Source: Candidatus Omnitrophota bacterium (GTDB taxonomy: Bacteria; Omnitrophota; Gorgyraeia; 2-02-FULL-51-18). From it: a stretch of 64,000 nt of DNA. The notes under the pieces were generated by a model. That model searched no databases. It had not been told where the DNA came from and saw nothing but the letters and a program-made list of their open reading frames with translations. The translations under genes and the position numbers were made by a program. Below, one piece after another: positions 1-64,000 of this stretch; within the stretch, counting starts at the first letter, position 1, and every line of letters starts with the position of its first letter. Location: assembly GCA_016197155.1 (NCBI GenBank), contig JACPWF010000036.1, positions 931 through 64,930 of the forward strand. The letters run 5' to 3'.

Positions 1-453
1 TTTATCGATTTCCGTTACAAGATCATTCCCGATGAGATCACCCTTCCCGGGATGGTCGCGGCCGTCGCGGCCTCGGCGCTGTGGCCGGGGTTGCACGGGG
101 AAACGGTTTGGGTGTGGGGGGTTTTACGGTCCCTGATGGGGCTGGCGGCGGGCGGCGGGATTTTGTGGGCGGCGGGGAGCATCGCCGGGCGGATCCTGAA
201 AAAAGAGGCGATGGGCGGCGGCGACGTGAAACTTTTGGCGATGATCGGCGCGCTTCTGGGGTGGCAGGCGGTTTTGTGGATCGTGTTTATTTCCTCATTT
301 TTGGGGTCGGCGGCCGGGATTTATCTGCGGTTGAAAAAGGGCGAGGCGGAGATCCCCTACGGGCCGTACTTGGCCGCGGCCGCTGTTTTTTATATTTTCT
401 TCGGGAAGGCGCTGGTGCAGGGGTACCTGAATTTTTTTGCGAGAGGAGCGTGA
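1..453 (+). CDS. pilD: Type IV prepilin peptidase (A24 family), C-terminal part; the 5' end lies outside the window
   Basis: Translation from position 1 reads FIDFRYKIIPDEITLPGMVAA...GGGDVKLLAMIGALLGW, typical of the PilD C-terminal membrane domain. TGA stop at 451-453. Confidence 0.75.
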   Translation, partial: FIDFRYKIIPDEITLPGMVAAVAASALWPGLHGETVWVWGVLRSLMGLAAGGGILWAAGSIAGRILKKEAMGGGDVKLLAMIGALLGWQAVLWIVFISSFLGSAAGIYLRLKKGEAEIPYGPYLAAAAVFYIFFGKALVQGYLNFFARGA

Positions 454-457
454 AACG

Positions 458-1582
458 ATGCTACGATTTCTGACGGGTGGCGAGTCGCACGGGAAGTGCC
501 TCGTGGCGATTTTGGAGGGCATGGTCGCGGGGCTTCGGGTCCGCGCGGAGGAAATTAATCTTGAGCTCGCGCGCCGCCAGGCCGGCTATGGCCGCGGCGG
601 GCGGATGGCGATCGAAAAGGACGCGGTTGAGATTTTATCCGGCGTGCGGGGCGAACGCACGATCGGCGGGCCGATCGCGCTTTTGATCCCCAACAAGGAT
701 TTTAAAATCAATGAACTGCCGGTCGTCAAGCGTCCGCGGCCGGGGCACGCGGATCTTGTGGGCGCCTTGAAGTACGGCCGCGAGGATGTCCGCGATGTTT
801 TGGAGCGCGCCAGCGCCCGCGAAACCGCCGCGCGCACGGCCGTGGGGGCCGTGTGCAAGTGTTTTTTAAGGGAATTCGGCGTCGAGATTTTGAGCCACGT
901 CGTCTCTGTCGGCGGGGTGACGGCCGACACCGCCGGGATGAGTTTTGACGAGATCCGGGAGGCCTCGGAGGGTTCGCCGGTGCGCACGGCGGACAAGCGC
1001 GCGGAAAAAAAGATGATCGCGCGCATCGACGAGGCGAAAGGGGCGCGGGACACGATCGGCGGGATCTTCGAGGTCGTCGCGCGCGGGGTGCCGGCGGGGT
1101 TGGGAAGTTTCGTGCACTACGACCGGCGGCTCGGGGCGCGGCTCGGGGCGGCGCTTTTGTCGATCCAGGCGGTGAAGGCCGTCGAGATCGGAATGGGTTT
1201 CAAGGTTTCCGAGACGCTCGGAAAAAACGTGCACGACGAGATTTTTTACGAAAAGAAAAAAGGCTTCTACCGGAAAACCAACCGCGCCGGGGGGCTCGAG
1301 GGCGGGATGACCAACGGCGAGAACCTTGTGCTGCGCGCGGCGACCAAACCCTACGCGACGCTCATGAGCCCGCTGCAATCGGTGCACATCGGCACGAAGG
1401 AAAAAGAGGTCGCGACGGTCGAGCGTTCGGACGTGACGGCCGTGCCCGCCTGCGGCGTCGTGGGCGAGGCGATGATCGCGTTTACGCTGGCAGAGAGTTT
1501 TCTCGAGAAATTCGGCGGCGACAGCCTGGGCGAAACTTCAAGAAATTTCAAAGGCTACCTGAAACAGCTTGAGCAATTTTAA
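458..1582 (+). CDS. aroC: Chorismate synthase
   Basis: MLRFLTGGESHGKCLVAILEGMVAGL... spans the full length of chorismate synthase. ATG at 458 follows a GAGAGGAG ribosome-binding site; the tabulated ORF start at 437 is an upstream TTG. Confidence 0.93.
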   Translation: MLRFLTGGESHGKCLVAILEGMVAGLRVRAEEINLELARRQAGYGRGGRMAIEKDAVEILSGVRGERTIGGPIALLIPNKDFKINELPVVKRPRPGHADLVGALKYGREDVRDVLERASARETAARTAVGAVCKCFLREFGVEILSHVVSVGGVTADTAGMSFDEIREASEGSPVRTADKRAEKKMIARIDEAKGARDTIGGIFEVVARGVPAGLGSFVHYDRRLGARLGAALLSIQAVKAVEIGMGFKVSETLGKNVHDEIFYEKKKGFYRKTNRAGGLEGGMTNGENLVLRAATKPYATLMSPLQSVHIGTKEKEVATVERSDVTAVPACGVVGEAMIAFTLAESFLEKFGGDSLGETSRNFKGYLKQLEQF

Positions 1583-2093
1583 AAAAAATATCGTGCTCAT
1601 CGGATTCATGGGGACGGGAAAGACGAGCGTGGGCAAGATCCTCGCCCGCGAGCTCGACCGTCCGCTCGTGGACGTCGATCAGGCGATCGAGGAAAAAGAA
1701 AAAAGAAAGATCGCCGAAATTTTCGAAAAAAGCGGCGAGGCCTATTTCAGGGCCGTTGAGAAAGAGGCCGTCCGCGAGGCGGCCGTCCGGGAGTCCGTCG
1801 TGATCACGACCGGGGGCGGCGCGGTCCTCGACCCCGAGAATCTTGACGCGCTCCGGAGAAACGGGACGCTCATCGCCCTCTCCGCGAAACCCGAGACGAT
1901 TTATGAAAGGGTGAAAAATTCCCGGCACCGCCCGCTTTTGAAAGGAGAGGACCTTTTGGCGCAGATCCAAAAACTTTTGGAGATCCGAAAACCCCATTAC
2001 GAAAAGGCGGACCTGACGCTCGACACCGACGGTCAAACGTCCGCCGAGGTCGCCGCGCGCATTTTGAAGAGGCTTTCCCAAAATGAGGAATGA
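1569..2093 (+). CDS. aroK: Shikimate kinase
   Basis: 174 aa with a P-loop (GFMGTGKTSVGK) and the shikimate kinase fold. Overlaps the 3' end of aroC. Confidence 0.9.
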   Translation: MSNFKKNIVLIGFMGTGKTSVGKILARELDRPLVDVDQAIEEKEKRKIAEIFEKSGEAYFRAVEKEAVREAAVRESVVITTGGGAVLDPENLDALRRNGTLIALSAKPETIYERVKNSRHRPLLKGEDLLAQIQKLLEIRKPHYEKADLTLDTDGQTSAEVAARILKRLSQNEE

Positions 2094-3177
2094 CCCAAAC
2101 GAACTTCGCGAGATCCTGGCCCTCAGCCTCGTGAAAAATATGGGGCCCGTGGCGTTTAAGCGCTTGCTCGAAACGTTCGGAAGCGTCTCGGCGATCTTTC
2201 GGGCGCCGGTCCCGGCGCTTCGCAAGGTGAAGGGCGCCCGGCGCGCGGCGCTCGAAGCATTGAAAGATCCCTCGCTTTTCAAAAAGGCCGACGCGGAAAT
2301 CAAAAAAGCCAATGACGCGGGTGTCGAGATTCTTTCTTTTTTTGACACGCGTTATCCGGAGGAATTGAAAGAAATTTACGACCCGCCGATCCTGCTTTAC
2401 GTGAAAGGCTCTCTGGAAGGGGACGCGCCGCGGATCGCCGTGGTGGGTTCGCGCTCGACCTCGATCTACGGGCGCGAGACGACCAGGCGCCTTTCGCGGG
2501 AATTGGCCGCGGCGGGGCTTGTCGTCGTGAGCGGTTTGGCCGAGGGCATTGACACGGCCGCGCACGAAGGGGCGCTGGAGGGCCGGGGCCGGACCTTCGC
2601 GGTTTTGGGGGGCGGCCTTTCAAGGATTTATCCGAAGGCGAATGAAAAATTGGCACAGCGCATCTGTCAAAACGGGGCCCTCCTCTCGGAATACCCGATG
2701 GAGATGGCGCCGCTCCCTCAATATTTTCCCGTCCGAAACCGCCTCATCAGCGGCCTTTCGCGCGCGGTGCTCGTCATCGAGGCGCGTAAAAACAGCGGGG
2801 CGCTCATCACCGCGGACGCCGCGCTTGAGCAGGGGCGCGAGGTGTTTGCGGTGCCGGGCAATATCGATTCGATCCGGTCCGAGGGCACGAATAGTTTGCT
2901 CCGGGACGGCGCCAAACTCGTCACCTCGGCGGCGGATATTTTGGACGAATGGAAATGGAGGCCGGGGGAAACCGTTTCCGAGAAACGCCTTCCCCGTCCG
3001 CCGCTCGAACCCGCCGAGAAAAAACTTTTATCGCTTTTGGACGCCCAGTCCCTGCAGATCGAGACCCTCATCGAGGAAAGCCGCCTGCCGGTGAATCAGG
3101 CGCTGTCGCTTCTCTCCGTCATGGAAATGAAGGGGCTCGTGAAAGAACTTCCCGGAAAGCATTACGCCAAAAAATGA
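2083..3177 (+). CDS. dprA: DNA processing protein DprA (Smf)
   Basis: 364 aa with a Rossmann-like DprA core (GIDTAAHEGALEGRGRTFAVLGGGLSRIYP) and a C-terminal winged-helix region. Confidence 0.88.
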   Translation: MRNDPNELREILALSLVKNMGPVAFKRLLETFGSVSAIFRAPVPALRKVKGARRAALEALKDPSLFKKADAEIKKANDAGVEILSFFDTRYPEELKEIYDPPILLYVKGSLEGDAPRIAVVGSRSTSIYGRETTRRLSRELAAAGLVVVSGLAEGIDTAAHEGALEGRGRTFAVLGGGLSRIYPKANEKLAQRICQNGALLSEYPMEMAPLPQYFPVRNRLISGLSRAVLVIEARKNSGALITADAALEQGREVFAVPGNIDSIRSEGTNSLLRDGAKLVTSAADILDEWKWRPGETVSEKRLPRPPLEPAEKKLLSLLDAQSLQIETLIEESRLPVNQALSLLSVMEMKGLVKELPGKHYAKK

Positions 3178-5438
3178 CGACCCTTTACACCCCGATCACG
3201 ATCCGGTTAAACGGCGAAAAAAAAGTTTTGGAAAAATCTTTTTCGCTCGACGGGCTTCTGGCGGAATTGTCCATTCCCAAAGAGCGCGTGGCCGTGGAGC
3301 TGAACGGGACGATCCTTTCGAAAGAGGAGCTTCGGGAAAAAATATTGAAAGCCAATGACGAAGTCGAGATCGTGCATTTTGTCGGCGGCGGCGCGAAGGC
3401 GAGCGAAGCGGGGGGCCTTGTGATCGTCGAGTCGCCCGCCAAATGCAAAACGATTCACAAGTATCTGGGGCCCGACTTCGAGGTCACCGCGTCGATGGGC
3501 CACATCATCGATCTGCCGAAAAGTAAAATGGGCATCGACATCGGGCACGATTTCAAACCGCAGTACATCGTGATGCGCGACAAGAAAAAAACGCTTTCGG
3601 ACCTAAAGGAAAAAGCGAAGAAAAAAGAGCGGATCTATCTCGCCTGCGACCCCGACCGCGAAGGGGAGGCGATCAGCTGGCACTTGAAGGAGGAACTGGG
3701 CCGCGGCAAGAAAGTCTCGCGCGTCGTGTTCAACGAAATCACCCAGGAGGCCGTCCGAAAAGCGTTTGAGCGGCCGAAGGACATTGACATGAACCTGGTC
3801 GATGCCCAGCAGGCGCGCCGCGTCGTCGACCGGCTTGTGGGTTATTCCCTGAGCCCGCTTTTATGGCAAAAGGTGGGCAAGGGCCTTTCGGCCGGCCGCG
3901 TGCAGTCGGTGGCCCTGCGCCTGGTCGTCGACCGCGAAAGGCAGATCCGGGCGTTTGTCCCCGAGGAATACTGGTCCATCGAGGCCGAGCTTAAGAAAAA
4001 AACGGGCGGCCACCCTTCTTTCATTGCCAAGCTTGAAAAAATCGGCGGCGAAAAGGCCTCGATCGCCGCGCGCGAAAAAGCCGAAGCGGTTTTGGCGCGC
4101 GCCAAGAACGAGCCGTTCGTTGTCCGGGAAATTAAAAAGCAAAAAAAGAAAAGAAACCCTTTCCCGCCGTACACGACGAGCAAGCTTCAGCAGGCCGCCT
4201 ACAACGTCCTGCGTTTTCCGGCCTCTAAAACGATGCGCGTCGCCCAGATGCTTTACGAGGGCGTCGATGTCGGCTCCGAGGGCAGTGCGGGCCTCATCAC
4301 GTACATGCGCACGGATTCGGTGCGCGTGTCGGAGGGCGCCTTGAAGGAGGTCCGCCAGTTCATTTCCAAAAATTACGGAAAAAATTACCTGCCGCCGGCG
4401 CCGAATATTTACAAATCCAAAAAACAGGCCCAAGAGGCGCACGAGGCGATCCGCCCGACGGCCGTTTCGCGGCGGCCGAAAGACATCGAGCAATATCTGA
4501 CGCCAGATCAATTTAAATTGTACTCGCTCATCTGGGAACAATTTGTCTCAAGCCAAATGATGCCGGGCATTCTCGCGCAGGAGACCGCGGACATCGCGGC
4601 CGGGGACTGCCTCTTTCGCGCCACGGGAAGCCGCGTGGAATTTCCGGGGTGCCTCGCCGCATTCGGCCGCAAAGAGGAAGAGGACAGCCCACTCCCGCCG
4701 CTGGCTGAGGGCGAAACGCTGGTTCTCATTAAAATCGAGCCGCATCAGCATTTCACCAAACCCCCGGCGCGTTTCACCGACGCGTCGCTCGTGAAGGCGC
4801 TCGAGGAAAAAGGGATCGGGCGCCCCTCGACGTACGCGCCGATCATTCTGACGCTCACCAGCCGCGACTACATCCGGCGCGAGGGCGGGAGCCTCGTCCC
4901 GACGGAGCTGGGGATCCTCGTGACGGACCTGCTCGTCAAATATTTCGCGAAGCTCATGGATTTTGAGTTCACGGCGAACATGGAGGAGGAGCTGGATCTC
5001 ATCGAGGAAGGAAAAACCGAATGGGTGGGGGTGGTGCGCGGGTTTTACGGCTCGTTCAGCGGCCAGCTCGATTTTGCCAAAGACAAAATGGAAACGGTGA
5101 AAAAAGAAAACGAGCCGACGAATGAAGTTTGCGAAAAATGCGGGAAGCCCATGGTCATCAAGTGGGGCCGGCACGGGCGCTTCGTGAGTTGTTCGGGTTG
5201 GCCCGATTGCAAGAATGCCAAATCCCTTTCGACCGGCGTGGCCTGTCCTCAATGCGGCAAAGGCCAGCTCGTGCGCCGCAAGGCCAAAAGCGGCCGCGGC
5301 CGCTCCTTTTACGGCTGTACGGCTTATCCCGACTGCACTTACATCGCCAATCGCCTACCCTCCGAAGCTTCAGCGAAGGAGGGCACGCCCTCGGCGCCTC
5401 TGGCGGCCGTATCCGGAAACGATCCCGGCGATGGATAG
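3174..5438 (+). CDS. topA: DNA topoisomerase I with an in-frame N-terminal ThiS/MoaD-like beta-grasp domain
   Basis: ATG at 3174 overlaps the dprA stop (ATGA). Residues 1-73 (ITIRLNGEKK...AVELNGTILSKEEL...NDEVEIVHFVGGG) look like the sulfur carrier ThiS and end in GGG. An 8-aa linker follows, then the canonical TopA start LVIVESPAKCKTI, the Toprim and catalytic domains, and C-terminal zinc ribbons (CEKCGK...CPQCGKG). The ORF-track start at 2949 lies inside dprA and was rejected. Confidence 0.88.
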   Translation: MTTLYTPITIRLNGEKKVLEKSFSLDGLLAELSIPKERVAVELNGTILSKEELREKILKANDEVEIVHFVGGGAKASEAGGLVIVESPAKCKTIHKYLGPDFEVTASMGHIIDLPKSKMGIDIGHDFKPQYIVMRDKKKTLSDLKEKAKKKERIYLACDPDREGEAISWHLKEELGRGKKVSRVVFNEITQEAVRKAFERPKDIDMNLVDAQQARRVVDRLVGYSLSPLLWQKVGKGLSAGRVQSVALRLVVDRERQIRAFVPEEYWSIEAELKKKTGGHPSFIAKLEKIGGEKASIAAREKAEAVLARAKNEPFVVREIKKQKKKRNPFPPYTTSKLQQAAYNVLRFPASKTMRVAQMLYEGVDVGSEGSAGLITYMRTDSVRVSEGALKEVRQFISKNYGKNYLPPAPNIYKSKKQAQEAHEAIRPTAVSRRPKDIEQYLTPDQFKLYSLIWEQFVSSQMMPGILAQETADIAAGDCLFRATGSRVEFPGCLAAFGRKEEEDSPLPPLAEGETLVLIKIEPHQHFTKPPARFTDASLVKALEEKGIGRPSTYAPIILTLTSRDYIRREGGSLVPTELGILVTDLLVKYFAKLMDFEFTANMEEELDLIEEGKTEWVGVVRGFYGSFSGQLDFAKDKMETVKKENEPTNEVCEKCGKPMVIKWGRHGRFVSCSGWPDCKNAKSLSTGVACPQCGKGQLVRRKAKSGRGRSFYGCTAYPDCTYIANRLPSEASAKEGTPSAPLAAVSGNDPGDG
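5358..5383. repeat. 26-nt exact repeat, copy 1 (CCCTCCGAAGCTTCAGCGAAGGAGGG), in-frame inside topA
   Basis: Identical 26-mer also at 14689-14714. It contains the 8-nt palindrome GAAGCTTC flanked by the inverted arms CCCTCC/GGAGGG. In topA it encodes PSEASAKEG. Confidence 0.6.
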
Positions 5439-6312
5439 GCATTTTGAAAAATTTTTAAAATATCTCGGGACCGAAAAAAATTATTCCCGGCACACGCTGA
5501 CGGGCTACGCCGCCGACCTCCGGGAGTTTTACTCGTTTTTGGGAAATCTGCGCCTTCCGGACGTGGAGATCATTTTCCTGAGACGGTATCTGGCGCATTT
5601 GAAGGAAAGAAATCTTTCAAAAAGGACCGTCGCGCGGCGCATGGCGGCCCTCAGGACTTTTTTCCGTTTTTTGACGCGGGAGGGATTCTTAAAGAAAAAT
5701 CCGATCGGGCTTTTGTCGAGCCCGAAGCTTGAGAAAAAACTCCCGATGGTTTTGGATGAAAATGAGGTCACGCGTCTTTTGGAGTCGCCGGAGGATGATT
5801 TGGCCGGGCGCCGGGACAGGGCGATCTTGGAAACGCTGTACTCGGCGGGCCTGCGCGTTTCGGAACTGGTGGGGCTCGATGTGGACGCGGTCGATTTTAT
5901 CGGCGGGGTCTGCCGCGTGTGGGGCAAGGGCCGGAAAGAGCGCCTGTGTCCGGTCGGGGACAGGGCCCTGTCGAGCATCCGGCGGTACCTCGAGATCCGG
6001 CGCAAGGCCTCGAAAAAAAATGAGAAAGCGCTTTTTTTGAACCATTCGCCGCATGAGCGCGGGTCGCGGCTCACGGACCGGAGTGTCAGGCGCATTTTGG
6101 ACAAATACATCGAGCGGACCTCGCGGCGCGAAGACGTCTCGCCGCACACCCTGCGCCATTCCTTCGCGACGCATCTTTTGAATCGCGGCGCGGACCTGCG
6201 GTCGGTTCAGGAACTGTTGGGGCATGAGAATCTGTCCACCACGCAGATTTATACGCACGTGTCCACTTCGCGTTTGAAAGAGGCGTACGACAAGGCGCAC
6301 CCGAGGGCCTGA
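5431..6312 (+). CDS. xerC: Tyrosine recombinase XerC/XerD
   Basis: MDRHFEKFLKYLGTEKNYSRHTLTGYAADL... with the C-terminal catalytic motifs RHSFATHLL...LGHENLSTTQIYTHV. ATG at 5431 overlaps the topA stop. The ORF-track start at 5215 lies inside topA and was rejected. Confidence 0.85.
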   Translation: MDRHFEKFLKYLGTEKNYSRHTLTGYAADLREFYSFLGNLRLPDVEIIFLRRYLAHLKERNLSKRTVARRMAALRTFFRFLTREGFLKKNPIGLLSSPKLEKKLPMVLDENEVTRLLESPEDDLAGRRDRAILETLYSAGLRVSELVGLDVDAVDFIGGVCRVWGKGRKERLCPVGDRALSSIRRYLEIRRKASKKNEKALFLNHSPHERGSRLTDRSVRRILDKYIERTSRREDVSPHTLRHSFATHLLNRGADLRSVQELLGHENLSTTQIYTHVSTSRLKEAYDKAHPRA

Positions 6313-7577
6313 TGCGGTTTTTATACGACATTTTTTTTCTCGTCTTTGCCGTGGGCTACCTGCCGTTTTTTTTGGCGAAGGGCAAACACCGCGGCGGCTT
6401 TCTCGAGCGTTTGGGAATTTTACCGGCTAGCGTCCGGCGGAAGGCGGCCGGCAGGGAAACCGTTTGGATCCACGGCGTTTCCGTGGGAGAGGTCACCCTG
6501 GCCGTGCGGCTGGGAAAGGAACTGAAGGCCGTTTTTCCGGGGACGCCCTTTATTTTCACGACGACCACGCCCGCGGGAAAACAGGTCGCCGAAAAATTAA
6601 AAGACCCCGGGGACACGGTGCTGTATTTTCCGGTTGATTTCCGGTTTTGCGTCCGCCGGTTTATCCGGAATGTCCGGCCAAGGCTCGTGATGATCGTGGA
6701 AACCGAGATTTGGCCGAACCTGATTTGGGAATTGTCGAACAAAGCTGTGCCGATGGTCCTTGTGAATGGTAGAATCTCTGACAAGGCCTTTCGGCGCTAC
6801 CGCCGTTTCGTGTTTTTTTTGGGGCCGCTCTTGCGACGCTTTTCGGGCATCGGCGCGCAGGACGAGACGATGCGCGCGCGTTTCGTGGAACTGGGCGCGG
6901 ATCCCGCGCGCGTGAAGGTGACGGGCAATTTGAAAGGGGACTGGCGCCCTCCGGACGACAAGGCCCCCGCGACGGCGGATTTGAAGGGTCTCACGAAGGC
7001 GCGCGGGTGGTTTTTGTGCATTGCCGGCAGCACGCACGAAGGCGAGGAGAAAATTTTATTTGAGCTGGCCGGGCGCCTCCGTAAAAAACGGCCGAACTTC
7101 CGGCTTTTGGTCGCGCCGCGCCATCTGCATCGCCTGTCCGCGATCGAGGCCGAGGCCGGGAAAAACGGACTCGTTCATAAAAGCTTGAGCGATTTTTTGA
7201 AAAATTCCGCAAATGGCCGCGACGCCGATGTGATCTTGCTGGATGAGATGGGGTTACTCGGCGCGCTTTATGAGGCGGCGGACCTGGTGTTTATCGGCGG
7301 CAGTCTCGTGCCGGTCGGGGGGCATAATCCCGTGGAGCCCGCCTATTTCGGGAAGCCGATCGTGTTCGGCCCTTTTATGGATAATTTCAAAGAAATGGCG
7401 CAGGCCTTTAAACAGGCCGGGGCGGGGGTCGAGTCCTCCGCGGAAAATTTGGAATCCGAGATCGCGTTTTTGATGGACCATCCGGAAAAACGCGCCGCGC
7501 TCGGTGAAAACGCGAAACACTGGGTGAGCCGGCAGGCCGGCGCCATTCAAAAAAATATAGAGGTTTTTCTAAAATGA
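6312..7577 (+). CDS. waaA: 3-deoxy-D-manno-octulosonic acid (Kdo) transferase
   Basis: 421 aa with an N-terminal membrane anchor and the Kdo transferase family signature (WIHGVSVGEV). Confidence 0.88.
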   Translation: MRFLYDIFFLVFAVGYLPFFLAKGKHRGGFLERLGILPASVRRKAAGRETVWIHGVSVGEVTLAVRLGKELKAVFPGTPFIFTTTTPAGKQVAEKLKDPGDTVLYFPVDFRFCVRRFIRNVRPRLVMIVETEIWPNLIWELSNKAVPMVLVNGRISDKAFRRYRRFVFFLGPLLRRFSGIGAQDETMRARFVELGADPARVKVTGNLKGDWRPPDDKAPATADLKGLTKARGWFLCIAGSTHEGEEKILFELAGRLRKKRPNFRLLVAPRHLHRLSAIEAEAGKNGLVHKSLSDFLKNSANGRDADVILLDEMGLLGALYEAADLVFIGGSLVPVGGHNPVEPAYFGKPIVFGPFMDNFKEMAQAFKQAGAGVESSAENLESEIAFLMDHPEKRAALGENAKHWVSRQAGAIQKNIEVFLK

Positions 7578-8554
7578 AAAAAATCATCGGCTCGTTTTTG
7601 TCGGGAATTTATTATGCCGCGCTCGTCGTGAGCCAGGCGAGCTACCGTTGGCTCCCGTTCCGGATCCGAAAGGTCCCCGCGAAGGTGATCAGCATCGGCA
7701 ATCTCACCTGGGGCGGAACGGGAAAGACGCCGCTCGTCGTGAAGCTGGCCCGGGACATGGCCTATTACGGCAAAAAAGTCGCGGTCCTCGTGCGCGGCTA
7801 CGGAAAGGACGAAGTCGCGGAGCTGAAGAAAAATCTTCCGAATATCCCCGTGATCGTGGGAAAAAACAGGGCCCGTTCCGCCAGGCAGGCGATCCGCCGC
7901 CACGGCGCCGAGGTCCTCATTTTGGACGACGGATTCCAGCACATCCGTCTTCACCGCGATCTCGACATCGTGAACATCAACTCGGTCCTGCCGTTCGGCA
8001 ACGGAAAACTCATCCCGCAGGGGATCTTGCGGGAGCCGGTCGCGCATTTGCGCCGCGCGCATCTTTTTGTCCTGACCAAAAGCAACATCGGCTCGAAAAA
8101 CGTTCACTGGATCCGCCAAAAACTTCTCGAGGTCAAACCCCACGCGCCGATCTTTGAGGCGGTGCACAAGCCCATGCGGTTTTTGGACGCGCTGAAAGGG
8201 CGGACCGTGACGCTCGGCGAGATGAAGGGCCGCCGCGTGGCCACGCTTTCCGGGATCGGCGACCCGTATTCGTTCGAGAAAACCGTCGAAAATCTCGGCA
8301 ACGAGATCGTGCTGGCCGCGCGCTTTGACGACCACCACGCGTACACGCGCAGGGAACTCGGCGATTTTTTTGACCGCTGCCGAAAGGCCGGCGTCAGGGA
8401 GATCGTGACGACCGAAAAGGATTTTTTCCGGATCGATCCGCTGATCAAAAATGAAAAGAGGCCGAATCGGGAGGGCCTGTCCATTTTGGTTCTGCAAATT
8501 GAGTTTCAAGTCCATGATGAAGAAGATTTCCTTCGAAGATGCCTTAATCCTTAA
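7574..8554 (+). CDS. lpxK: Tetraacyldisaccharide 4'-kinase
   Basis: 326 aa with P-loop GNLTWGGTGKTP and full-length LpxK similarity. Confidence 0.88.
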   Translation: MKKIIGSFLSGIYYAALVVSQASYRWLPFRIRKVPAKVISIGNLTWGGTGKTPLVVKLARDMAYYGKKVAVLVRGYGKDEVAELKKNLPNIPVIVGKNRARSARQAIRRHGAEVLILDDGFQHIRLHRDLDIVNINSVLPFGNGKLIPQGILREPVAHLRRAHLFVLTKSNIGSKNVHWIRQKLLEVKPHAPIFEAVHKPMRFLDALKGRTVTLGEMKGRRVATLSGIGDPYSFEKTVENLGNEIVLAARFDDHHAYTRRELGDFFDRCRKAGVREIVTTEKDFFRIDPLIKNEKRPNREGLSILVLQIEFQVHDEEDFLRRCLNP

Positions 8555-10397
8555 CGCTGTCAGGACCGCGCGGTTTTTATTGGGTCTTTTGCCCCTCGGC
8601 GCGGCGCTGGCCGCCGGCCGCGGAATTGGAAGCGCCGTTTACTTTTTTTCCAAAAGGCGGCGGATCATCCGTAAAAATCTGAGGGCCGCGTTTGCCGGAG
8701 AAAAATCGCCGCGCGAACTGCGCGCGATCGCGCGCGGCTCCGTGCAAAACCTCGTGATGGCCGCCGTCGAGGTGCTCCGTTTCCCCGAAATGGACGCGCG
8801 TTATCTCGAAGAACACGTGCGGATCACCGGGATCGAAAAATTTGAGAACGCCCTGGCGAAAGGCCGGGGCATCATTTTTCTGACGGGCCATTTCGGGAAC
8901 TGGGAATTGCTGAGCGTCCTCTCGGGCCTGAAAGGGTATCCGCTGGCGGCGCTGGCCCGTTCGCAAAAACACCCGCGGTCGGATGAGTATTTGAACCGTC
9001 TCCGCACGTCCAAAGGGACCCGGGTGATCCGGAAGGGCATGCCGGTGCGCGAGATTTTGCGCGCGCTCGAGGCCGGTCAGATCGTTGGCATGGTGGGCGA
9101 TCAGGATGCCGGGCGCACGGGCACGTTTGTCCGGTTTTTCGGCCGTTTGTCTTCGAGCCCTGCGGGGGCCGCCGCCTTTGCGATGCGGACGGGGGCCGCG
9201 ATCTTCCCGATCTTTGTTTTCAGGGAAAAAAATACCAATCATTGCGTGGAGATCGAGGAGCCGCTCGTTTTGCCGGACGCGTCGGTTCCGCCGGCCGAGG
9301 CCGAGCGCGTGATCCTGCAGCAGTTCGCGGATTTATTGGAAACCAAGATTCGAAAAAGTCCCTCCCAATGGCTTTGGGCGCACCGGCGCTGGAAATCCAC
9401 CCCCGACCGTTTTGTCGCGGTTTTGAGCGACGGCAAGGCCGGTCATTTGAATCAGTCTCTGGCGCTGGCCGAGGCGTTCGCCGCCGAGCGCGCGGCGATG
9501 GGCATCCCGCGCGAAAATACCCGCGTGAAACAGATACGGGTTTTGTATAAAAATAAATTTTTTGAAAATTTGGCCAAGGCCGTCGGGGCCGCGCACCCGT
9601 TTTTACTCACGCCCGAAACGGCGCGCGAAATCGAGCGGACCTACGCGGACCTCGTCATCTCCTGCGGGTCGTCGCTCGCGGGCGTGAACCATTTCATGAA
9701 ACGGCAAAACGCCGCCAAATCCGCGGTGGTGATGAAGCCCGCCGGCCCGCTCGGCCGCTTTGACGCGGTGATCGTGCCGCGGCACGACGGCCTGAACGCG
9801 CGGGAAAATGTGTTTGTGACCTCCGCCGCGCTTTCTTTGAAACCCGCGGGGGGTTCTTTCTCTCTTTCCAAGGATAAAAAACACATCGGCTTTTTGGTGG
9901 GCGGGGATTTGCCGAATGGGATCGCCGAGGCGATGAGCCGTGCCGGCGAAGAAACAGGCGCGCGATTGCTCGTGACCTCGTCACGAAGGACGCCCGCCTG
10001 GGCCGAGGCGCTTTTAAAAAAAACGTTCGGCGACAGGGAACGTTGTCCGGTTCTGGTCATTGCCAACGAATCCAATCCCCCCGGGGCGATGGGAGGGATT
10101 TTGAATCAATCGGACCTTTTTGTCGTCTCCGGCGAATCGGTGTCGATGGTTTCGGAAGCGGCGGCGCTGGGCAGGCCGGTTCTGGTTTTTTTGCCGTCAC
10201 CCCGGATCAAATTGAAACCCAAGATGAGGACCTTTTTAAACCATTTGTCCGAAGAAGGAAAAATTAAAATCGTCACGCCGGAAACTTTGCCGCAGGCGGC
10301 TCTCAGGGCGCTCGATGGCGCTTCGTGGAATGGAAATGCCCGCGGCGTTTCAAAGGACGCGGAAACCGTGAAGCAGGCCGTGAGAAGGATCCTCTGA
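8514..10397 (+). CDS. Two-domain protein: lipid A late acyltransferase (LpxL/HtrB family) fused to an ELM1/DUF1022 (Mito_fiss_Elm1-like) domain
   Basis: N-terminal half has the HX4E acyltransferase motif (HFGNWE) and LpxL-like architecture. C-terminal half (VLSDGKAGHLNQSLALAEAF...) matches the ELM1/DUF1022 family. ATG at 8514 (MMKKISF), giving a 41-nt overlap with lpxK. Confidence 0.72.
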   Translation: MMKKISFEDALILNAVRTARFLLGLLPLGAALAAGRGIGSAVYFFSKRRRIIRKNLRAAFAGEKSPRELRAIARGSVQNLVMAAVEVLRFPEMDARYLEEHVRITGIEKFENALAKGRGIIFLTGHFGNWELLSVLSGLKGYPLAALARSQKHPRSDEYLNRLRTSKGTRVIRKGMPVREILRALEAGQIVGMVGDQDAGRTGTFVRFFGRLSSSPAGAAAFAMRTGAAIFPIFVFREKNTNHCVEIEEPLVLPDASVPPAEAERVILQQFADLLETKIRKSPSQWLWAHRRWKSTPDRFVAVLSDGKAGHLNQSLALAEAFAAERAAMGIPRENTRVKQIRVLYKNKFFENLAKAVGAAHPFLLTPETAREIERTYADLVISCGSSLAGVNHFMKRQNAAKSAVVMKPAGPLGRFDAVIVPRHDGLNARENVFVTSAALSLKPAGGSFSLSKDKKHIGFLVGGDLPNGIAEAMSRAGEETGARLLVTSSRRTPAWAEALLKKTFGDRERCPVLVIANESNPPGAMGGILNQSDLFVVSGESVSMVSEAAALGRPVLVFLPSPRIKLKPKMRTFLNHLSEEGKIKIVTPETLPQAALRALDGASWNGNARGVSKDAETVKQAVRRIL

Positions 10398-12481
10398 TGC
10401 GAATTTTACAAATTTTGCCCGAGCTCAAATCCGGCGGCGTCGAGCGCGGGACCGTGGACCTGGCGAAATATCTCCAGGCCAAAGGCCACAAGGCCTTTGT
10501 GGTCTCGGCGGGCGGCCCGCTTGTGGGCGACCTGACTTCGGCGGGGGTCATTCATTACGCCCTGCCGGTTCAAAAAAAATCCATTTTTGCCGTGATCCAT
10601 TCCGTCCGGGCGCTCACGCGGATCGTCCGCGAGCAGAATATCGACGTCATTCACGCGCGAAGCCGCGTGCCGGCGCTCGTGGCTTTTTTTGCCGGCCGCG
10701 CCACGCAGGTTCCGTTTGTCACGACCTGCCACGGGTTTTACAGCAGGCATTTTGCCAGCCGCGTCATGGGTTGGGGGAAATGCGTCATCGTGGCCAGCCA
10801 CGTGATCGGCAGGCGGATGCGGGACGATTTCGGCGTGCCGCACGGAAAGATCCGGCTCATCCCGCGCGGCGTGAATTTGAATGAATTCAAAATGCGTCCG
10901 GCCCCGCCCGAAACAAAAGACCGTCCGGTCGTGATCGGGCTCATCGGGCGTCTCACCCCAATCAAGGGCCATCCCTTGTTTTTGAAGGCGATGGCGCGCG
11001 TCGTGCGCGTTTTTCCGAACGTCAAAATTCAAATCATCGGCGACGCCCCCAAGCCGCAATATAAGGAAGAGCTTCTCGGTTTGGCCAGGCATCTGGGCCT
11101 GTCGGAGGCCGTGGAGTTTTTGGGCACGCGCTACGATATCCCCGAACTTCTTTCCGGCATGACGATGCTGGTCGTGCCGTCGGTGGGCGAGGAGGCCTTC
11201 GGGCGGGTGGCAATCGAGGCCGGCGCCTGCGGGGTGCCGGTGGTGGCCACGCGCATGGGGGGGCTCATCGATATTCTGGAGGACGAAAAAGACGGGCTTC
11301 TGGTCGGGCCCGATGACCCGCGGGTTTTGGCGGATGCGATCCTGCGTCTCTTGAAAAACCCGGAGCTTGCCGGGCGGCTCGTGGCCTCCTTCCGGCGAAA
11401 AGTGGAGCGGGAGTTTCATCTGGAGCGGATGTTCGAAAAAACCCTCGGGGTTTACGAAGAGGCCGTTTCCAAAAAAAGAATTTTGGTCATTAAAATAAGC
11501 GCGTTGGGCGACGTGATCCTGAGCGTTCCGTCCCTTCGGGCGATCCGGCAAAAATATCCGGACGCCTGGATCGCGGTGCTCGTGGGCCGCAAGTCGCGCA
11601 AGCTCGTGCGCAACTGCCCTTACCTCAACGACACGATCGTCTACGAAGAGAACGGCGGCCGTTACGGGGCCGCTTTTAAAATGGCGAGGCTTCTGGCCGG
11701 GGAGAATTACGACATCGTCGTGGATTTGCAGAATAACCGCCTGAGCCATTTCCTGGCTTTTTTCTGCGGCGCGCCGGTCCGCGCCGGACACCACAATCAC
11801 AAATGGTCGTTTCTCCTGAACCGCAAAGCGAAAGAGGCGGGCCCCGCCCTGCCTCCCATCGAGCATCAGTTCGCGGTTTTGAAACTTCTGGGGATCGACA
11901 CGCTCGATAAAAAACTGGAGCTGTGGACCCAGGCCGAGGAAGAGGAGCGCGTGCGCGCTTTCCTTCGGTCGTCGTGGGTGGCCCCGAGCCAGACGCTGGT
12001 CGGCATCAATCCGGGCTCCTCGCCGCGCTGGCCGACCAAACAATGGCCGGTTGAAAATTTCGCCGAGCTCTGCGATGAACTGGCCAAACGCAACATCCGC
12101 GTGGTGATCACGGGATCCTCGGATGACGCGGGGCTTGCCGAGACCCTGCTCGCCCAAACGCGCAACAAGCCGATCAACGCCGTGGGCAAGACGTCGATCA
12201 CGGAATTGGTTTCCCTCATCAAGCAGTGCCGGGTCTTTATCAGCTCCGATTCGGCGCCCATGCACATCGCCTCGGGCGTGGACGTGCCGCTGGTCGCGAT
12301 CTTCGGGCCCACGGATCCCAGGCGGCACCTCGTGCCGCCCGCGCGGGTCCGGGTTTTTTGGAAGGAGATTCAGTGCAGTCCCTGTTATCTCCGGAGTTGT
12401 CCGATTGGTCTGGTGTGCATGAAAAAAATCGAGACGCGCGAAGTTTTGGACGCGACGCTTCGTTTTTTGGGTGACCGGTGA
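10397..12481 (+). CDS. Two-domain glycosyltransferase: N-terminal GT4 (GT-B, EX7E motif) fused to C-terminal GT9 heptosyltransferase-like domain
   Basis: N-terminal half ...EEAFGRVAIEAGACGVPVVATRMGGLIDILEDEKDGLLV is GT4-like. C-terminal half ILVIKISALGDVILSVPSLRAIRQKYPDAWIAVLVG... is ADP-heptose:LPS heptosyltransferase-like. ATG at 10397 overlaps the preceding stop. Confidence 0.75.
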   Translation: MRILQILPELKSGGVERGTVDLAKYLQAKGHKAFVVSAGGPLVGDLTSAGVIHYALPVQKKSIFAVIHSVRALTRIVREQNIDVIHARSRVPALVAFFAGRATQVPFVTTCHGFYSRHFASRVMGWGKCVIVASHVIGRRMRDDFGVPHGKIRLIPRGVNLNEFKMRPAPPETKDRPVVIGLIGRLTPIKGHPLFLKAMARVVRVFPNVKIQIIGDAPKPQYKEELLGLARHLGLSEAVEFLGTRYDIPELLSGMTMLVVPSVGEEAFGRVAIEAGACGVPVVATRMGGLIDILEDEKDGLLVGPDDPRVLADAILRLLKNPELAGRLVASFRRKVEREFHLERMFEKTLGVYEEAVSKKRILVIKISALGDVILSVPSLRAIRQKYPDAWIAVLVGRKSRKLVRNCPYLNDTIVYEENGGRYGAAFKMARLLAGENYDIVVDLQNNRLSHFLAFFCGAPVRAGHHNHKWSFLLNRKAKEAGPALPPIEHQFAVLKLLGIDTLDKKLELWTQAEEEERVRAFLRSSWVAPSQTLVGINPGSSPRWPTKQWPVENFAELCDELAKRNIRVVITGSSDDAGLAETLLAQTRNKPINAVGKTSITELVSLIKQCRVFISSDSAPMHIASGVDVPLVAIFGPTDPRRHLVPPARVRVFWKEIQCSPCYLRSCPIGLVCMKKIETREVLDATLRFLGDR

Positions 12482-13242
12482 AAATCCCGCGGAAAAGAAT
12501 CATCACTCTCGCGGCCGCGCTTCTTTTTATTTTTGTCCTTCTCCCGATGGGCGCGGAGACACCGGTACTCATGTACCATCACGTGAGCGAAACCGCGGCC
12601 GAGCAAGGTTTAAACGTCGACCCGCAGGCCTTTAGCAGGCAAATGGAATTTCTCAAAGTCCACGGCTATCGCGTGGTGCCGCTCGGGGAACTTTTGAATG
12701 GAATCAAAGCCGGCAAACATTTTCCCGCCCGGACCGTGGCGATCACATTCGACGACGGCAACGTCGACAATTTCGAGAACGCCTTTCCCATTTTGAAAAA
12801 AATGAATTTCCCAGCCGCCATTTTCATGATCACCGACGACATCGGCAAATCGGGCCGGCTCTCCGAGGAGGACCTGAAAATCCTGGACTCTTCCGGGATC
12901 GAGATCGGCAGTCACACGGCGCATCACGCCTTTTTGCCCAATTGCGGTTTGGAGGAGGCCCGGGCCGAACTGCGCGATTCCAAATCGCGCCTCGAGACCC
13001 TCCTCGGACACCCCGTGACCCTTTTCAGTTATCCGGCGGGAGGGGTGACGCAGTCCGTCCGCGGGCTCGTGGAACAGGAAGGCTACGCCGGCGCCGTGAC
13101 GACCAATTACGGCAGAAAACGGCGCGACCCCTACGCCCTGCACCGCATCAAGATCACCGCCTCCGACGCGAACCTTTTCCGTTTTTGGGCGAAGACGAGC
13201 GGTTTTTATTTATGGGGCAAGCGGCGCGTGGAGATTGTTTAA
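12478..13242 (+). CDS. Polysaccharide deacetylase (CE4 / NodB homology domain)
   Basis: VAITFDDGNVDNFENAFPILKK...GSHTAHH, with an N-terminal transmembrane segment. Confidence 0.8.
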   Translation: MKIPRKRIITLAAALLFIFVLLPMGAETPVLMYHHVSETAAEQGLNVDPQAFSRQMEFLKVHGYRVVPLGELLNGIKAGKHFPARTVAITFDDGNVDNFENAFPILKKMNFPAAIFMITDDIGKSGRLSEEDLKILDSSGIEIGSHTAHHAFLPNCGLEEARAELRDSKSRLETLLGHPVTLFSYPAGGVTQSVRGLVEQEGYAGAVTTNYGRKRRDPYALHRIKITASDANLFRFWAKTSGFYLWGKRRVEIV

Positions 13243-14275
13243 AATGAATGGAAACCCTCCGAAAAGAATTTTGATCGTGAATCAGAACTGGATGGGGGAT
13301 GTCCTTTTTTCGACGCCGGCCCTCCGCGCGGTCCGGAAAAAATTTCCGGAAAGTTTTATCGCGTGCCTGGTGCCTCCGCGCTGTGAAGCGGTCCTGCGCA
13401 ACAACCCTCACCTGAACGAAGTGATGCTTGCCGACGACCGCGCGCCTTTTCTTTCGCTCTGGGCGACGGCCCGCATCGTGGGGGCGATCCGGAAAAGACA
13501 TTTTGACAAGGCGATTTTTTTTCACCGTTCCAAAACAAAAGTTTTATGGACGCTCTTGGCCGGCGTGCCGGAGAGGACGGGCTACGCCGGATCCGCTCTC
13601 CGCTCGCGGTGGCTCACGCGCGCCGTGGCCCGGCCCGAAAAGCCCCCGCACAAAGTGGATTATTTTTTGAATCTCATCGGGCGGGACGGGATCGCGCCCG
13701 ACGGCCGGACGCTCGATTTTTATCCCGATCCCGCGGCGGAGGCGCGCCTGCGGATGCTCTTAAAGGAAGAGGGGGTCGACCCCGATTCGCCGTACGCGGT
13801 CCTGCACGCGGGAGGGAATTGGGAACTGAAACGCTGGCCGGTCGCGTCGTTTGTCCGTTGGATCGGGCTTTTTTTGAAAGAATTTCCGTGGCCCGTGATC
13901 CTGTGCGGCACCTCCGCCGAAGAAAAAATTTCAAACGCGATCCGGTCCCCCTTTCCGCCCGGGCGCGTGGTCTCGCTTTCCGGGAAAACGTCTGTCGACA
14001 CGCTCGCCCTTCTTTTAAAAAACGCGCGCGTGGTCCTCTCCAATGATTCGGGCCCGATCCATCTGGCGGCCAGCCAAAACGCCAGAATCGTGGGCCTTTT
14101 TGGGCCGACGGACCCCGCGCTCACGGGACCGGTGACTTCCGCGCCGGCCGTTATTTTGAGAAAAGACGTGGGCTGTGAATTGCCCTGCACTTTCCGCGCC
14201 TGCGATCACCGGGTCTGCATGGATTGGATCACGCCGGAGGAAGTGTTTGAAAGGACAAAAGAACTTTTAAAATGA
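13235..14275 (+). CDS. GT9 heptosyltransferase (ADP-heptose:LPS heptosyltransferase family)
   Basis: RILIVNQNWMGDVLFSTPALRAVRKKFP... with the C-terminal GT9 donor-binding region. Sits in LPS core gene context. Confidence 0.8.
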   Translation: MFKMNGNPPKRILIVNQNWMGDVLFSTPALRAVRKKFPESFIACLVPPRCEAVLRNNPHLNEVMLADDRAPFLSLWATARIVGAIRKRHFDKAIFFHRSKTKVLWTLLAGVPERTGYAGSALRSRWLTRAVARPEKPPHKVDYFLNLIGRDGIAPDGRTLDFYPDPAAEARLRMLLKEEGVDPDSPYAVLHAGGNWELKRWPVASFVRWIGLFLKEFPWPVILCGTSAEEKISNAIRSPFPPGRVVSLSGKTSVDTLALLLKNARVVLSNDSGPIHLAASQNARIVGLFGPTDPALTGPVTSAPAVILRKDVGCELPCTFRACDHRVCMDWITPEEVFERTKELLK

Positions 14276-16221
14276 AAATTCTTGTCGTCACCCTCTCCAA
14301 TCCGGGTGACGTGATCCTGACCCTGCCCGTTTTTCAGTCGCTGGCCCTGGCCTTTCCGGGCGCCGAGCTCCACGTGGTCACGGGCGAGGCCGGGCGCGTC
14401 GTGTTTGAAGCGGACCCCCGCATCCGAAGCCTCAGGGTTTACCAAAAAAAATCGAGCCTCTCCGAAAAATGGGGTCTCCTCAAAACCATCCGGGCCGAGC
14501 GTTTTGACCTCATCGTGGACTTGAGAAAATCGCTGATCGGCCTTTTGGGCGGCGCGCGTCTTCGAAACCGCTACCCCGATTTTTCGAAGAGAACGCTCCA
14601 TCGCGCCGAGCGGCATTTGAAAGTGTTGGGCGGCATTTGCCAAATCGCTCCGGGGGACCCCGGTTTTTTGAAAACTTCCGGGGGCTTGCCCTCCGAAGCT
14701 TCAGCGAAGGAGGGGCGGCTTCTCGTGGTCGCGGCGGTGGGCTCAAAGAGCGACATTAAAAAGTGGCCCGCCGAATATTACGCCGAGCTTTTGGATCGCC
14801 TGGCGATCGAAGACGGCTGTCGCGTGGTTCTCGTCGGGGATCAGAATGACCGCGCCGACGCGGAAAAAGTAAAACGCCTGATGAAAACCGAGCCGCTCGA
14901 TCTCTGCGGCCGGACGACGTTTGAAGAATTGAAAAACCTCATCGCGGGCGCCGCGCTCGTCGTCACCAACGACAGCGCCCCTCTCCACATCGCCGACGCG
15001 CTCGGCGTGCCGGTGCTCGCGATTTTCGGCCCGACGGATCCCCGGAAATACGGCCCGCGGCGGGGCACGAGCCTGGCCCTTCGCAAAGAGATTTTCTGCG
15101 CGCCCTGCGAAAAGGCCCAGTGCCGCTACGCGCACGAGTGCATGAGGGAGCTCGGGCCTCTCGAAGCGCACGCAAACGCCGCGCGGATCCTGGGCGGCGA
15201 ATCTCCGGCCGGGGATCTAAAAATTCTCGTGATTCGTCTCGACCGGATAGGGGATGTTGTCTTGTCCCTTCCGGCGATCGAAGCCATCCGCAACCGTTTT
15301 CCCCGCGCGTGGTTGTCCGTCATGACTCGGCCGTACACGCAAACGCTTTTTGAGGGGCACCCGCTCGTCGATGAGGTGATCCCTTATTTCTACGAAAAAA
15401 AGGGACGGCACGGCGGAATGCTCGGCGCTTTTCGTTTTGTGCGCGAAATCGCCCGGCGCCGTTTTGACATTGTTTTCATTCTGCATCCGGGCGCGCGCTC
15501 GCATCTTTTGCCGTATCTTGCCGGCATCCCTTACCGCGTGGGGTTTGGATCCTGCCTGCCGTTTTTACTCACGCACCGCGCGCCGGATCACCGCGCCGAG
15601 GGCCGCCGGCACGAAAGCCAGTACGCGCTCGACGTGGTCCGCGCGTTTGGGGTCGATCCCGATTTCAGTCCGGGCGCGGGCATCCCGGTCGGCGCGTACG
15701 ACGAGTCGGGTCTTTCTTTTCAGAAGCCGCTCGCGGCCATTCACCCGGGCGCCAGCTGTGTTTCCAAACGCTGGCCGAAAGAACGCTTCGCGCTTTTGGC
15801 GAAAAAATTAGAGGAGGAGCTCGGTTATCAGGTCGCCGTGGTCGGCGGCGAAGAGGAGACGGAACTGGGCCGCTACCTCCAATCGGCCGCCGATGGCCGT
15901 CTCGTGGATCTGACCGGGCGGCTCACTTTAAGACAACTCGCCGCATTTTTGAAACACTGCCGGATCCTCGTGTCGAGCGACTCCGGCCCCGTCCACGTGG
16001 CCGCCGCGGTCGGGACGCCGGTGGTGAGTATTTTTGGCCGGAACAAGGCGGGCCTGAGCCCGGCCCGTTGGAGGCCGCTCGGCGAGGGGCACGCCGTCAT
16101 TCAGGAAGATGCCGGTTGCGTCGTTTGCCTGGCCCACCGGTGCCCGATTGATTTTGAATGCCTGAAAGCGGTGTCCGTCGAGAATGTTTTCGCGCGCGCG
16201 GCGGAGATTTTGAAATCGTGA
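14272..16221 (+). CDS. Tandem (duplicated) GT9 heptosyltransferase domains in one 649-aa polypeptide
   Basis: Two GT9 N-terminal signatures (MKILVVTLSNPGDVILTLPVF... and LKILVIRLDRIGDVVLSLPAIEAIRNRFP...), each followed by a GT9 C-terminal half. Contains the 26-nt repeat in-frame at 14689-14714. Confidence 0.75.
   Translation: MKILVVTLSNPGDVILTLPVFQSLALAFPGAELHVVTGEAGRVVFEADPRIRSLRVYQKKSSLSEKWGLLKTIRAERFDLIVDLRKSLIGLLGGARLRNRYPDFSKRTLHRAERHLKVLGGICQIAPGDPGFLKTSGGLPSEASAKEGRLLVVAAVGSKSDIKKWPAEYYAELLDRLAIEDGCRVVLVGDQNDRADAEKVKRLMKTEPLDLCGRTTFEELKNLIAGAALVVTNDSAPLHIADALGVPVLAIFGPTDPRKYGPRRGTSLALRKEIFCAPCEKAQCRYAHECMRELGPLEAHANAARILGGESPAGDLKILVIRLDRIGDVVLSLPAIEAIRNRFPRAWLSVMTRPYTQTLFEGHPLVDEVIPYFYEKKGRHGGMLGAFRFVREIARRRFDIVFILHPGARSHLLPYLAGIPYRVGFGSCLPFLLTHRAPDHRAEGRRHESQYALDVVRAFGVDPDFSPGAGIPVGAYDESGLSFQKPLAAIHPGASCVSKRWPKERFALLAKKLEEELGYQVAVVGGEEETELGRYLQSAADGRLVDLTGRLTLRQLAAFLKHCRILVSSDSGPVHVAAAVGTPVVSIFGRNKAGLSPARWRPLGEGHAVIQEDAGCVVCLAHRCPIDFECLKAVSVENVFARAAEILKS
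14689..14714. repeat. 26-nt exact repeat, copy 2 (CCCTCCGAAGCTTCAGCGAAGGAGGG), in-frame inside the tandem GT9 gene
   Basis: Identical to 5358-5383. Encodes the same peptide PSEASAKEG, in the inter-domain linker of the first GT9 module. Confidence 0.6.
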
Positions 16222-16955
16222 GAGCCTTTTTATTTTTATTCTTATTGATTCTAAAAAGTGCGGCGGCATTTTCGGCGGAGGAGAATTGTCCGGCGCTCAA
16301 AGTGGGGGAGCGTCTCGAGTTCGGCGTGTCGTGGATGGGGATCCCCGTGGGGACCGGGACGCTCGAGGTGAAGGAAAAAATCGAGGTTCGCGGCCGGCCG
16401 GCGATTCATTTGGTCGCCACCGCGCGCACGAACGATTTTTTGTCCAAAATTTATCCCGTGTCCGACGAGATCCACAGCTTCGTCGACGCCGAGAAATGGC
16501 GGTCTCTCGAATTCCGGAAAAAATTGAAAGAAGGCCGCTACCGCGCGGACGAGCGGATCGTTTTCGATTACGAAAAGCGGAAAGGTTTCTACGAATCTTT
16601 TTTGAACGGGGGTAAAAAGGAGATGGACATCCCCGCATCCGTGCAGGACCTTTTGAGCGCGTTCTACGCGTTTAGAATGAAACCCGTGAAAACCGGCGAC
16701 CGCGTGCACATGGAGGTGAATAGCGAGGAAAAAAATTGGGACCTCGAGCTCGATGTCCTGAGCCGCGAGGTCAAAGAGCTTCGCGGCGGGCGCGTGATGG
16801 AGACGTTCAAAGTCGAGCCCCGCACCCGCTTAAAGGGGGCGCTTCAGGCCCGCGGCCGCGCCTGGGTTTATTTCACCGCGGACGAAAAAAAGCTTCCGGT
16901 GTGGGTCACCCTCCAAACCCCGTTCGGACCCATCGTCGGCGTGCTTGCGGATTGA
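16218..16955 (+). CDS. Secreted hypothetical protein (possibly DUF3108-like), encoded in the LPS gene cluster
   Basis: GTG at 16218 overlaps the preceding TGA. Signal-peptide-like N-terminus (RAFLFLFLLILKSAAAFSA). No catalytic motif recognised; the family assignment is tentative. Confidence 0.5.
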   Translation: MRAFLFLFLLILKSAAAFSAEENCPALKVGERLEFGVSWMGIPVGTGTLEVKEKIEVRGRPAIHLVATARTNDFLSKIYPVSDEIHSFVDAEKWRSLEFRKKLKEGRYRADERIVFDYEKRKGFYESFLNGGKKEMDIPASVQDLLSAFYAFRMKPVKTGDRVHMEVNSEEKNWDLELDVLSREVKELRGGRVMETFKVEPRTRLKGALQARGRAWVYFTADEKKLPVWVTLQTPFGPIVGVLAD

Positions 16956-16984
16956 CACTCCCGAATGGGGAGTGTTAAAATCCT

Positions 16985-17986
16985 TTGATGAAATTCCTCA
17001 ACTTTGCCCGTCTCAAGAGCGTCGTTTCCCGTTTCAGTCAAGCCAAGGTCCTCGTCGTCGGGGATCTCATTTTGGATGAATTCATCTGGGGAAAGGTTTC
17101 GCGCATTTCACCCGAGGCGCCGGTGCCGGTGGTGTGGGTCGATTCGGAAAATTTCATGCCCGGCGGCGCTTCGAACGTCGCCAACAACATCCGCTCCCTC
17201 GGCGGGGAGGTGTTTCTGGCGGGGGTGGTCGGGGACGACACGCGCGGCCAGGCCCTGCGGGATCTTTTGAAACAAAAAGGGGTCAACTGCGACGGCGTTT
17301 TTGTGGATAAAAAAAGGCCCACGACGCAAAAAACGCGCGTGATCGCCCACCATCAGCAGGTGGTGCGCATCGACCGCGAGGAATTGGAGCCGGTTTCGGA
17401 CGAGGCGCTCGACCACATCCTGGGTTTCATCCGCGGCAAAATGAAGGAAATCGACGCGCTCATCATCGAGGATTACGGGAAAGGGGTGGTCGTGCCGCGC
17501 CTGGTGCGGGAAATCGTGAGGCTCGCCAAGGCGCATAAAAAAGTGATCACGGTGGATCCCAAAGAGACGCACTTTTCTTATTACAAAGGGGTCACCACGA
17601 TCACGCCGAATCATCACGAGGCGGCCTCCGCGGTGGGGTTCGCGATCCAGGATGATTTCACGCTCGAAAAAGCGGGGAAAAAATTATTGGATAAATTGAA
17701 AGCCGAGACGGTGCTCATCACGCTCGGAGAAAACGGGATGTGCCTTTTCCGGCAGGGCAAGGCCCCGGAAAAAATTCCCACGGTCGCCCAGGAAGTGTTT
17801 GACGTTTCCGGCGCCGGCGACACCGTGATCGGCGCGTACACGCTCGCGCGCGCCTCGAAGGCCAGCCCGCCCGAAGCCGCGCACATTTCCAACTGCGCGG
17901 CCGGCATCGTGGTGGGCAAGGTGGGTGTCGCGGTCACGACACAGGAAGAGCTTCTCAAACGCATTAAAAAAGAGGTGAAAGGCTAG
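16985..17986 (+). CDS. D-glycero-beta-D-manno-heptose 7-phosphate kinase (RfaE/HldE domain I only; pfkB family)
   Basis: 333 aa. VLVVGDLILDEFIWGKVSRISPEAPVPVV... is the ribokinase-like fold of HldE domain I. No adenylyltransferase domain is fused. Confidence 0.8.
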   Translation: MMKFLNFARLKSVVSRFSQAKVLVVGDLILDEFIWGKVSRISPEAPVPVVWVDSENFMPGGASNVANNIRSLGGEVFLAGVVGDDTRGQALRDLLKQKGVNCDGVFVDKKRPTTQKTRVIAHHQQVVRIDREELEPVSDEALDHILGFIRGKMKEIDALIIEDYGKGVVVPRLVREIVRLAKAHKKVITVDPKETHFSYYKGVTTITPNHHEAASAVGFAIQDDFTLEKAGKKLLDKLKAETVLITLGENGMCLFRQGKAPEKIPTVAQEVFDVSGAGDTVIGAYTLARASKASPPEAAHISNCAAGIVVGKVGVAVTTQEELLKRIKKEVKG

Positions 17987-18724
17987 TGGAAGCCATCGGC
18001 ATCATTCCCGCGCGCTACGGCGCCACGCGTTTTGAGGGAAAACTGTTGAAAGACCTGTGCGGAAAACCGGTGATCCAGCACGTGTACGAGCGCGCCCGAA
18101 AAGCGAAACTTTTGGATGACCTGGTGATCGCCGCGGACGACGACCGCATCCTCAAGGCCGTCGAGGCGTTCGGGGGCAAGGCGGTGTTCACCTCCAAATC
18201 CCACAGCACGGGAACCGACCGCCTGACCGAGGTCGCCAACGAAATGGACGTCCGCGTGATCGTGAACATCCAGGGCGACGAGCCGCTCATCCACCCCATG
18301 GTCATCGATGACCTCGTGCGCGCGATGCAGAACGACCCCGAGGCCGTGATGGCGACCGTGGTGAAAAAAAGTTATTCGGAGGAGGAATTCAAAAGCCGGA
18401 ACGTCGTCAAGGTGATCATCGACCAGAACGCCAAGCGCGCGCTTTATTTTTCGCGGATGCCGATCCCCACGTATTTGAAGCCCGCCCCGAACGAGGCGTT
18501 TTTTTACAAGCACATCGGGATCTACGCGTACCAAAAAGATTTTTTATTCACATTCAAAAAACTGCCGAAATCGACGCTTGAGATCCACGAGAGATTGGAA
18601 CAGCTCCGGGCGATCGAGCAGGGATACAAGATCAAAGTGATCGAGACAAAGTTTGAAACGGTCGGCATTGACACGCCGGAGGACCTGGCGATGGCGCAGT
18701 CTCTGCTCGAAAAGGAAGCGGCCC

Positions 18725-18732
<8 letters not shown>
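17986..18732 (+). CDS. kdsB: 3-deoxy-manno-octulosonate cytidylyltransferase (CMP-Kdo synthetase)
   Basis: [32 protein letters not shown]... over the full length. GTG at 17986 overlaps the preceding TAG. Confidence 0.9.
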
Positions 18733-20337
<1,605 letters not shown>

Positions 20338-20341
<4 letters not shown>

Positions 20342-21186
20342 CCGCGCTTGAAAAGAAGAAAACCCGCGCGGTCCGCGTGGGGGCCATCCGCGTCGGGAGC
20401 GGCCATCCGCTTGTCCTCTTCGCCGGCCCCTGCGTCGTTGAAAATGAAAAGAGCGCCATTCGTCACGCCTGGGCCATTCAAAAAATCGCCCGCCGTCTCC
20501 GCCTTCCTTATATCTACAAATCCAGCTACGACAAGGCCAACCGCAGTTCGATCGGTTCTTTTCGCGGCCTGGGTCTCGGGCAGGGCCTGGCCATTTTGGC
20601 GAAGGTGAAAAAAGAGACCGGCTTGCCGATTTTGACCGACGTGCACACCGCCGAAGAAGTCCGCGAGGCCGCGCGCGTGGCGGATGTTTTGCAGATCCCG
20701 GCGTTTCTCTGCCGGCAGACGGATCTTTTGCTGGCCGCGGCCGCGACGGGAAAAGCGGTGAACGTGAAGAAGGGCCAGTTTTTGGCGCCCTGGGAAATGG
20801 GAAACGTGGTCGAAAAGATCGCCTCGGCGGGGAATAAAAATATTTTGCTGACGGAGCGGGGGACCTGCTTCGGTTACAACGCGCTCGTCAATGATTTCCG
20901 TTCGATCCCGATCATGAAGCGGTTCGGCTATCCCGTCATTTTTGACGCGACGCATTCGGTCCAACAGCCCGGCGGGCTCGGGAAAAGTTCCGGAGGCGAC
21001 CGGCAGTTCGTGCCGGTGCTGGCCCAGGCGGCCGTGGCGGCTGGCGCCGACGGGGTTTTTATGGAAGTGCATGAAAACCCGGACCGCGCCCCGAGCGACG
21101 GGCCGAACATGGTCAGGCTCGCGGATCTCGAGAGGCTCCTCGAGCGCCTTTTAAAACTCGGCCGCGTGGTGCGAAATGGTTTTTAG
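20338..21186 (+). CDS. kdsA: 2-dehydro-3-deoxyphosphooctonate aldolase (Kdo8P synthase)
   Basis: [30 protein letters not shown]... over the full length. Confidence 0.9.
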
Positions 21187-22147
21187 GCGCGGGGTGAAGA
21201 TCGCCAGACAAGTGATCCGGATCGAGCGCGACGCGCTGTCGGATTTGCTTTTACGGATCGACGCGCGCTTTGAGCGGGCCTGCGAACTCATTTTGAAATC
21301 GAAAGGGCGCGTGGTTGTCACCGGCATGGGCAAGCCCGGATTCATCGCGCAGAAAGTTTCGGCGACGCTGTCCTCGACCGGCACGCCTTCGCTTTTTTTG
21401 CATCCGGCCGAGGCCCTTCACGGGGATCTGGGGCGGGTGATGAAAGAGGACGTCGTCATCGCGTTTTCCAACAGCGGACAGACCGAGGAGCTTGTGAAAC
21501 TCCTGCCGCTCATCCGGCGGATCGGCGCGAGGCTCATTTCCTTTACGGGAAATCCGAAATCGATTTTGGCGAAATCAAGCGACGTGGCGCTCGACACGCG
21601 CGTGAAAAAAGAAGCCTGCCCGCTCAATTTGGCGCCCACGGCCTCGACCACCGTGATGCTGGCTTTGGGGGACGCGCTGGCCCTCGAGCTTCTGGAACGC
21701 AAAGGCTTTAAGGCCGAAGATTTCGCGTTTTATCATCCCGCCGGAAATTTGGGCAGGAAATTGACGCTCAAAGTTTCCGACATCATGCGCCGCGGCCGCG
21801 ACAACCCCATCGTTCCCGAAACGATGAGGGTGAGAGAGGTGCTCCTCCGCATCACGCGGGCGCGCGCGGGATCGGCGACGGTCGTGGACAAAAAGGGACA
21901 TCTCAAAGGGATTTTCACGGACGGGGACTTGAGGCGGCACCTGAAAGACGAGACGCGGATACTGGGGAGACCCGTCTCGGAAGTGATGACGCGCGGTCCG
22001 GTCACCGCCGCGGCCGGGGGACTCGCCGCGCAGGCGCTTCAGCTTTTGCGCGCGAGAAAAATCGATGAGCTTCCGGTCGTGGACGCCCGCCGCCGTCCCG
22101 TCGGGCTTTTGGACGTGCAGGATCTCTTGAAGGCCGGGATCGTCTGA
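21176..22147 (+). CDS. kdsD: Arabinose-5-phosphate isomerase (SIS + tandem CBS domains)
   Basis: [40 protein letters not shown] (SIS domain) plus C-terminal CBS domains. Confidence 0.88.
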
Positions 22148-22149
22148 GC

Positions 22150-22680
22150 GTGCCGGCCGGGGACCTGAAAGAACGCATTCAAAAAATAAAGCTCGTCATC
22201 GTCGACAACGACGGCGTCCTGACCGACGGGCGCATCGTGTTCGGGGATTACGGCGACGAACTCAAATTTTTTGACGCGCAGGACGGGCATGGCCTGGCGA
22301 TGCTGCACCGCGCGGGCCTGGTGACGCTCATGGTGAGCGGACGGAAATGCCGGATCAATTCCCGCCGCGCCAAGGAAATGAAAATCACGAAACTTTATCA
22401 GAATATTCATGATAAACTGAAGATTTTTGAGAAGATCGTAAAACAATTCAAGATGAAACCCGAAGAGATCTGCTACATCGCGGATGACCTGATCGATCTC
22501 CCGATCCTTTCGAGGGTGGGCCTGGCGGTGGCCGTCCCGAACGCGGTGCCCGAGGTGAAACAGATCGCCCACTACGTGACTGAAAGACCCGGCGGGCGCG
22601 GGGCGGTGCGCGAGCTGGCGGACATGATTTTGAAAACTCAGGACAAATGGAAAGCCGTGACGGAAAGGTATTTCAGGTAA
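22150..22680 (+). CDS. kdsC: Kdo 8-phosphate phosphatase (HAD family)
   Basis: LVIVDNDGVLTDGRIVFGDYGDELKFFDAQDGHGLAMLHRAGL... with conserved kdsD-kdsC synteny. Confidence 0.85.
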   Translation: MPAGDLKERIQKIKLVIVDNDGVLTDGRIVFGDYGDELKFFDAQDGHGLAMLHRAGLVTLMVSGRKCRINSRRAKEMKITKLYQNIHDKLKIFEKIVKQFKMKPEEICYIADDLIDLPILSRVGLAVAVPNAVPEVKQIAHYVTERPGGRGAVRELADMILKTQDKWKAVTERYFR

Positions 22681-22687
22681 AATCAGT

Positions 22688-23470
22688 TTGCGATCCCATT
22701 TTCATCGTCAGAATGTTCCCCTCGTCGTTCTTTTTGCGGCGTGTCTCGCCGCGGTGATGCTTTTTTTCGTCCACGAAAGGGAAAAGAGACAGGCCCTGCG
22801 CGAACGATCGGTCCAGGCCTCCGCCGGCCCGCGCGATCAGCAGATCCAGCATTTTGTCCTGACGGGTTTTGACGACAGGGGAAAGAAATTTTGGGATCTC
22901 GAGGGCGGCACCGCCAGGATCGATCCGGACCAGACCGTGTACCTGGATGACAACGTGACCCTCAGGCTCCGCGACAACACGCTCGTCAAAACCAGCAAAG
23001 TCACCTGGGCTCAAAATTCGAGCCTCATGACCACGAACGCGCCGGTGGTGGTGAACCGCGAGGCCACCGTGATCCACGGGCGGGGCGCCATCGGCCGGCC
23101 GAATGAGAGTTTTATTCAGATCAACCGCGACATCCGCATGACCCTAAACGCCTCGGCCCACCTGACCTGCCAGGGGCCGATGAAGGTTTATTACAAAGAG
23201 AACAAGATGGTCTTTTTCCGCAAGGTGAGGGTGAAGGACTCGCGCGGTGTCCTTTCGGCCAACCGCATGGACGTTTTCATGGACGAACACAAGAAAGTGG
23301 ACAAGGTGATCGCCATCGGAAACGTCGTCATCGAGCGCGGAACGGACACGACCCATTCCCAGCGCGCCATCTACAGTCTTTTGACGGGCGCCGTGCGCCT
23401 CGAGGGGAGTCCCGAGATCACGCTTCATAAAGGAGGGGCCGGCTTCCTTGACAGCGCTGCTGGAAACTAG
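22688..23470 (+). CDS. lptC: LPS export protein LptC-like with an additional LptA/OstA_N-like beta-jellyroll region
   Basis: TTG start. N-terminal membrane anchor and position between kdsC and lptB, as for lptC/lptA in E. coli. C-terminal GNVVIERGTDTTHSQRAIYSL...RLEGSPEIT is OstA_N-like. Confidence 0.6.
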   Translation: MRSHFHRQNVPLVVLFAACLAAVMLFFVHEREKRQALRERSVQASAGPRDQQIQHFVLTGFDDRGKKFWDLEGGTARIDPDQTVYLDDNVTLRLRDNTLVKTSKVTWAQNSSLMTTNAPVVVNREATVIHGRGAIGRPNESFIQINRDIRMTLNASAHLTCQGPMKVYYKENKMVFFRKVRVKDSRGVLSANRMDVFMDEHKKVDKVIAIGNVVIERGTDTTHSQRAIYSLLTGAVRLEGSPEITLHKGGAGFLDSAAGN

Positions 23471-24173
23471 AACCTTAAAGAAAACCTACAACGGCCGCAC
23501 GGTCGTGAACGGCGTGGACCTGGCGATTTATCCCGGCGAGATCGTGGGGCTTTTGGGTCCCAACGGCGCGGGAAAGACCACCACGTTTTACATGGTGACC
23601 GGCATCGTCAGGCCCGACAGCGGGAACATTCTGTTTGACCATCGCGACATCACGCGCTACCCGATGCACAAACGCGCCCAGATGGGCATCGGCTATCTTT
23701 CCCAGGAACCTTCGATCTTCCGGAAGCTGACGGTCGAAGAAAATATCCTGGCCGTTTTGGAAACCCTCCAGCTACCCGAACCCGAGCGGCAGAAGCGCCT
23801 GGAGGAGCTTCTGAGCGAGTTGGGCATCAAGCATTTGAGAAAATCAAAGGCCATGACCCTTTCGGGCGGCGAGCGGCGGCGTCTCGAGATCACGCGGGCG
23901 CTGGTGACGCACCCCCTTTGCATCCTGCTCGACGAGCCCTTTTCGGGGATCGATCCGATCGCGGTTTCGGATTGCCAGAACCTGATCCGGGAATTGAAGA
24001 AAAAGGGCCTGAGTATTTTGCTCACCGACCACAACGTGCGCGAGACCCTCGCGATCACCGACCGCGCCTACATCATGTCCGAGGGGAAGATCCTCATCTC
24101 CGGCGGCAAAGACGAGCTTTTGACCAACAAAGAGGCTCGCAAAATTTACCTGGGCGAAAAGTTTACGATGTGA
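23448..24173 (+). CDS. lptB: LPS export ABC transporter ATP-binding protein
   Basis: Walker A GPNGAGKTTTF, ABC signature LSGGERRRLEITRAL, and LptB-length (241 aa). Confidence 0.9.
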   Translation: MTALLETRTLKKTYNGRTVVNGVDLAIYPGEIVGLLGPNGAGKTTTFYMVTGIVRPDSGNILFDHRDITRYPMHKRAQMGIGYLSQEPSIFRKLTVEENILAVLETLQLPEPERQKRLEELLSELGIKHLRKSKAMTLSGGERRRLEITRALVTHPLCILLDEPFSGIDPIAVSDCQNLIRELKKKGLSILLTDHNVRETLAITDRAYIMSEGKILISGGKDELLTNKEARKIYLGEKFTM

Positions 24174-24207
24174 CGGAAATGTGATAAAATTTCCGTCTGG
24201 AAAATTT

Positions 24208-24549
24208 ATGGAAATCGACATCAGCGGCCGGCATTTTCATGTCACCGCGCCTTTGAAAGCGTACGTCACCGAAAAGCTCGGGAAACTGGAGAAGTACGCG
24301 CTCAAGCTCGAAACCGCGCGCGTGATTTTCGAGGTCCAGCGCTTTCATCACCTGGCCGAGATCGTGGTGCGGGGAAAAAACCTGCGCCTGACCGCGCGGG
24401 AGGAAAACGCGGACACCTATGCGGCGTTCGACGAGTGTTTCGGGAATATTCAGCTTCAGCTTCGTCGCCAGCACGACCGCATAAAAGACCACAAGGCCCG
24501 GCGTTTTGAAGGCGCGCGCGCGGACAAACGCCGGAAGGAGCGGTCGTGA
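24208..24549 (+). CDS. hpf: Ribosome hibernation promoting factor (sigma-54 modulation protein family)
   Basis: MEIDISGRHFHVTAPLKAYVTEKLGKLEKY... aligns from the start of E. coli HPF. The upstream GTG at 24181 was rejected as the start. Confidence 0.85.
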   Translation: MEIDISGRHFHVTAPLKAYVTEKLGKLEKYALKLETARVIFEVQRFHHLAEIVVRGKNLRLTAREENADTYAAFDECFGNIQLQLRRQHDRIKDHKARRFEGARADKRRKERS

Positions 24550-25769
24550 AATCGAGTTTAAAAAATTTGAAAGATTGCCGCGTGAAATTATCGGTGGAAG
24601 TGGAGGGCGCGCGGGTCGAGGACCGTTTCCGGGAGGTCTTGAAGGATTTTCAAAAGGCCGCGACCCTTCCCGGTTTTCGCGCCGGCAAGGCCCCGATGGA
24701 GATGGTCGAGAAAAAATTCGCCAGGGAAGCCGAGGAGGAAGTTTTAAAATCGCTCATCCCGGAGGCCTATCACCAGTCGGTGGCGGCGCAGAAAGTTTCT
24801 CCGGTGTCGCTTCCGTCGATCTCGGAGGTGAGGCTCGAGCGCGGCCGGCAATTGACCTTTGTCGCCGAATTTGAACGTTCGCCGGAGTTTTCCGTTAAAA
24901 ATTATAAAGGCATCCGGCTGAAAAGAGGGTCCGAGGAGGTGAGCGCCCAGGACATGGAAAAGGCCATGACCTCTCTTTTGGAATCGAAGGCGGAGCTCAT
25001 CCCGATCCTCGAGCCGCGCGCGGTCCAAAAAGGCGATTTTATCGTCGCCGACATCGAAATTTGGAAGGACGGCGCGTACGCGCCCGCCAAAAAAAGCGCG
25101 CTCCTGCATGTCGAGCCGAGCGAGCAGGATGATTTTTACGACAAGGTCGCCGGCGCGCGTGTCGACGAGGTGCGTGAGATTTTGGCCGGCCCGGCCCGGA
25201 CGCCGCATTACAAGATTTGGATCCGCGACATCAAGGAAAAGAAACTGCCCGTTCTGGACGAGGAGCTTGCCCGGGGTTTCGGAAAGGCCTCGCTCGAGGA
25301 ATTGCGCGAGGCCGTGCGAAAAGACACGGCGCGGTACAAACGCTCGGAGTCATTTGAAAAAATGAAAACCGAGCTTTTCGGGAAACTTTTGAATCTGGTC
25401 TCGTTCACGGCGCCGGAAGGGCTGGTGGATCGCCAAAAACAGGAATTGCTCGAACAGACGCGCAAACAGTTTGCGCGCATGGGGGTCGGGCAGAAATTTG
25501 ACGAAGAAAAACCGGAGCTTGAAAAGCAGGCCCTCACCCGCGCGCGGGACCAGGTGAGGCTGTACTTTATCCTGCGCCGGATCGCCCAACTTGAAAAGAT
25601 CGTACTGAACGAAGAGGAGCTCGCCCGGCGCCTCGACGCGCTCGCGGCGGAGTCGGGCAGGCCCTTGGACGAGGCCCGGCGCGTTTTTGAGGAGGATTTG
25701 CGGGAGAGCATGCTGGAAACGAAGACCATTGATTTTTTGATCGCAAACGCGAAGTTTGAAGAGAAGTAG
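24546..25769 (+). CDS. tig: Trigger factor
   Basis: 407 aa with an N-terminal ribosome-binding domain (GFRAGKAPMEMVEKKF), a PPIase domain and a C-terminal domain. Conserved tig-clpP order. Confidence 0.9.
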   Translation: MKSSLKNLKDCRVKLSVEVEGARVEDRFREVLKDFQKAATLPGFRAGKAPMEMVEKKFAREAEEEVLKSLIPEAYHQSVAAQKVSPVSLPSISEVRLERGRQLTFVAEFERSPEFSVKNYKGIRLKRGSEEVSAQDMEKAMTSLLESKAELIPILEPRAVQKGDFIVADIEIWKDGAYAPAKKSALLHVEPSEQDDFYDKVAGARVDEVREILAGPARTPHYKIWIRDIKEKKLPVLDEELARGFGKASLEELREAVRKDTARYKRSESFEKMKTELFGKLLNLVSFTAPEGLVDRQKQELLEQTRKQFARMGVGQKFDEEKPELEKQALTRARDQVRLYFILRRIAQLEKIVLNEEELARRLDALAAESGRPLDEARRVFEEDLRESMLETKTIDFLIANAKFEEK

Positions 25770-25782
25770 TCAGTGGTTAGTA

Positions 25783-25810
25783 GTTAGAAGCAAACAAGGT
25801 TGCTTCTAAC
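25783..25810 (+). terminator. Perfect 11-bp stem / 6-nt loop hairpin between tig and clpP, embedded in a longer imperfect palindrome with CTACTAA direct repeats
   Basis: GTTAGAAGCAA-acaagg-TTGCTTCTAAC with no trailing T-run. Flanking TAGTAG...CTACTAA arms extend the dyad. Role as terminator/attenuator versus operator is unresolved. Confidence 0.4.
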
Positions 25811-25849
25811 TTCCAGCTACTAACTTCTAGCTACTAAACAGGAGGTTTT

Positions 25850-26449
25850 ATGAGCATTCTGGTTCCGATGGTCATTGAACAAACCGGCCGCACCGAGCGC
25901 GCGTACGACATTTATTCGCGGCTTTTGAAAGACCGCGTGGTGTTTATCGGCACGCCGATCGACGACGTGGTCGCCAATCTCATTGTGGCGCAGCTCCTTT
26001 TCCTGCAGATGGAAGACCCGGAGAAGGAGATCAGCGTCTACATCAATTCCCCCGGCGGCTCGATCACCAGTGGTCTTGCGATTTACGACACGATGCAGTT
26101 TTTGAAGCCGGACGTCGCGACTTATTGCATCGGGCAGGCGGCCAGCATGGGCGCGGTTTTGCTCGCGGCGGGGACGAAGGGCAAGCGCTACTCCCTGCCC
26201 AACGCGCGCGTCATGATCCACCAACCCTGGGGAGGCGTGCAGGGCGTGGCGGCGGACATCAACATTCAAGCCAAGGAGATTCAAAATTTGAAAGACCGCC
26301 TGAACCGGATCCTCGCCAAACACACGGGGCAGGAGGTGGCGAAGATCGAAAAGGACACCGACCGCGACTATTTCATGTCGGCCGAAGAGGCCAAGGCCTA
26401 CGGCCTGGTCGATGAAGTGGTCGTGAATATCCGCTCACTCAAAAAATAA
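25850..26449 (+). CDS. clpP: ATP-dependent Clp protease proteolytic subunit
   Basis: ...[32 protein letters not shown] with the Ser-His-Asp triad context. 199 aa. Confidence 0.95.
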
Positions 26450-26469
26450 TTAAAAAATAAGGAACGGCG

Positions 26470-27573
26470 ATGAAAGAATTTTTACTGCTGACGCCGGGAC
26501 CGACCAGTGTTCCCGCGCGGGTGCTTGAGAAAACGGCCCTCCCCATGATCCATCACCGCACGAAGGAATTTCAGGGCATCCTCGAGCGCGTGAACGCGAA
26601 CCTGCAAAAAATTTTTCTGACGAGGCATCCCGTGATGACCTTCGCCGCCTCCGGCACGGGGGCCATGGAGGCGTCGATCACGAATTTATTTTCAAAAGGC
26701 GACACGGCGCTTTCTTTTTCAGCCGGAAAATGGGGCGAGCGCTACCGCGACATCGCGCGCGCGTACGGGCTCGATGTGAAGAGTTTTGAAAAAACGTACG
26801 GGGAGGCGTTCACGCCCCGGGAGATCGAGGCGGGCCTGAAACAGCACCCTGGCGCGCGCGCGGTGATCGTGACCCTTTGCGAGACGTCGACGGCGGTTTT
26901 GCATCCGGTGGAGGCGATCGCCAAAGTGACGCAGAAGCACGGCGCGCTGTTGTTGGTCGATGCCATCAGCGGCCTGGGCTGCGATCCGCTCAAGATGGAC
27001 GAATGGGGCGTGGACGTCGTGGTGGCGGGAAGCCAGAAGGGGCTCATGCTCCCGCCGGGGCTGGCCTTTGTCGCTTTGAATGAGCGCGCCTCCGCCAAAA
27101 TCACGGCCTCGAATCTGCCGAAATATTATTTTAATTTTACGGAAACCCTGAAGATGATGAAAAAAAACGACACGCCGTTCACGCCGGCCGTGAGCCTCAT
27201 CCGCGGGCTCGACGAGGCCCTTGTCATGCTTTTGGAAGAGGGGATCGAAAAAGTCTGGAGGCGTCACGCCGAAACCGCCGCGTGGGTGAAGTCAAAGGTC
27301 GCCTCGCTCGGCCTCAAACTTTTTTCAAAGGCGCCGACGAACGCGCTCACGGCGATTGAGATGCCCAATCCGATCGATTCCGGGGCCGTGATCAAGGTCA
27401 TGCGCGACGAGCACCGCGTCGTGATGGCCGATGGGCAGGGGGAATTGAAGGGCAGGATCGTGCGCTTTGCCCACATGGGCGCGGCGTGCACGCCCGCCGA
27501 CGCGCGGCGGGGCTTCGAGGCGTTCACGGACGCGATGGCGAAAGCCGGTTTTAAAATTGAGGCGGCCGTTTAA
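26470..27573 (+). CDS. Class V aminotransferase (AGXT/SerC-like); probable phosphoserine aminotransferase given the adjacent serA
   Basis: MKEFLLLTPGPTSVPARVLEKTALPMIHHRTKEF... with a PLP-lysine region (SQKGLMLPPG). Immediately upstream of serA. Confidence 0.78.
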   Translation: MKEFLLLTPGPTSVPARVLEKTALPMIHHRTKEFQGILERVNANLQKIFLTRHPVMTFAASGTGAMEASITNLFSKGDTALSFSAGKWGERYRDIARAYGLDVKSFEKTYGEAFTPREIEAGLKQHPGARAVIVTLCETSTAVLHPVEAIAKVTQKHGALLLVDAISGLGCDPLKMDEWGVDVVVAGSQKGLMLPPGLAFVALNERASAKITASNLPKYYFNFTETLKMMKKNDTPFTPAVSLIRGLDEALVMLLEEGIEKVWRRHAETAAWVKSKVASLGLKLFSKAPTNALTAIEMPNPIDSGAVIKVMRDEHRVVMADGQGELKGRIVRFAHMGAACTPADARRGFEAFTDAMAKAGFKIEAAV

Positions 27574-29156
27574 TGGTTAAAATTCTTATTTGCGACGAGC
27601 TGGCCGAGGAAGGCCTCGGATTATTCCGTCAGGAAAAAAATCTGTCCGTTGTTTTGAAGACGAAACTTCCTCTCGAAGAGCTTAAGAAACAGATCGCCGA
27701 CGCCGACGCCTGCATCGTGCGCTCGGGGACTCAGCTCACGGCGGACGTGATCGGGGCCGCCAGGAAACTAAAAGTCATCGGGCGCGCCGGCGTGGGTCTC
27801 GACAACGTCGACGTCGAGGCCGCGTCTAAAAAAGGGATCATCGTGATGAACACGCCCGGAGGGAACACGATCTCGGCCGCCGAGCACACGTTTTCCCTCC
27901 TCATGGCGCTGGCGCGGAATATCCCGCAGGCGAGTGTCTCCGTCAAAAAAGGGGAGTGGGAAAGGAAAAAATTCACGGGTGTCGAGCTTTACGAGAAAAC
28001 GCTGGGGATCCTGGGTCTGGGCCGGATCGGAACCGAGGTGGCCAGGCGCGCGCAGGCCTTCGGCATGCGCGTGATCGGCTATGACCCTTTCCTGCGCGCG
28101 GAAAAAGCGCTCGAGATCGGCGTCGAGGCCGTTTCGCTGGACGAACTTTTGAAACAATCGGATTTCCTGACGCTCCACATGCCGCTCACCGCCGAAAACC
28201 GGCACCTGATCGGCGCGAAGGAACTTGAGAAGATGAAAAAAACCGCGCGCGTCATCAACTGCGCCCGCGGAGGGCTGGTGGATGAGGCCGCGCTCGCCGA
28301 GGCCATTAAAAACGGACGCCTCGCCGGGGCCGCGCTCGACGTGTTTGAGACCGAGCCGCCGGGGGACGGGGCGATCGTGGGCCTGCCGCAGGTGATCGTG
28401 ACCCCGCATCTGGGCGCGTCGACCGAAGAGGCGCAGATCGCCGTGGCCGTCGACGTCGTGCAGAGCGTCATTGATTTCTTCAAAGGCAAAAGCATCCGCA
28501 ACGCCGTGAATTTTCCGTCCGTGGATCCCGAAGTGCTCGAGCAGATCAAGCCCTACATTCATTTGGCGGAAAAAATGGGCTCGCTCCTCGCCCAGCTCAT
28601 CGAGGGCCAGATCCTTCAGGTGGACATCGAATACCACGGACAGGCCGTGGGTTATGAGGCCACGCCGATCACGGTGGCGGCCATCAAAGGACTTTTGGCG
28701 CCGATTTTGGCCGAGAGCGTCAATTACGTGAACGCCTCTTTTCTGGCCAAGGAGCGCGGGATCAAGATCACCGAGGCCAAGACATCCGACGCCTCGCGTT
28801 ATTCCAATTTGATCGATCTCGACGTCCGCACCGATAAAAAAACGAGCAAGATTTCCGGGACCGTGTTCACGCGCGAAGACACGCGGGTGGTCCGGCTCGA
28901 CGGTTTTGACGTCGAGGTGGCGCCGGAGGGGTATCTCCTCCTCATCTCCAACCGCGACGTCCCGGGGATCGTGGGCCAGATCGGCACCCTTTTAGGCGCG
29001 GGCGGCGTCAACATCGCCGGCATGACGCTCGGCCGCGACAAGCCCGGGGGGCAGGCGAGAACCCTTCTCAAAATTGACAGCGCCGTGCCGGACGCGGTGA
29101 TGCATCAGATCAAAAAGGCGAAGAACGTCTTAGACGCCAAACTCATCAGGCTTTAA
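27573..29156 (+). CDS. serA: D-3-phosphoglycerate dehydrogenase (with C-terminal ASB/ACT regulatory domains)
   Basis: 527 aa. NAD-binding GLGRIGTEVARRA, catalytic RGGLVDE and H(P)HLGAST motifs, and a C-terminal ACT domain. Confidence 0.9.
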   Translation: MVKILICDELAEEGLGLFRQEKNLSVVLKTKLPLEELKKQIADADACIVRSGTQLTADVIGAARKLKVIGRAGVGLDNVDVEAASKKGIIVMNTPGGNTISAAEHTFSLLMALARNIPQASVSVKKGEWERKKFTGVELYEKTLGILGLGRIGTEVARRAQAFGMRVIGYDPFLRAEKALEIGVEAVSLDELLKQSDFLTLHMPLTAENRHLIGAKELEKMKKTARVINCARGGLVDEAALAEAIKNGRLAGAALDVFETEPPGDGAIVGLPQVIVTPHLGASTEEAQIAVAVDVVQSVIDFFKGKSIRNAVNFPSVDPEVLEQIKPYIHLAEKMGSLLAQLIEGQILQVDIEYHGQAVGYEATPITVAAIKGLLAPILAESVNYVNASFLAKERGIKITEAKTSDASRYSNLIDLDVRTDKKTSKISGTVFTREDTRVVRLDGFDVEVAPEGYLLLISNRDVPGIVGQIGTLLGAGGVNIAGMTLGRDKPGGQARTLLKIDSAVPDAVMHQIKKAKNVLDAKLIRL

Positions 29157-30451
29157 TGAATACCGTTGTCGTCGGCGCCCAGTGGGGCGATGAAGGCAAG
29201 GGCAAGATCATTGACATCTTGTCCGAGAAAACCGATTTTGTCGTCCGTTACCAGGGCGGCAACAACGCGGGCCACACCGTCGTCAAAAAAAACGGCGAGT
29301 TCATTCTTCACCTGGTCCCTTCCGGAATTTTTCATCAAAACGTGCGCTGTGTGATCGGCAACGGCGTCGTCGTCGATCCGGCCGCGCTTCTGGGCGAAAT
29401 CGGGGAGTTGAAAAAAAAGGGCGTCTCGGTCGGGGGCCGTCTTTTTGTGAGCGAACGCGCGCACCTCATCCTGCCGTATCACCGGATTTACGACCGCCTG
29501 CGCGAGGATAAAAAAGGATTTCTGAAGATCGGCACGACGGGCCGCGGCATCGGGCCCAGTTACGGCGACAAGGCCATGCGCTCGGGCATCCGGATCGTGG
29601 ATTTGTACGACGCGGCGGTTTTCCGCGACAAACTGCGCGTGAGCCTTCTCGAGAAAAACGAAATTTTCAATAAAATTTACGGCTTCGAGGGATTCGATTT
29701 CGAAAAAATTCATGACGAATACCTCGGCTACGCCAAACGGATGAAACCCTTTGTCTGCGACACGGCCCTGGTCCTGCACGAGGCGGTGAAAAAAAGAAAA
29801 TCCATCCTCTTTGAGGGCGCGCAGGGCACGCACCTCGACGTGGATCACGGGACCTATCCTTTTGTGACCTCGAGCTCCGTCGTCGCGGGGGGCGCGGCCG
29901 CCGGCGCGGGTGTCCCGCCGACGGTGATCGATGAGGTGATCGGCGTCGTGAAGGCGTACACCACGCGCGTGGGCGAGGGGCCGTTTCCGACCGAGTTTGA
30001 CGAAACGCTCATGAACACCGTCCGCCAAAAAGGCAAAGAATTCGGCGCCACCACCGGGCGGCCGCGCCGCTGTGGGTGGTTTGACGCCATCCTCGCGCGG
30101 TATTCCTGCATCGTGAACGGGATCAGTCAAATCGCGGTGACGAAGCTCGACGTGCTGGATGATTTGAAAGAGATTAAAATCGGCGTGGGTTACCGGTACG
30201 GCGGAAAATGGCTCCGTCATTTTCCGGCGTCGCTGGCCGCGCAGACAAACGCCGAACCCGTTTACGAAACGCACCCGGGCTGGCTCGAGGACACGTCCGC
30301 CATTAAAAAATTTTCCCTCCTTCCCAAAAATGCCAAACGCTACCTCAGGCGGCTTTCCGGGCTTCTCGAGGCGCCGGTCACGATCCTGTCGGTGGGTTCT
30401 CACGAGAATCAGACGCTTTTCATGCGGGGCGCCAAACGGCATGGAAAATAA
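29156..30451 (+). CDS. purA: Adenylosuccinate synthetase
   Basis: VVVGAQWGDEGKGKIIDIL...GGNNAGHTV over the full length (431 aa). Confidence 0.95.
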   Translation: MNTVVVGAQWGDEGKGKIIDILSEKTDFVVRYQGGNNAGHTVVKKNGEFILHLVPSGIFHQNVRCVIGNGVVVDPAALLGEIGELKKKGVSVGGRLFVSERAHLILPYHRIYDRLREDKKGFLKIGTTGRGIGPSYGDKAMRSGIRIVDLYDAAVFRDKLRVSLLEKNEIFNKIYGFEGFDFEKIHDEYLGYAKRMKPFVCDTALVLHEAVKKRKSILFEGAQGTHLDVDHGTYPFVTSSSVVAGGAAAGAGVPPTVIDEVIGVVKAYTTRVGEGPFPTEFDETLMNTVRQKGKEFGATTGRPRRCGWFDAILARYSCIVNGISQIAVTKLDVLDDLKEIKIGVGYRYGGKWLRHFPASLAAQTNAEPVYETHPGWLEDTSAIKKFSLLPKNAKRYLRRLSGLLEAPVTILSVGSHENQTLFMRGAKRHGK

Positions 30452-31178
30452 GATCCCCCGGCACATCGCGATCATCATGGACGGCAACGGCCGTTGGGCG
30501 CGGGAGCGCGGGCTTCCGCGCGCGGCGGGGCACCGGGCGGGTGTCAAGACCGTCCGCGAGATCGTGAAGGCGTCGCTGGATCTGGGCGTGCCGGTTCTCA
30601 CCCTTTACGCCTTCAGCCAGGAAAATTGGAAGCGTCCCAAAGAGGAGGTGAGCCTTCTCATGGAACTGCTCGATTATTTTTTGAATAAGGAAATTGACCG
30701 GCTGAAAAAAGAGGGCGTGCGCGTGCGCACCATCGGCCGGATCGAGGCCCTGCCGGAGCGGACATTGAAAAAAGTGAAGGCCGCCATGGAGGCGACGCGG
30801 CACAACGACAAGCTCATCCTGAATGTGGCGCTCAATTACGGCGCGCGCACGGAAATTTTAGACGCCGTGAATCAGATCGTGGAAAAGGCCCGCGCGGGCG
30901 GCGTGCCGGGCATGAACGGCTCGGGGCTGACGGAGGAGGTGTTTTCCAATTACCTGTACACGAAGGGCCTGCCGGACCCGGATCTTTTGATCCGCACGAG
31001 CGGCGAGATGCGCCTCAGCAATTTTCTTTTGTGGCAGTTGTCGTACGCGGAGATCTACATCACGAAAAAATACTGGCCCGATTTCGCGCGCGAGGACTAT
31101 CTAAAGGCGATCCGGGAATACCAGAGGCGGGACAGGCGGTTCGGCGACATTTGCGCGGAGGATGCCGCCGGCCGATGA
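30441..31178 (+). CDS. uppS: Undecaprenyl diphosphate synthase
   Basis: HIAIIMDGNGRWARERGLPRAAGHRAG... ATG at 30441 overlaps the purA stop. The ORF-track start at 30330 was rejected. Confidence 0.9.
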   Translation: MENKIPRHIAIIMDGNGRWARERGLPRAAGHRAGVKTVREIVKASLDLGVPVLTLYAFSQENWKRPKEEVSLLMELLDYFLNKEIDRLKKEGVRVRTIGRIEALPERTLKKVKAAMEATRHNDKLILNVALNYGARTEILDAVNQIVEKARAGGVPGMNGSGLTEEVFSNYLYTKGLPDPDLLIRTSGEMRLSNFLLWQLSYAEIYITKKYWPDFAREDYLKAIREYQRRDRRFGDICAEDAAGR

Positions 31179-31993
31179 GCGCGTTTTCGACCCTTTCCCA
31201 GCGCGTGATCACGGGCCTCGTCCTCATCGGCGCCACCGCGGCGATCCTGTTTTTCTCGACGCCGTTTTATTTCAGCGTGGAGGTGACGCTTTTTGTGGCC
31301 CTCGGGCTTCTCGAATTTTTCAATTTAATGCGGGAGGGAAATGTCCCCGTTTACCGGTTTTTCGGCGTGTCGATGGGGATCGTGGTGCCGGTGCTTGTTT
31401 ACATGGAACTGGGAATGGCCGAATCCGGCGAGATCCTTTTTATCGTGCTCGGGTGCCTCTTTTTATTCGTGCTCCAATTTTTCCGCAAAGACAATTCCCA
31501 GGCCCTCATCGGCATCTCGCTCACGCTATTCGGAATTTTGTACGTGAGCTGGTTTTTGAGTTTTTTGATCAAGATCCGCTTTCTCGAAGGCGGGGCCTGG
31601 TGGGCGGCGTATCTCATCGCGGTGACGAAGGCCGCGGACATCGGCGCCTATTTTGTGGGGACCGCGGCGGGCCGGCACAGTTTGATTCCCCACATCAGCC
31701 CCAAAAAGTCCGTCGAGGGCACTTTCGCGGGGTTGGGCGCGAGCGTCCTGGTGTCATGGGCCCTCGGGCCCTATCTGCCGATCCGTTTCGGCGCGGGGCA
31801 CTTGGCGGTGGTCGGCCTTTTGATCGGCGCCGTCGGCCAGATCGGGGATCTTTCCGAATCGCTCATGAAACGTTTTTGCGACACGAAGGATTCGGGGCGG
31901 CTTCTCCCGGGAATGGGCGGGGTCCTGGACGCCGCGGACAGCATTCTCTTCACCGCGCCGATATTTTATTTTCATTTGAGAATATTTGCATGA
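31175..31993 (+). CDS. cdsA: Phosphatidate cytidylyltransferase
   Basis: Multi-pass membrane protein with the CdsA C-terminal signature (SLMKRFCDTKDSGRLLPGMGGVLD). ATG at 31175 overlaps the uppS stop (ATGA). Confidence 0.85.
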   Translation: MSAFSTLSQRVITGLVLIGATAAILFFSTPFYFSVEVTLFVALGLLEFFNLMREGNVPVYRFFGVSMGIVVPVLVYMELGMAESGEILFIVLGCLFLFVLQFFRKDNSQALIGISLTLFGILYVSWFLSFLIKIRFLEGGAWWAAYLIAVTKAADIGAYFVGTAAGRHSLIPHISPKKSVEGTFAGLGASVLVSWALGPYLPIRFGAGHLAVVGLLIGAVGQIGDLSESLMKRFCDTKDSGRLLPGMGGVLDAADSILFTAPIFYFHLRIFA

Positions 31994-33093
31994 AAAAAAA
32001 GGTTTTGATTCTCGGGTCCACCGGCTCGGTCGGTGAAAATACGCTCCGCGTGATCGAGGCGTTCCCGGACCGCTTCCAAGTCGCGGGTCTGGCGGCCGGC
32101 TCGAATGCCAAGCGCCTGGCGGAGCAGGCGGCCAAACACCGCCCCGAGGGCGTCTATCTCCATGATTCCGCCAAGGGGGATCTGTCCGCGTTTTGTTCGT
32201 CGGTGGACTACGACATTTTGGTCGCGGCCACCAGCGGCACCACGGCCCTTTTGCCGGTGATCGAGGCGCTTAGAAACGGCCGCCGCGTGGCGCTGGCGAA
32301 CAAGGAAATTCTCGTCGTGGCGGGGGGCCTCGTCATGGCGGCCCTTCGCGAAAATCCGGTCGCTTCGCTCATTCCCGTGGACAGCGAACACAGCGCCATT
32401 TTTCAATGCCTGGGCGGATGCCGCGCCCACGGCGTCGAGCGCCTCATCCTCACCGGTTCCGGAGGCCCCTTGCGCGAGGTGTCTTCGGAAAATTTTCCCA
32501 ATATTTCCAAAGAAACCGTGGTGAATCATCCGAAATGGAAAATGGGCAAAAAAATTTCCGTGGATTCGGCCACACTCATGAATAAGGGACTTGAGATCAT
32601 CGAGGCGTCCTGGCTTTTTGATCTGGCGATCGAGCGCATCGAGGTGCTGGTGCATCCCGAGGCGGTGGTCCATTCGATGGTGGAGTTTAAGGATGGCGCG
32701 ATCCTGGCGCAGTTGGGCGTCACCGACATGCGGCTCCCGATTCAGTACGCGCTTTCGTTCCCCGAGCGATGGGACTCGCCGGGCCTGCGGCTGGATTTTA
32801 AGGAATTGAACCCACTGCATTTTTATCCGGCGGACAGGAAAAAATTTCCGTGCCTCGCGCTCGCCATCGACGCGGCCAAAAAATCGGGAAGCGCGCCCTG
32901 CGTTTTGAGCGCGGCGGACGAAGTGGCCGTGCGGGCGTATCTCGAGGACCAGATCGGTTTCACGGACATCCCGCGCGTGATCGAGACCGTGCTGTCGCAT
33001 CACCGCCACGTCCCGGATCCGGACCTGCCCCAGATTCAATCGATCCACGCCTGGGCGGCTGAGGAGACGCAAAAATTATGTTTAGCGGACTAG
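31990..33093 (+). CDS. dxr: 1-deoxy-D-xylulose 5-phosphate reductoisomerase
   Basis: MKKKVLILGSTGSVGENTLRVI... over the full length (367 aa). The 643-aa ORF-track entry 31162-33093 is an upstream extension in the same frame that overlaps cdsA in a different frame and was rejected. Confidence 0.95.
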   Translation: MKKKVLILGSTGSVGENTLRVIEAFPDRFQVAGLAAGSNAKRLAEQAAKHRPEGVYLHDSAKGDLSAFCSSVDYDILVAATSGTTALLPVIEALRNGRRVALANKEILVVAGGLVMAALRENPVASLIPVDSEHSAIFQCLGGCRAHGVERLILTGSGGPLREVSSENFPNISKETVVNHPKWKMGKKISVDSATLMNKGLEIIEASWLFDLAIERIEVLVHPEAVVHSMVEFKDGAILAQLGVTDMRLPIQYALSFPERWDSPGLRLDFKELNPLHFYPADRKKFPCLALAIDAAKKSGSAPCVLSAADEVAVRAYLEDQIGFTDIPRVIETVLSHHRHVPDPDLPQIQSIHAWAAEETQKLCLAD

Positions 33094-34136
33094 TTTTTCT
33101 CGTTGTTTTGGGAGTCCTGGTCGTCGTGCACGAGTGGGGGCATTTTGTCGTGGCGCGCCTGGTGGGGATCCGCGTGGAAAAATTCTCGATCGGTTTCGGG
33201 CCCGTGGTCTTCGCCAAACGGTTCGGCGAGACCGAATTCTGTGTTTCTCTCCTGCCCCTGGGCGGATTCGTCAAACTCGCGGGGGAAAATCCGAACGAAT
33301 CGCGCGGCGAGGCCTGGGAGTTTAATTCCAAATCCCTTTTGCAAAAATTCATGGTGGTGTTCGCGGGCCCTTTCATGAACGCGGCCCTGGCGTTCCTGCT
33401 TTTTTCATTCATTTTCCTCTTCGGCCAGCCCATGCCCGTCGCGAAAATCGGAAGGGTTCTTGACGGCACACCCGCCAAGACCGCGGGCCTGGCCGCCGAT
33501 GACCGCATTCTCGAGGTGAACCGGACCCCGGTGTCGCGCTGGGACGAAGTGCTCGTCGAGGTGCACAAAGGAAAAAACCCGACTGTGTTCAGCGTGGACC
33601 GCGGGGGATTGCCTCTTGAGATCCGTGTCATCCCTCAAACCGGCCAGGGCCGCGCGCCGTTTGTGGGGATCGCGCCCTCGAGCGAGGTGATTTACCTGAA
33701 AAGCGGCTTTTGGGAATCTTTTCGCCTCGGCGCCGACCGCGTCGCGAAACTCACGGGCATGATCTTTTTATCCCTATGGCTCATGGTGACCGGCGCCATG
33801 CCGTTTAAGGACGCCGTCACCGGCCCGATCGGGATTTTTTTCATGACCCAGCAGGCCGCGCAGATGGGCATTTTGTATCTTTTGGATTTCACCGCGTCGC
33901 TCAGCGTGAGCCTCTTTGTTTTGAATCTTCTCCCGATCCCGGTGCTGGACGGGGGGCACGTGCTCTTTATCGTGATCGAGCGGCTGAAAGGCTCGCCGCT
34001 CAAAGAATCGGTGAAGGAGAGAATGACGCAGGCCGGTTTGACGGCACTCCTCGTTTTAATGGCATTTGTCATCTTTCAGGACATTCACCGTTTCTCGGTT
34101 CTGGAAAATATCATGAACCTCGCGCGCCGAAAATAA
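33078..34136 (+). CDS. rseP: RIP metalloprotease RseP (site-2 protease, M50) with PDZ domain
   Basis: HEWGHFVVARLVGIRVEKFSIGFGP (HExxH), a PDZ region and a C-terminal LDGGH motif. Conserved uppS-cdsA-dxr-rseP order. Confidence 0.9.
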   Translation: MFSGLVFLVVLGVLVVVHEWGHFVVARLVGIRVEKFSIGFGPVVFAKRFGETEFCVSLLPLGGFVKLAGENPNESRGEAWEFNSKSLLQKFMVVFAGPFMNAALAFLLFSFIFLFGQPMPVAKIGRVLDGTPAKTAGLAADDRILEVNRTPVSRWDEVLVEVHKGKNPTVFSVDRGGLPLEIRVIPQTGQGRAPFVGIAPSSEVIYLKSGFWESFRLGADRVAKLTGMIFLSLWLMVTGAMPFKDAVTGPIGIFFMTQQAAQMGILYLLDFTASLSVSLFVLNLLPIPVLDGGHVLFIVIERLKGSPLKESVKERMTQAGLTALLVLMAFVIFQDIHRFSVLENIMNLARRK

Positions 34137-34140
34137 AAAT

Positions 34141-35853
34141 ATGCTCTGGACAAAATTTCTCATTCCGACGCTGAAAGAAATTCCCCAGGAGGCCGAGATC
34201 AAAAGCCACCGGCTCATGCTGAGGGCGGGGCTCATCCGGAAACTGGCCAGCGGCACGTACAGCTACCTGCCGCTGGGTTTGAGGGCGCTTCAAAAAGCCG
34301 AGCGCATCGTTCGCGAGGAGATGGATCGCGCGGGGGCGCTCGAAGTGCTTTTGCCTGCCCTGCACCCGGCTGAGATCTGGAAAGAGTCCGGGCGCTTGGA
34401 GATCCTGGGCGAGGACATGATCCATTTCAAGGACCGGCACGGGAGGGAAAACGTGCTCGGCCCCACGCACGAGGAAGTGATCACGGACCTGGCGCGGCGC
34501 GAAATCCATTCGTACAAACAACTGCCGGTGACGCTTTACCAGATCCAGACCAAATTCCGCGACGAGATGCGCCCGCGGTCGGGGGTGATCCGCAGCCGCG
34601 AATTTCTCATGAAGGACGCGTACAGTTTTCACGCGACCAATGAAAGTCTCGATGAAACCTATAACGTGATGAAAGAAGTTTATAAGAAAATTTTCACGCG
34701 CTGTGGGCTTGATTTTCACGTCGTCGAGGCCGACCCGGGCGCCATGGGCGGGAGCGGCTCGCAGGAATTCATTCTATTTTCCGAAGCCGGCGAGGACCGG
34801 ATGGTTCAGATCGGCCACGACGGTCCTGTTGTGAGTGTTGAAATGACCGCCAGAAAACTCAAAAATTTGGCATTTTCCAAGAACGCGCCATCAGGAAAGT
34901 ATTACAAAGAGTATACGCCGGGGCATTCGAGTGTTGAAGCGGTGGCCAAATTTCTTAAGAAAAAACCATCGGATCTCGTAAAAACCATGATTTATGGACG
35001 ACCTGATGGGTCATTTTTTGAAGTTCTTGTGCGTGGCGATCATGAGGTCAGTGAATTCAAAGTTGGAAAAATTGAGCCCGGCTGTTTCATGGCTTCCCGC
35101 GAGGCCATCGAAAAAATGGGTTTTGCGTTTGGATACAGCGGCCCATTCGGAACAAATCTTAAAGCTTATATGGACGAAGACGTGCTTGAGATGCATAATT
35201 TTGTGACAGGCGCAAATATTAAAGATCATCATCTGCTCGATGTTAATCCCGGAGATATCCGTAGCGACGATATTCAAGCAGGCGATTTTCGTCAGGTTGT
35301 GGAGGGCGACAAGTCGCCGGACGGACAGCCGCTTTTATTTAAAACCGCGATCGAGCTCGGCCATATTTTTAAACTCAATCTCCGTTATTCGGTTCCTCTC
35401 AAGGCCCATTTCCTCGACAAAAACGGAAAAGAAAATCCGCTCGTCATGGGCTGTTACGGGATCGGCGTCAACCGCATCCTCGCCGCGGCGATCGAACAGC
35501 GCGCGGATGAAAAGGGCATCGTGTGGCCCAAAAACATCAGCCCCTTTCAGGCGCTGGTCACCGCGCTTGACCCCGAGGACGCCCAATCCCGGGAGATCAT
35601 CCGGTCGGTCCTTGATTCCGAGGCACTGGCCGAAAAAGGCGTCGACGTCCTCGTGGACGACCGGCAGGAGTCGGCGGGCGTCAAATTCAACGACGCCGAC
35701 CTGATCGGGATTCCCCTCGGCGTGATCCTGGGCCCCAAGAATTTGAAGCAGGGCAAGGCTGAAATCAAGATCCGAAAGACCGGCCAAATCACGGTGGTTG
35801 ACATTCCCTCGCTCGTCCCGGAAATCCTCAAGGCCCTTGACAATCTGAGCTAA
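34141..35853 (+). CDS. proS: Proline--tRNA ligase (bacterial type with editing domain)
   Basis: 570 aa with class II aaRS motifs and an anticodon-binding domain. N-terminus LIPTLKEIPQEAEIKSHRLMLRAGLIRK. Confidence 0.95.
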   Translation: MLWTKFLIPTLKEIPQEAEIKSHRLMLRAGLIRKLASGTYSYLPLGLRALQKAERIVREEMDRAGALEVLLPALHPAEIWKESGRLEILGEDMIHFKDRHGRENVLGPTHEEVITDLARREIHSYKQLPVTLYQIQTKFRDEMRPRSGVIRSREFLMKDAYSFHATNESLDETYNVMKEVYKKIFTRCGLDFHVVEADPGAMGGSGSQEFILFSEAGEDRMVQIGHDGPVVSVEMTARKLKNLAFSKNAPSGKYYKEYTPGHSSVEAVAKFLKKKPSDLVKTMIYGRPDGSFFEVLVRGDHEVSEFKVGKIEPGCFMASREAIEKMGFAFGYSGPFGTNLKAYMDEDVLEMHNFVTGANIKDHHLLDVNPGDIRSDDIQAGDFRQVVEGDKSPDGQPLLFKTAIELGHIFKLNLRYSVPLKAHFLDKNGKENPLVMGCYGIGVNRILAAAIEQRADEKGIVWPKNISPFQALVTALDPEDAQSREIIRSVLDSEALAEKGVDVLVDDRQESAGVKFNDADLIGIPLGVILGPKNLKQGKAEIKIRKTGQITVVDIPSLVPEILKALDNLS

Positions 35854-35895
35854 ATTTGCTAGCCTGAATTCGTTAACGGGATTGGTTTTGAGAGA

Positions 35896-35918
35896 GTGGG
35901 CGCTTGCCCACTTTTTTT
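35896..35918 (+). terminator. Rho-independent terminator downstream of proS
   Basis: GTGGGC-GCTT-GCCCAC hairpin immediately followed by TTTTTTT. Confidence 0.65.
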
Positions 35919-35923
35919 ATTCT

Positions 35924-36388
35924 ATGGACATCGAAGGCTTGCATCAAACGATTAAAAGCCGCCTGGAGGCGATGGGCGCGGAGCTTGTGGATCTGGCTTT
36001 CAGAAGGAGCGGCTCCCGGAGCGTTTTGACGGTGACCGCGGACAAGCCCGGGGGCATCACGCTTGAGGACTGCGCGGCGATCAATCAGGACCTCGGCCGT
36101 TCGCTCGAAGAGGCGATGGAGGGGCCCACTCTTTTGGAGGTGAACAGTCCCGGCCTCGACCGGCCGCTCGAAACCGAGCGGGATTTTTTGAGGGCCGTGG
36201 GAGAAGATTTGCGGCTCACGGTGAAGGACGAATCGGGGGCGGTTCAAAGTTTTATGGGAAGGCTTGCGGGAATGGAGAATGGCAAACTGAAGTTTGAGCG
36301 CCGGATGCCCAAAGGGCCCGGCGTACAACTCGAGATTCCTTGGGACGCGGTGGTCCGCGCGGTGCGCGAGATCCGGTTCAAACGGTAA
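35924..36388 (+). CDS. rimP: Ribosome maturation factor RimP
   Basis: MDIEGLHQTIKSRLEAMGAELVDLAFRR... with conserved rimP-nusA-infB order. Start placed after the proS terminator; the ORF-track start at 35882 was rejected. Confidence 0.85.
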   Translation: MDIEGLHQTIKSRLEAMGAELVDLAFRRSGSRSVLTVTADKPGGITLEDCAAINQDLGRSLEEAMEGPTLLEVNSPGLDRPLETERDFLRAVGEDLRLTVKDESGAVQSFMGRLAGMENGKLKFERRMPKGPGVQLEIPWDAVVRAVREIRFKR

Positions 36389-36404
36389 CGGGAAGGATGG
36401 GAAA

Positions 36405-37595
36405 GTGAGCACGGAATTATTGAACGTTCTGGAAAATATCGAGCGGGAAAAAGGGATCAGCCGGCAGATCTTGGTGGAGTCCATCGAGGCCGCGCTCGTC
36501 TCCGCGGCGAAAAAAGTTTTGCACGACAAGGACAAAGCGATCGAGGTGAAAGTCGACGTCGAAAACGGGCGGATCCGCATTTTCTCGGACGGCAAGGAAA
36601 TCGTCTCGAACGAATTCGGCCGCATCGCCGCGCAGACGGCAAAGCAGGTCATCTTTCAGAAGATCCGCGAGGCCGAGCGCGACGTGATTTTTGGCGAGTT
36701 CCAGGCGAAGGCCGAATCGATCACCAGCGGCACCGTCTACCGTTTTGAAAAGGGCGCGCTTCTCGTGGATCTGGGAAAGACCGAGGGGATCCTGCCGAAG
36801 CGCGAGATGTCCCCGCGCGACAACTACCGCCAGGGCGACACGATCCGCGCGTACATTTTGGAAGTGACCAAAACCGCCAAAGGCCCGCAGGTGATTTTGT
36901 CGCGCAGTCATCCCGGTTTCGTGAAGCGCCTCTTTGAGATGGAGGTGCCGGAAGTGGCCGACGGCCTGGTTGAGATCCGCTCCGTGTCCCGCGAGGCCGG
37001 CGACCGCACAAAGATCGCGGTTTGGTCAAAAAATGAAAAAGTGGACTGCGTCGGCGCCTGCGTGGGCATTCGCGGTTCGCGCGTGAAAGGGGTCGTGAAG
37101 GAGCTTCAGGGCGAAAAGATTGACATCATCCGCTGGAGCGACAACGCGGAGGAATTCATTCAGGCCGCGCTCAGCCCCGCGCAGGTGTCCTCCGTTAAAA
37201 TTTTGACCGCCGAGGAAAAAAAAGTCGAGGTGATCGTGGACGATGAGCAATTGTCGCTGGCGATCGGAAAGAACGGCCAAAACGTGCGGCTGGCCTCAAA
37301 GCTCACCGGCTGGTCGATCGATATCCGTTCAAAGAAGGACATTGCCAAGGAAAAATTGGAGGCCACGATGACGCCCGTTGGAGAAACCGCCCCCGCGGCC
37401 GAGGCCCCGACGGCGGATCTCGAAGGGATCGAGGGCATCGGCCCCAAGACCGCGCAGGCCCTCGCCGAGGCGGGTTTTAAAACGCTGGAAGATTTGAAAA
37501 AGGCGGGGGAAAAAGATCTTCTGGCGGTGAAGGGAATCGGTAAAAAGACCGCGGAGAAAATTTTGAATGCCGTGAAAAAGGAAGAGCCCTCATGA
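36405..37595 (+). CDS. nusA: Transcription termination/antitermination factor NusA
   Basis: GTG at 36405 follows a GGAAGG ribosome-binding site. [30 protein letters not shown]..., then S1 and KH domains and a C-terminal HhH repeat. Confidence 0.9.
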
Positions 37596-39805
37596 CCGAG
37601 CGCGTTCACACCCTCGCCAAAGAGCTGAAGATCCCGTCGAAGGACTTGATTGAAAAATTGAAGAAACTGAAGATCAAGGCCAAAAACCACATGAGTGCGC
37701 TCACGGATGAGGAGGTGCGCGCGGTGCGAAACACGCTCAAGAGCCCGCCGCCTCCGAAAAAACCGCTTTCGCAGACGCCTTCGATCGAAAGCGTCAAAAA
37801 AGAATTTTTATTGCAGCGTTTGGGGGCGAAGGCGGCTTCCCAGGAAACCCGGAAACCCGCGCCCGTGAGCGCGGGCCCGGCCGGGGCCTTGAGGAGAGGG
37901 GCGGCGCCCTCGGTCTTTGAAAAACCAAAGGCCCCCTCCGCCGTTGAAATTAAAAAAGCGCCGAAAACTTCCGCGGCGCCCATTTTTTCCCAGCCAGCGC
38001 CGGTCACGGCCCCGCCTCAGGCGGTGTCCGCGGCCCCCGAACCCAAGCGGACAAGAAAGATCGAGGTCGCCACGCCCATCACCGTCAAAGATCTGGCGGC
38101 GAAGTTTTTCGTCAGGCCGAGCGAGCTCATCCAGCGGCTCATCAAGATCGGGGTATTCGCGTCGATCAATCAGGCCATCAATTTTGAAATCGCCGGCAAG
38201 GTCGCGGTGGAATTCGGTTTTGAATTGGAAGAGACCAAGGCCGTCGAAGCCTCTCAAACGGAAGCGCCCAAAAAAACCGCGGACAAATCGCGTTTGGCGC
38301 CGCGCGCGCCTATCGTGACGTTCATGGGCCACGTCGATCACGGCAAGACTTCCCTGCTCGACGCGATCCGCAAAACCAAGGTCGCCGCCGGAGAAGCCGG
38401 CGGCATCACCCAGCATATCGGCGCGTACGAAGTCTTTCTGCCCAAAGGGGCCGTCACGTTTCTCGACACGCCGGGCCACGAGGCGTTCACGGCCATGCGC
38501 GCGCGCGGCGCCCGCGTGACGGATGTCGTCGTGCTCGTGGTGGCCGCGGATGACGGCGTCATGCCGCAGACGGTTGAGGCCATTGACCACGCCAAGGCCG
38601 CGAATGTTCCCATTATCGTCGCGATCAACAAAATCGATCTGCCGTCGGCCAACACCGACCGCGTGAAAAAAGGGCTGATGGAACACGGTTTGGCCGCCGA
38701 AGACTGGGGCGGCAAGACCATCATGACGGGCGTTTCCGCGAAAACCGGAAAGGGCATCGACGAACTTTTGGAAATGCTGGCGCTCGAGTCCGAGCTTCTG
38801 GAGCTTCGCGCCGATCCGGGCGCGCCCGCGTCGGGGGTCGTGATCGAGGCGGCGCTGGCCGCGGCGAGCGGCGTCTTGGCGACGGTGCTGGTGCAGGAGG
38901 GGACCCTGCGCGTGGGCGACGTGGTCGTGGTCGGCGCCGCTTACTGCAAGGTCCGCGCGATGATCAATGACCGCGGCCAAAGGGTCAAAGAGGCGCCGCC
39001 TTCGACGCCGGTTGAAATTTTAGGCCTGCCCGCCGTCCCCAAAGCGGGAGACCGTTTTCAAGTCATGAAAGACGAGCGCGAGGCCAAGACCCTGATCGAT
39101 CAGATGACCGGCGGTGCGGGACACAAGGATGGGCTCGCCGGCCACATCACACTCGAGCACCTTTTTGAGGAAATTAAAGCGGGGAAGGTCGAGGAGCTGA
39201 AACTCATCGTCAAATCCGACGTTCAGGGATCGGTGGAGGCGCTTCGCTCGACGCTGGCCAAGATTCAATCCAAGAACGTGCGCCTGAACATCATTCATTC
39301 CGGCATCGGCGACATCAGCGAGTCGGATGTCATGCTCGCGGCGGCTTCCAACGCGGTCGTGATCGGATTCCATGTGGGGATGGCGACGACCGCGGGGGAA
39401 TTCGCCGAGCGCGAACGCGTGGATGTCCGCTTTTACGAAATCATTTACGAAGTCAAGACCGCGATTGAAAAAGCGATGGAGGGCCTGCTGGCTCCGGAAT
39501 TAAAAGAAATTTTTGTGGGGACGGCCTAGGTGCGCCAGGTTTTTAAGGTGTCCAAGGCCGGCACCATCGCCGGGTGCACGGTGACCAAGGGGAAGATCGT
39601 CCGCAATTTCACCTGCCGCGTCCTCCGCGCCGGTAAAGTTGTCCACGACGGCAAGATCACCAGCCTCAAGCGGTTCAAAGACGACGTGCGCGAGGTGCTC
39701 GAGGGATTTGAATGCGGCATCGGCGTGTCGAATTTTGAGGACATTCTGTCCGGCGACCGGATCGAGGTTTTTGAATTGCAAGAAAAGGCCAGGAAACTCG
39801 AGTAA
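37592..39805 (+). CDS. infB: Translation initiation factor IF-2, interrupted by an in-frame TAG at 39527-39529
   Basis: N-terminus [28 protein letters not shown], the G domain ([24 protein letters not shown]) and the C-terminal beta-barrel. Residues 646 onward ([16 protein letters not shown]...FKDDVREV...GIGV...IEVFEL) continue in the same frame after the TAG. The TAG replaces the conserved Glu in ...LAEVRDVF. Confidence 0.85.
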
Positions 39806-40791
39806 TGAGCCGCGTTCTCTCCGGCATGCGGCCCACGGGCCCTTTGCATCTGGGGCATCTCTTGGGCGCGCTTGAAAATTGGATTCATCTGCAGAACACG
39901 CACGAATGTTTTTTCATGGTGGCGGATTTGCACGCGCTCATGGGCGAATACGAGGACCCGCGCGAGATCGAAAAAAATTCGATCGCGATGGTCATCGACT
40001 GGCTGGCCTCGGGCATCGACCCCGAGAAAAGCACGATCTTTATCCAGTCGCAGATCCCCGAGCACGCGGAGCTGGCCCTGATCCTGGGGATGCTCACCCC
40101 GCTCGGGTGGCTTGAGCGAAACCCCACTTATAAGGAACAACTGCGCGAGATCAAGGGCCGGGACCTGACCACTTACGGATTTTTGGGTTATCCGGTTTTG
40201 CAGGCGGCGGATATTTTGCTTTATAAAGCCGATCAGGTCCCCGTCGGCGAGGATCAGCTGGCGCATCTCGAGCTCGCGCGCGAGATCGTCCGGCGTTTCA
40301 AGCGCCTTTACAAAAAAGATTTTTTCCCGGAGCCCACGGCACTTCTCACGAAAGAGGCGCGGATCCTGGGGACGGACCGGCGGAAGATGTCGAAGAGCTA
40401 CGGCAACGCGATCCATCTTTCGGACGCGCCGGAGGCCGCACGCAAAAAAGTCCAGTCGATGATCACCGACCCCGCGCGCGTGAAGGCCTCCGACCCCGGC
40501 CATCCGGACGCGTGCAACGTTTATTCGTATTACAAAATTTTTTCCGACGATGCCGAGGTCAAGGCCGTTTACGATTGGTGCGCGGGCGCGAAAAAAGGCT
40601 GTACGGACTGCAAGAAAACCTTCGCGGAGATTCTCGTGGAAACGTTGAAACCGATTCACGAGCGCCGCGCCAAGATCGCGGCGGATCCCGCCTTTGTCGG
40701 GAAAATTTTAAAAAAGGGCCGCGCGCGCGCCGAAGCCGTCGCGCGGGAAACGATGGGTCAGGTTAAGGAACTTTTACATTTGGCCAAATGA
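39805..40791 (+). CDS. trpS: Tryptophan--tRNA ligase
   Basis: [26 protein letters not shown] (HIGH motif), KMSKS, full length (328 aa). Confidence 0.9.
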   Translation: MSRVLSGMRPTGPLHLGHLLGALENWIHLQNTHECFFMVADLHALMGEYEDPREIEKNSIAMVIDWLASGIDPEKSTIFIQSQIPEHAELALILGMLTPLGWLERNPTYKEQLREIKGRDLTTYGFLGYPVLQAADILLYKADQVPVGEDQLAHLELAREIVRRFKRLYKKDFFPEPTALLTKEARILGTDRRKMSKSYGNAIHLSDAPEAARKKVQSMITDPARVKASDPGHPDACNVYSYYKIFSDDAEVKAVYDWCAGAKKGCTDCKKTFAEILVETLKPIHERRAKIAADPAFVGKILKKGRARAEAVARETMGQVKELLHLAK

Positions 40792-41519
40792 CCTACAAAG
40801 TCAAACTCGAAGTTTTTGAGGGGCCGCTCGACCTTCTTCTTTATTTGATCAAAGAGGAAGAGCTCGATATTTACGACATCCCGATCACGCGGATCACGGG
40901 GCAGTATCTGGAATATTTGAATTTAATGGAACTTCTGGATCTGGACATCGCGGGTGAATTTTTGGTGATGGCCGCGACGCTCACCGAGATCAAATCCCGG
41001 ATGCTCCTGCCGCCGGACCCCGAGGCCGCCGAAGCCGAGGAGGCCGATCCGCGCGCGGAACTGGTGCGGCGGCTCCTGGAGTACAAGGCGTTTAAGGAAG
41101 CGGCCTCATCCTTGAGGGGTTTTGAGGCCGGCCGCGCCGATCTTTTCACGCGGCCGGGTGTGGAGACCGGGCAGGACCTGCCTAGCGGCAGGCGGGACAG
41201 CCCGTTTTGCGAAGCGTCCCTGTTCGATCTCCTCACGGCTTTTTCGAGGGTACTCGGCCGTTTGCCGAAGGATTCGTTTCATTCGATCGAAAAAGATGAG
41301 TTCACGGTGGCTGAAAAAGTCCACGAGCTTTTTCACCGGTTGGCGAAAGAACCGGTGGTTTATTTCAGCGCCCTCTTTCGCTCGGCGAAAAATAAATTTG
41401 AGGTGATCACGACGTTTCTGGCGCTTTTGGAGCTTGTCCGGATGAAAGAAGTGACGGTCCGTCAGTCGGGCCATTTTGATGAAATTGAAATCTTAAGGAG
41501 CGGCGGTGCCCGGGCCTGA
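40788..41519 (+). CDS. scpA: Segregation and condensation protein A
   Basis: EGPLDLLLYLIKEEELDIYDIPITRITGQYLEYL... Confidence 0.85.
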   Translation: MTYKVKLEVFEGPLDLLLYLIKEEELDIYDIPITRITGQYLEYLNLMELLDLDIAGEFLVMAATLTEIKSRMLLPPDPEAAEAEEADPRAELVRRLLEYKAFKEAASSLRGFEAGRADLFTRPGVETGQDLPSGRRDSPFCEASLFDLLTAFSRVLGRLPKDSFHSIEKDEFTVAEKVHELFHRLAKEPVVYFSALFRSAKNKFEVITTFLALLELVRMKEVTVRQSGHFDEIEILRSGGARA

Positions 41520-42099
41520 CGATTTAAAATCCGTCGTCGAGGCGCTTTTGTTCGCCAGCGACCGGCCCCTCCCGCCCGATGAGATTTGTCTGGCCTTTTC
41601 CGCCGACGAGGGGGAGGCGGTCACGCCGGACGCGGTCCGGGAGGCGATCGGGATTTTGAAATCGGAATACGAATCGGAGGGACGCGGATTCCGGCTTTGC
41701 GAAATTGCGGGCGGTTTTCAGCTCATGACGGATCCGCGTTTTGCGCCGACCCTCAGGTGTTTTTACCAGGCCCGAGAAAAAAAGAAGCTGTCGCAGGCCA
41801 GCCTCGAGACGCTGTCGGTGATCGCGTACCGCCAGCCGGTCGCGAAGGCGGACGTCGAGTTTGTCCGCGGGGTGAACGTCGACGGGGCCTTAAAGACCCT
41901 TCTTGAAAAAGAGCTCGTGAAGGTGGTGGGCCGGAAGGACGTGCCGGGCCGCCCGATGCTTTACGGAACGACGCCGTTCTTTCTCGAGCATTTCGGCTTG
42001 AGTTCATTGGAAGAACTGCCGCCGCTTCCCGCATTCACGGAAAAAGACATCGAGGCGAGTCTCCTGCCGCCCGAGTTGAAAGAAAAGGAATCCCCATGA
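41506..42099 (+). CDS. scpB: Segregation and condensation protein B
   Basis: VVEALLFASDRPL... with tandem winged-helix domains, immediately downstream of scpA. Confidence 0.85.
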   Translation: MPGPDDLKSVVEALLFASDRPLPPDEICLAFSADEGEAVTPDAVREAIGILKSEYESEGRGFRLCEIAGGFQLMTDPRFAPTLRCFYQAREKKKLSQASLETLSVIAYRQPVAKADVEFVRGVNVDGALKTLLEKELVKVVGRKDVPGRPMLYGTTPFFLEHFGLSSLEELPPLPAFTEKDIEASLLPPELKEKESP

Positions 42100-43175
42100 G
42101 CATGGACAAGATCAGAAAAGACATCGACTCCATTGACAAAAAAATTCTGGAGCTTTTGAACGAACGCGCAGACGCCTCCAAAAAAATCGGGCGGATCAAA
42201 CAAAAAGAGGGGGAGGGCATCTACGCCCCGCACCGCGAAAAAGAGATTTTGGACAAACTCAAGGCCGCCAATCGCGGGCCTCTGCCGGGCCAGGCGATCG
42301 AGGCGATTTACCGCGAGATCATGTCGAGCTCGATCAACCTCGAAAAACCCGTGACGATCGCGTACCTGGGACCCGAATTCACGTTCACGCACCAGGCGGC
42401 GCAGAAAAAATTCGGCGCGTCGGTGAATTATTTTTCCTGCTCCAACATTTCGGACGTGTTCACCGAGGTGGAGCGCGCCCGCAGTGATTACGGCGTCGTG
42501 CCGGTGGAAAATTCCACCGAGGGCGCGGTCAATTACACGCTCGACATGTTCATCGAGTCCGACCTGAAGATCGGGGCGGAGCTCTATCTGCCGATCAACC
42601 ACCACCTTTTGTCAAACGCCTCGTCGCTCAAAAAAATCAATCAGGTCTATTCCAACCCGCAGGCCTTCGCGCAGTGCCGCCTCTGGCTCGAGTCCAATCT
42701 GCCCGGCGCGCGCCTGGTGCCGGTGGCCAGCACCGCGGACGCCGCGAAGTTCGTCGCCGGGCACCCCCAATTCCGAGAGGAGATCGCGTGTCTGGCAAGC
42801 CTTTTGGCCGCCAAGCAGTACGGCCTGAAGGTGGTCGCGCGCTCGATCGAGGACAAGGCCAGCAACACGACGCGCTTCATCGTGATCTCGCGGACCGAAT
42901 CCCAGCCGACGGCGAGCGATCGCACGTCCATTGTGTTCGAGGTCAAAGACCGCGTGGGCGCCCTGCACGACAGCCTGGTTCCGTTTCAAACGGCGCGGAT
43001 CAATTTGACCAAGATCGAATCGCGCCCCTCAAAGAAAAAAGTGTGGAGTTATTATTTCTTCGTGGATTTTGAGGGCCACGCCAAAGAGCCCCGCGTGGAA
43101 AAGGCGCTTAAGGAACTCGAGACCCACTGCCGGTTTTTAAAAATTTTAGGCTCTTATCCCAGGGCAGAAGCCTGA
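42096..43175 (+). CDS. pheA: Bifunctional chorismate mutase / prephenate dehydratase (with ACT domain)
   Basis: N-terminal AroQ chorismate mutase helix (IRKDIDSIDKKILELLNERADASKKIGRIK), a PDT domain (TRF(L/I)VIS) and a C-terminal ACT domain. Confidence 0.9.
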   Translation: MSMDKIRKDIDSIDKKILELLNERADASKKIGRIKQKEGEGIYAPHREKEILDKLKAANRGPLPGQAIEAIYREIMSSSINLEKPVTIAYLGPEFTFTHQAAQKKFGASVNYFSCSNISDVFTEVERARSDYGVVPVENSTEGAVNYTLDMFIESDLKIGAELYLPINHHLLSNASSLKKINQVYSNPQAFAQCRLWLESNLPGARLVPVASTADAAKFVAGHPQFREEIACLASLLAAKQYGLKVVARSIEDKASNTTRFIVISRTESQPTASDRTSIVFEVKDRVGALHDSLVPFQTARINLTKIESRPSKKKVWSYYFFVDFEGHAKEPRVEKALKELETHCRFLKILGSYPRAEA

Positions 43176-44293
43176 TGCCGGAAGGACCTCTTTTTCGCTC
43201 GGCCAAAAAAAATCTCGCCCTTGTCAAAAATTACGAACCGGGGAAGCCTCTCGAGGAACTCGAGCGCGAATACGGCGTGAAGCGCGCCGTGAAGCTCGCG
43301 TCCAACGAGAACTCCCTCGGCCCTTCGCCGAAGGCGCTTGTGGCCGCCAAAAAAGCGCTGGCGCGCGTTCACCGCTACCCCGACGGCGGCTCGTTTTATC
43401 TGCGGCGGCGCCTTTCAAAATTTTTGGGCGTGCGGCCCGAGACGCTCATTTTCGGAAACGGCTCGGACGAAATCCTTGTGATGGCCGCGCGCGCCTTTGC
43501 CGGCAAAGGGGACGAGGTGCTCATCGCCGACCCCACTTTTTTGATTTATGAGATCGCCTCCCGGGCCGAGGGGGCGAATGTCGTGAAAGTGCCGATGAAG
43601 AATTTTCATTACGACCTGGAGGCGATGCGCGGGCGGCTGGGCGCGCGAACGAAACTTATTTTCATCGCCAACCCCGATAACCCCGTGGGGACTTACATTC
43701 AAAAAGGGCCGCTCCTGCGTTTTCTAAAGGCCGTGCCGCGCCGCGCGGTCGTGGTGCTGGACGAGGCGTACCATGAATTCGCCAGACAAGAGAAAGATTA
43801 TCCGCGCTCGCTTGAGCTGCTTAAAACATTCGACAACCTGATCGTCACGCGCACCTTTTCGAAGGCCTATGGATTGTCGGGGCTTCGCATCGGTTACGGG
43901 GTCGCGCGGCCGGAAGTGATCCGATCGCTCAACAAAGTGCGAGAGCCCTTTAACGTGAACCTCGTCGCGCAGGCCGCGGCCGCGGCCGCGCTCGACGACA
44001 CGGCGCATTTGCGGCGCACCCTCCGGATGGTGAAAGAAGGCCGGGCCGTTCTTCAAAAAGCGCTCACGGCACTCGGATTCGCCGTCGTCGGGACGGCCAC
44101 CAATTTTATTTTGGCGGACGCCAAAACCGACGCGCGGATTTTGTACGAAAAACTCCTGAGGAAGGGCGTCATCGTCCGCTCGATGCACGCCTGGGGGATG
44201 GACACCTTTATCCGCGTCACGATCGGAAGGCCGGAGGAAAACCGGAAATTGATAAACGCCTTAAAAGAAATTTTGAAAAAGGAGCCGTCATGA
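43175..44293 (+). CDS. hisC: Histidinol-phosphate / aromatic aminotransferase (class II, HisC family)
   Basis: LASNENSLGPSP...YPDGG..., PLP-lysine region SKAYGLSGLRIGY. Embedded in the aromatic amino acid gene block. Confidence 0.8.
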   Translation: MPEGPLFRSAKKNLALVKNYEPGKPLEELEREYGVKRAVKLASNENSLGPSPKALVAAKKALARVHRYPDGGSFYLRRRLSKFLGVRPETLIFGNGSDEILVMAARAFAGKGDEVLIADPTFLIYEIASRAEGANVVKVPMKNFHYDLEAMRGRLGARTKLIFIANPDNPVGTYIQKGPLLRFLKAVPRRAVVVLDEAYHEFARQEKDYPRSLELLKTFDNLIVTRTFSKAYGLSGLRIGYGVARPEVIRSLNKVREPFNVNLVAQAAAAAALDDTAHLRRTLRMVKEGRAVLQKALTALGFAVVGTATNFILADAKTDARILYEKLLRKGVIVRSMHAWGMDTFIRVTIGRPEENRKLINALKEILKKEPS

Positions 44294-45306
44294 TCATCGT
44301 TTTGAAACCGGAAGCGACCCCAAAAGAGATCAAGCACATCGAGGACAAGATCCGCGAGCTGGGCTTGAAACCGATGCTCTCCGTCGGAAAGGAGAGAACC
44401 ATCATCGGCGTCATCGGCGAGGAGGACAAGGCGCGCATCCAGCCGTTTGAGGCCTTCCCCGGCGTCGAGAGCGTGATGCCGATCCAAAAGCCCTACAAAT
44501 TTGTTTCGCGCGAGTTTAAAAAAGAGGACAGCGTCGTCAAGATCGTCCCCGGCGTCGAGGTCGGGGGAGAGAAGATCGTCGTGATGGCCGGCCCCTGCAC
44601 GGTCGAGAATCGCGAGAGGTTGCTGGCCATCGCCGAGCTCGTGAAAAAAAGCGGCGCCAAGGTTTTGAGAGGGGGCGCCTTCAAGCCCCGCACCTCTCCC
44701 TATTCTTTCCAGGGCCTGAAGGACAAGGGGATGAAATTTTTGTACGAGGCGAAGAAAAAAGTCGGCCTTCCCATCGTCACGGAGCTCATGGACCCGCGCG
44801 ACCTGCCGCTTTTTCTGAAATACGCGGACATCATTCAAATCGGCGCGCGGAACATGCAGAACTTCGAACTTTTGAAAGAGGTCGGCAAAACCAAAAAGCC
44901 CGTGCTTTTGAAACGCGGGATGGCCAGCACGATCAAGGATTTTTTGTTGTCCGCCGAATACGTCGTCTCGGAGGGAAACCCCAACTGCATCCTGTGCGAG
45001 CGCGGCATCCGCACGTTTGAGGACACGACGCGCTTCACGCTCGACATCAGCGCGGTGCCGGTCATTAAAAAATTGAGCCACCTGCCGGTCATCATCGACC
45101 CCTCGCATTGTTCCGGCATCTGGGACTACGTGGCGCCGCTGGCCAAGGCGGCGATCGCCGTCGGCGCGGACGGACTTTTGATCGAGGTCCACAACGATCC
45201 GGAAAAGGCGCTCTGCGACGGCCCGCAGGCCCTGAAGCCGAATAAGTTCGACGCGCTCATGCACGAACTCCGCCAGATCGCCGCGGTCATCGGAAGGACC
45301 CTCTAG
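44290..45306 (+). CDS. 3-deoxy-7-phosphoheptulonate (DAHP) synthase, type I-beta with N-terminal ferredoxin-like regulatory domain
   Basis: MIIVLKPEATPKEIKHIEDKIRELGLKPM (regulatory domain), then GPCTVENRERLLAIAELVKKSGAKVLRGGAFKPRTSPYSFQG... (KDO8PS-like TIM barrel). Confidence 0.85.
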   Translation: MIIVLKPEATPKEIKHIEDKIRELGLKPMLSVGKERTIIGVIGEEDKARIQPFEAFPGVESVMPIQKPYKFVSREFKKEDSVVKIVPGVEVGGEKIVVMAGPCTVENRERLLAIAELVKKSGAKVLRGGAFKPRTSPYSFQGLKDKGMKFLYEAKKKVGLPIVTELMDPRDLPLFLKYADIIQIGARNMQNFELLKEVGKTKKPVLLKRGMASTIKDFLLSAEYVVSEGNPNCILCERGIRTFEDTTRFTLDISAVPVIKKLSHLPVIIDPSHCSGIWDYVAPLAKAAIAVGADGLLIEVHNDPEKALCDGPQALKPNKFDALMHELRQIAAVIGRTL

Positions 45307-45380
45307 GCGCCTTCGGAAAAACTGGACTTTTGGCGATCGAGAATGTATACTCATTGTATATCCATTTGGAGGATTGAGCG

Positions 45381-45623
45381 ATGACAACGACCGTTCAAAA
45401 ATGGGGAAACAGCCTGGCCCTGCGGATCCCGATTGCTTTCGCAAGAAATATCCACCTGCGCCGGGGATCGGAAGTGGACCTGGTGATGACAAAAGATAAA
45501 ATCGAGATTCGTCCGGCCAAACCCGGCAAGAAGTACGTCTTGTCAGAAATGATAAGAAAAATCAACAAGAAAAACGTTCACTCAGAGACGGAATGGGGAA
45601 CGGTCGGCCGGGAAATGCTTTGA
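45381..45623 (+). CDS. mazE: MazE/PemI-like antitoxin (SpoVT/AbrB swapped-hairpin fold)
   Basis: MTTTVQKWGNSLALRIPIAFARNIHLRRGSEVDL... 80 aa. Its stop overlaps the start of the downstream toxin gene. Confidence 0.75.
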   Translation: MTTTVQKWGNSLALRIPIAFARNIHLRRGSEVDLVMTKDKIEIRPAKPGKKYVLSEMIRKINKKNVHSETEWGTVGREML

Positions 45624-45985
45624 TGCCCCAAACGTACTGTCCCGAACGGGGCGATGTCGTTTGGATCTCATTTTCTCCGCAGAGCGGGCACGAACAGGCG
45701 GGCCACAGGCCGGCTCTCGTGTTGACCCCCAAGGCCTATAACCGGAAAACAGGCGTGGCCGTTTTTTGTCCCATTACCACCAAAGCAAAGGGCTATTCGT
45801 TTGAAGTGGTTATCCCGCCGGGTCATGAGATCAGCGGCGTTGTTTTGTCCGACCACCTCAAAAGCCTTGACTGGAGGGGCAGGCGCGCCCATTTTTGCTG
45901 CGTGATGCCCGCCGGACTTGTCGATGATGTGACACAGCAAATAGGGGTTCTCCTGCAGGCCAAGATTTCCCGAGACGTTCAATGA
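45623..45985 (+). CDS. mazF: MazF/PemK-like endoribonuclease toxin
   Basis: MPQTYCPERGDVVWISFSPQSGHEQAGHRPALVLTPKAYNRKTGVAVFCPITT... ATG at 45623 overlaps the mazE TGA. Confidence 0.8.
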   Translation: MPQTYCPERGDVVWISFSPQSGHEQAGHRPALVLTPKAYNRKTGVAVFCPITTKAKGYSFEVVIPPGHEISGVVLSDHLKSLDWRGRRAHFCCVMPAGLVDDVTQQIGVLLQAKISRDVQ

Positions 45986-46827
45986 AAAAACCATTATTTA
46001 AAAAAATTGCGATCGTCGGCGTCGGCCTGATCGGAGGCTCGATCGGGATGGCCGTCAAGCGGCGCAAGCTGGCCGGGCTCGTGGTCGGCGTGGTTCATCA
46101 CAGGAAAACCATTCCGGGGGCTTTTGAAAAAAAAGCGATAGACGTCGCCACGCTCGATTTGCGCGAGGGGATAAAAGGGGCGGACCTTGTCGTTCTCTGC
46201 GCGCCGGTTGAAACCATCATCCGGCAACTGGAGAGAATAGGCCCTTACCTGAAAAGGGGCGCCGTTGTGATAGACGTGGGCAGTTCAAAGGTTGAAATCA
46301 ATAAAAAAGCGAAAAAAAATCTGAAACAGAATCGCTTCGTGGGCTGTCACCCCATGGCGGGTTCCGAAAAACAGGGCGTGTCCTTCGCCGATGCGGATCT
46401 TTTTAAGAATCGGGTTTGCTTTTTAACGGCCCGCGACCGGCTCATCGAAAAGTTTTGGCGGAATTTGGGCTCCCGGACTTTTTATTTGGCGCCGGCCGAG
46501 CACGACCGATGGGTGGCGTCGGTCAGCCACCTGCCTCATCTTCTGTCGTTTATCCTGTTTCAAAAGATAAGCCCGGGGCTCTTAAAGGGACGGCAGATCA
46601 AGGAACTGAATCCCAGTATCCGCGATTTCGCGCGGCTGGCCCAATCCGATCCGGCGCTGTGGTCAGAAATTTTATTATCCAACCGCGAAAATATTTTAGA
46701 AGCGCTTTCTCGATTTAAAGCGGATGCCGCGCGGTTCCGGAATATTCTTCATTCTAAAAATTCCGCCGGACTTACTCAATTTATCTCCCATGCCAGAAAA
46801 AGCGCGTCCGAATTCGCCGCGGATTAA
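45982..46827 (+). CDS. tyrA: Prephenate/arogenate dehydrogenase
   Basis: IAIVGVGLIGGSIGMAVKRRKL... (NAD-binding) and a catalytic domain with the HLPH motif (SHLPHLLSF). Confidence 0.85.
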   Translation: MKKPLFKKIAIVGVGLIGGSIGMAVKRRKLAGLVVGVVHHRKTIPGAFEKKAIDVATLDLREGIKGADLVVLCAPVETIIRQLERIGPYLKRGAVVIDVGSSKVEINKKAKKNLKQNRFVGCHPMAGSEKQGVSFADADLFKNRVCFLTARDRLIEKFWRNLGSRTFYLAPAEHDRWVASVSHLPHLLSFILFQKISPGLLKGRQIKELNPSIRDFARLAQSDPALWSEILLSNRENILEALSRFKADAARFRNILHSKNSAGLTQFISHARKSASEFAAD

Positions 46828-47497
46828 ACGCCGGCTCATCATCGCCATTGACGGTCCCGCGGGAAGTGGCAAATCCACCACGGCCAAGGCGCTCGCCAGG
46901 CGTCTCAGGATTCCCTACATTGACAGCGGCGCCATGTACCGCGCCCTCACGCTCGCGGCCGTCGAGAAAAAGGTTTCCTTCCGCGACAAACCCGCGCTCG
47001 TCCGCCTGGCGAAGCAATGCGAGATCGGCCTCGAAGCCGATCCCGGCAGGGCCCAAAGGGTATTTCTGGACGGAAAGGACGTCACGCGGCGGATCCGACT
47101 CCCGGAGCTCACCTCGAAAGTCTTTGCCGTCGCGCAGATTCCCGCGATCCGGCGGGAGCTCGTGGGGAAGCAGAGGCGTTTGGGCCTCCGGCGCGGGGGG
47201 GTCATGGAGGGCCGCGACATCGGGACGGTCGTTTTCCCGGGGGCGGATTATAAATTTTTCTTCGTTGCCAAGGAAGCGATCCGGGCCAAGAGGCGGCACC
47301 GGGAGCTTTTGGCCTCCGGCGCCCGCGCGGGGTTTTCCCGCGTTTTGAGGGACATGCAAAAGAGGGACCGGACCGACCGCACGCGCCGCGAAGGCCCCTT
47401 GAAACGCGCCAAGGACGCGGTCCTCATCGACACAACGTCATTGACAATTTCCCAGACAGTTGATAGAATCCTGCGGTTTCTCGCCCATGCCCGGTAA
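46790..47497 (+). CDS. cmk: Cytidylate kinase
   Basis: IIAIDGPAGSGKSTTAKALARRLRIPYIDSGAMYRALT... The ATG at 46790 gives a 38-nt overlap with tyrA. Conserved cmk-rpsA linkage nearby. Confidence 0.88.
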   Translation: MPEKARPNSPRIKRRLIIAIDGPAGSGKSTTAKALARRLRIPYIDSGAMYRALTLAAVEKKVSFRDKPALVRLAKQCEIGLEADPGRAQRVFLDGKDVTRRIRLPELTSKVFAVAQIPAIRRELVGKQRRLGLRRGGVMEGRDIGTVVFPGADYKFFFVAKEAIRAKRRHRELLASGARAGFSRVLRDMQKRDRTDRTRREGPLKRAKDAVLIDTTSLTISQTVDRILRFLAHAR

Positions 47498-48167
47498 CGC
47501 GCGCGGCGCGGGGCGCGCGGCGGGGTCGGTCTGGTTTTACGGGTTTATAAAAGCTGTTCTTTTTATCGCGTATAAAATTTTTTTTCGTTTCAGGTGTTAT
47601 GGCTCCGAGAATATCCCGGGCCCCGACGACCCCCGCGGCGTGATTTTGGCGGCCAATCACGCCAGTTTTTTGGACCCGCCGCTCATCGGCATCTCGTCCG
47701 AACGTCGCGTCACTTTTTTGGCGAAAAATTATTTGTTTAAGGCTTTTTTCGTCGGCAGTATCCTCCGCGGCATCGGCAGTTTTCCGATCAAGACGGGCGC
47801 GAATGATTTTAAAACCATTCGCGGCCTCATCCGCCTTCTCGAGGCGGGCCGGTGTCTCTTGGTTTTTCCGGAAGGCACGCGCTCGCCCGACGGGCAATTT
47901 CGCGAGCCCGAGGGCGGGGTCGGATTTCTGGCCGCCAAAAGCCGCGCGGTCGTGGTGCCCGTTTATATCCGGGGTTCTTTTGAGGCCTTTCCGAAGGGGG
48001 CCCGGTTTTTCAGGTGTCACCCGATCGAGATCCGGTTTGGCAAGGCGTTTGTGCCGGTTCTCGAAAAAGAGACGGCGGGCGAGGGCGCGGATCCTTATCT
48101 GGCCGTGAGCCAAAGCATTATGGAAGCCATCAAAAAACTGGCGGTTGAAAGTTCACCGCGGGAATAG
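47487..48167 (+). CDS. plsC: 1-acyl-sn-glycerol-3-phosphate acyltransferase
   Basis: ANHASFLDPPL (HX4D variant context) and FPEGTRS motifs typical of the LPLAT/AGPAT family. Confidence 0.85.
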   Translation: MPGNARGAGRAAGSVWFYGFIKAVLFIAYKIFFRFRCYGSENIPGPDDPRGVILAANHASFLDPPLIGISSERRVTFLAKNYLFKAFFVGSILRGIGSFPIKTGANDFKTIRGLIRLLEAGRCLLVFPEGTRSPDGQFREPEGGVGFLAAKSRAVVVPVYIRGSFEAFPKGARFFRCHPIEIRFGKAFVPVLEKETAGEGADPYLAVSQSIMEAIKKLAVESSPRE

Positions 48168-48182
48168 GAGAAGAAAAAGAGC

Positions 48183-49792
<1,610 letters not shown>

Positions 49793-49793
<1 letters not shown>

Positions 49794-50998
49794 TGAATTC
49801 GATCGATCTTCTCTGTCAAAATGCCGCCGAGGTGATTGACAGGGAGGAGCTCAAATCCCGTCTCGAAGAATCCCAAAAGTCCGGCAAGCCGCTTCGCGTC
49901 AAGGCCGGCTTTGACCCCAGCGCCCCCGACATTCATCTGGGACACACCGTTCTCCTCCGCAAACTGCGCCAATTTCAGGACGCGGGCCACAAGGTTGTTT
50001 TCATCATCGGTGATTACACGGCGATGATCGGGGACCCCACCGGCCAGACCAAGACCCGTCCGGCGCTTTCCAGAGACGAAGTGGAAAAAAACGCGGAAAC
50101 CTACAAACAGCAGGCTTTCAGGATTTTGGACGGCGATCCCAAAAAAATAGAAGTGGTCCGCAACGGGGAGTGGCTCGGCGCCGCCGATATGTTTCAAATT
50201 TTCTTCGAAAAAATCAGTCCCCTGGCAACGGTCGATCAACTGCTGGCGCGGGAAGATTTTGATAAACGAAGAAAGGCGCACCGGCCCATCAGCTTCCGCG
50301 AATTTCTCTATCCTCTTTTACAGGGGTACGATTCCGTCAGAGTGAGGGCGGATCTGGAGCTGGGGGGGACGGACCAAAAGTTCAATCTCCTGATGGGCAG
50401 GGACCTGCAGTCCGGTTTCGGCCAAAGACCACAGATCGTGATGACGATGCCGCTTCTGACGGGCCTCGACGGGACTCAAAAAATGTCCAAGTCCCTCGGC
50501 AACGCGATTGGGGTTCTGGATGGCGCCCCGGACATGTTCGGAAAGATCATGTCGATTCCGGACGCGCTCATGGAGCCCTACTTTAAACTGCTCACCTTGC
50601 CGACCGATGCCGAGTGGAAAGAAATTTCGGCCAAGATCAAGACCGATCCGCGGAACGCCAAACGCGACCTGGCGATGCGGGTGGTCAATCAGTACCACGG
50701 AGAGTCCGCCGCCCAAAAAGCCGCGCAGGATTTTGACCGCGTTTTTCGCGACAAGAAAAATCCGGAGGCCCCCAAAGAGCTTTTTATCGAAGGACGCGAA
50801 ACGGGGATCGCGGATTTATTGAAAATGTCCCGCGTCGTCGGGTCCACAAGCGCCGCCTATCGGCTCGTGGAACAGGGCGGTGTCAGCATCGACGGCAAGA
50901 AAATTTTAGACCCCAAAACCGTCATCAAGGTCAAAGACGGACAAATCCTCAAGGCCGGCAAGAAGGCCTTTTTCAGAATTATCCCCAAAAAGAAGTAA
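49793..50998 (+). CDS. tyrS: Tyrosine--tRNA ligase (with C-terminal S4 domain)
   Basis: GFDPSAPDIHLGHTVLLRKL (HIGH), KMSKS, and a C-terminal S4-like domain. Confidence 0.9.
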
Positions 50999-51031
50999 GC
51001 TGTTAATCATACAAAATCTTATCTATGCCGT

Positions 51032-51061
51032 GGCGGTACCGGGTTCGAACCCGGTACCGCC
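51032..51061. repeat. Perfect 30-nt palindrome GGCGGTACCGGGTTCGAACCCGGTACCGCC downstream of tyrS (terminator-like; T-run 17 nt further on)
   Basis: The sequence equals its own reverse complement. The centre GGTTCGAACC resembles a tRNA T-arm, but no tRNA cloverleaf can be built around it. Confidence 0.5.
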
Positions 51062-51139
51062 TGTCTGTGAACCTTGTATTTTTTATCAAAATCATGTACT
51101 ATTTAGCATAGATAACAGAAGCGACCTTGAGAGAGGTGG

Positions 51140-51616
51140 ATGATGAAAAAAGGGGCGTTGTTTATCGGCTTGTTTATCCTGGCGCTCGCGGCCGGGCAGG
51201 CGGGGCGGATTTATGCCCAGTCCGCGGATTTGAGTCAGGCCAAGGTCGTGGAGATGAACGGATCGGCGCAGTTTGAAAAGGCCGGGACTTCCGCATGGCT
51301 TCCTCTGGATAAAAATACCCTATTGAGCGAGGGGGATACGGTGAAAACCGCGCACGGCTCTCAGGTTAGGCTGGAACTCGTCGGCAACGCCAAAACCGCC
51401 GAAATCGTGGTCCGGGAAAACAGCGAATTTTTATTCAAAACTTTTCGTCACGACGAAGGCGCCAAACTGGACAACACCCTTTTGGATGTCGAGGTCGGGA
51501 GCGTTTTGGTGAAGGCCGAAAAGCTGGTCGGCAATTCCAAATTTGAGGTGAAGACTCCCACATCGATCGTCGGCATCCGGGGCACCATTTTCGAGGTTAA
51601 TGTCACCCAAGCCTGA
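51140..51616 (+). CDS. FecR-domain protein with signal peptide
   Basis: Signal peptide MMKKGALFIGLFILALAAGQA, then a FecR-like beta-sandwich region (TVKTAHGSQVRLELVGN...TSIVGIRGTIFEV). This is the common upstream partner of CHASE2 sensors. Confidence 0.7.
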   Translation: MMKKGALFIGLFILALAAGQAGRIYAQSADLSQAKVVEMNGSAQFEKAGTSAWLPLDKNTLLSEGDTVKTAHGSQVRLELVGNAKTAEIVVRENSEFLFKTFRHDEGAKLDNTLLDVEVGSVLVKAEKLVGNSKFEVKTPTSIVGIRGTIFEVNVTQA

Positions 51617-53342
51617 AGACCGCTCTTCGCACGTTCCCACGCGACAGCGTTTTTCCTTTCTCATCTATCCGCGCGTTCTGATCATCGCCGTTATTTTTTC
51701 GGCGGTTTTTTTTCTTTCCCATTTCAACATCCTCGAACGTTTCGAGTGGGTCACCTATGACCTGCGCTCGATTTTAAAAGGCCCGAGGCTTCCTGATCCG
51801 CGCCTGGCGGTGATCGAAATTTCGGACGACAGCGTCGCCCGCATCGGCCGATGGCCGTGGGAGCGGGACTGGCATGCCGCCCTCATCCGGGCGTTAAAGG
51901 AAGCCGGCGCGCGCGCGATTATTTTCGATATTCTTTTCAGTGAACCCAGCGATCCGGCGAAGGATGCGGCCTTTTCTCAAGCCATTGAAGAAGCCGGGAA
52001 CGTTTACCTGGCGGAGGTTGCCGAAAGCGTCTCGCCGCCTCACTCAAAGAAGCTTCTCACGTCGATCGAGGCCTTTGCGAGCCATTCCAAGGGAGCGGGG
52101 CATATCAATCTGGAGCCCGATCGGGACGGCGTCATGCGCCGCATGCCCCTGGTGGTGGAGGCCGGAGGGAAGCGGATCCCTCAGCTGTCGCTTGCGTATT
52201 TACTGGACGAGTACGGGATTTCGGTTGATCAAATTCAATTCAACCGCGGCGAGGCCGTTCTGCCAGTTTCGGGCGGGGGGTTTCGCATTCCGCTGGATGC
52301 GAATGGAAATTTGATCATCGATTGGGCCGGACGTTGGAAAGAAACCTTCCGTCATTTTTCGTACCTCGACGTGATCGGTTCCTACGCCCGGTTCAAAAAA
52401 GGCGAAAAGCCCGCGATCCCTTTGGAGACGTTCAAGAACAAGATTTGTTTTGTGGGCACGTCCGCGGTGGGGCTTTTTGACATCCGCCCCACGCCCCTCG
52501 AGCCGGCGTATCCGGCGGTGGGCGTCAACTTGACGGTGCTCGACAATTTGCTCGGGCGCCATTTTATCCGGCATCTGTGGCCGGTTCAAAATTTTGGCAT
52601 CCTTTTTTTGGCGGCCCTCGTTCTTTTGCAAATCCTCAGCCTGAAAAATTCCCTGAAAGCCGCGCTCGCCACCGTGGGCCTGGCGCTGGGGGTTATTTTT
52701 CTGGCGTCGGCGCTTTTTATTTTTTTCGGCATCTGGGCGGATGTCATTTATCCCCTCGTTTTTATTTTCGCGGCGTATTTTGCCGTGACCCTTTACAATC
52801 AGATCTCCGTGACGATCGAGCGCACGCGGCTTTTGAAGCTGGCGACGCGCGACGCGCTCACCGGTCTTTACAACATCGGCCATTTTAAAATGCTTTTGAA
52901 GGCTGAGATGACGACGTTTGCCATGCGCCGCGAGAAAGAACTTTCGCTTCTCATGGGCGACGTCGACGACTTTAAACACACCAACGACACCTACGGCCAC
53001 CTGGCGGGGGACGCGGTGCTCCGTGCCGTGGCGTCGATCGTGAAGGGCAACTGCCGCGCGCTCGACGTGGCCGCGCGCTACGGCGGCGAGGAATTTATTT
53101 TGATGTTGCCAGGCGCCGGCGAAGAAGAGGCTTTTAAGATTGCCGAGAAGATCCGAAAGTCCGTTCAGCAAAAAGTGTTCGAGCATGAGAAGGGAAATTT
53201 TTCCACCAGCATCAGCATCGGCGTCACCCCGGTCGGCTTGTCCGATCGGGAGGTGGATGCCGTCATTGACCGCGCGGACCGCGCCTTGTACGAGGCCAAG
53301 CGTCTGGGCAAGAACAGGGTTGTTCTCCAAAAAACCCCTTGA
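51600..53342 (+). CDS. CHASE2 sensor domain - transmembrane - GGDEF diguanylate cyclase
   Basis: N-terminal CHASE2 (LAVIEISDDSVARIGRWPWERDWHAALIRAL), 3-4 transmembrane helices, and a C-terminal GGDEF domain with intact RYGGEEF active site and I-site context. Confidence 0.85.
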   Translation: MSPKPEDRSSHVPTRQRFSFLIYPRVLIIAVIFSAVFFLSHFNILERFEWVTYDLRSILKGPRLPDPRLAVIEISDDSVARIGRWPWERDWHAALIRALKEAGARAIIFDILFSEPSDPAKDAAFSQAIEEAGNVYLAEVAESVSPPHSKKLLTSIEAFASHSKGAGHINLEPDRDGVMRRMPLVVEAGGKRIPQLSLAYLLDEYGISVDQIQFNRGEAVLPVSGGGFRIPLDANGNLIIDWAGRWKETFRHFSYLDVIGSYARFKKGEKPAIPLETFKNKICFVGTSAVGLFDIRPTPLEPAYPAVGVNLTVLDNLLGRHFIRHLWPVQNFGILFLAALVLLQILSLKNSLKAALATVGLALGVIFLASALFIFFGIWADVIYPLVFIFAAYFAVTLYNQISVTIERTRLLKLATRDALTGLYNIGHFKMLLKAEMTTFAMRREKELSLLMGDVDDFKHTNDTYGHLAGDAVLRAVASIVKGNCRALDVAARYGGEEFILMLPGAGEEEAFKIAEKIRKSVQQKVFEHEKGNFSTSISIGVTPVGLSDREVDAVIDRADRALYEAKRLGKNRVVLQKTP

Positions 53343-53440
53343 CAGGATTTTCGTCCGCGTGGTATAAAGAGGGCCGCTTTGAGAGACTCATTGAAAAAGT
53401 TGACATAAAAATTTAGAAGACCCGTAACGGATGATAAGAA

Positions 53441-53466
53441 AAGGCATCATCTGATGCCTTTTTTGT
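53441..53466 (+). terminator. Rho-independent terminator downstream of the GGDEF gene and upstream of the rRNA operon
   Basis: AAGGCATCA-tc-TGATGCCTT followed by TTTTTTG. Confidence 0.55.
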
Positions 53467-53608
53467 TGTCTAAAAATTTTATCGTTCTTTCACAATTGAA
53501 TAACCTGTATGATTCGCCGGAGGATGGAGAACACGTCCTTCGGTGGAAGAGTGCGGATTTTCCGTTTCTTATTTGAGCAAACGAAAAATTCCCATATTTT
53601 GGTCAGCT

Positions 53609-53657
53609 CAAACATTTGTCAAAGACAAATGTTTGTCCGCCATGTTTTGTGGCGGAC
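53609..53657 (+). promoter_or_regulatory. rRNA leader: two adjacent perfect hairpins immediately upstream of 16S (candidate processing or antitermination structures)
   Basis: CAAACATTTGTC-aaa-GACAAATGTTTG (12-bp stem) is directly followed by GTCCGCCA-tgttttg-TGGCGGAC (8-bp stem). No clear boxA was recognised. The promoter could not be pinned down. Confidence 0.35.
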
Positions 53658-53685
53658 TTCATTATCTTTGACGCCAATTATTACA

Positions 53686-55042
<1,357 letters not shown>

Positions 55043-55206
55043 AGGAGTATTCTGCTTCGCCACGTCCCTGCCTGCCGGCAGGCAGGCTTAACGGCGTGGC
55101 TTCGCAGAAAGACGATCCGAAATATGGTTTGCACTTTTTCACTTCGGACGCGCCATTTTCCGGCGGGTCATACAGTTTATTCAATTCAATCCATGCGAAC
55201 TGCCTT

Positions 55207-55279
55207 GGGCCAATAGCTCAGTTAGCAGAGCACAGTGCTGATAACGCTGGGGTCAGAGGTGCAATTCCTCTTTGGCCCA
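55207..55279 (+). tRNA. tRNA-Ile (anticodon GAU)
   Basis: GGGCCAATAGCTCAG...CTGATAACGCTGG...TTGGCCCA with a 7-bp acceptor stem. Located in the 16S-23S spacer. Confidence 0.85.
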
Positions 55280-55298
55280 CGATTTTTGTTGTCAGCCC

Positions 55299-55371
55299 GG
55301 GGACGTAGCTCAGTTGGCAGAGCGCCTGATTTGCATTCAGGAGGTTGCCGGTTCGACCCCGGCCGTCTCCA
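55299..55371 (+). tRNA. tRNA-Ala (anticodon UGC)
   Basis: GGGGACGTAGCTCAGTTGGCAGAGCGCCTGATTTGCATTCAGG...GGTTCGACCCCGGCCGTCTCCA. Canonical cloverleaf in the 16S-23S spacer. Confidence 0.9.
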
Positions 55372-57498
55372 AAAAATTTTTTGTTCTTTGACAATTTCAT
55401 AGAGGGTAAGACGAACATCTTCAAGTCATACAGTCCGAAATTAACATTTCAAAATGTTAATTAGGAAAGGTGACTCGAGAAAGACATAAGGTCAAGCTAC
55501 GTAGGGTTTGTGGTGGATGACTAGGTGTCGACAGGCGATGAAGGACGCGGTAAGCGGCGATACGCTTCGGGGAGTCGCAAACAGACTTTGATCCGGAGAT
55601 TTCCGAATGGGGCAACCCCTTACGGCTCATCCCGTAAGATCATCCGCTGAATTCATAGGCGGATGAAGCGATACCCGGGGAAGTGAAACATCTCAGTACC
55701 CGGAGGAAAAGAAAACGAAGATATTCCCCCAGTAGCGGCGAGCGAAAAGGGAATAGCCCAAACCCGTTAAACTTATAGCCTGCAGGCGTTGTTTAGCGGG
55801 GGTTGCGGGGCGTTACCGGACTTCTCTGCATAGAAGTCGCTCTGTTACAAAGTTGCTGCATAATCGAGCGCGTTGGAAAACGCGACTACAAAAGGTGATA
55901 GTCCTGTAGATGAAATGCACGCGACCAGAGCGGGTGACGATCCCAATTACTACCCGACACGGGAAACCGGGTAGGAATTCGGCCGGACCACCGGCCAAGG
56001 CTAAATACTCGTTGGCAACCGATAGTGAACCAGTACCGTGAGGGAAAGTTGAAAAGAACCCAGGAATGGGAGTGAAATAGTACCTGAAACCGCAAACTTG
56101 CAAGCTGTGGGAGCCCTATATACGAAGCGCAAGCGTCGTAAATGGGTGACCGCGTGCCTTTTGCATAATGATCCGGCGAGTCAATCTTTGATGCGAGGTT
56201 AAGGACAACGTGTCCGGAGCCGAAGCGAAAGCGAGTCCTAACTAGGGCGATTTAGTATCAGGGATTGGACCCGAAGCTGAGTGATCTACCCATGGCCAGA
56301 GTGAAGCCTGAGTAAAATCAGGTGGAGGCTCGAACGGGTGACTGTTGAAAAAGTCTCCGATGAGCTGTGGGTCGGAGTGAAAGGCTAATCAAACTCAGTA
56401 ATAGCTGGTTCTCCTCGAAATATCTTTAGGGATAGGCTCGTAACATTGAATACCGGGGGTAGAGTACTCAATGGGCTAGGGACCTCACCAGGTTACCGAA
56501 CCCAATGAAACTCCGAATACCGGTATTTTTACTACGGGGCTCAGAACGCCAGGGCTAAGCTTGGCGCTCAAAAGGGAAAAAGCCCAGACCGCCAGATAAG
56601 GTCCCTAATATTCGCTAAGTGGTAAAGGATGTGAGACCGCGTTAACAACCAGGATGTTGGCTTAGAGGCAGCCATCATTTAAAGAGTGCGTAACAGCTCA
56701 CTGGTCGATTGTGGTCTTGCGCCGACAATGATCGGGGCTCAAGCGAATAACCGAATCTGCGGATTCATTTTGTCTTCGGACAGAGTGAGTGGTAGGGGAG
56801 CGTTCCACAATAGGCTGAAGGCATACCGTAAGGAGTGCTGGACGAAGTGGAAGTGATTATGCCGGAATGAGTAGCGAAAAAACACGTGGAAAACGTGTTC
56901 GCCGAAAGTCTAAGGTTTCCTGGGGAAGGTTAATCCACCCAGGGTTAGTCGATCCTAAGCTGAGGCCGAAAGGCGTAAGTGATGGACAATGCGTTAATAT
57001 TCGCATACCACCTATTTTGCGTTACCAACTGGTCAGGGACGCAGGAGGCTAAGCAATCAGGCTGTTGGATGTGCCTGTTTGGATCCGTACCCGTGCCCGC
57101 GAGGGCATGGAGAGGGATTCGAGGAGTCAAAGCTACGGCTGAGATAAACTTGCTGACGCCACACTGTCGAGAAAATCTGATCGTGTGAGTGAGATAGGTG
57201 ATCGTACCGCAAACCGACACAGGTAGACGAGGATAAATGTCCTCAGGCGCTCGAGAGAACCGTTCTTAAGGAACTCTGCAATCTAGCCCCGTAACTTCGG
57301 AATAAGGGGTGCCTTATTTTGTGGTGCGCCATACGGCGCATTGCATCGTAAGGTCGCAGTGAAATGGGCGCCGCGACTGTTTAGCAAAAACTCATCTCTC
57401 TGCAAAGTCGCATCATAAGACGACGTATAGGGAGTGACACCTGCCCGGTACTGGAAGGTTAAAGAGAGGGGTTATCCGTAAGGAGAAGCTCCGAACCG

Positions 57499-57810
<312 letters not shown>

Positions 57811-57824
57811 AACGGTCCTAAGGT

Positions 57825-58491
57825 TAGTAACGCTAGCCTGCTTCGATGGTAACATCGAAGGTAATATTCAACTATATGCGGGAAACTCTTCAAAAGATGC
57901 TGGTACTCGTTGATCTTCGGATGCAACAGTAAAAAACCAACATACAAGGAGACAATCCGCAGGGAAGGCATAGAAAACTATGAACCCTCAGAGACTACAA
58001 GTTGAATATCCGGAAAGTCACGAGACTTTATTGAGTCCGGATTGGTTGGTGGGTTTCGTGGATGGCGAAGGTTGTTTTCACGTCGGAATAAGCAAACACA
58101 ACGAGGTCAAATTCGGTTACCAGATTTTGCCGGAGCTGACGGTTGTTCAGCATCAAAGTGATATCGCTCTTCTTCATCGAATACGCACATTTATGCAGTG
58201 CGGCGTGGTGAGAAGAAATCATGGAGATCGCTATTGCTGGCGAGTTCGAGATTTAAAAAATCTCACTCAGATTATTCTGCCGTTTTTTCAAAAGCATCCT
58301 TTGAGGTCCAAGAAAAACATCGAATTCGAAAAGTTCGCTGATGTCGTTCGCCGAATGCAAAAAGGTGAACATTTAACAGCGGACGGATTTAATAAAATTG
58401 TGACTCTCGCTTCAAGCATGAATAAAAAACATGATAGGAGCGAACGGATAAAGATAGAGTCCGAACCGTGATGAAACTCATGGATAATTCG
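57825..58491 (+). mobile_element. Group I intron at 23S position L1931 carrying a LAGLIDADG homing endonuclease gene
   Basis: Follows the 14-nt micro-exon AACGGTCCTAAGGT (positions 1918-1931) and ends ...GGATAATTCG before AGCGAAATTCC. Contains the ORF 57980-58471. Confidence 0.7.
57980..58471 (+). CDS. LAGLIDADG homing endonuclease (single-motif, I-CreI-like), encoded in the L1931 intron
   Basis: LVGFVDGEGCFHVGISKHNEVKFGYQILPELTVVQHQSDIALLHRIRTFMQCGVV... 163 aa. An RBS-like GGGAAGG lies upstream. Local GC is about 40%, versus about 62% for the genome. Confidence 0.85.
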   Translation: MNPQRLQVEYPESHETLLSPDWLVGFVDGEGCFHVGISKHNEVKFGYQILPELTVVQHQSDIALLHRIRTFMQCGVVRRNHGDRYCWRVRDLKNLTQIILPFFQKHPLRSKKNIEFEKFADVVRRMQKGEHLTADGFNKIVTLASSMNKKHDRSERIKIESEP

Positions 58492-58541
<50 letters not shown>

Positions 58542-59048
58542 TGGTGCCGCTGTCTCAAGAACGGACTCGGTGAAATTGTAGCGGCGGTGAAGATGCCGTC
58601 TACCCGCAGCTAGACGAAAAGACCCCGGAACCTTTACTGTACTCTGGTATCGATCTTTGGTCCGCTATGTGTAGGATAGTTGGGAGGCTTTGAGGCCCTG
58701 CCGCTAGGTAGGGCGGAGCCAACGTTGAAATACCAACCTTAGTATACTAGGGATCTAACCCCAGACTCTAAATCGAGTTGGGGGACTGTGCCAGACGGGC
58801 AGTTTGACTGGGGCGGTTTCCTCCTAAAGAGTAACGGAGGAGTGCAAAGGTTCCTTCAGTGCGGTTGGCAATCGCACGCTGAGTGTAATAGCATAAAGGA
58901 GCTTAACTGCGAGACTCACAAGTCGAGCAGGTAGGAAACTAGGCTATAATGATCCGGCGCTTTCTAGTGGTAGAGGCGTCGCTCAACGGATAATAGGTAC
59001 TCCGGGGATAACAGGCTTATCGGGTCCAAGAGTTCATATCGACGACCC

Positions 59049-59086
<38 letters not shown>

Positions 59087-59164
59087 GTGGAGAAGCTCCC
59101 AAGGGTCCGTCTGTTCGCCGGTTAAAGTGGTACGTGAGCTGGGTTCAGAACGTCGTGAGACAGT

Positions 59165-59915
59165 AAAAAGACTAAAAAGTCACCTTGCTGTCATAAAATC
59201 TAGCTATATGCTGGAAAATCCCGTGTATCCCACACTACTCGCCGCGGGCGAGTGAAAATGTGTTGGGTGGGGACAATCAGCAGGAAAGGTTGAGAAAGTG
59301 GACGCTTCCTACATCGTAGGTTTTGTCGATGGTGAGGGTAGCTTTCATGTTGCTTTTCAAAAACGTCCTGAGTTGAAATTTGGATGGCAGGCCATCCCGG
59401 AATTTCATATCAGTCAGAATTTCACGAGTCGTGAAGTTTTGGAGGAGATTAAAAATTTCTTCGGATGTGGTTACATCAAAGCAAATGATGCTCCCGGAAA
59501 ACGCGATAAAACACTGGTGTATGTCGTTCGGGATCGAAATGATCTTCAGAACAAAGTCGTTCCATTTTTTCGGAAATTTCCATTACACACCGCAAAGCGC
59601 GGTGATTTTGAAATTTTCCAAGAGATAGTCCAAATGATGACAATGGATCGGCATTTGACTTCATTGGGGTTTCAAAAAATAGTTCGATTGGCATTCAGAA
59701 TGAATGCGAATGGAAAATACCGGAAGTTAAATATCAATTCGATATTGACGCCCAACATCCTCAGAGACTATACGCTGGATGCCCAAGTAATTGGGTAAAG
59801 ATATAGTCCGATCTTCGTGGCGACATGAAGACTCACGGAGAAATTTGTGAGCGCCCACCAAAGATCTGTGGCGGGTTAGTATTCGTAGAATATTTACGAA
59901 GAAGTAACATAAATG
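59165..59915 (+). mobile_element. Group I intron in 23S domain V (after GAGACAGT; approx. E. coli position 2604, about 11 nt 3' of the classic L2593 site) carrying a LAGLIDADG homing endonuclease gene
   Basis: Exon ...CGTCGTGAGACAGT | 751-nt intron ending ...CATAAATG | TCGGTCTCTATCTGC... Position estimated by counting 49 nt back from the sarcin-ricin loop. Confidence 0.7.
59298..59798 (+). CDS. LAGLIDADG homing endonuclease (single-motif), encoded in the domain V intron
   Basis: GTG start after AGGAAAGG. IVGFVDGEGSFHVAFQKRPELKFGWQAIPEFHISQNFTSREVLEEIKNFFGCGYI... 166 aa. Paralogous to the ORF at 57980-58471. Confidence 0.85.
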   Translation: MDASYIVGFVDGEGSFHVAFQKRPELKFGWQAIPEFHISQNFTSREVLEEIKNFFGCGYIKANDAPGKRDKTLVYVVRDRNDLQNKVVPFFRKFPLHTAKRGDFEIFQEIVQMMTMDRHLTSLGFQKIVRLAFRMNANGKYRKLNINSILTPNILRDYTLDAQVIG

Positions 59916-60277
59916 TCGGTCTCTATCTGCTGCGGGCGCAGGATATTTGAAAGGATCATTCTCTAGTACGAGAGGACCGAGAATGACGAACCTCTGGTGT
60001 TCCAGCCGTGCCGCCAGGTGCGAGAGCTGGGTAGCTATGTTCGGAAAGGATAAGCACTGAAAGCATCTAAGTGCCAAGCCCCCCTTGAGATAAGATATCC
60101 CTGTCGCCGAAAGGCGACCTAAAGACCCCACGTAGATCACGTGGTTGATAGGCCAGGTGTGTAAGAGCCGCAAGGCTTTCAGCTTACTGGTACTAATTGG
60201 TCGTGAGGCTTGACCTACAATATTTGTAGGAACAAATCCGTCTTTCACTCTATGAAATTGTCAAAGCACAAACAAGC

Positions 60278-60396
60278 TTGCTGGTGACCATAGCGGAGGG
60301 GTCACACCCGTTCCCATTCCGAATACGGCAGTTAAGCCCTCCAGCGCCGATGGTACTTGTGGGGCAACTCACTGGGAGAGTAGGTCGTCGCCGGCA
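60278..60396 (+). rRNA. rrf: 5S rRNA
   Basis: ...TGGTGACCATAGCGGAGGGGTCACACCCGTTCCCATTCCGAACACGGCAGTTAAGCCC...GGGAGAGTAGGTCGTCGCCGGCA. Ends are approximate (+/- 3 nt). Confidence 0.85.
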
Positions 60397-60412
60397 TTTT
60401 TTAAAAAAAGAG

Positions 60413-60447
60413 AGAGGACTGGCTCACAAGGCCTGTCCTCTTTTTTT
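60413..60447 (+). terminator. Rho-independent terminator of the rRNA operon
   Basis: GAGGACTGGCtcacaaGGCCTGTCCTC imperfect hairpin followed by TTTTTTT. Confidence 0.5.
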
Positions 60448-60497
60448 GTTTTGAAGCGGCTGATTGACAAAGCGCCCGCGACACGGGATAATGACGC

Positions 60498-60929
60498 GTG
60501 ATGGAATGGCTGAACATTGATTTTTGGTTGAAGGTGGCGCTCTGCATCGTGTGCGGCACGGCCGTGGGGCTTGAACGCCAGCTTCAGAGAAAGCCCACCG
60601 ACATCCGGACCTGTGTGCTCATCTGCCTGGGGACGATGACCTTCGTTTATCTGGGGACGCTCCTGGCGGGAAACCAGGATCCCACTCGCGTGCTGGGGCA
60701 GGTCGTGACGGGCATCGGTTTCCTGGGCGCGGGCGCGATCTTTAACCGCGAGGGACTCGTCGTCGGCCTCACCTCGGCGTCCGTCGTCTGGATGCTCGCG
60801 GCCATCGGAGCCGCCGTCGGGCTTGACCGATTCGGGATCGGCATCACGCTGACGCTCGTCACTCTTTTTGTTCTCATCGCCCTCCACTGGCTCGAAAATA
60901 ACGTCCTCATCCTCAAAAAGCGCGCCTAG
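60498..60929 (+). CDS. MgtC/SapB family membrane protein
   Basis: 143 aa with 4 transmembrane helices. GLERQLQRKPTDIRTCVLICLG matches the MgtC N-terminal signature. Confidence 0.7.
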   Translation: MMEWLNIDFWLKVALCIVCGTAVGLERQLQRKPTDIRTCVLICLGTMTFVYLGTLLAGNQDPTRVLGQVVTGIGFLGAGAIFNREGLVVGLTSASVVWMLAAIGAAVGLDRFGIGITLTLVTLFVLIALHWLENNVLILKKRA

Positions 60930-60931
60930 TT

Positions 60932-61546
60932 TTGCTCGACCTCTTTGATTCTTCGCGGAATAAAATTTTAGAAGCGGCGGCTTACGCGGAATTTAAAGCG
61001 GGGCTGGCCGCGTCCGGTTGCCAACGCTGTGCGCTGGCGAATTCACGCACGCAGATCGTCGTGGACCGCGGCAATCCCGACGCCAAGGTGGTCATGATCG
61101 GCGAGGCGCCGGGTGAAAACGAGGACCTGCAGGGCAAGGCCTTTGTCGGCCGCGCGGGCCGGCTCCTCGACGAACTTTTGAAAGAGCTGGGTTTCGACAC
61201 CAACCGCGACAGCCTCATCGTGAATGTCGTGAAATGCCGCCCGCCGGACAACCGCGCCCCCGATCCGCGGGAGGCCGAACAGTGCGCCCCCTTTTTAAAA
61301 AGACAGCTCGAGCTCGTGAAGCCGCGGATCATTCTTCTCCTGGGCGCCACCGCGCTCAGGCACCTCGTGCCGGGAAAGAAAGGATTTTCAATGCGGGAGG
61401 AGGCGGGGAAATTTTTCAGTCATCCGGAATACCCGGGCGTCGAGTTCATGGTGCTGTACCACCCGGCCTATATTTTACGCGACATGCGGAAAAAACCGGT
61501 GATGGTCGAGCATCCGAAACGCTTCAGGGAGAAATGGCTCGGCTAG
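60932..61546 (+). CDS. Uracil-DNA glycosylase, family 4 (4Fe-4S type)
   Basis: [54 protein letters not shown]...VVKCRPP is the UDG family 4 signature. Confidence 0.85.
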
Positions 61547-61549
61547 CCG

Positions 61550-61987
61550 CTAGGCCGGCGCCGGAAAATGAGCCGCGAATTGTTCGATCCATTTCAAAGC
61601 GGCCTCTTCCTCGGAGACGTCGCGGCCCGTTTCGCGCGCGAGCGCGCGGCGGTATTCGATGATCTCGAGCGCCTGTTCGGCGAGCCTGGCCCTGAACGCG
61701 CTCGGCGGATCGACGAAGAGAATGCCGTTGCGGAACTTGCCCGTTTTCCGGTCCTCCAGCGAATAAACCACCCGGCCTTTCACGTCAAAAATTTTCTCTT
61801 TGACGGCGATGAAAAGCCGGATTGTGTTTCCTTTGGAGAGCTTGCGTTTCCACAGGAAGCTCAAGCCTCCCAGCGAAATGTCGGCGGCCTCGGAAACCCA
61901 GGGGTCGGTGCGGCTGTCGAGCTCGAGTTTGATCGGGGAGTGAATGGGATGTCTGAAAAATTTGCGTTTTTCAGAGGTCTTTGGCAT
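61550..61987 (-). CDS. PilZ domain protein (c-di-GMP receptor)
   Basis: RKFFRHP (RxxxR) and DISLGG (DxSxGG) motifs. It is the only confidently called gene on the - strand in this window. Confidence 0.75.
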   Translation of the reverse strand: MPKTSEKRKFFRHPIHSPIKLELDSRTDPWVSEAADISLGGLSFLWKRKLSKGNTIRLFIAVKEKIFDVKGRVVYSLEDRKTGKFRNGILFVDPPSAFRARLAEQALEIIEYRRALARETGRDVSEEEAALKWIEQFAAHFPAPA

Positions 61988-62039
61988 GGGGCCATTATAT
62001 CAGGTTGAGGTTTCGTCAACAATTATATATAATGCGCTC

Positions 62040-62735
62040 ATGCCGCCGGCCGCTCACAGGGAAAGACATTTCGAATCCACCGCAACGGTGCGTGACATCG
62101 TCATCGGGATGGCCGACGGCCTCACCGTGCCCTTTGCGCTAGCCGCGGGCCTGTCGGGTGTCGCGGCCTCCTCCGCGATTATCGTGACGGCGGGACTGGC
62201 CGAGATCGCGGCGGGCTCCATCGCGATGGGACTCGGCGGGTATCTGGCGGCGCGCACCGACTATGAGCATTACATGACCGAGAGGGAACGCGAGGTCCGG
62301 GAGGCCCAGGAGATCCCCGACCAGGAAGCCCGGGAAGTCGCCGATATTTTTAAGACCTACGGCATGACCGATGAGCAAATCGCGCCCGTCCTTTCCTTTT
62401 TTCGCTCGAAGCCTTCGCTGTGGGTGGACTTCATGATGCGGTTTGAATTGGGACTGGAAAAACCCGATGTCATGCGGGGGCCGAAAAGCGCTTTGACGAT
62501 CGGCGCCTCTTACGCCGCCGGGGGACTCATCCCGCTTTTTCCGTACATGCTGTTTTCCGACGGTTTATCCGCGCTAAAGATCTCGGTCCTGGCGACGGTC
62601 GCGGCCCTTTTTGTGCTGGGTTATGTCAAGGGCCGTTTCACGGGGACCCGCGCGGTTCGGGCGGCCCTTCAGACGACGGCCATCGGGGCCCTGGCGGCCG
62701 CGGCGGCGTTCGGGATCGCGCGTTTAATCAGTTAA
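62040..62735 (+). CDS. VIT1/CCC1 family (DUF125) iron/manganese transporter
   Basis: TVRDIVIGMADGLTVPFALAAGLSG...five transmembrane segments...GALAAAAAFGIARLI. ATG at 62040. Confidence 0.75.
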   Translation: MPPAAHRERHFESTATVRDIVIGMADGLTVPFALAAGLSGVAASSAIIVTAGLAEIAAGSIAMGLGGYLAARTDYEHYMTEREREVREAQEIPDQEAREVADIFKTYGMTDEQIAPVLSFFRSKPSLWVDFMMRFELGLEKPDVMRGPKSALTIGASYAAGGLIPLFPYMLFSDGLSALKISVLATVAALFVLGYVKGRFTGTRAVRAALQTTAIGALAAAAAFGIARLIS

Positions 62736-63061
62736 GTCATTAAAATAAAAATTAAAATAAAGCTTGACTGGACGCGGGGGAGATGGTAGGCTTTCGTCAG
62801 TTAGTCGTGTAGGACAGGATGGTTTTTTAGGCTTGTGCAGGAACACCGAATAAACCGTGAACGACTCGTTCGCGGTTTTTTGTTTTTTGACGGCGAAAAA
62901 ACTCTTCCATCGAAGTCCGCCACAGAGCATCGGCGGATTCGTCCACACTGCTCCGGCGATGCTTTGTGGACGGATTCGCCGTCGCATTGTGGCGAACGCG
63001 GCGGCCCGCCAATGGGTTTGGCGGGTTTCAATTAAGCAGGTTGTAACAAAGAGGATGTCAA

Positions 63062-63268
63062 ATGGCAAGAGGCACTATCAAGTGGTTTAGCGACCAAAAG
63101 GGCTATGGATTTATCACTCCGGACGGCGGAAAAAAGGACGTTTTCGTCCACTTTTCGGCGCTCCAAGGGGAGGGATTCAAGTCCCTTCGCGAGGGTGAGA
63201 TCGTGGAATTTGAAGTCACGACCGGCCCCAAGGGCGAGCAAGCCGCGAACGTCAGAAAACTTTCATAA
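63062..63268 (+). CDS. cspA: Cold-shock protein (CspA family)
   Basis: [34 protein letters not shown]..., with RNP1/RNP2 motifs. Preceded by a long structured 5' UTR-like region (62760-63060). Confidence 0.9.
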
Positions 63269-63657
63269 GTTTTGATCTGACAACGGGTCCCCGTTCTTCC
63301 GATTCATCGGGAGAGCGGGGATTTTGTTTTCCCACGCCCTTGACAAAGACCCTCTCATCGGGTAACTTTGCCTTTTATATGAATGCGGAACGAAATCAAA
63401 GCGAAAGCCTGCTGATAAAATCAGCAGGCATTTTTAGTTTGATGGGATATTCATTTAGAAAACCCTTTAAAAAGGGAAGGAGAGTCCGATGAAGGACCTG
63501 CAGGCATTCACACGTTTTAACCCGCTCTACGGGGACGATGCGCCGGTCGTGCGCAAAGGAAATTCACACCGATTGTCGTTTGTGCGATTGAGAATGTATT
63601 CTCTCGCCTAAAGATGTTTGAGGGATAGCGCCGTCCTGTGTTATAATCCGTGGCACG

Positions 63658-63999
63658 ATGTCCGGTCACTCCAAATGGGCCACGATCAAACACAAAAAGG
63701 GCGCGCTTGATGCCAAGCGCGGCGCCATCTTCACCAAACTCATTAAAGAAATCACCGTCGCCGCCAGAGCCGGCGGCGGCAGTCCCGAATCCAATCCGCG
63801 CCTCCGCACGGTGATCGCCAAAGCCAAAGAGGCGAACATGCCCTCGGACAACATCGAGCGGGCGATCAAAAAAGGCACGGGCGAATTGCCGGGCGTGACG
63901 TACGAGGAAGTGACTTACGAAGGTTACGGCCCGGCGGGGGTCGCGATTTTGATCGAGGCGATGACCGACAATAAAAACCGCACGGCCGCCGAGATCCGG
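63658..63999 (+). CDS. yebC: YebC/PmpR family probable transcriptional regulator (3' end outside the window)
   Basis: [57 protein letters not shown]... Confidence 0.85.
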
Positions 64000-64000
64000 A

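Follow-up and report, generated by a model that had tools for sequence, protein, structure and literature searches.

Fusions of ubiquitin-like sulfur carriers

ThiS and MoaD are bacterial relatives of ubiquitin whose chemistry requires a free Gly-Gly end. Ubiquitin-like domains that have become integrated in another protein normally lose this end. Eukaryotic ubiquitin-ribosomal protein fusions (UBA52, RPS27A) are cut by dedicated deubiquitinases, which set free a module that serves to modify proteins. Known fusions of ThiS are ThiS-ThiG ('bifunctional sulfur carrier/thiazole synthase'), ThiS-ThiF and ThiS-sulfite reductase (Iyer, Burroughs, Aravind 2006, PMC1779556), and processing of ThiS/MoaD fusions by JAB was predicted by Iyer et al. 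(PMC1779556). In the MoaD-MoaE fusion of D. radiodurans (DR2607), cleavage by DRJAMM exposes the C-terminal Gly and is required for activity (PMC8832034).

In a 64-kb stretch of Omnitrophota DNA (the window), ThiS was found fused to the N-terminus of DNA topoisomerase I (TopA). As in the ThiS-ThiG fusions, the ThiS part is N-terminal and has an intact VGGG, a small residue next to it and a short linker. A bifunctional ThiS-ThiG protein was ruled out, the C-terminal partner being TopA and not ThiG. In ThiS-ThiG, ThiS-ThiF and ThiS-sulfite reductase the partner is a member of the same sulfur pathway, whereas no connection between TopA and sulfur transfer is known. Two surveys of ThiS/MoaD fusions (one of them PMC1779556) mention no topoisomerase partner, and no described precedent for a ThiS-TopA fusion was found in the literature. 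The MoaD-MoaE protein is similar in that a beta-grasp carrier is joined via Gly-Gly directly to a downstream protein (VGGG-A... here, 21 loci), but it involves another carrier family, a partner from the same pathway and an identified protease, whereas the protease for ThiS-TopA is only predicted. MoaD-MoaE and DRJAMM serve as the mechanistic model for the cleavage proposed below. The arrangement of an N-terminal ubiquitin fold with a Gly-Gly end, head-to-tail with an unrelated essential housekeeping protein, is that of UBA52 and RPS27A; these are eukaryotic, and the comparison does not extend to homology between the partner proteins. As in the TopA-SWIB protein of Chlamydia (NF004966; PMC12445093), a full bacterial type IA topoisomerase carries a lineage-specific globular domain. 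SWIB is C-terminal and DNA/chromatin-related, whereas ThiS is N-terminal and a metabolic sulfur carrier.

The thiS-topA reading frame

The fusion ORF is located at 3174-5438 on the forward strand and encodes 754 aa, uninterrupted from the ATG at 3174 to the TGA stop at 5436-5438 defined by ORF translation. All features described below are on this strand. Residues 1-73 terminate in VGGG (3381-3392), and Gly71-Gly72-Gly73 (3384-3392), the canonical ThiS C-terminus, is the predicted processing site, as the next codon is a sense codon and not a stop. A further 681 codons follow, leaving no C-terminal Gly-Gly at the gene level. The frame continues with AKASEAGG (3393-3416) and then, from 3417, with LVIVESPAKCKTI. 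The sequence-only reading had described this junction as lacking a stop after GGG and running on through AKASEAGG into TopA, and the sequence confirms it.

The ThiS module

The ThiS module, a beta-grasp sulfur-carrier domain, was delimited to aa 1-73 (3174-3392), with an HMM-matched core at aa 10-73 (3201-3392). The NCBIfam equivalog model TIGR01683 (thiS, cut-off 37.45 bits) matched with 67.8 bits (E 7e-19) over model positions 1-64 of 64, reaching ...EIVHFVGGG and ending exactly at G73. The search with Pfam ThiS (PF02597), which had been put forward as a check, gave 46.7 bits (E 5e-12, cut-off 22.5). With phmmer against PDB sequences, aa 10-73 aligned with B. subtilis ThiS (1TYG_B) through the final residue of the latter, and the module also aligned to 2K5P. 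The AlphaFold (AF2) model of aa 1-76 (pLDDT 76.5) has the element order strand-strand-helix-strand-strand-helix-strand of a beta-grasp (ubiquitin-like) fold. Foldseek against the PDB with this model returned ThiS structures as best matches (3CWI, 1ZUD, 1TYG, 1F0Z, 2LEK), followed by TtuB, MoaD and ubiquitin. The claim of a ThiS/MoaD-type ubiquitin-fold domain with its GGG intact, in frame at the N-terminus of TopA, was thus borne out by HMM, PDB and fold searches. The thiS sequence is genuine and is translationally fused to topA.

Upon comparison of nine relatives or comparison ThiS proteins with TIGR01683 (68-82 bits), fused ThiS scored 68-81 bits, split ThiS 72 and ThiS from thiS-thiG operons or stand-alone genes 69-82. 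The conservation pattern of topA-linked ThiS is that of 75 canonical ThiS sequences, except for a Trp that is conserved in canonical ThiS but gives way to any of L/F/Y/W when ThiS is linked to topA; this relaxation could reflect a change of partner. The module has the length, fold, conserved positions and ...EIVHFVGGG end of the thiamine sulfur carrier ThiS (B. subtilis YjbS 1TYG; E. coli 1F0Z, 1ZUD), and the fused ThiS is indistinguishable from canonical ThiS. Unlike canonical ThiS, it lacks a stop behind Gly-Gly, its locus has neither thi genes nor a TPP riboswitch, and its translation is tied to that of an essential DNA enzyme.

The TopA part and the linker

TopA is complete, with a TIGR01051 match of 797 bits over aa 82-685 (cut-off 456). 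Its Toprim domain (aa 82-189, 3417-3740; PF01751 84.7 bits, dN/dS ~0.06) includes Glu86 in LVIVE86SP and the motif D159PDREGE at 3648-3668. The type IA core (aa 204-621, 3783-5036; PF01131 421 bits) contains the catalytic Tyr377 in ITYMRTDS (4296-4319). It is followed by two C4 zinc ribbons, CEKC...GWPDC and CPQC...AYPDC, at 5124-5336 (PF01396 88 bits, two stretches). The catalytic residues, namely the Toprim Glu, DxDxE and the active-site Tyr in (I/L)TYMRTDS, are all present.

The two parts are joined by the linker AKASEAGG (aa 74-81, 3393-3416). From alignment with separate TopA it represents the former N-terminal tail of TopA, corresponding to the M-A-A-K-R-K-S tail in the sister lineage L055. 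The linker is hypervariable, ranging from 5 to 35 aa with a composition that differs between orthologues, and has a pLDDT below 50.

The sequence-only reading had also suggested an internal start for TopA. The in-frame GTG at 3420 (Val83) and the G-run at 3409-3414 (together 3409-3422) are present as placed, but their use as a TopA start is unsupported and the arrangement is not conserved. The idea that TopA is also, or mainly, translated from this GTG behind its GGGGGG draws on the presence of both elements in the window and on a GTG codon for Val83 in 13 of the 21 fused loci; it is extremely unlikely. Val83 is encoded by GTC in the other eight loci, L013 and L110 have no in-frame ATG, GTG or TTG from GGG to the end of LVIV, and a Shine-Dalgarno-like GGAG or G-run precedes the candidate start in only 5/21. 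A start at Val83 would leave the first Toprim strand without its opening residue and, even if used, would leave ThiS unfreed. With no stop and no conserved internal start, the locus must yield a single 754-aa polypeptide. Translation alone offers no route to free ThiS or free TopA. ThiS would probably depend on a protease for its release.

Distribution and origin of the fusion

The TopA orthologues were searched for the same extension, a second check suggested in advance, and the in-frame fusion was present at 20 or more further divergent loci. These comprise seven divergent fragments, 12 GTDB species-representative Omnitrophota metagenome-assembled genomes (MAGs), 5 metagenome contigs and the fragments P0121, P0123, P0275 and P0277. 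All listed relatives read through VGGG into LVIVESP. The GGG is invariant in 28/28 topA-linked ThiS sequences, with codons that differ synonymously (GGC/GGA/GGG/GGT). A search of 1.84 billion representatives placed only three clusters spanning ThiS and Toprim in its top 150.

A missed stop or a frameshift at the junction had been named as the finding that would make thiS and topA separate genes. The source is a MAG, and the related contig L001 has a frameshift, though deeper inside topA. The same junction is found in more than 20 independent assemblies of divergent loci from different studies, at 54-74% protein identity, and linker lengths and sequences differ between these assemblies. An assembly or sequencing artefact by which a stop was lost or the frame shifted between thiS and topA is refuted on these grounds, its remaining probability being negligible. 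The fusion is real and is conserved in one lineage of uncultivated Omnitrophota.

In the sister lineage L055 and L056, two independent assemblies, thiS and topA are separate genes. The junction reads HFVGGG-TGA, GGC and the topA ATG, all in one frame, and is followed by the same xerC-waaA-lpxK-lpxL block as the fusion. This in-frame split form shows that the fusion originated by stop-codon loss in a thiS-topA pair. A neighbour-joining tree built on the TopA core groups the thiS-linked TopAs in a single clade (78% bootstrap). It also pairs the split L055 with the fused L110 as sisters (100%), which implies at least two changes of state. An Omnitrophota ancestor had thiS directly upstream of topA; once the stop codon of thiS was lost, the two were read in one frame and the old N-terminal tail of TopA became the linker.

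As the step from split to fused takes only single point changes (TGA-GGC-ATG in frame) and the architecture is as rare as the three clusters indicate, the fusion might be a tolerated accident, in which neighbours were joined by stop loss, the ThiS part is idle and the fusion is harmless to TopA. This is very unlikely and is largely refuted by the selection analysis. The ThiS part has a pN of 0.30 against a pS of 0.77 (13 orthologues) and a dN/dS of ~0.19 in unsaturated pairs, and is clearly under purifying selection. TIGR01683 matches are full-length and above the cut-off in every lineage tested. No frameshifts, deletions or degenerate copies of the ThiS part were observed in the 21 fused loci and further fragments.

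Genomic neighbourhood

Upstream of the fusion lies dprA (DNA-processing protein A, 2083-3177; Pfam DNA_processg_A 260.6 bits and DprA_WH). Its TGA overlaps the fusion ATG (ATGA, 3174-3177), and the fusion is translationally coupled to dprA in the window. The same -4 overlap with dprA occurs in 9/14 group-A loci. Downstream, a xerC-type tyrosine recombinase (5431-6312, likely Met located) was assigned by synteny and through the L007 orthologue annotated by Pfam. It is the first gene of a conserved block, xerC-waaA-lpxK-lpxL/Elm1. The region as a whole is strongly syntenic, so that thiS-topA adjacency alone is no proof of a functional link.

A Pfam scan of 41 ORFs, covering the whole window, upheld the statement that thiamine and molybdopterin genes are absent nearby: ThiF, ThiG, ThiH, Thi4, Moa, E1 and JAMM genes were not found in the window, and in relatives none of the genes annotated up to 10 kb from the fusion is one of these. 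A ThiS HMM search of the six-frame translation gave no second ThiS in the window, and there is no TPP riboswitch at the locus. With partner genes absent near the fusion, no partner is tied to the locus.

Fate of the fused ThiS

Here ThiS can be made only as the N-terminal part of an essential enzyme unrelated to it, which raises the question of whether it is cut off, and by what. At about an even chance, we read the fusion as a precursor with a cleavage point behind Gly-Gly and not as a new TopA domain, on grounds of conservation and of analogy; it would work like MoaD-MoaE or the ubiquitin-ribosomal protein fusions. An endopeptidase encoded elsewhere in the genome, either of the JAMM/MPN+ type or another peptidase, would cleave the polypeptide directly behind Gly73. 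One product would be free ThiS, with its Gly-Gly carboxylate available to an E1-like adenylyltransferase for thiocarboxylate formation, and the other an ordinary TopA with a short N-terminal tail. The freed ThiS could serve thiazole synthesis via Thi4 or ThiG. The invariance of GGG despite synonymous changes, next to hypervariable residues, is what a Gly-Gly end still in use would predict. GGG could also be kept for structural or linker reasons. Tails after GGG occur in many ThiS proteins. Of 80 ThiS loci in the sample, 10 encode ThiS fused in frame to ThiG, again with a VGGG-(S/A/E/D) junction.

Omnitrophota use ThiS. The gene for one Omnitrophica Thi4 clusters with thiS and thiF (PMC13325395), and this Thi4 complements E. 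coli better with host ThiF and ThiS present (PMC13325395). In 176 complete Omnitrophota genomes, thiC, thiE and thiL are near-universal according to the literature, and thiG is present in 38/176. For Omnitrophota in general, the KO list of one genome contains thiS, topA, moeB and the JAMM hydrolase mec. The Thi4-ThiS-ThiF clusters of ThiG-less prokaryotes, including an Omnitrophica MAG (PMC13325395), show ThiS in use in Omnitrophota even without ThiG and provide a plausible client for freed ThiS. In those clusters thiS is free beside thi4 and thiF, whereas here it is beside or inside topA with no thi4 or thiF seen within 10 kb.

The main alternative, considered less likely, is that the ThiS fold is never released and is an N-terminal accessory module of TopA. 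It might then act, for example, as a protein-protein adaptor for an E1-like or other partner, as a lid by which the Toprim domain is autoregulated, or as an aid to folding or solubility; in the split lineage, ThiS might be a separate subunit binding TopA non-covalently (Rosetta-stone logic). The thiS-topA pairing is kept, split or fused, across a clade with TopA identity down to ~54%, even where the upstream gene differs (dprA versus phosphoribosyltransferase), but the unrelated neighbours xerC, waaA and lpxK are equally syntenic, so that adjacency weighs little. Tethered domains typically have a linker that is flexible and varies in length, as here, the canonical Trp is relaxed, and the locus is without thiamine genes, TPP riboswitch or protease. 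TopA also tolerates lineage-specific additions, as with SWIB in Chlamydia (NF004966; PMC12445093). The domain nevertheless lacks a family-specific signature and scores like ThiS of thiamine operons, its sole invariant positions being those general to ThiS. The Gly-Gly end, usually lost upon integration, is retained here as an invariant GGG beside a hypervariable linker. The slightly acidic net charge of the domain (10 K/R versus 12 D/E) argues against a DNA-binding role.

An unlikely further reading is that ThiS is no stray thiamine gene product but a ubiquitin-like partner of TopA, either as an attached regulatory domain or cut off and re-used as a modifier. If so, these bacteria would link a ubiquitin-type or sulfur-relay system to how DNA supercoiling is controlled, and the locus would parallel, in a prokaryote, the eukaryotic genes that fuse ubiquitin to housekeeping proteins. 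That one conserved thiS-topA pair switched repeatedly between the split and the fused state would then reflect a physical or functional ThiS-TopA interaction.

Cleavage after Gly73, the preferred reading, would represent deubiquitinase-like processing of a housekeeping-protein fusion, with the gene logic seen in eukaryotes for ubiquitin fused to ribosomal proteins, and would give a handle on the unsolved maturation of the common ThiS-ThiG and tailed ThiS precursors. If the protein is not cut, TopA with a ubiquitin-fold accessory domain would be a new topoisomerase architecture. The fusion protein, which originates from a MAG, has been deposited as a plain 'type I DNA topoisomerase' (MBI3252951.1), and pathway reconstructions could consequently overlook thiS in genomes that carry the fusion.

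The ThiS-TopA reading frame

The plus-strand ORF at 3174–5438 encodes 754 residues, from ATG 3174 to TGA 5436–5438, and its ATG overlaps the stop codon of dprA (ATGA, 3174–3177). The ThiS module (aa 1–73) terminates in ...DEVEIVHFVGGG, with the GGG codons at 3384–3392. No stop codon follows; AKASEAGG (3393–3416) continues in frame into LVIVESPAKCKTI, which forms the first Toprim strand of TopA. All elements named by the sequence-only reading were found where it had placed them, among them the G-run and the in-frame GTG (3420) that follows it. The protein is on public record as MBI3252951.1, ‘type I DNA topoisomerase [Candidatus Omnitrophica bacterium]’, with the same ATG called.

The N-terminal piece had been taken for a ThiS-like domain, and the family and fold tests all agreed. 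Pfam ThiS (PF02597) matched the fusion with 46.7 bits (cut-off 22.5) and the NCBIfam equivalog TIGR01683 with 67.8 bits (cut-off 37.45), over model positions 1–64 of 64 and with the match ending exactly at Gly73. In a PDB sequence search, aa 10–73 aligned with B. subtilis ThiS (1TYG chain B) to the last residue, EIVHFVGGG being identical, and also with Geobacter ThiS. An AlphaFold model of aa 1–76 (pLDDT 76.5) showed the strand-strand-helix-strand-strand-helix-strand order of the beta-grasp fold, and Foldseek matched it best to the ThiS structures 3CWI, 1ZUD, 1TYG, 1F0Z and 2LEK, followed by TtuB, MoaD and ubiquitin. By sequence and fold the module belongs to the ThiS family, and the ORF is a canonical thiS fused in frame to topA. 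Because the gene does not provide the C-terminal Gly-Gly by which a ThiS is defined, the module is termed a ThiS precursor or domain and not a free ThiS.

The enzyme part is a complete, standard TopA. TIGR01051 scored 797 bits, and the Toprim domain, the type IA core and two zinc-ribbon domains were all found, with the catalytic residues kept (Glu86, DPDREGE and the Tyr of ITYMRTDS). An AF2 model of aa 1–200 (pLDDT 61.7, pTM 0.41) was too weak for judging whether ThiS docks on Toprim.

Distribution of the fusion

The same extension was found on related TopAs. With each GTDB species represented by one genome, a scan yielded the in-frame fusion in 12 MAGs, with 63–72% identity over the 200-residue query and 66–74% over the full protein; six carry the name Candidatus Omnitrophota and six were automatically named ‘Planctomycetia’. 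Five further fusions came from a metagenome scan (loci L059, L060, L062, L067 and L110) and incomplete ones from protein searches (database entries P0121, P0123, P0275 and P0277). A protein search with aa 1–200 returned seven divergent fragments of 50–69% identity, each with the ThiS and Toprim architecture.

The linker between both parts is 5–35 residues long, and its length and sequence vary from locus to locus, therefore a shared assembly error is excluded. With independent loci carrying distinct linkers, an assembly artefact is unlikely for the window as well; the junction is genuine, and the missing stop or frameshift that the sequence-only reading had raised as an alternative is ruled out by this recurrence. 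In one metagenome locus (L001, OBEQ011933681.1, NCBI metagenome) a frameshift at 1004–1062, past the Toprim domain, breaks topA into two gene calls. An assembly error is the probable cause, and the ThiS-Toprim junction is unaffected.

The architecture is rare. A profile covering both ThiS and Toprim was run against 1.84 billion cluster representatives, and among the best 150 matches only three clusters (50% identity) spanned both domains. Other TopAs labelled Omnitrophica open on Met plus a short tail and are therefore unfused. Genome-scan matches to query aa 15–195 in Firmicutes (Intestinibacillus and Ruminococcaceae; loci L018, L030, L031, L034, L035 and L041) proved a false lead for thiS-topA linkage: translation identified the upstream piece as the dprA C-terminus, read in a different frame, with TopA beginning at MSKL. 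In these Oscillospirales loci dprA adjoins topA too, and in tblastn the C-terminal region of DprA shows a spurious weak similarity to the ThiS part of the query. Four unrelated TopAs (P0162, P0203, P0228 and P0231) carry Lys/Ala/Pro-rich N-terminal tails of 50–80 residues before LVIVESP, resembling the longer ThiS-TopA linkers (L006, L059 and P0275).

Origin from an adjacent gene pair

The closest free ThiS found was P0269, a protein of 78 aa and 50% identity, whose gene is immediately followed by topA on a contig of 124 kb (L055, Ga0494960_00000077). It surfaced in a protein-database search with ThiS alone or a ThiS profile, which also gave P0275 and P0277; an independent assembly, L056, is identical in sequence. 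The junction of this split locus reads CAT TTT GTG GGC GGA GGT TGA GGC ATG GCG GCG AAA CGT AAG AGC CTG GTG ATT GTG GAG, so that the stop codon of thiS, a single spacer codon and the ATG of topA share one frame. The tail of its TopA (M-A-A-K...) aligns with the linker of the fused P0123 (...L-A-A-K...), and the xerC-waaA-lpxK-lpxL/Elm1 block follows on the 3' side, as in the window.

In a simple neighbour-joining tree (562 TopA core columns, few unfused Omnitrophota outgroups) the thiS-linked TopAs formed a single clade with 78% bootstrap. Group A, comprising the window and 13 others, is entirely fused (100% bootstrap); group B pairs the split L055 with the fused L110 as sisters (100% bootstrap). 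From this grouping it follows that the thiS-topA pair is ancestral to the clade and that point mutations switched it between fused and split at least twice. The fusion derives from an adjacent thiS-topA pair.

Selection on the ThiS domain

Among 13 full-length orthologues, mean amino-acid identity was 0.57 for ThiS (pN 0.30, pS 0.77, dN/dS about 0.19 where dS was unsaturated), 0.83 for Toprim (dN/dS about 0.06) and 0.71 for the TopA core (dN/dS about 0.10), with dS saturated in many sequence pairs. These values indicate that the ThiS domain is clearly constrained, less so than TopA; a neutral relic is unlikely given this constraint.

An alignment of 21 ThiS sequences contains 14 invariant positions (N13, G14, L28, L29, V39, E42, N44, D62, E65, V67, V70 and G71–G73), the same as those conserved across ThiS in general. 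Compared with 75 other ThiS, which are encoded in thiS-thiG operons, in ThiS-ThiG fusions or by stand-alone genes, one notable difference was seen, a conserved Trp being relaxed to L/F/Y/W. TIGR01683 scores were 68–81 bits for fused ThiS, 72 for split ThiS and 69–82 for three comparison ThiS, of which two are stand-alone and the third belongs to a thiS-thiG operon. The fused ThiS has not drifted from canonical ThiS. The three terminal Gly are constant in all 28 topA-linked sequences, their codons varying synonymously, and the residues directly behind them are hypervariable. In one subclade of Omnitrophota, then, the fusion is conserved and subject to selection.

Translation and expression

A second start at the GTG at 3420, preceded by a ribosome-binding site, had been proposed as a source of TopA alone. 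This codon (Val83) is GTG in the window and GTC in 8 of 21 fused loci, two loci (L013 and L110) lack any ATG, GTG or TTG between GGG and the end of LVIV, and a GGAG or G-run Shine-Dalgarno-like motif lies 5' of a candidate start in 5 of 21. The internal start was rejected as unlikely because it is not conserved. No promoter-like or terminator-like sites above chance were found between dprA and topA. Together, these data leave no conserved route to TopA alone by translation and make ThiS alone impossible by the same route; the product is necessarily a single polypeptide.

Group A fusions are coupled to dprA at the level of translation; the −4 overlap is present at 9 of the 14 loci. The split locus L055 has a strong sigma-70-like site 24 nt 5' of thiS (TTTACA-17-TATAAT, 11 of 12 matches), and similar TTTACA/TAnAAT motifs were seen by eye 5' of the fused genes of L002 and L003.

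Gene neighbourhood and candidate partners

The window is a housekeeping region with aroC, aroK, dprA, the fusion, xerC, waaA, lpxK, LPS glycosyltransferases, kdsA/kdsD-like and lptC/lptB-like genes, tig, clpP, serA, dxr, rseP, proS, nusA, infB, scpAB, pheA, tyrA, rpsA, tyrS and an rRNA operon. No ThiF, ThiG, ThiH, ThiC, ThiE, Moa, E1 (ThiF/MoeB-type adenylyltransferase) or JAMM gene was found within its 64 kb, in line with the earlier remark that thiamine and molybdopterin genes are absent nearby. Related MAGs share the order alr-ilvBNC-leuA-aroE-pilD-aroC-aroK-dprA-[fusion]-xerC-waaA-lpxK-lpxL, with no thi, moa, E1 or JAMM candidates among the genes compared. These were the conserved upstream genes, dprA and xerC by Pfam annotation in L007 and L015; for the remaining related loci and the downstream block, the comparison used only ORF clustering and precomputed Pfam labels (L001 and L055).

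The ThiS HMM detected no second ThiS in six-frame translations of the window and L001–L058, and the protein-database search with ThiS alone or its profile returned only unnamed or non-Omnitrophota ThiS. Neither a TPP riboswitch nor another RNA element was found upstream in the window or in L001–L003 at Rfam gathering thresholds.

Of 176 complete Omnitrophota genomes, nearly all have thiC, thiE, thiL and iscS, and only 38 have thiG (2026 preprint). An Omnitrophica MAG carries Thi4 clustered with thiS and thiF, and this Thi4 complemented E. coli better with host ThiF and ThiS present (PMC13325395). Seymour et al. 2023 defined a common ‘thiamine pathway’ by thiC and thiD only. Among two or three genomes compared from their supplementary KO tables, none could be matched to fusion-bearing MAGs; the list of one Omnitrophota genome contains thiS, topA, moeB, moaD and the JAMM hydrolase mec, and no thiG or thiF.

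Fate of the ThiS domain

We favour, with moderate confidence, a release of ThiS after translation, through a cut behind Gly73. The single polypeptide would be cleaved there, freeing an 8-kDa ThiS ending in ...HFVGGG and leaving a TopA that would begin with AKASEAGGLVIV, with AKASEAGGLVIVESPAK as its new N-terminal peptide. Release is favoured because ThiS chemistry needs a free Gly-Gly carboxylate, because all hallmarks of a working ThiS are kept, with an invariant GGG beside a freely evolving linker, and because the lineage moved between split and fused forms, which is easiest if both are functionally equivalent. C-terminal fusions and tails of ThiS are moreover common and must be matured somehow, and in D. 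radiodurans the MoaD-MoaE fusion matures through just such a cut, made by a JAMM protease (PMC8832034).

Alternatively, ThiS may remain permanently tethered, as a ubiquitin-fold accessory domain or subunit of TopA, which would suit a locus without any thiamine or protease gene and the persistence of the thiS-topA pair. The domain bears no TopA-specific signature, however, and has retained its GGG, and we consider this main rival less likely than release.

JAMM-type processing of such fusions has been predicted in general by Iyer et al. (PMC1779556). The known ThiS/MoaD fusions join pathway partners, namely ThiG, ThiF, sulfite reductase and MoaE (PMC1779556), whereas here the partner is a topoisomerase. 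Two systematic beta-grasp surveys make no mention of such a partner, and no description of a ThiS-TopA fusion was found in the literature searched; this absence is weak evidence, because in a text search ‘ThiS’ is inseparable from ‘this’. In-frame ThiS-ThiG fusions occurred at 10 of 80 sampled ThiS loci (metagenome loci L066, L069, L070, L073, L075, L076, L077, L087, L113 and L137), the junction being VGGG-(S/A/E/D)-short linker.

In another metagenome locus (L072), ThiS is followed by an in-frame extension of 300 residues without assigned identity. Many otherwise canonical ThiS (P0282, P0285, P0301, P0310, P0324, P0346, P0353 and P0376) have tails of 10–50 residues after VGGG, which suggests that C-terminal pro-sequences that have to be removed are common in the family or that some stop codons were missed.

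Other features of the window

Four long ORFs of 377–564 aa on the minus strand (18632–20326, 29153–30601, 39526–40659 and 44053–45492) have no Pfam match, and nearly all recognised genes around them have the opposite orientation. Unknown genes are one possibility, ORFs arisen by chance in GC-rich DNA another. The DXP reductoisomerase ORF (31162–33093, 643 aa) has its domains from residue 281 on and no Pfam match in its first 280 residues, and is either over-extended or a fusion with an upstream gene. A MazF/PemK-type toxin gene (45593–45985) lies immediately 5' of the prephenate dehydrogenase gene (45982–46827), overlapping its start.

A 648-aa ORF (8451–10397) fuses an LpxL-like lipid A acyltransferase to an Elm1-like domain (‘mitochondrial fission ELM1’, PF06258). 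This fusion is kept in nine of 13 related Omnitrophota loci and in the split-form L055; the other four contigs end before it. GT4 glycosyltransferase and GT9 heptosyltransferase domains are likewise combined in one 718-aa ORF (10325–12481), adjoining two more GT9 genes and a polysaccharide deacetylase gene.

The rRNA operon (53684–60396) contains a 16S gene of only 1356 nt that yet matches the full 1533-position model, two tRNAs (55207–55371) and a 23S gene (55490–59219), with the 5S about 1 kb downstream of the latter. The 23S is broken by two group I introns (57518–57763 and 57815–58483), the second of which holds a LAGLIDADG homing-endonuclease ORF (57980–58471).

What the first reader, a model, noticed from the sequence alone, without database searches (positions are those of the whole stretch)
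39500..39560. In-frame TAG inside infB at a conserved glutamate codon, immediately followed by an in-frame GTG
IF-2 is read ...[33 protein letters not shown]..., which aligns to E. coli ...[30 protein letters not shown]. A single G>T change converts GAG to TAG. TAG is otherwise used as a genuine stop in this window (topA, hldE-like, kdsA, lptC, tig, dxr), so the code is not reassigned. The downstream 91 codons are the intact fMet-tRNA-binding C2 domain in the same frame, beginning with GTG. Possible explanations are: a sequencing error; a strain-level nonsense polymorphism in a population; programmed readthrough; or split expression of IF-2 as G-domain+C1 and a separate C2 polypeptide.
Basis: seen in the sequence. 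Interest (0 to 1): 0.6.

Follow-up and report, generated by a model that had tools for sequence, protein, structure and literature searches.

The report
Lone stop codon inside infB
A single G-to-T change puts a stop codon inside the essential translation factor gene infB of an uncultivated Omnitrophota bacterium, but no relative shares it and nothing else marks it as programmed, so it is most likely an assembly error or a rare defective variant.

Summary
infB (37592..) hits an in-frame TAG at 39527-39529, and a GTG at 39530 opens 91 more in-frame codons that encode the C2 (fMet-tRNA-binding) domain. The two pieces cover positions 4-495 and 498-585 of the 587-position IF-2 profile.

The stop is private to this sequence:
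- All 120 best IF-2 homologues (up to 84% identical, Omnitrophota) are uninterrupted.
- All 27 closest genomes carry GAA or GAG at the site.
- The next codon drifts among GTG, GTC, GTT and GTA, so the GTG is an ordinary valine codon.
- A degenerate pattern requiring TAG in this context found nothing in 241 million metagenome records.

TAG is a normal terminator here: 9 other genes end in TAG, and 7 of those ends are confirmed by family profiles. infB is the only broken gene among about 45, and C2 shows no decay.

My best reading (about 0.6) is a consensus or base-call error, or a rare non-functional allele. The main rival (about 0.25) is a real, recent nonsense allele rescued by restart at the abutting GTG or by leaky readthrough. 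Programmed recoding is very unlikely.

The same strain occurs in SRR12113391, but I could not retrieve a contig covering the site. Read pile-up there would decide.

The parts
37592..39529 (+). infB, N-terminal region through the G and C1 domains (645 codons), ending at the premature TAG. The start overlaps the nusA stop (ATGA, 37592-37595).
   Evidence: TIGR00487 profile positions 4-495 of 587, E = 5e-192.
39527..39529 (+). In-frame TAG at the position of a conserved Glu (E. coli IF2 E799). It is one G>T step from GAG. It creates the only CCTAGG in the window (39525-39530).
39530..39805 (+). 91-codon in-frame continuation encoding the IF-2 C2 (fMet-tRNA-binding) beta-barrel. It begins with GTG (the ancestral Val codon) and ends at TAA, which overlaps the trpS start (TAATG).
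   Evidence: TIGR00487 positions 498-585, E = 6e-33; 1D1N and 3JCJ; no excess of private substitutions.
39517..39521 (+). GGGGA, a weak Shine-Dalgarno-like match 8 nt upstream of the GTG. It is formed by the conserved Val-Gly codons.
   Evidence: -6.9 kcal/mol against the 16S 3' tail CACCUCCUUU. This is similar to real genes in the window and is reached by 14% of random positions; the 16S 3' end.

Best explanation
The TAG is an isolated single-base difference (GAG to TAG) private to this assembly. It is not an evolved feature. Most likely the organism's working infB reads GAG (Glu) and encodes an ordinary full-length IF-2 of 737 residues. The T at 39527 would then be a base-call or consensus error, or a rare defective allele from a micro-diverse, low-abundance population that the assembler happened to follow. 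On this reading there is no mechanism to explain.

Shown here:
- The stop is private to this sequence.
- TAG is a normal terminator in this genome.
- The rest of infB and all neighbouring genes are intact.

Inferred: the T does not represent the viable population.
For: - Not conserved: 120 of 120 best homologues are uninterrupted, with Glu at the site in all the closest ones. The 27 closest GTDB genomes have GAA or GAG there. The pattern TTYGTNGGNNNNGCNTAGGTNMGNCARGTNTTYAARGT has 0 hits in metagenome contigs.
- The following GTG is one of four synonymous Val codons seen in relatives.
- Standard code: 9 other genes end in TAG, 7 with profile-confirmed ends. There is no suppressor tRNA in the window.
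- No decay: the window has 1 private change in 193 near-invariant columns of G-C1, against a median of 1 for the other sequences. Apart from the stop it has 1 in 53 in C2.
- The TAG creates CTAG, a tetranucleotide this genome avoids about 8-fold (30 seen, 239 expected). It also creates the only CCTAGG in 64 kb, so the site looks recent or foreign to the genome's long-term composition.
- IF-2 is essential, and C2 carries the whole fMet-tRNA binding site and is the last anchor of the factor on the ribosome (PMC8709274, read). A majority allele that truncates it is therefore a priori unlikely.
- The population is micro-diverse and low-coverage in at least one run. Logan contigs of SRR12113391 are only 2-5 kb and differ from the window at 3 of 7,599 positions.
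Against: - The assembly is otherwise clean. None of about 45 genes has a frameshift or a second premature stop, so a generally error-prone consensus is not supported.
- The lesion sits at a spot where a real nonsense allele would be most survivable. It is at the C1/C2 linker, abutted by a start codon, with an SD-like sequence at a suitable distance. Only 0.6% of possible nonsense substitutions in the window have both a start codon next and an SD match this good. This statistic is post hoc.
- No read-level or independent-assembly evidence at the site could be obtained.
Confidence: 0.6

Rival explanations
1. A real, recent nonsense allele carried by viable cells. Ribosomes terminate at UAG, and some restart at once on the abutting GUG (termination-reinitiation). 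This yields IF-2 G-C1 (645 aa) plus a free 10-kDa C2 domain. Alternatively or in addition, near-cognate readthrough of UAG supplies a little full-length IF-2. This would be the first step of a gene fission.
For: - The stop and start are adjacent (0-nt spacing). An SD-like GGGGA lies 8 nt upstream at -6.9 kcal/mol, comparable to real genes here.
- Coupling by termination-reinitiation needs overlaps or very short distances (PMC10666635). The operon already uses ATGA and TAATG overlaps at nusA/infB, infB/trpS and trpS/scpA.
- The break is near the C1/C2 boundary: the 1D1N construct starts 8 residues upstream.
- C2 is undecayed.
- Only 0.6% of possible nonsense changes share the start-plus-SD context.
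- The assembly is otherwise clean.
- Isolated C2 binds fMet-tRNA on its own (Spurio et al. 2000, as cited in PMC8709274).
Against: - The split is not seen in any relative.
- The GTG and the SD-like sequence are by-products of conserved Val-Gly-x-x-Glu-Val codons.
- C2 has to be tethered to the ribosome-bound body of IF-2 to deliver fMet-tRNA (PMC8709274). There is no evidence that the two pieces associate.
- The AF2 model of the 91-aa piece alone is poor (pLDDT 59.8).
- There is no stimulatory RNA structure (z = -0.42).
Confidence: 0.25
2. A real allele that is sheltered. This infB copy would be a very young pseudogene because a second intact infB exists elsewhere in the genome, or because the cells are polyploid and heterozygous.
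For: Only a single lesion and no decay, which is compatible with a very recent inactivation.
Against: - The gene sits in the canonical rimP-nusA-infB position.
- Homology searches turned up no second same-species IF-2: the best hits were 84-86% identical.
- Duplicate infB genes are not a known feature of bacteria (my own knowledge).
Confidence: 0.08
3. Programmed recoding. UAG at this site would be decoded as an amino acid by a suppressor tRNA(CUA), by pyrrolysine machinery, or by site-specific readthrough.
For: The stop falls exactly on a conserved Glu codon and the reading frame continues intact.
Against: - TAG terminates 9 other genes, 7 at profile-confirmed ends.
- Only one in-frame TAG occurs in about 16,800 codons.
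- No relative has the stop.
- There is no suppressor tRNA or pyl gene in the window.
- There is no significant downstream structure.
Confidence: 0.03

Closest known systems
Ordinary bacterial infB (IF-2, TIGR00487) in the rimP-nusA-infB operon
   Same: - Same domain order and same synteny.
- 84% identity to Omnitrophota IF-2.
- All catalytic and fMet-tRNA-binding motifs are present.
   Different: One codon, conserved Glu in relatives (GAA or GAG), reads TAG.
Translational restart after amber mutations (the classical lacI and T4 rIIB restarts) and translational coupling by termination-reinitiation
   Same: A stop codon is directly followed by an in-frame GUG with a weak SD-like sequence upstream. 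This is the geometry that allows a terminating ribosome to restart (PMC10666635 and PMC6728339).
   Different: Those are laboratory mutants or conserved gene pairs. Here nothing shows that restart occurs, and the arrangement is not conserved. The lacI and rIIB cases are recalled from my own knowledge, not checked in a paper here.
E. coli IF2 isoforms (alpha, beta, gamma) made from in-frame internal starts in infB
   Same: More than one polypeptide from one infB reading frame via internal GUG or AUG starts (my own knowledge).
   Different: Those starts lie in the N-terminal region with no intervening stop, and every isoform keeps G-C1-C2 covalently joined. Here the break would detach C2.
Stop-codon reassignment or suppression (pyrrolysine at UAG; UAG or UAR read as Glu in some protists; recoded phages)
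   Same: An in-frame UAG at a sense position. UAR read as Glu does exist, in Blastocrithidia (PMC12153298 abstract).
   Different: In those systems in-frame UAGs are numerous and UAG is rare or absent as a terminator. Here there is one in-frame UAG and nine normal UAG terminators.

Membership tests
Bacterial IF-2 (infB) | GTPase domain, C1 domain and C2 domain matching the family profile | tested here: met
   TIGR00487 positions 4-495 and 498-585 of 587. PDB IF-2 chains match at E = 6e-34.
Bacterial IF-2 (infB) | A single uninterrupted reading frame | tested here: not met
   TAG at 39527-39529. All 120 best homologues are uninterrupted.
Stop-codon reassignment or suppressor-based recoding of UAG | UAG rare or absent as a true terminator | tested here: not met
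   Nine other genes end in TAG, and 7 of those ends fall within 8 residues of the family-profile end.
Stop-codon reassignment or suppressor-based recoding of UAG | Many in-frame UAGs at conserved sense positions | tested here: not met
   infB is the only one among about 45 genes that were compared with profiles.
Stop-codon reassignment or suppressor-based recoding of UAG | tRNA with a CUA anticodon, or pylT/pylS, present in the genome | not testable with these tools
   The window holds only tRNA-Ile(GAT) and tRNA-Ala(TGC). The rest of the genome is not available.
Programmed readthrough site | Stop codon conserved at the same position in orthologues | tested here: not met
   0 of 27 closest genomes and 0 of 120 homologues have it. 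A TAG-specific pattern gave 0 metagenome hits.
Programmed readthrough site | Stimulatory RNA structure or sequence context downstream | tested here: not met
   Folding 39490-39610 gives z = -0.42 against shuffles.
Split gene expressed by termination-reinitiation (gene fission) | Stop and start overlapping or only a few nucleotides apart, with a usable start codon | tested here: met
   TAG at 39527-39529 is followed directly by GTG at 39530. An SD-like GGGGA scores -6.9 kcal/mol.
Split gene expressed by termination-reinitiation (gene fission) | Split maintained in related genomes | tested here: not met
   No relative is split, and the Val codon drifts among GTG, GTC, GTT and GTA.
Split gene expressed by termination-reinitiation (gene fission) | Both polypeptides made and jointly functional | not testable with these tools
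   This needs proteomics or complementation. AF2 of the 91-aa piece alone gave only pLDDT 59.8.
Decaying pseudogene | Several lesions or relaxed constraint | tested here: not met
   There is a single lesion. Private changes at near-invariant columns are 1 of 193 and 1 of 53, within the range of intact homologues. C2 divergence is slightly high, but the intact sister P0001 shares that.
Sequencing or assembly artefact | Base not supported by reads or by an independent assembly | not testable with these tools
   The same strain was found in the Logan assembly of SRR12113391 (L081, L082). No contig or protein covering 39527 could be retrieved.
Sequencing or assembly artefact | Other signs of an error-prone consensus nearby | tested here: not met
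   No other broken gene in the window.

The most novel reading that the evidence does not exclude
The TAG is real and fixed in this Omnitrophota lineage. IF-2 would then be made as two polypeptides: the G-C1 body, and a free C2 fMet-tRNA-binding domain produced by termination-reinitiation at UAG|GUG. The two would work together in trans. That would be a natural fission of a universally single-chain, essential translation factor, caught at its very first step.
Probability: 0.08. Interest if true: 0.6.

Novelty: not a real feature. Interest (0 to 1): 0.15.

Why it matters
If it is an artefact or a rare allele, as I judge most likely, it matters only as a quality flag. Annotation pipelines will call infB a pseudogene or two genes in this genome, and completeness or essential-gene checks will be misled.

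If the stop proved real and fixed, it would show that the fMet-tRNA-binding domain of IF-2 can work untethered. That would be unexpected given current models of how C2 anchors the factor on the ribosome, and it would give a natural example of gene fission through a nonsense mutation next to a restart codon.

Tried and rejected
- **Exact-sequence look-ups.** The 645-aa piece, the 91-aa piece (as a DNA reference and again as letters starting with M), trpS, proS and nusA (GTG start at 36405) are not on record. DAHP synthase and scpA were found, both in Logan SRR12113391, but those contigs stop at window 40327 and do not reach the site.
- **Metagenome pattern scans.** One pattern was TAG-specific. 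The other kept this organism's amino-acid context with any codon at the site. Both gave 0 hits.
- **Extra homology searches.** Two searches used only the 146 aa around the site and the 160 aa before it, to catch same-strain fragments. The best hits were 83% and 86% identical, so none is the same strain.
- **GTDB genome scan.** The source genome is absent; the best match is 85% identical.
- **Illumina GGC-triggered errors.** A GGC lies 3-5 nt upstream of the T. However, such miscalls copy the preceding base, which here would be C, not T (PMC3141275). This gives no specific support.
- **RNA structure around the stop.** Not better than shuffles.
- **AF2 model of the 91-aa ORF.** Low confidence, so I used it only to note strands from about residue 5.
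- **Apparent 'CdsA-Dxr fusion' ORF 31162..33093.** This is just upstream ORF extension in GC-rich DNA. dxr starts at Met277.
- **Paper search for SRR12113391.** Nothing found.

Full report
**What is there.** The infB reading frame starts at 37592, overlapping the nusA stop as ATGA. It runs 645 codons to a TAG at 39527-39529. The very next codon, GTG at 39530, opens 91 further in-frame codons that end at TAA 39803-39805, which overlaps the trpS start as TAATG. The NCBIfam IF-2 model TIGR00487 (587 positions) matches the first piece at positions 4-495 and the second at 498-585, so only the stop position separates them. Against solved structures, the stop replaces E. coli IF2 Glu799 in ...GLAEVRDVF.... 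The NMR construct of the C2 domain (1D1N) begins 8 residues upstream of it.

**Whose genome.** The best IF-2 matches are Candidatus Omnitrophota proteins, at up to 84% identity. The window carries housekeeping operons: LPS and Kdo synthesis, clpP, serA, purA, uppS-cdsA-dxr-rseP, proS, rimP-nusA-infB, trpS, scpAB, aromatic amino-acid genes, rpsA and tyrS. It also carries one rRNA operon. The source genome is not in the protein collection, the GTDB representatives or the JGI metagenome contigs.

**Is the code altered?** No.
- In 48 tiled + strand ORFs the stops are TGA 20, TAA 18 and TAG 10.
- For seven TAG-terminated genes the family profile ends within 8 residues of the TAG: topA, hldE domain I, kdsA, tig, dxr, DAHP synthase and uracil-DNA glycosylase.
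- Of about 45 genes compared with profiles, all are full length except infB.
- The only tRNAs in the window are Ile-GAT and Ala-TGC, in the rRNA spacer.

**Is the stop conserved?** No.
- All 120 best homologues are uninterrupted. The site is Glu in 88 and Asp in 9 of the 100 that the motif search could read.
- In the 27 closest GTDB genomes (72-85% identical over the C-terminal 220 residues) the codon is GAA or GAG. The following valine codon is GTG, GTC, GTT or GTA, which is plain synonymous drift.
- A degenerate DNA pattern requiring TAG in the F-V-G-x-A-TAG-V-R-Q-V-F-K-V context has no match in 241 million metagenome records.

The TAG is thus one G>T step from GAG, the commoner Glu codon here (705 GAG against 528 GAA). 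It is private to this sequence. The GTG is simply the ancestral valine codon.

**Is the downstream part decaying?** No.
- In an alignment with 78 homologues, the window has 1 private change in 193 near-invariant columns of G-C1. The median for the other sequences is also 1.
- Apart from the stop, it has 1 private change in 53 near-invariant columns of C2.
- C2 is slightly more diverged relative to G-C1 than usual (ratio 1.04, rank 77 of 79). The closest intact relative, P0001, shows the same (1.06), so this is a clade trait and not decay.

The lesion is therefore either very recent, not real, or the C2 part is still used.

**Could a real allele be rescued?**
- The geometry would allow termination-reinitiation. 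The spacing is 0 nt, and a GGGGA lies 8 nt upstream that pairs with the canonical 16S tail at -6.9 kcal/mol. That is typical of real genes here and is reached by 14% of random positions.
- Experiments show that such coupling needs overlaps or very short distances (PMC10666635), and this operon is full of ATGA and TAATG junctions.
- Of 5,084 possible nonsense substitutions in the window's genes, 5.8% are followed directly by a start codon and 0.6% also have an SD match this good. This coincidence favours a 'survivor' reading somewhat. However, it is post hoc, and both elements are by-products of conserved codons.
- Against a functional split, C2 holds the whole fMet-tRNA binding site and is the last anchor of IF-2 on the ribosome (PMC8709274). 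A detached C2 would not be expected to deliver the tRNA.
- The region has no significant RNA structure (z = -0.42). An AlphaFold model of the 91-residue piece alone is of low confidence (pLDDT 59.8).

**Error or real?** The sequence context gives no answer.
- The TAG creates CTAG, which this genome avoids about 8-fold (30 seen, 239 expected). It also creates the only CCTAGG in 64 kb. That fits something recent or artefactual but does not discriminate between the two.
- The known Illumina GGC-triggered miscalls would give C, not T (PMC3141275).
- The same strain is present in the Logan assembly of run SRR12113391. L082 equals window 40327-42516 exactly. L081 equals 42491-47899 with three differences: one synonymous T/C at 42920, and an adjacent GG/CC at 47510-47511. 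The population is thus real and slightly micro-diverse, and that run assembled it only into 2-5 kb pieces.
- No contig or protein fragment covering 39527 could be retrieved despite six look-ups and two targeted homology searches.

**Verdict.** This is a lone, unconserved point lesion in an otherwise ordinary infB.
- About 0.6: the viable organism has GAG, and the T is a consensus error or a rare defective allele.
- About 0.25: a real, recent nonsense allele that survives through restart at the abutting GTG and/or leaky readthrough.
- About 0.08: a sheltered fresh pseudogene.
- About 0.03: programmed recoding.

Read pile-up at 39527 in SRR12113391 and the MAG's own libraries would settle it.

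Noticed in passing
window 3174-5438 (+): A ThiS-like ubiquitin-fold domain (TIGR01683, full 64-position match) ends in ...FVGGG and runs without a stop, through an 8-residue linker, into topoisomerase I (...LVIVESPAK...). The same in-frame arrangement occurs in an independent protein, P0122, at 64% identity. It therefore looks like a genuine ThiS-TopA fusion in this clade. ThiS normally needs a free Gly-Gly C-terminus.
   Followed up: partly
window 55490-59219 (+), introns at 57518-57763 and 57815-58483: The 23S rRNA gene carries two group I introns (Rfam RF00028, 67.7 and 76.5 bits). The second contains a 163-aa ORF (57980-58471) with no NCBIfam match.
   Followed up: no
window 53684-55039 (+): The 16S rRNA matches the full bacterial SSU model (positions 1-1533) but spans only 1,356 nt, which implies about 180 nt of deletions relative to the consensus. 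Its 3' end is a canonical ...CACCUCCUUUCU.
   Followed up: no
window 59219-60396 (+): The 5S rRNA (60280-60396) lies about 1 kb downstream of the 23S instead of directly after it. An unannotated ORF (59298-59798) sits in between.
   Followed up: no
window 8451-10397, 10325-12481 and 14272-16221 (+): There are three long ORFs in the LPS cluster that look like fusions:
- a lauroyl acyltransferase plus about 330 unassigned residues;
- a GT4 glycosyltransferase plus heptosyltransferase II;
- two heptosyltransferase modules in one frame.
   Followed up: no
window about 45381-45985 (+); L081 2891-3495: A MazE/PemK-type toxin-antitoxin pair sits between the DAHP synthase and prephenate dehydrogenase genes. 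It fills what looked like an empty gap in the aromatic amino-acid cluster (gene calls on the Logan contig).
   Followed up: partly
whole window; CCTAGG at 39525-39530: CTAG is about 8-fold under-represented (30 seen, 239 expected from base composition). The palindrome CCTAGG occurs only once in 64 kb, and that single copy is the one created by the infB TAG.
   Followed up: partly
window 42920 and 47510-47511; loci L081 and L082: The same strain is present in the Logan assembly of SRR12113391. There are three differences over 7.6 kb: a synonymous T/C in pheA, and an adjacent GG/CC in a GC-rich stretch at the start of the plsC-like ORF. This is evidence of population micro-diversity.
   Followed up: partly
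window 39805-42099 (+): infB is followed by trpS-scpA-scpB, joined by 1-nt and 4-nt overlaps, rather than by the rbfA-truB-rpsO-pnp genes that usually follow infB in bacteria (the usual order is from my own knowledge).
   Followed up: no

Follow-up and report, generated by a model that had tools for sequence, protein, structure and literature searches.

Organization of the rRNA operon and of its introns

The window (i.e. the whole 64,000-nt stretch of DNA that was analysed) carried a complete rRNA operon at its 3' end, as delimited by Rfam (Table 1). Besides two group I introns scoring above the Rfam threshold, inserted after E. coli positions 1917 and 1931 and separated by a 14-nt exon, its 23S gene was interrupted further downstream by a 751-nt insertion, which is the subject of this report. 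A preliminary description of this DNA had counted the latter as the third 23S intron, and both upstream insertions were indeed recovered here. The three introns had GC contents of 40-42%, the 23S exons of 52% and the rest of the window of 58%. Two other segments were also in excess of the E. coli 23S gene, one of 79 nt (55766-55844, after position ~275) and one of 19 nt (56117-56135, after position ~542).

The best named protein match came from the Omnitrophica MAG GCA_016180585.1 (hereafter the sister genome), whose 16S and 23S exon sequences were 95% and about 96% identical to those of the window, respectively. This genome also contained an orthologous 751-nt intron with the same junctions, 83% identical overall. 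Since the nearest relative that could be found was an Omnitrophota MAG with such 16S identity, the host of the window is Omnitrophota-like and not a CPR bacterium. No account of rRNA introns in Omnitrophota emerged from a literature search that combined this phylum with group I introns.

The 16S gene of the window was only 1356 nt long, some 197 nt being missing at 54182/54183 (E. coli ~502-690), and the universal 530 loop GTGCCAGCMGCCGCGGTAA was absent from the whole window, even when three mismatches were allowed. The sister genome kept that segment intact (L125 3731-3927). This internal deletion could be an assembly artefact, the mark of a pseudogene or something else, and it casts some doubt on assembly quality or on the function of the operon.

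Table 1. Features of the rRNA operon and of the third 23S intron (window coordinates).
Feature	Position	Strand	Remarks
16S rRNA gene	53684-55039		Rfam
Two tRNA genes			within the rRNA operon; Rfam
23S rRNA gene	from 55490		Rfam
L1917 intron	57528-57810		283 nt, no ORF; after Ec1917
L1931 intron	57825-58491		667 nt, 163-aa LAGLIDADG ORF; after Ec1931
5' exon end	59159-59164	+	six bases GACAGU = E. coli 2599-2604; exon strand of P1
L2604 group I intron	59165-59915	+	751 nt, at L2604; 42% GC
P10 guide AGACU	59169-59173	+	pairs with 3' exon GGUCU 59918-59922, 5/5; read by eye
Internal guide UUGCUGUC	59185-59192	+	forms P1 with GACAGU/AA, 8/8 pairs
P3 5' strand AUCUAGC	59198-59204	+	pairs with GCUGGAU 59774-59780; pseudoknot with P7
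P4-P5-P5a-P5b domain	59210-59281	+
P4	59210-59214/59277-59281	+
P5	59219-59222/59270-59273	+
P5a	59229-59235/59260-59267	+
P5b	59237-59243/59247-59253	+
A-rich bulge GAAAAU	59254-59259	+
P6 (AGGA) and P6a (GUUG) 5' strands	59282-59292	+
LAGLIDADG homing endonuclease gene	59298-59798	+	166 aa, GUG start; in the P6a loop
P6a partner CAAC	59753-59756	+
P6 partner UCCU	59758-59761	+
Catalytic core, 3' half	59766-59808	+
P7	59766-59772/59802-59808	+
P3'	59774-59780	+
P8	59781-59786/59791-59796	+	J8/7 = AAAGA
P9, P9.1 and two more peripheral hairpins	59813-59901	+
P9	59813-59819/59824-59830	+
P9.1	59832-59836/59847-59851	+
Distal hairpins	~59854-59873 and 59882-59900	+	read by eye; region variable in the L2604 family
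Terminal guanosine (omega-G)	59915	+	family motif GUAACAnnnnUG just before
3' exon start UCGGUCUCUAU	59916-59926	+	E. coli 2605-2615
5S rRNA gene	60280-60396		Rfam

Insertion site and boundaries

The junctions read ...AACGTCGTGAGACAGT / intron AAAAAGAC...CATAAATG / TCGGTCTCTATCTGC..., and no other choice of boundaries, such as a shift of a single base to either side, restored the universal GACAGTTCGG. In rrlH of E. coli K-12 (2904 nt), the exactly matched GTGAGACAGTTCGGTC begins at position 2595, and the landmarks G2053 and A2654 stood at their expected places in this numbering; the 5' exon therefore ends at U2604 and the 3' exon opens with U2605. When the 23S sequence with its introns was aligned globally to that of E. 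coli by MAFFT, the start of the third insertion was located correctly but its end was misplaced, which is why the intron boundaries were set by exact exon motifs. The coordinates and the length given in the preliminary description were thereby confirmed, together with its placement of the insertion between E. coli positions 2604 and 2605, 11 nt downstream of L2593 (the site of I-CreI). The preliminary description was likewise right about the sarcin-ricin loop, whose motif AGTACGAGAGGACC begins 49 nt inside the 3' exon. The intron, designated L2604, interrupts helix 93, beside the peptidyl-transferase centre.

Fold of the L2604 ribozyme

The window copy displayed fully paired P1, P10, P3, P4, P5, P5a, P5b, P6, P6a, P7, P8, P9 and P9.1 elements (Table 1). 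The U.G wobble expected of P1 at the 5' splice site was formed by U59164 and G59187, and at the place of the P10 guide many members of the family described below carried an AGACC/GACCG motif. The identification of the insertion as a group I intron, put forward beforehand, was thus borne out by P1 with its U.G pair, by P10, by the P3/P7 pseudoknot core and by the terminal G, as well as by covariation within the family. J8/7-P7 (AAGAUAUAGUC) and the 5' strand of P7 (AGACUA) appear near-identical to the IC1 core of Tetrahymena. Tetrahymena-type IC1 introns further share the P5 extension and its A-rich bulge with the L2604 intron, which differs from them by the lack of P2/P2.1, by its location in a bacterial 23S gene and by the endonuclease gene in P6.

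At default thresholds, Rfam did not report the window L2604 copy as a group I intron. A local scan with the group I model (RF00028), which the preliminary description had proposed as a check, did produce a match (38.9 bits, E = 3e-8), but one that stayed under the gathering score of 50, because the alignment is forced across the 453-nt portion of the ORF lying inside P6a. Since the score of the window copy was below this limit, relatives of the L2604 intron were sought.

The L2604 intron family

One genome per GTDB species was scanned with the pattern ACGTCGTGAGACAGT followed by a non-T base, which returned at least 120 loci. An insertion of the L2604 family was present at the exact same junction in at least 50 genomes from about ten phyla. 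All 50 introns among the matches listed had GCTGTC in their first 35 nt and ended in GTAACAnnnnTG; over the family introns as a whole, GCTGTC occurred within the first 35 nt in 52 out of 52. Two size classes were apparent among the 50 of the matches listed: 24 introns of 253-520 nt without ORF, and 26 of 696-901 nt, a length compatible with an ORF. About 12 further loci among the matches listed opened alike, the sequence leaving the stored locus before the end of the intron.

Among the matches listed, hosts belonged to Acidimicrobiia and Thermoleophilia (Actinomycetota), Omnitrophota, Planctomycetota, Armatimonadota, Dormibacterota, Acidobacteriota, Myxococcota and Pseudomonadota MAGs, in addition to CPR bacteria; CPR carriers with the guide GCTGTC were Gottesman-, Doudna-, Berkel-, Uhr- and Buchananbacteria. 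Chromosome-level assemblies were also found among the L2604-carrying genomes of the matches listed.

Other scan matches were of a different nature. Those from Elusimicrobia/Endomicrobia (scan loci L004, L009, L016, L028, L032, L038 and others) read GACAGTACGGTC and were discarded as introns, since they represent a natural U2605A variant; the position is a pseudouridine in E. coli. Seven loci (L006, L011, L013, L039, L042, L057 and L071) had unrelated sequence right after T2604 and no GCTGTC guide nearby, and may represent other kinds of insertion at or near 2604 or else fortuitous hits of the pattern outside rRNA genes.

Four ORF-less homologues of the L2604 intron scored 62.8-74.5 bits, i.e. 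above the Rfam group I gathering score of 50. Twelve ORF-less introns from other genomes were aligned with the window copy deprived of 59298-59750, and the 13 members were colinear over all core elements. From this alignment RNAalifold retrieved P1, P4, P5, P5a, P5b, P6, P6a, P7, P8, P9 and P9.1. It paired the 5' strand of P3 with the 3' exon, as the P3/P7 pseudoknot cannot be drawn by this program; that pairing was rejected in favour of the canonical P3, where four of six pairs showed compensatory changes and where the window copy has A-U in place of the G-C of the others. With the canonical P3 added, standard pairs filled 96.1% of the cells in the 13 members, against 31-37% when partners were slid, and compensatory changes were recorded in 42 of 74 pairs. 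None of 500 shuffles reached the observed pairing and covariation values. The P1 pairing with its U.G wobble was invariant in all 13 members.

A sequence profile (nhmmer) built from the 12 other members, the window copy being left out, recognized the latter in two parts, at 59157-59292 (78.7 bits) and at 59747-59921 (71.5 bits), which together span model positions 1-295, i.e. the whole model.

The endonuclease gene

The ORF of the window intron extends from the P6a loop into the ribozyme core: its last ~16 codons overlap P6a', P6', J6/7, P7, P3' and P8, and its UAA stop straddles the end of P8 and J8/7. The product had been described as a single-motif LAGLIDADG protein of 166 aa, which agrees with its one match to Pfam LAGLIDADG_1 (PF00961; score 83.2 bits, curated cutoff 23.1, profile positions 1-102 of 102). 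It also matched solved LAGLIDADG enzymes, namely I-SmaMI, the I-OnuI family, the archaeal rRNA-intron enzyme 3e54 and I-CeuI, with E values down to 5e-42. The segment GFVDGEGSF aligned with the catalytic motif of these enzymes; in I-SmaMI, both VVGFIDAEGSF and LAGFVSGDGSF were aligned with IVGFVDGEGSF of the ORF, in which the catalytic acidic residue E13 is intact. The purine-rich AGGAAAGG, a strand of P6 located 10 nt upstream of the GUG, was the sole Shine-Dalgarno-like element upstream of the ORF.

Comparison with the 80%-identical orthologue from the Omnitrophota MAG GCA_016180585.1 gave a dN/dS of 0.087, an approximate value since dS was saturated; the gene is under purifying selection. 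A homologous ORF occupied the same place in all 26 ORF-size family members among the matches listed and in the sister-genome copy. It was at least 160 aa long in 24 of these 26 introns and shortened in the other two (L048 and L105, with 134 and 117 aa, respectively), which fits decay of the endonuclease gene within the L2604 family.

The proposed paralogy with the ORF of the L1931 intron (57980-58471) was supported by 41% identity. When the 27 endonucleases from other L2604 introns were compared with the window L2604 protein, the window L1931 protein and the sister-genome L2593 protein, all 27 scored best against the first. By these comparisons, L2604 endonucleases form a separate, site-specific lineage. 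The predicted DNA target around 2604/2605 was palindromic at 6 of 11 positions, a value equalled at nearby offsets, and palindromy was therefore dropped as evidence.

Relation to known introns

Site 2604 is not new. It corresponds to 23IS13, a frequent group I intron site in the 23S genes of CPR bacteria (Tsurumaki et al. 2024, J Bacteriol, PMC11270868), and it belongs to the CPR 23S positions (1917, 1931, 1952, 2593, 2604 and 2657) where LAGLIDADG_1 predominates (PMC11270868). The preliminary description had not been aware of a commonly cited intron site at this position; its numbering held, but the novelty that it implied did not, as 2604 is listed in that survey and common in MAGs. It had itself allowed for a site already well documented, which came true only in part, the position being 23IS13 of Tsurumaki et al. 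and the numbering being right. The survey covered CPR genomes only; according to its authors, 23IS13 had no reported group I introns in other bacteria. The enzyme tested there, I-ShaI, comes from the 1931 site (PMC11270868). In our literature text search it was the one description of group I introns at 2604, and the site name 'L2604' returned nothing relevant.

The 23IS13 introns of CPR bacteria resemble the window copy by their E. coli position, their group-I-like RNA and a mostly single-domain LAGLIDADG_1 protein; the difference lies in the host, which is here a non-CPR organism whose nearest relative is an Omnitrophota MAG. The window adds a member from a non-CPR host to a family recognised in CPR bacteria, and the scan extends the site to other phyla.

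The introns known at L1917 and L1931 in Synechococcus C9/C1, Thermotoga and Coxiella have an IC1-like structure in which P5 is complex and P2 is lacking, and the ORF of the Synechococcus L1917 intron begins in P6 and continues through P7, P3 and P8 (Haugen et al. 2007, PMC1995217). L2593 introns, on the other hand, possess P2 as well as P7.1/P7.2 (PMC1995217). In the L2604 family, both P2 and P7.1/7.2 were missing, and P5 was extended and bore an A-rich bulge. Their profile, moreover, matched the window L1917 intron with 101.6 bits over all but the P1/guide region, and the window L1931 intron with 30.8 bits. On these grounds L2604 belongs with the L1917/L1931 type, with which it shares the IC1-like core, the complex P5, the absence of P2 and an ORF running from P6 into the core. 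The window L1917 intron also ended in GTAACAnnnnTG, like the L2604 family.

The insertion sites of L2604 and L1917 are different and so are the guides, GCUGUC in the former and GUAGUU in the latter; the two differ mainly in this element, and L2604 may have arisen by retargeting of an L1917-type intron. The L1931 endonuclease lineage is separate from that of L2604.

Cr.LSU, with its enzyme I-CreI at L2593, resembles L2604 in lying in the same helix 93 and in having a single-domain LAGLIDADG enzyme, but the L2593-type ribozyme carries P2 and P7.1/P7.2 and inserts 11 nt upstream. The 22-bp target of I-CreI, at ~2586-2607 in our numbering, spans the L2604 junction.

The sister genome (JACPAX010000007.1, L123 5132-6616) harboured both an L2593 and an L2604 intron, with the 11-nt exon CGTGAGACAGT between them. 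Its L2593 intron was 723 nt long by the coordinates given and carried a 160-aa LAGLIDADG gene, whose product was 27% identical to the L2604 protein over a 60-residue local match (35 bits). The 23S gene of the window differed from that of the sister genome in that L2604 was present and the L2593 intron absent. In the sister genome, either intron breaks up the region presumed to be recognized by the endonuclease of the other.

Weighing of alternative interpretations

The intron could be real yet immobile, its LAGLIDADG protein being kept as a maturase or otherwise domesticated and the whole being inherited vertically only. LAGLIDADG maturases are known in organelles, purifying selection would be equally expected of a maturase, and the presence of the orthologous intron in a relative whose rRNA exons are 95-96% identical fits vertical descent. 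However, the catalytic acidic residue of GFVDGEGSF was retained, intron GC (42%) was far under that of the host (58%) and, among the matches listed, the intron-plus-gene unit recurred at this one site across some ten phyla amid ORF-less copies. Such mixing of ORF-carrying and ORF-less copies over phyla is the pattern expected of repeated homing and ORF loss. We consider strict immobility unlikely, and mobility of the intron is retained in what follows.

Another possibility considered was an intervening sequence, whose removal by RNase III is not followed by ligation and which would leave the 23S rRNA in fragments. Such sequences do occur in bacterial 23S genes, and the Rfam score of the window copy was sub-threshold. 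Their known sites lie elsewhere, in helices 9, 25 and 45 (see also PMC11270868), away from 2604. Furthermore, no long terminal stem linked both ends of the insertion, which had instead a full group I core with covariation; P1 and P10 paired with both exons, a U.G pair marked the 5' splice site, and the last base was a G. This makes a mere intervening sequence very improbable.

Assembly chimerism, by which the intron of another organism would have been joined to the rRNA gene of the window, was given equally little credence: metagenome assembly copes poorly with rRNA operons, and the 16S gene of this one oddly lacks an internal stretch, but both exon junctions were base-precise and the independent assembly GCA_016180585.1 contained the orthologous 751-nt intron, 83% identical and with the same junctions.

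Finally, a mis-numbered classical L2593 intron of the I-CreI type, a confusion that the mere 11 nt between the two sites might invite, can practically be dismissed, given the exact match to E. coli K-12 rrlH that puts the junction at 2604/2605, a ribozyme like the L1917 type and unlike the L2593 type, the slight similarity to the sister L2593 protein noted above (27% identity over 60 residues, 35 bits) and the sister genome itself, where L2593 and L2604 introns occur separately on either side of CGTGAGACAGT.

Proposed mechanism

The segment 59165-59915 is thus, very probably, a member of the L2604 family and a mobile group I intron, whose core is IC1-like, whose P5 domain is extended and which lacks P2 and carries a LAGLIDADG gene. 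Splicing and DNA cleavage by this unit can be proposed by analogy with known systems. In P1, with its U.G wobble, the guide would pair with the end of the 5' exon, and in P10 with the beginning of the 3' exon. An external guanosine would attack the 5' splice site, the terminal G would dock in P7, and exon ligation would restore ...GACAGUUCGGUC....

The enzyme would be translated from the precursor or from the excised intron, the P6 strand AGGAAAGG possibly acting as ribosome-binding site. As this site is a strand of P6, folding of P6 and translation would compete. The single-domain LAGLIDADG protein would presumably work as a homodimer and cut intron-less 23S rDNA at about 2604/2605, within a predicted target CGTGAGACAGT/TCGGTCTCTAT (59154-59164 plus 59916-59926). 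The predicted substrate is an intron-less allele with the sequence spanning GTGAGACAGTTCGGTCTC or, in a longer form, CGTGAGACAGTTCGGTCTCTAT. Repair would then copy the intron into the empty allele, i.e. homing.

Significance for the L2604 family

The L2604 intron of the window is a genuine, well-preserved and ordinary member of a known family, at a site seldom listed in classical catalogues. In the literature, 2604 is viewed as a CPR feature; our scan, with at least 50 carrier genomes in all, showed that further phyla are concerned as well. A broader reading, quite possible although tentative, is that L2604 is a cross-phylum mobile unit not peculiar to CPR bacteria, namely an L1917-type IC1-like intron retargeted through its guide, whose endonuclease would have its own specificity for the universally conserved helix-93/peptidyl-transferase sequence, overlapping the I-CreI target.

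For annotation purposes, the 23S gene of the window is thrice interrupted, the third intron is overlooked or cut short by the usual models for rRNAs and introns, and its LAGLIDADG ORF is an intron passenger and no host gene. To our knowledge, no endonuclease of the 2604 site has been characterised to date; an enzyme of this kind would add a specificity to those of natural meganucleases, directed at a universally conserved rDNA sequence overlapping the I-CreI site. If the broader reading is true, L2604 and L2593 elements would mutually destroy their homing sites and yet stack 11 nt apart, as they do in the sister Omnitrophota genome.
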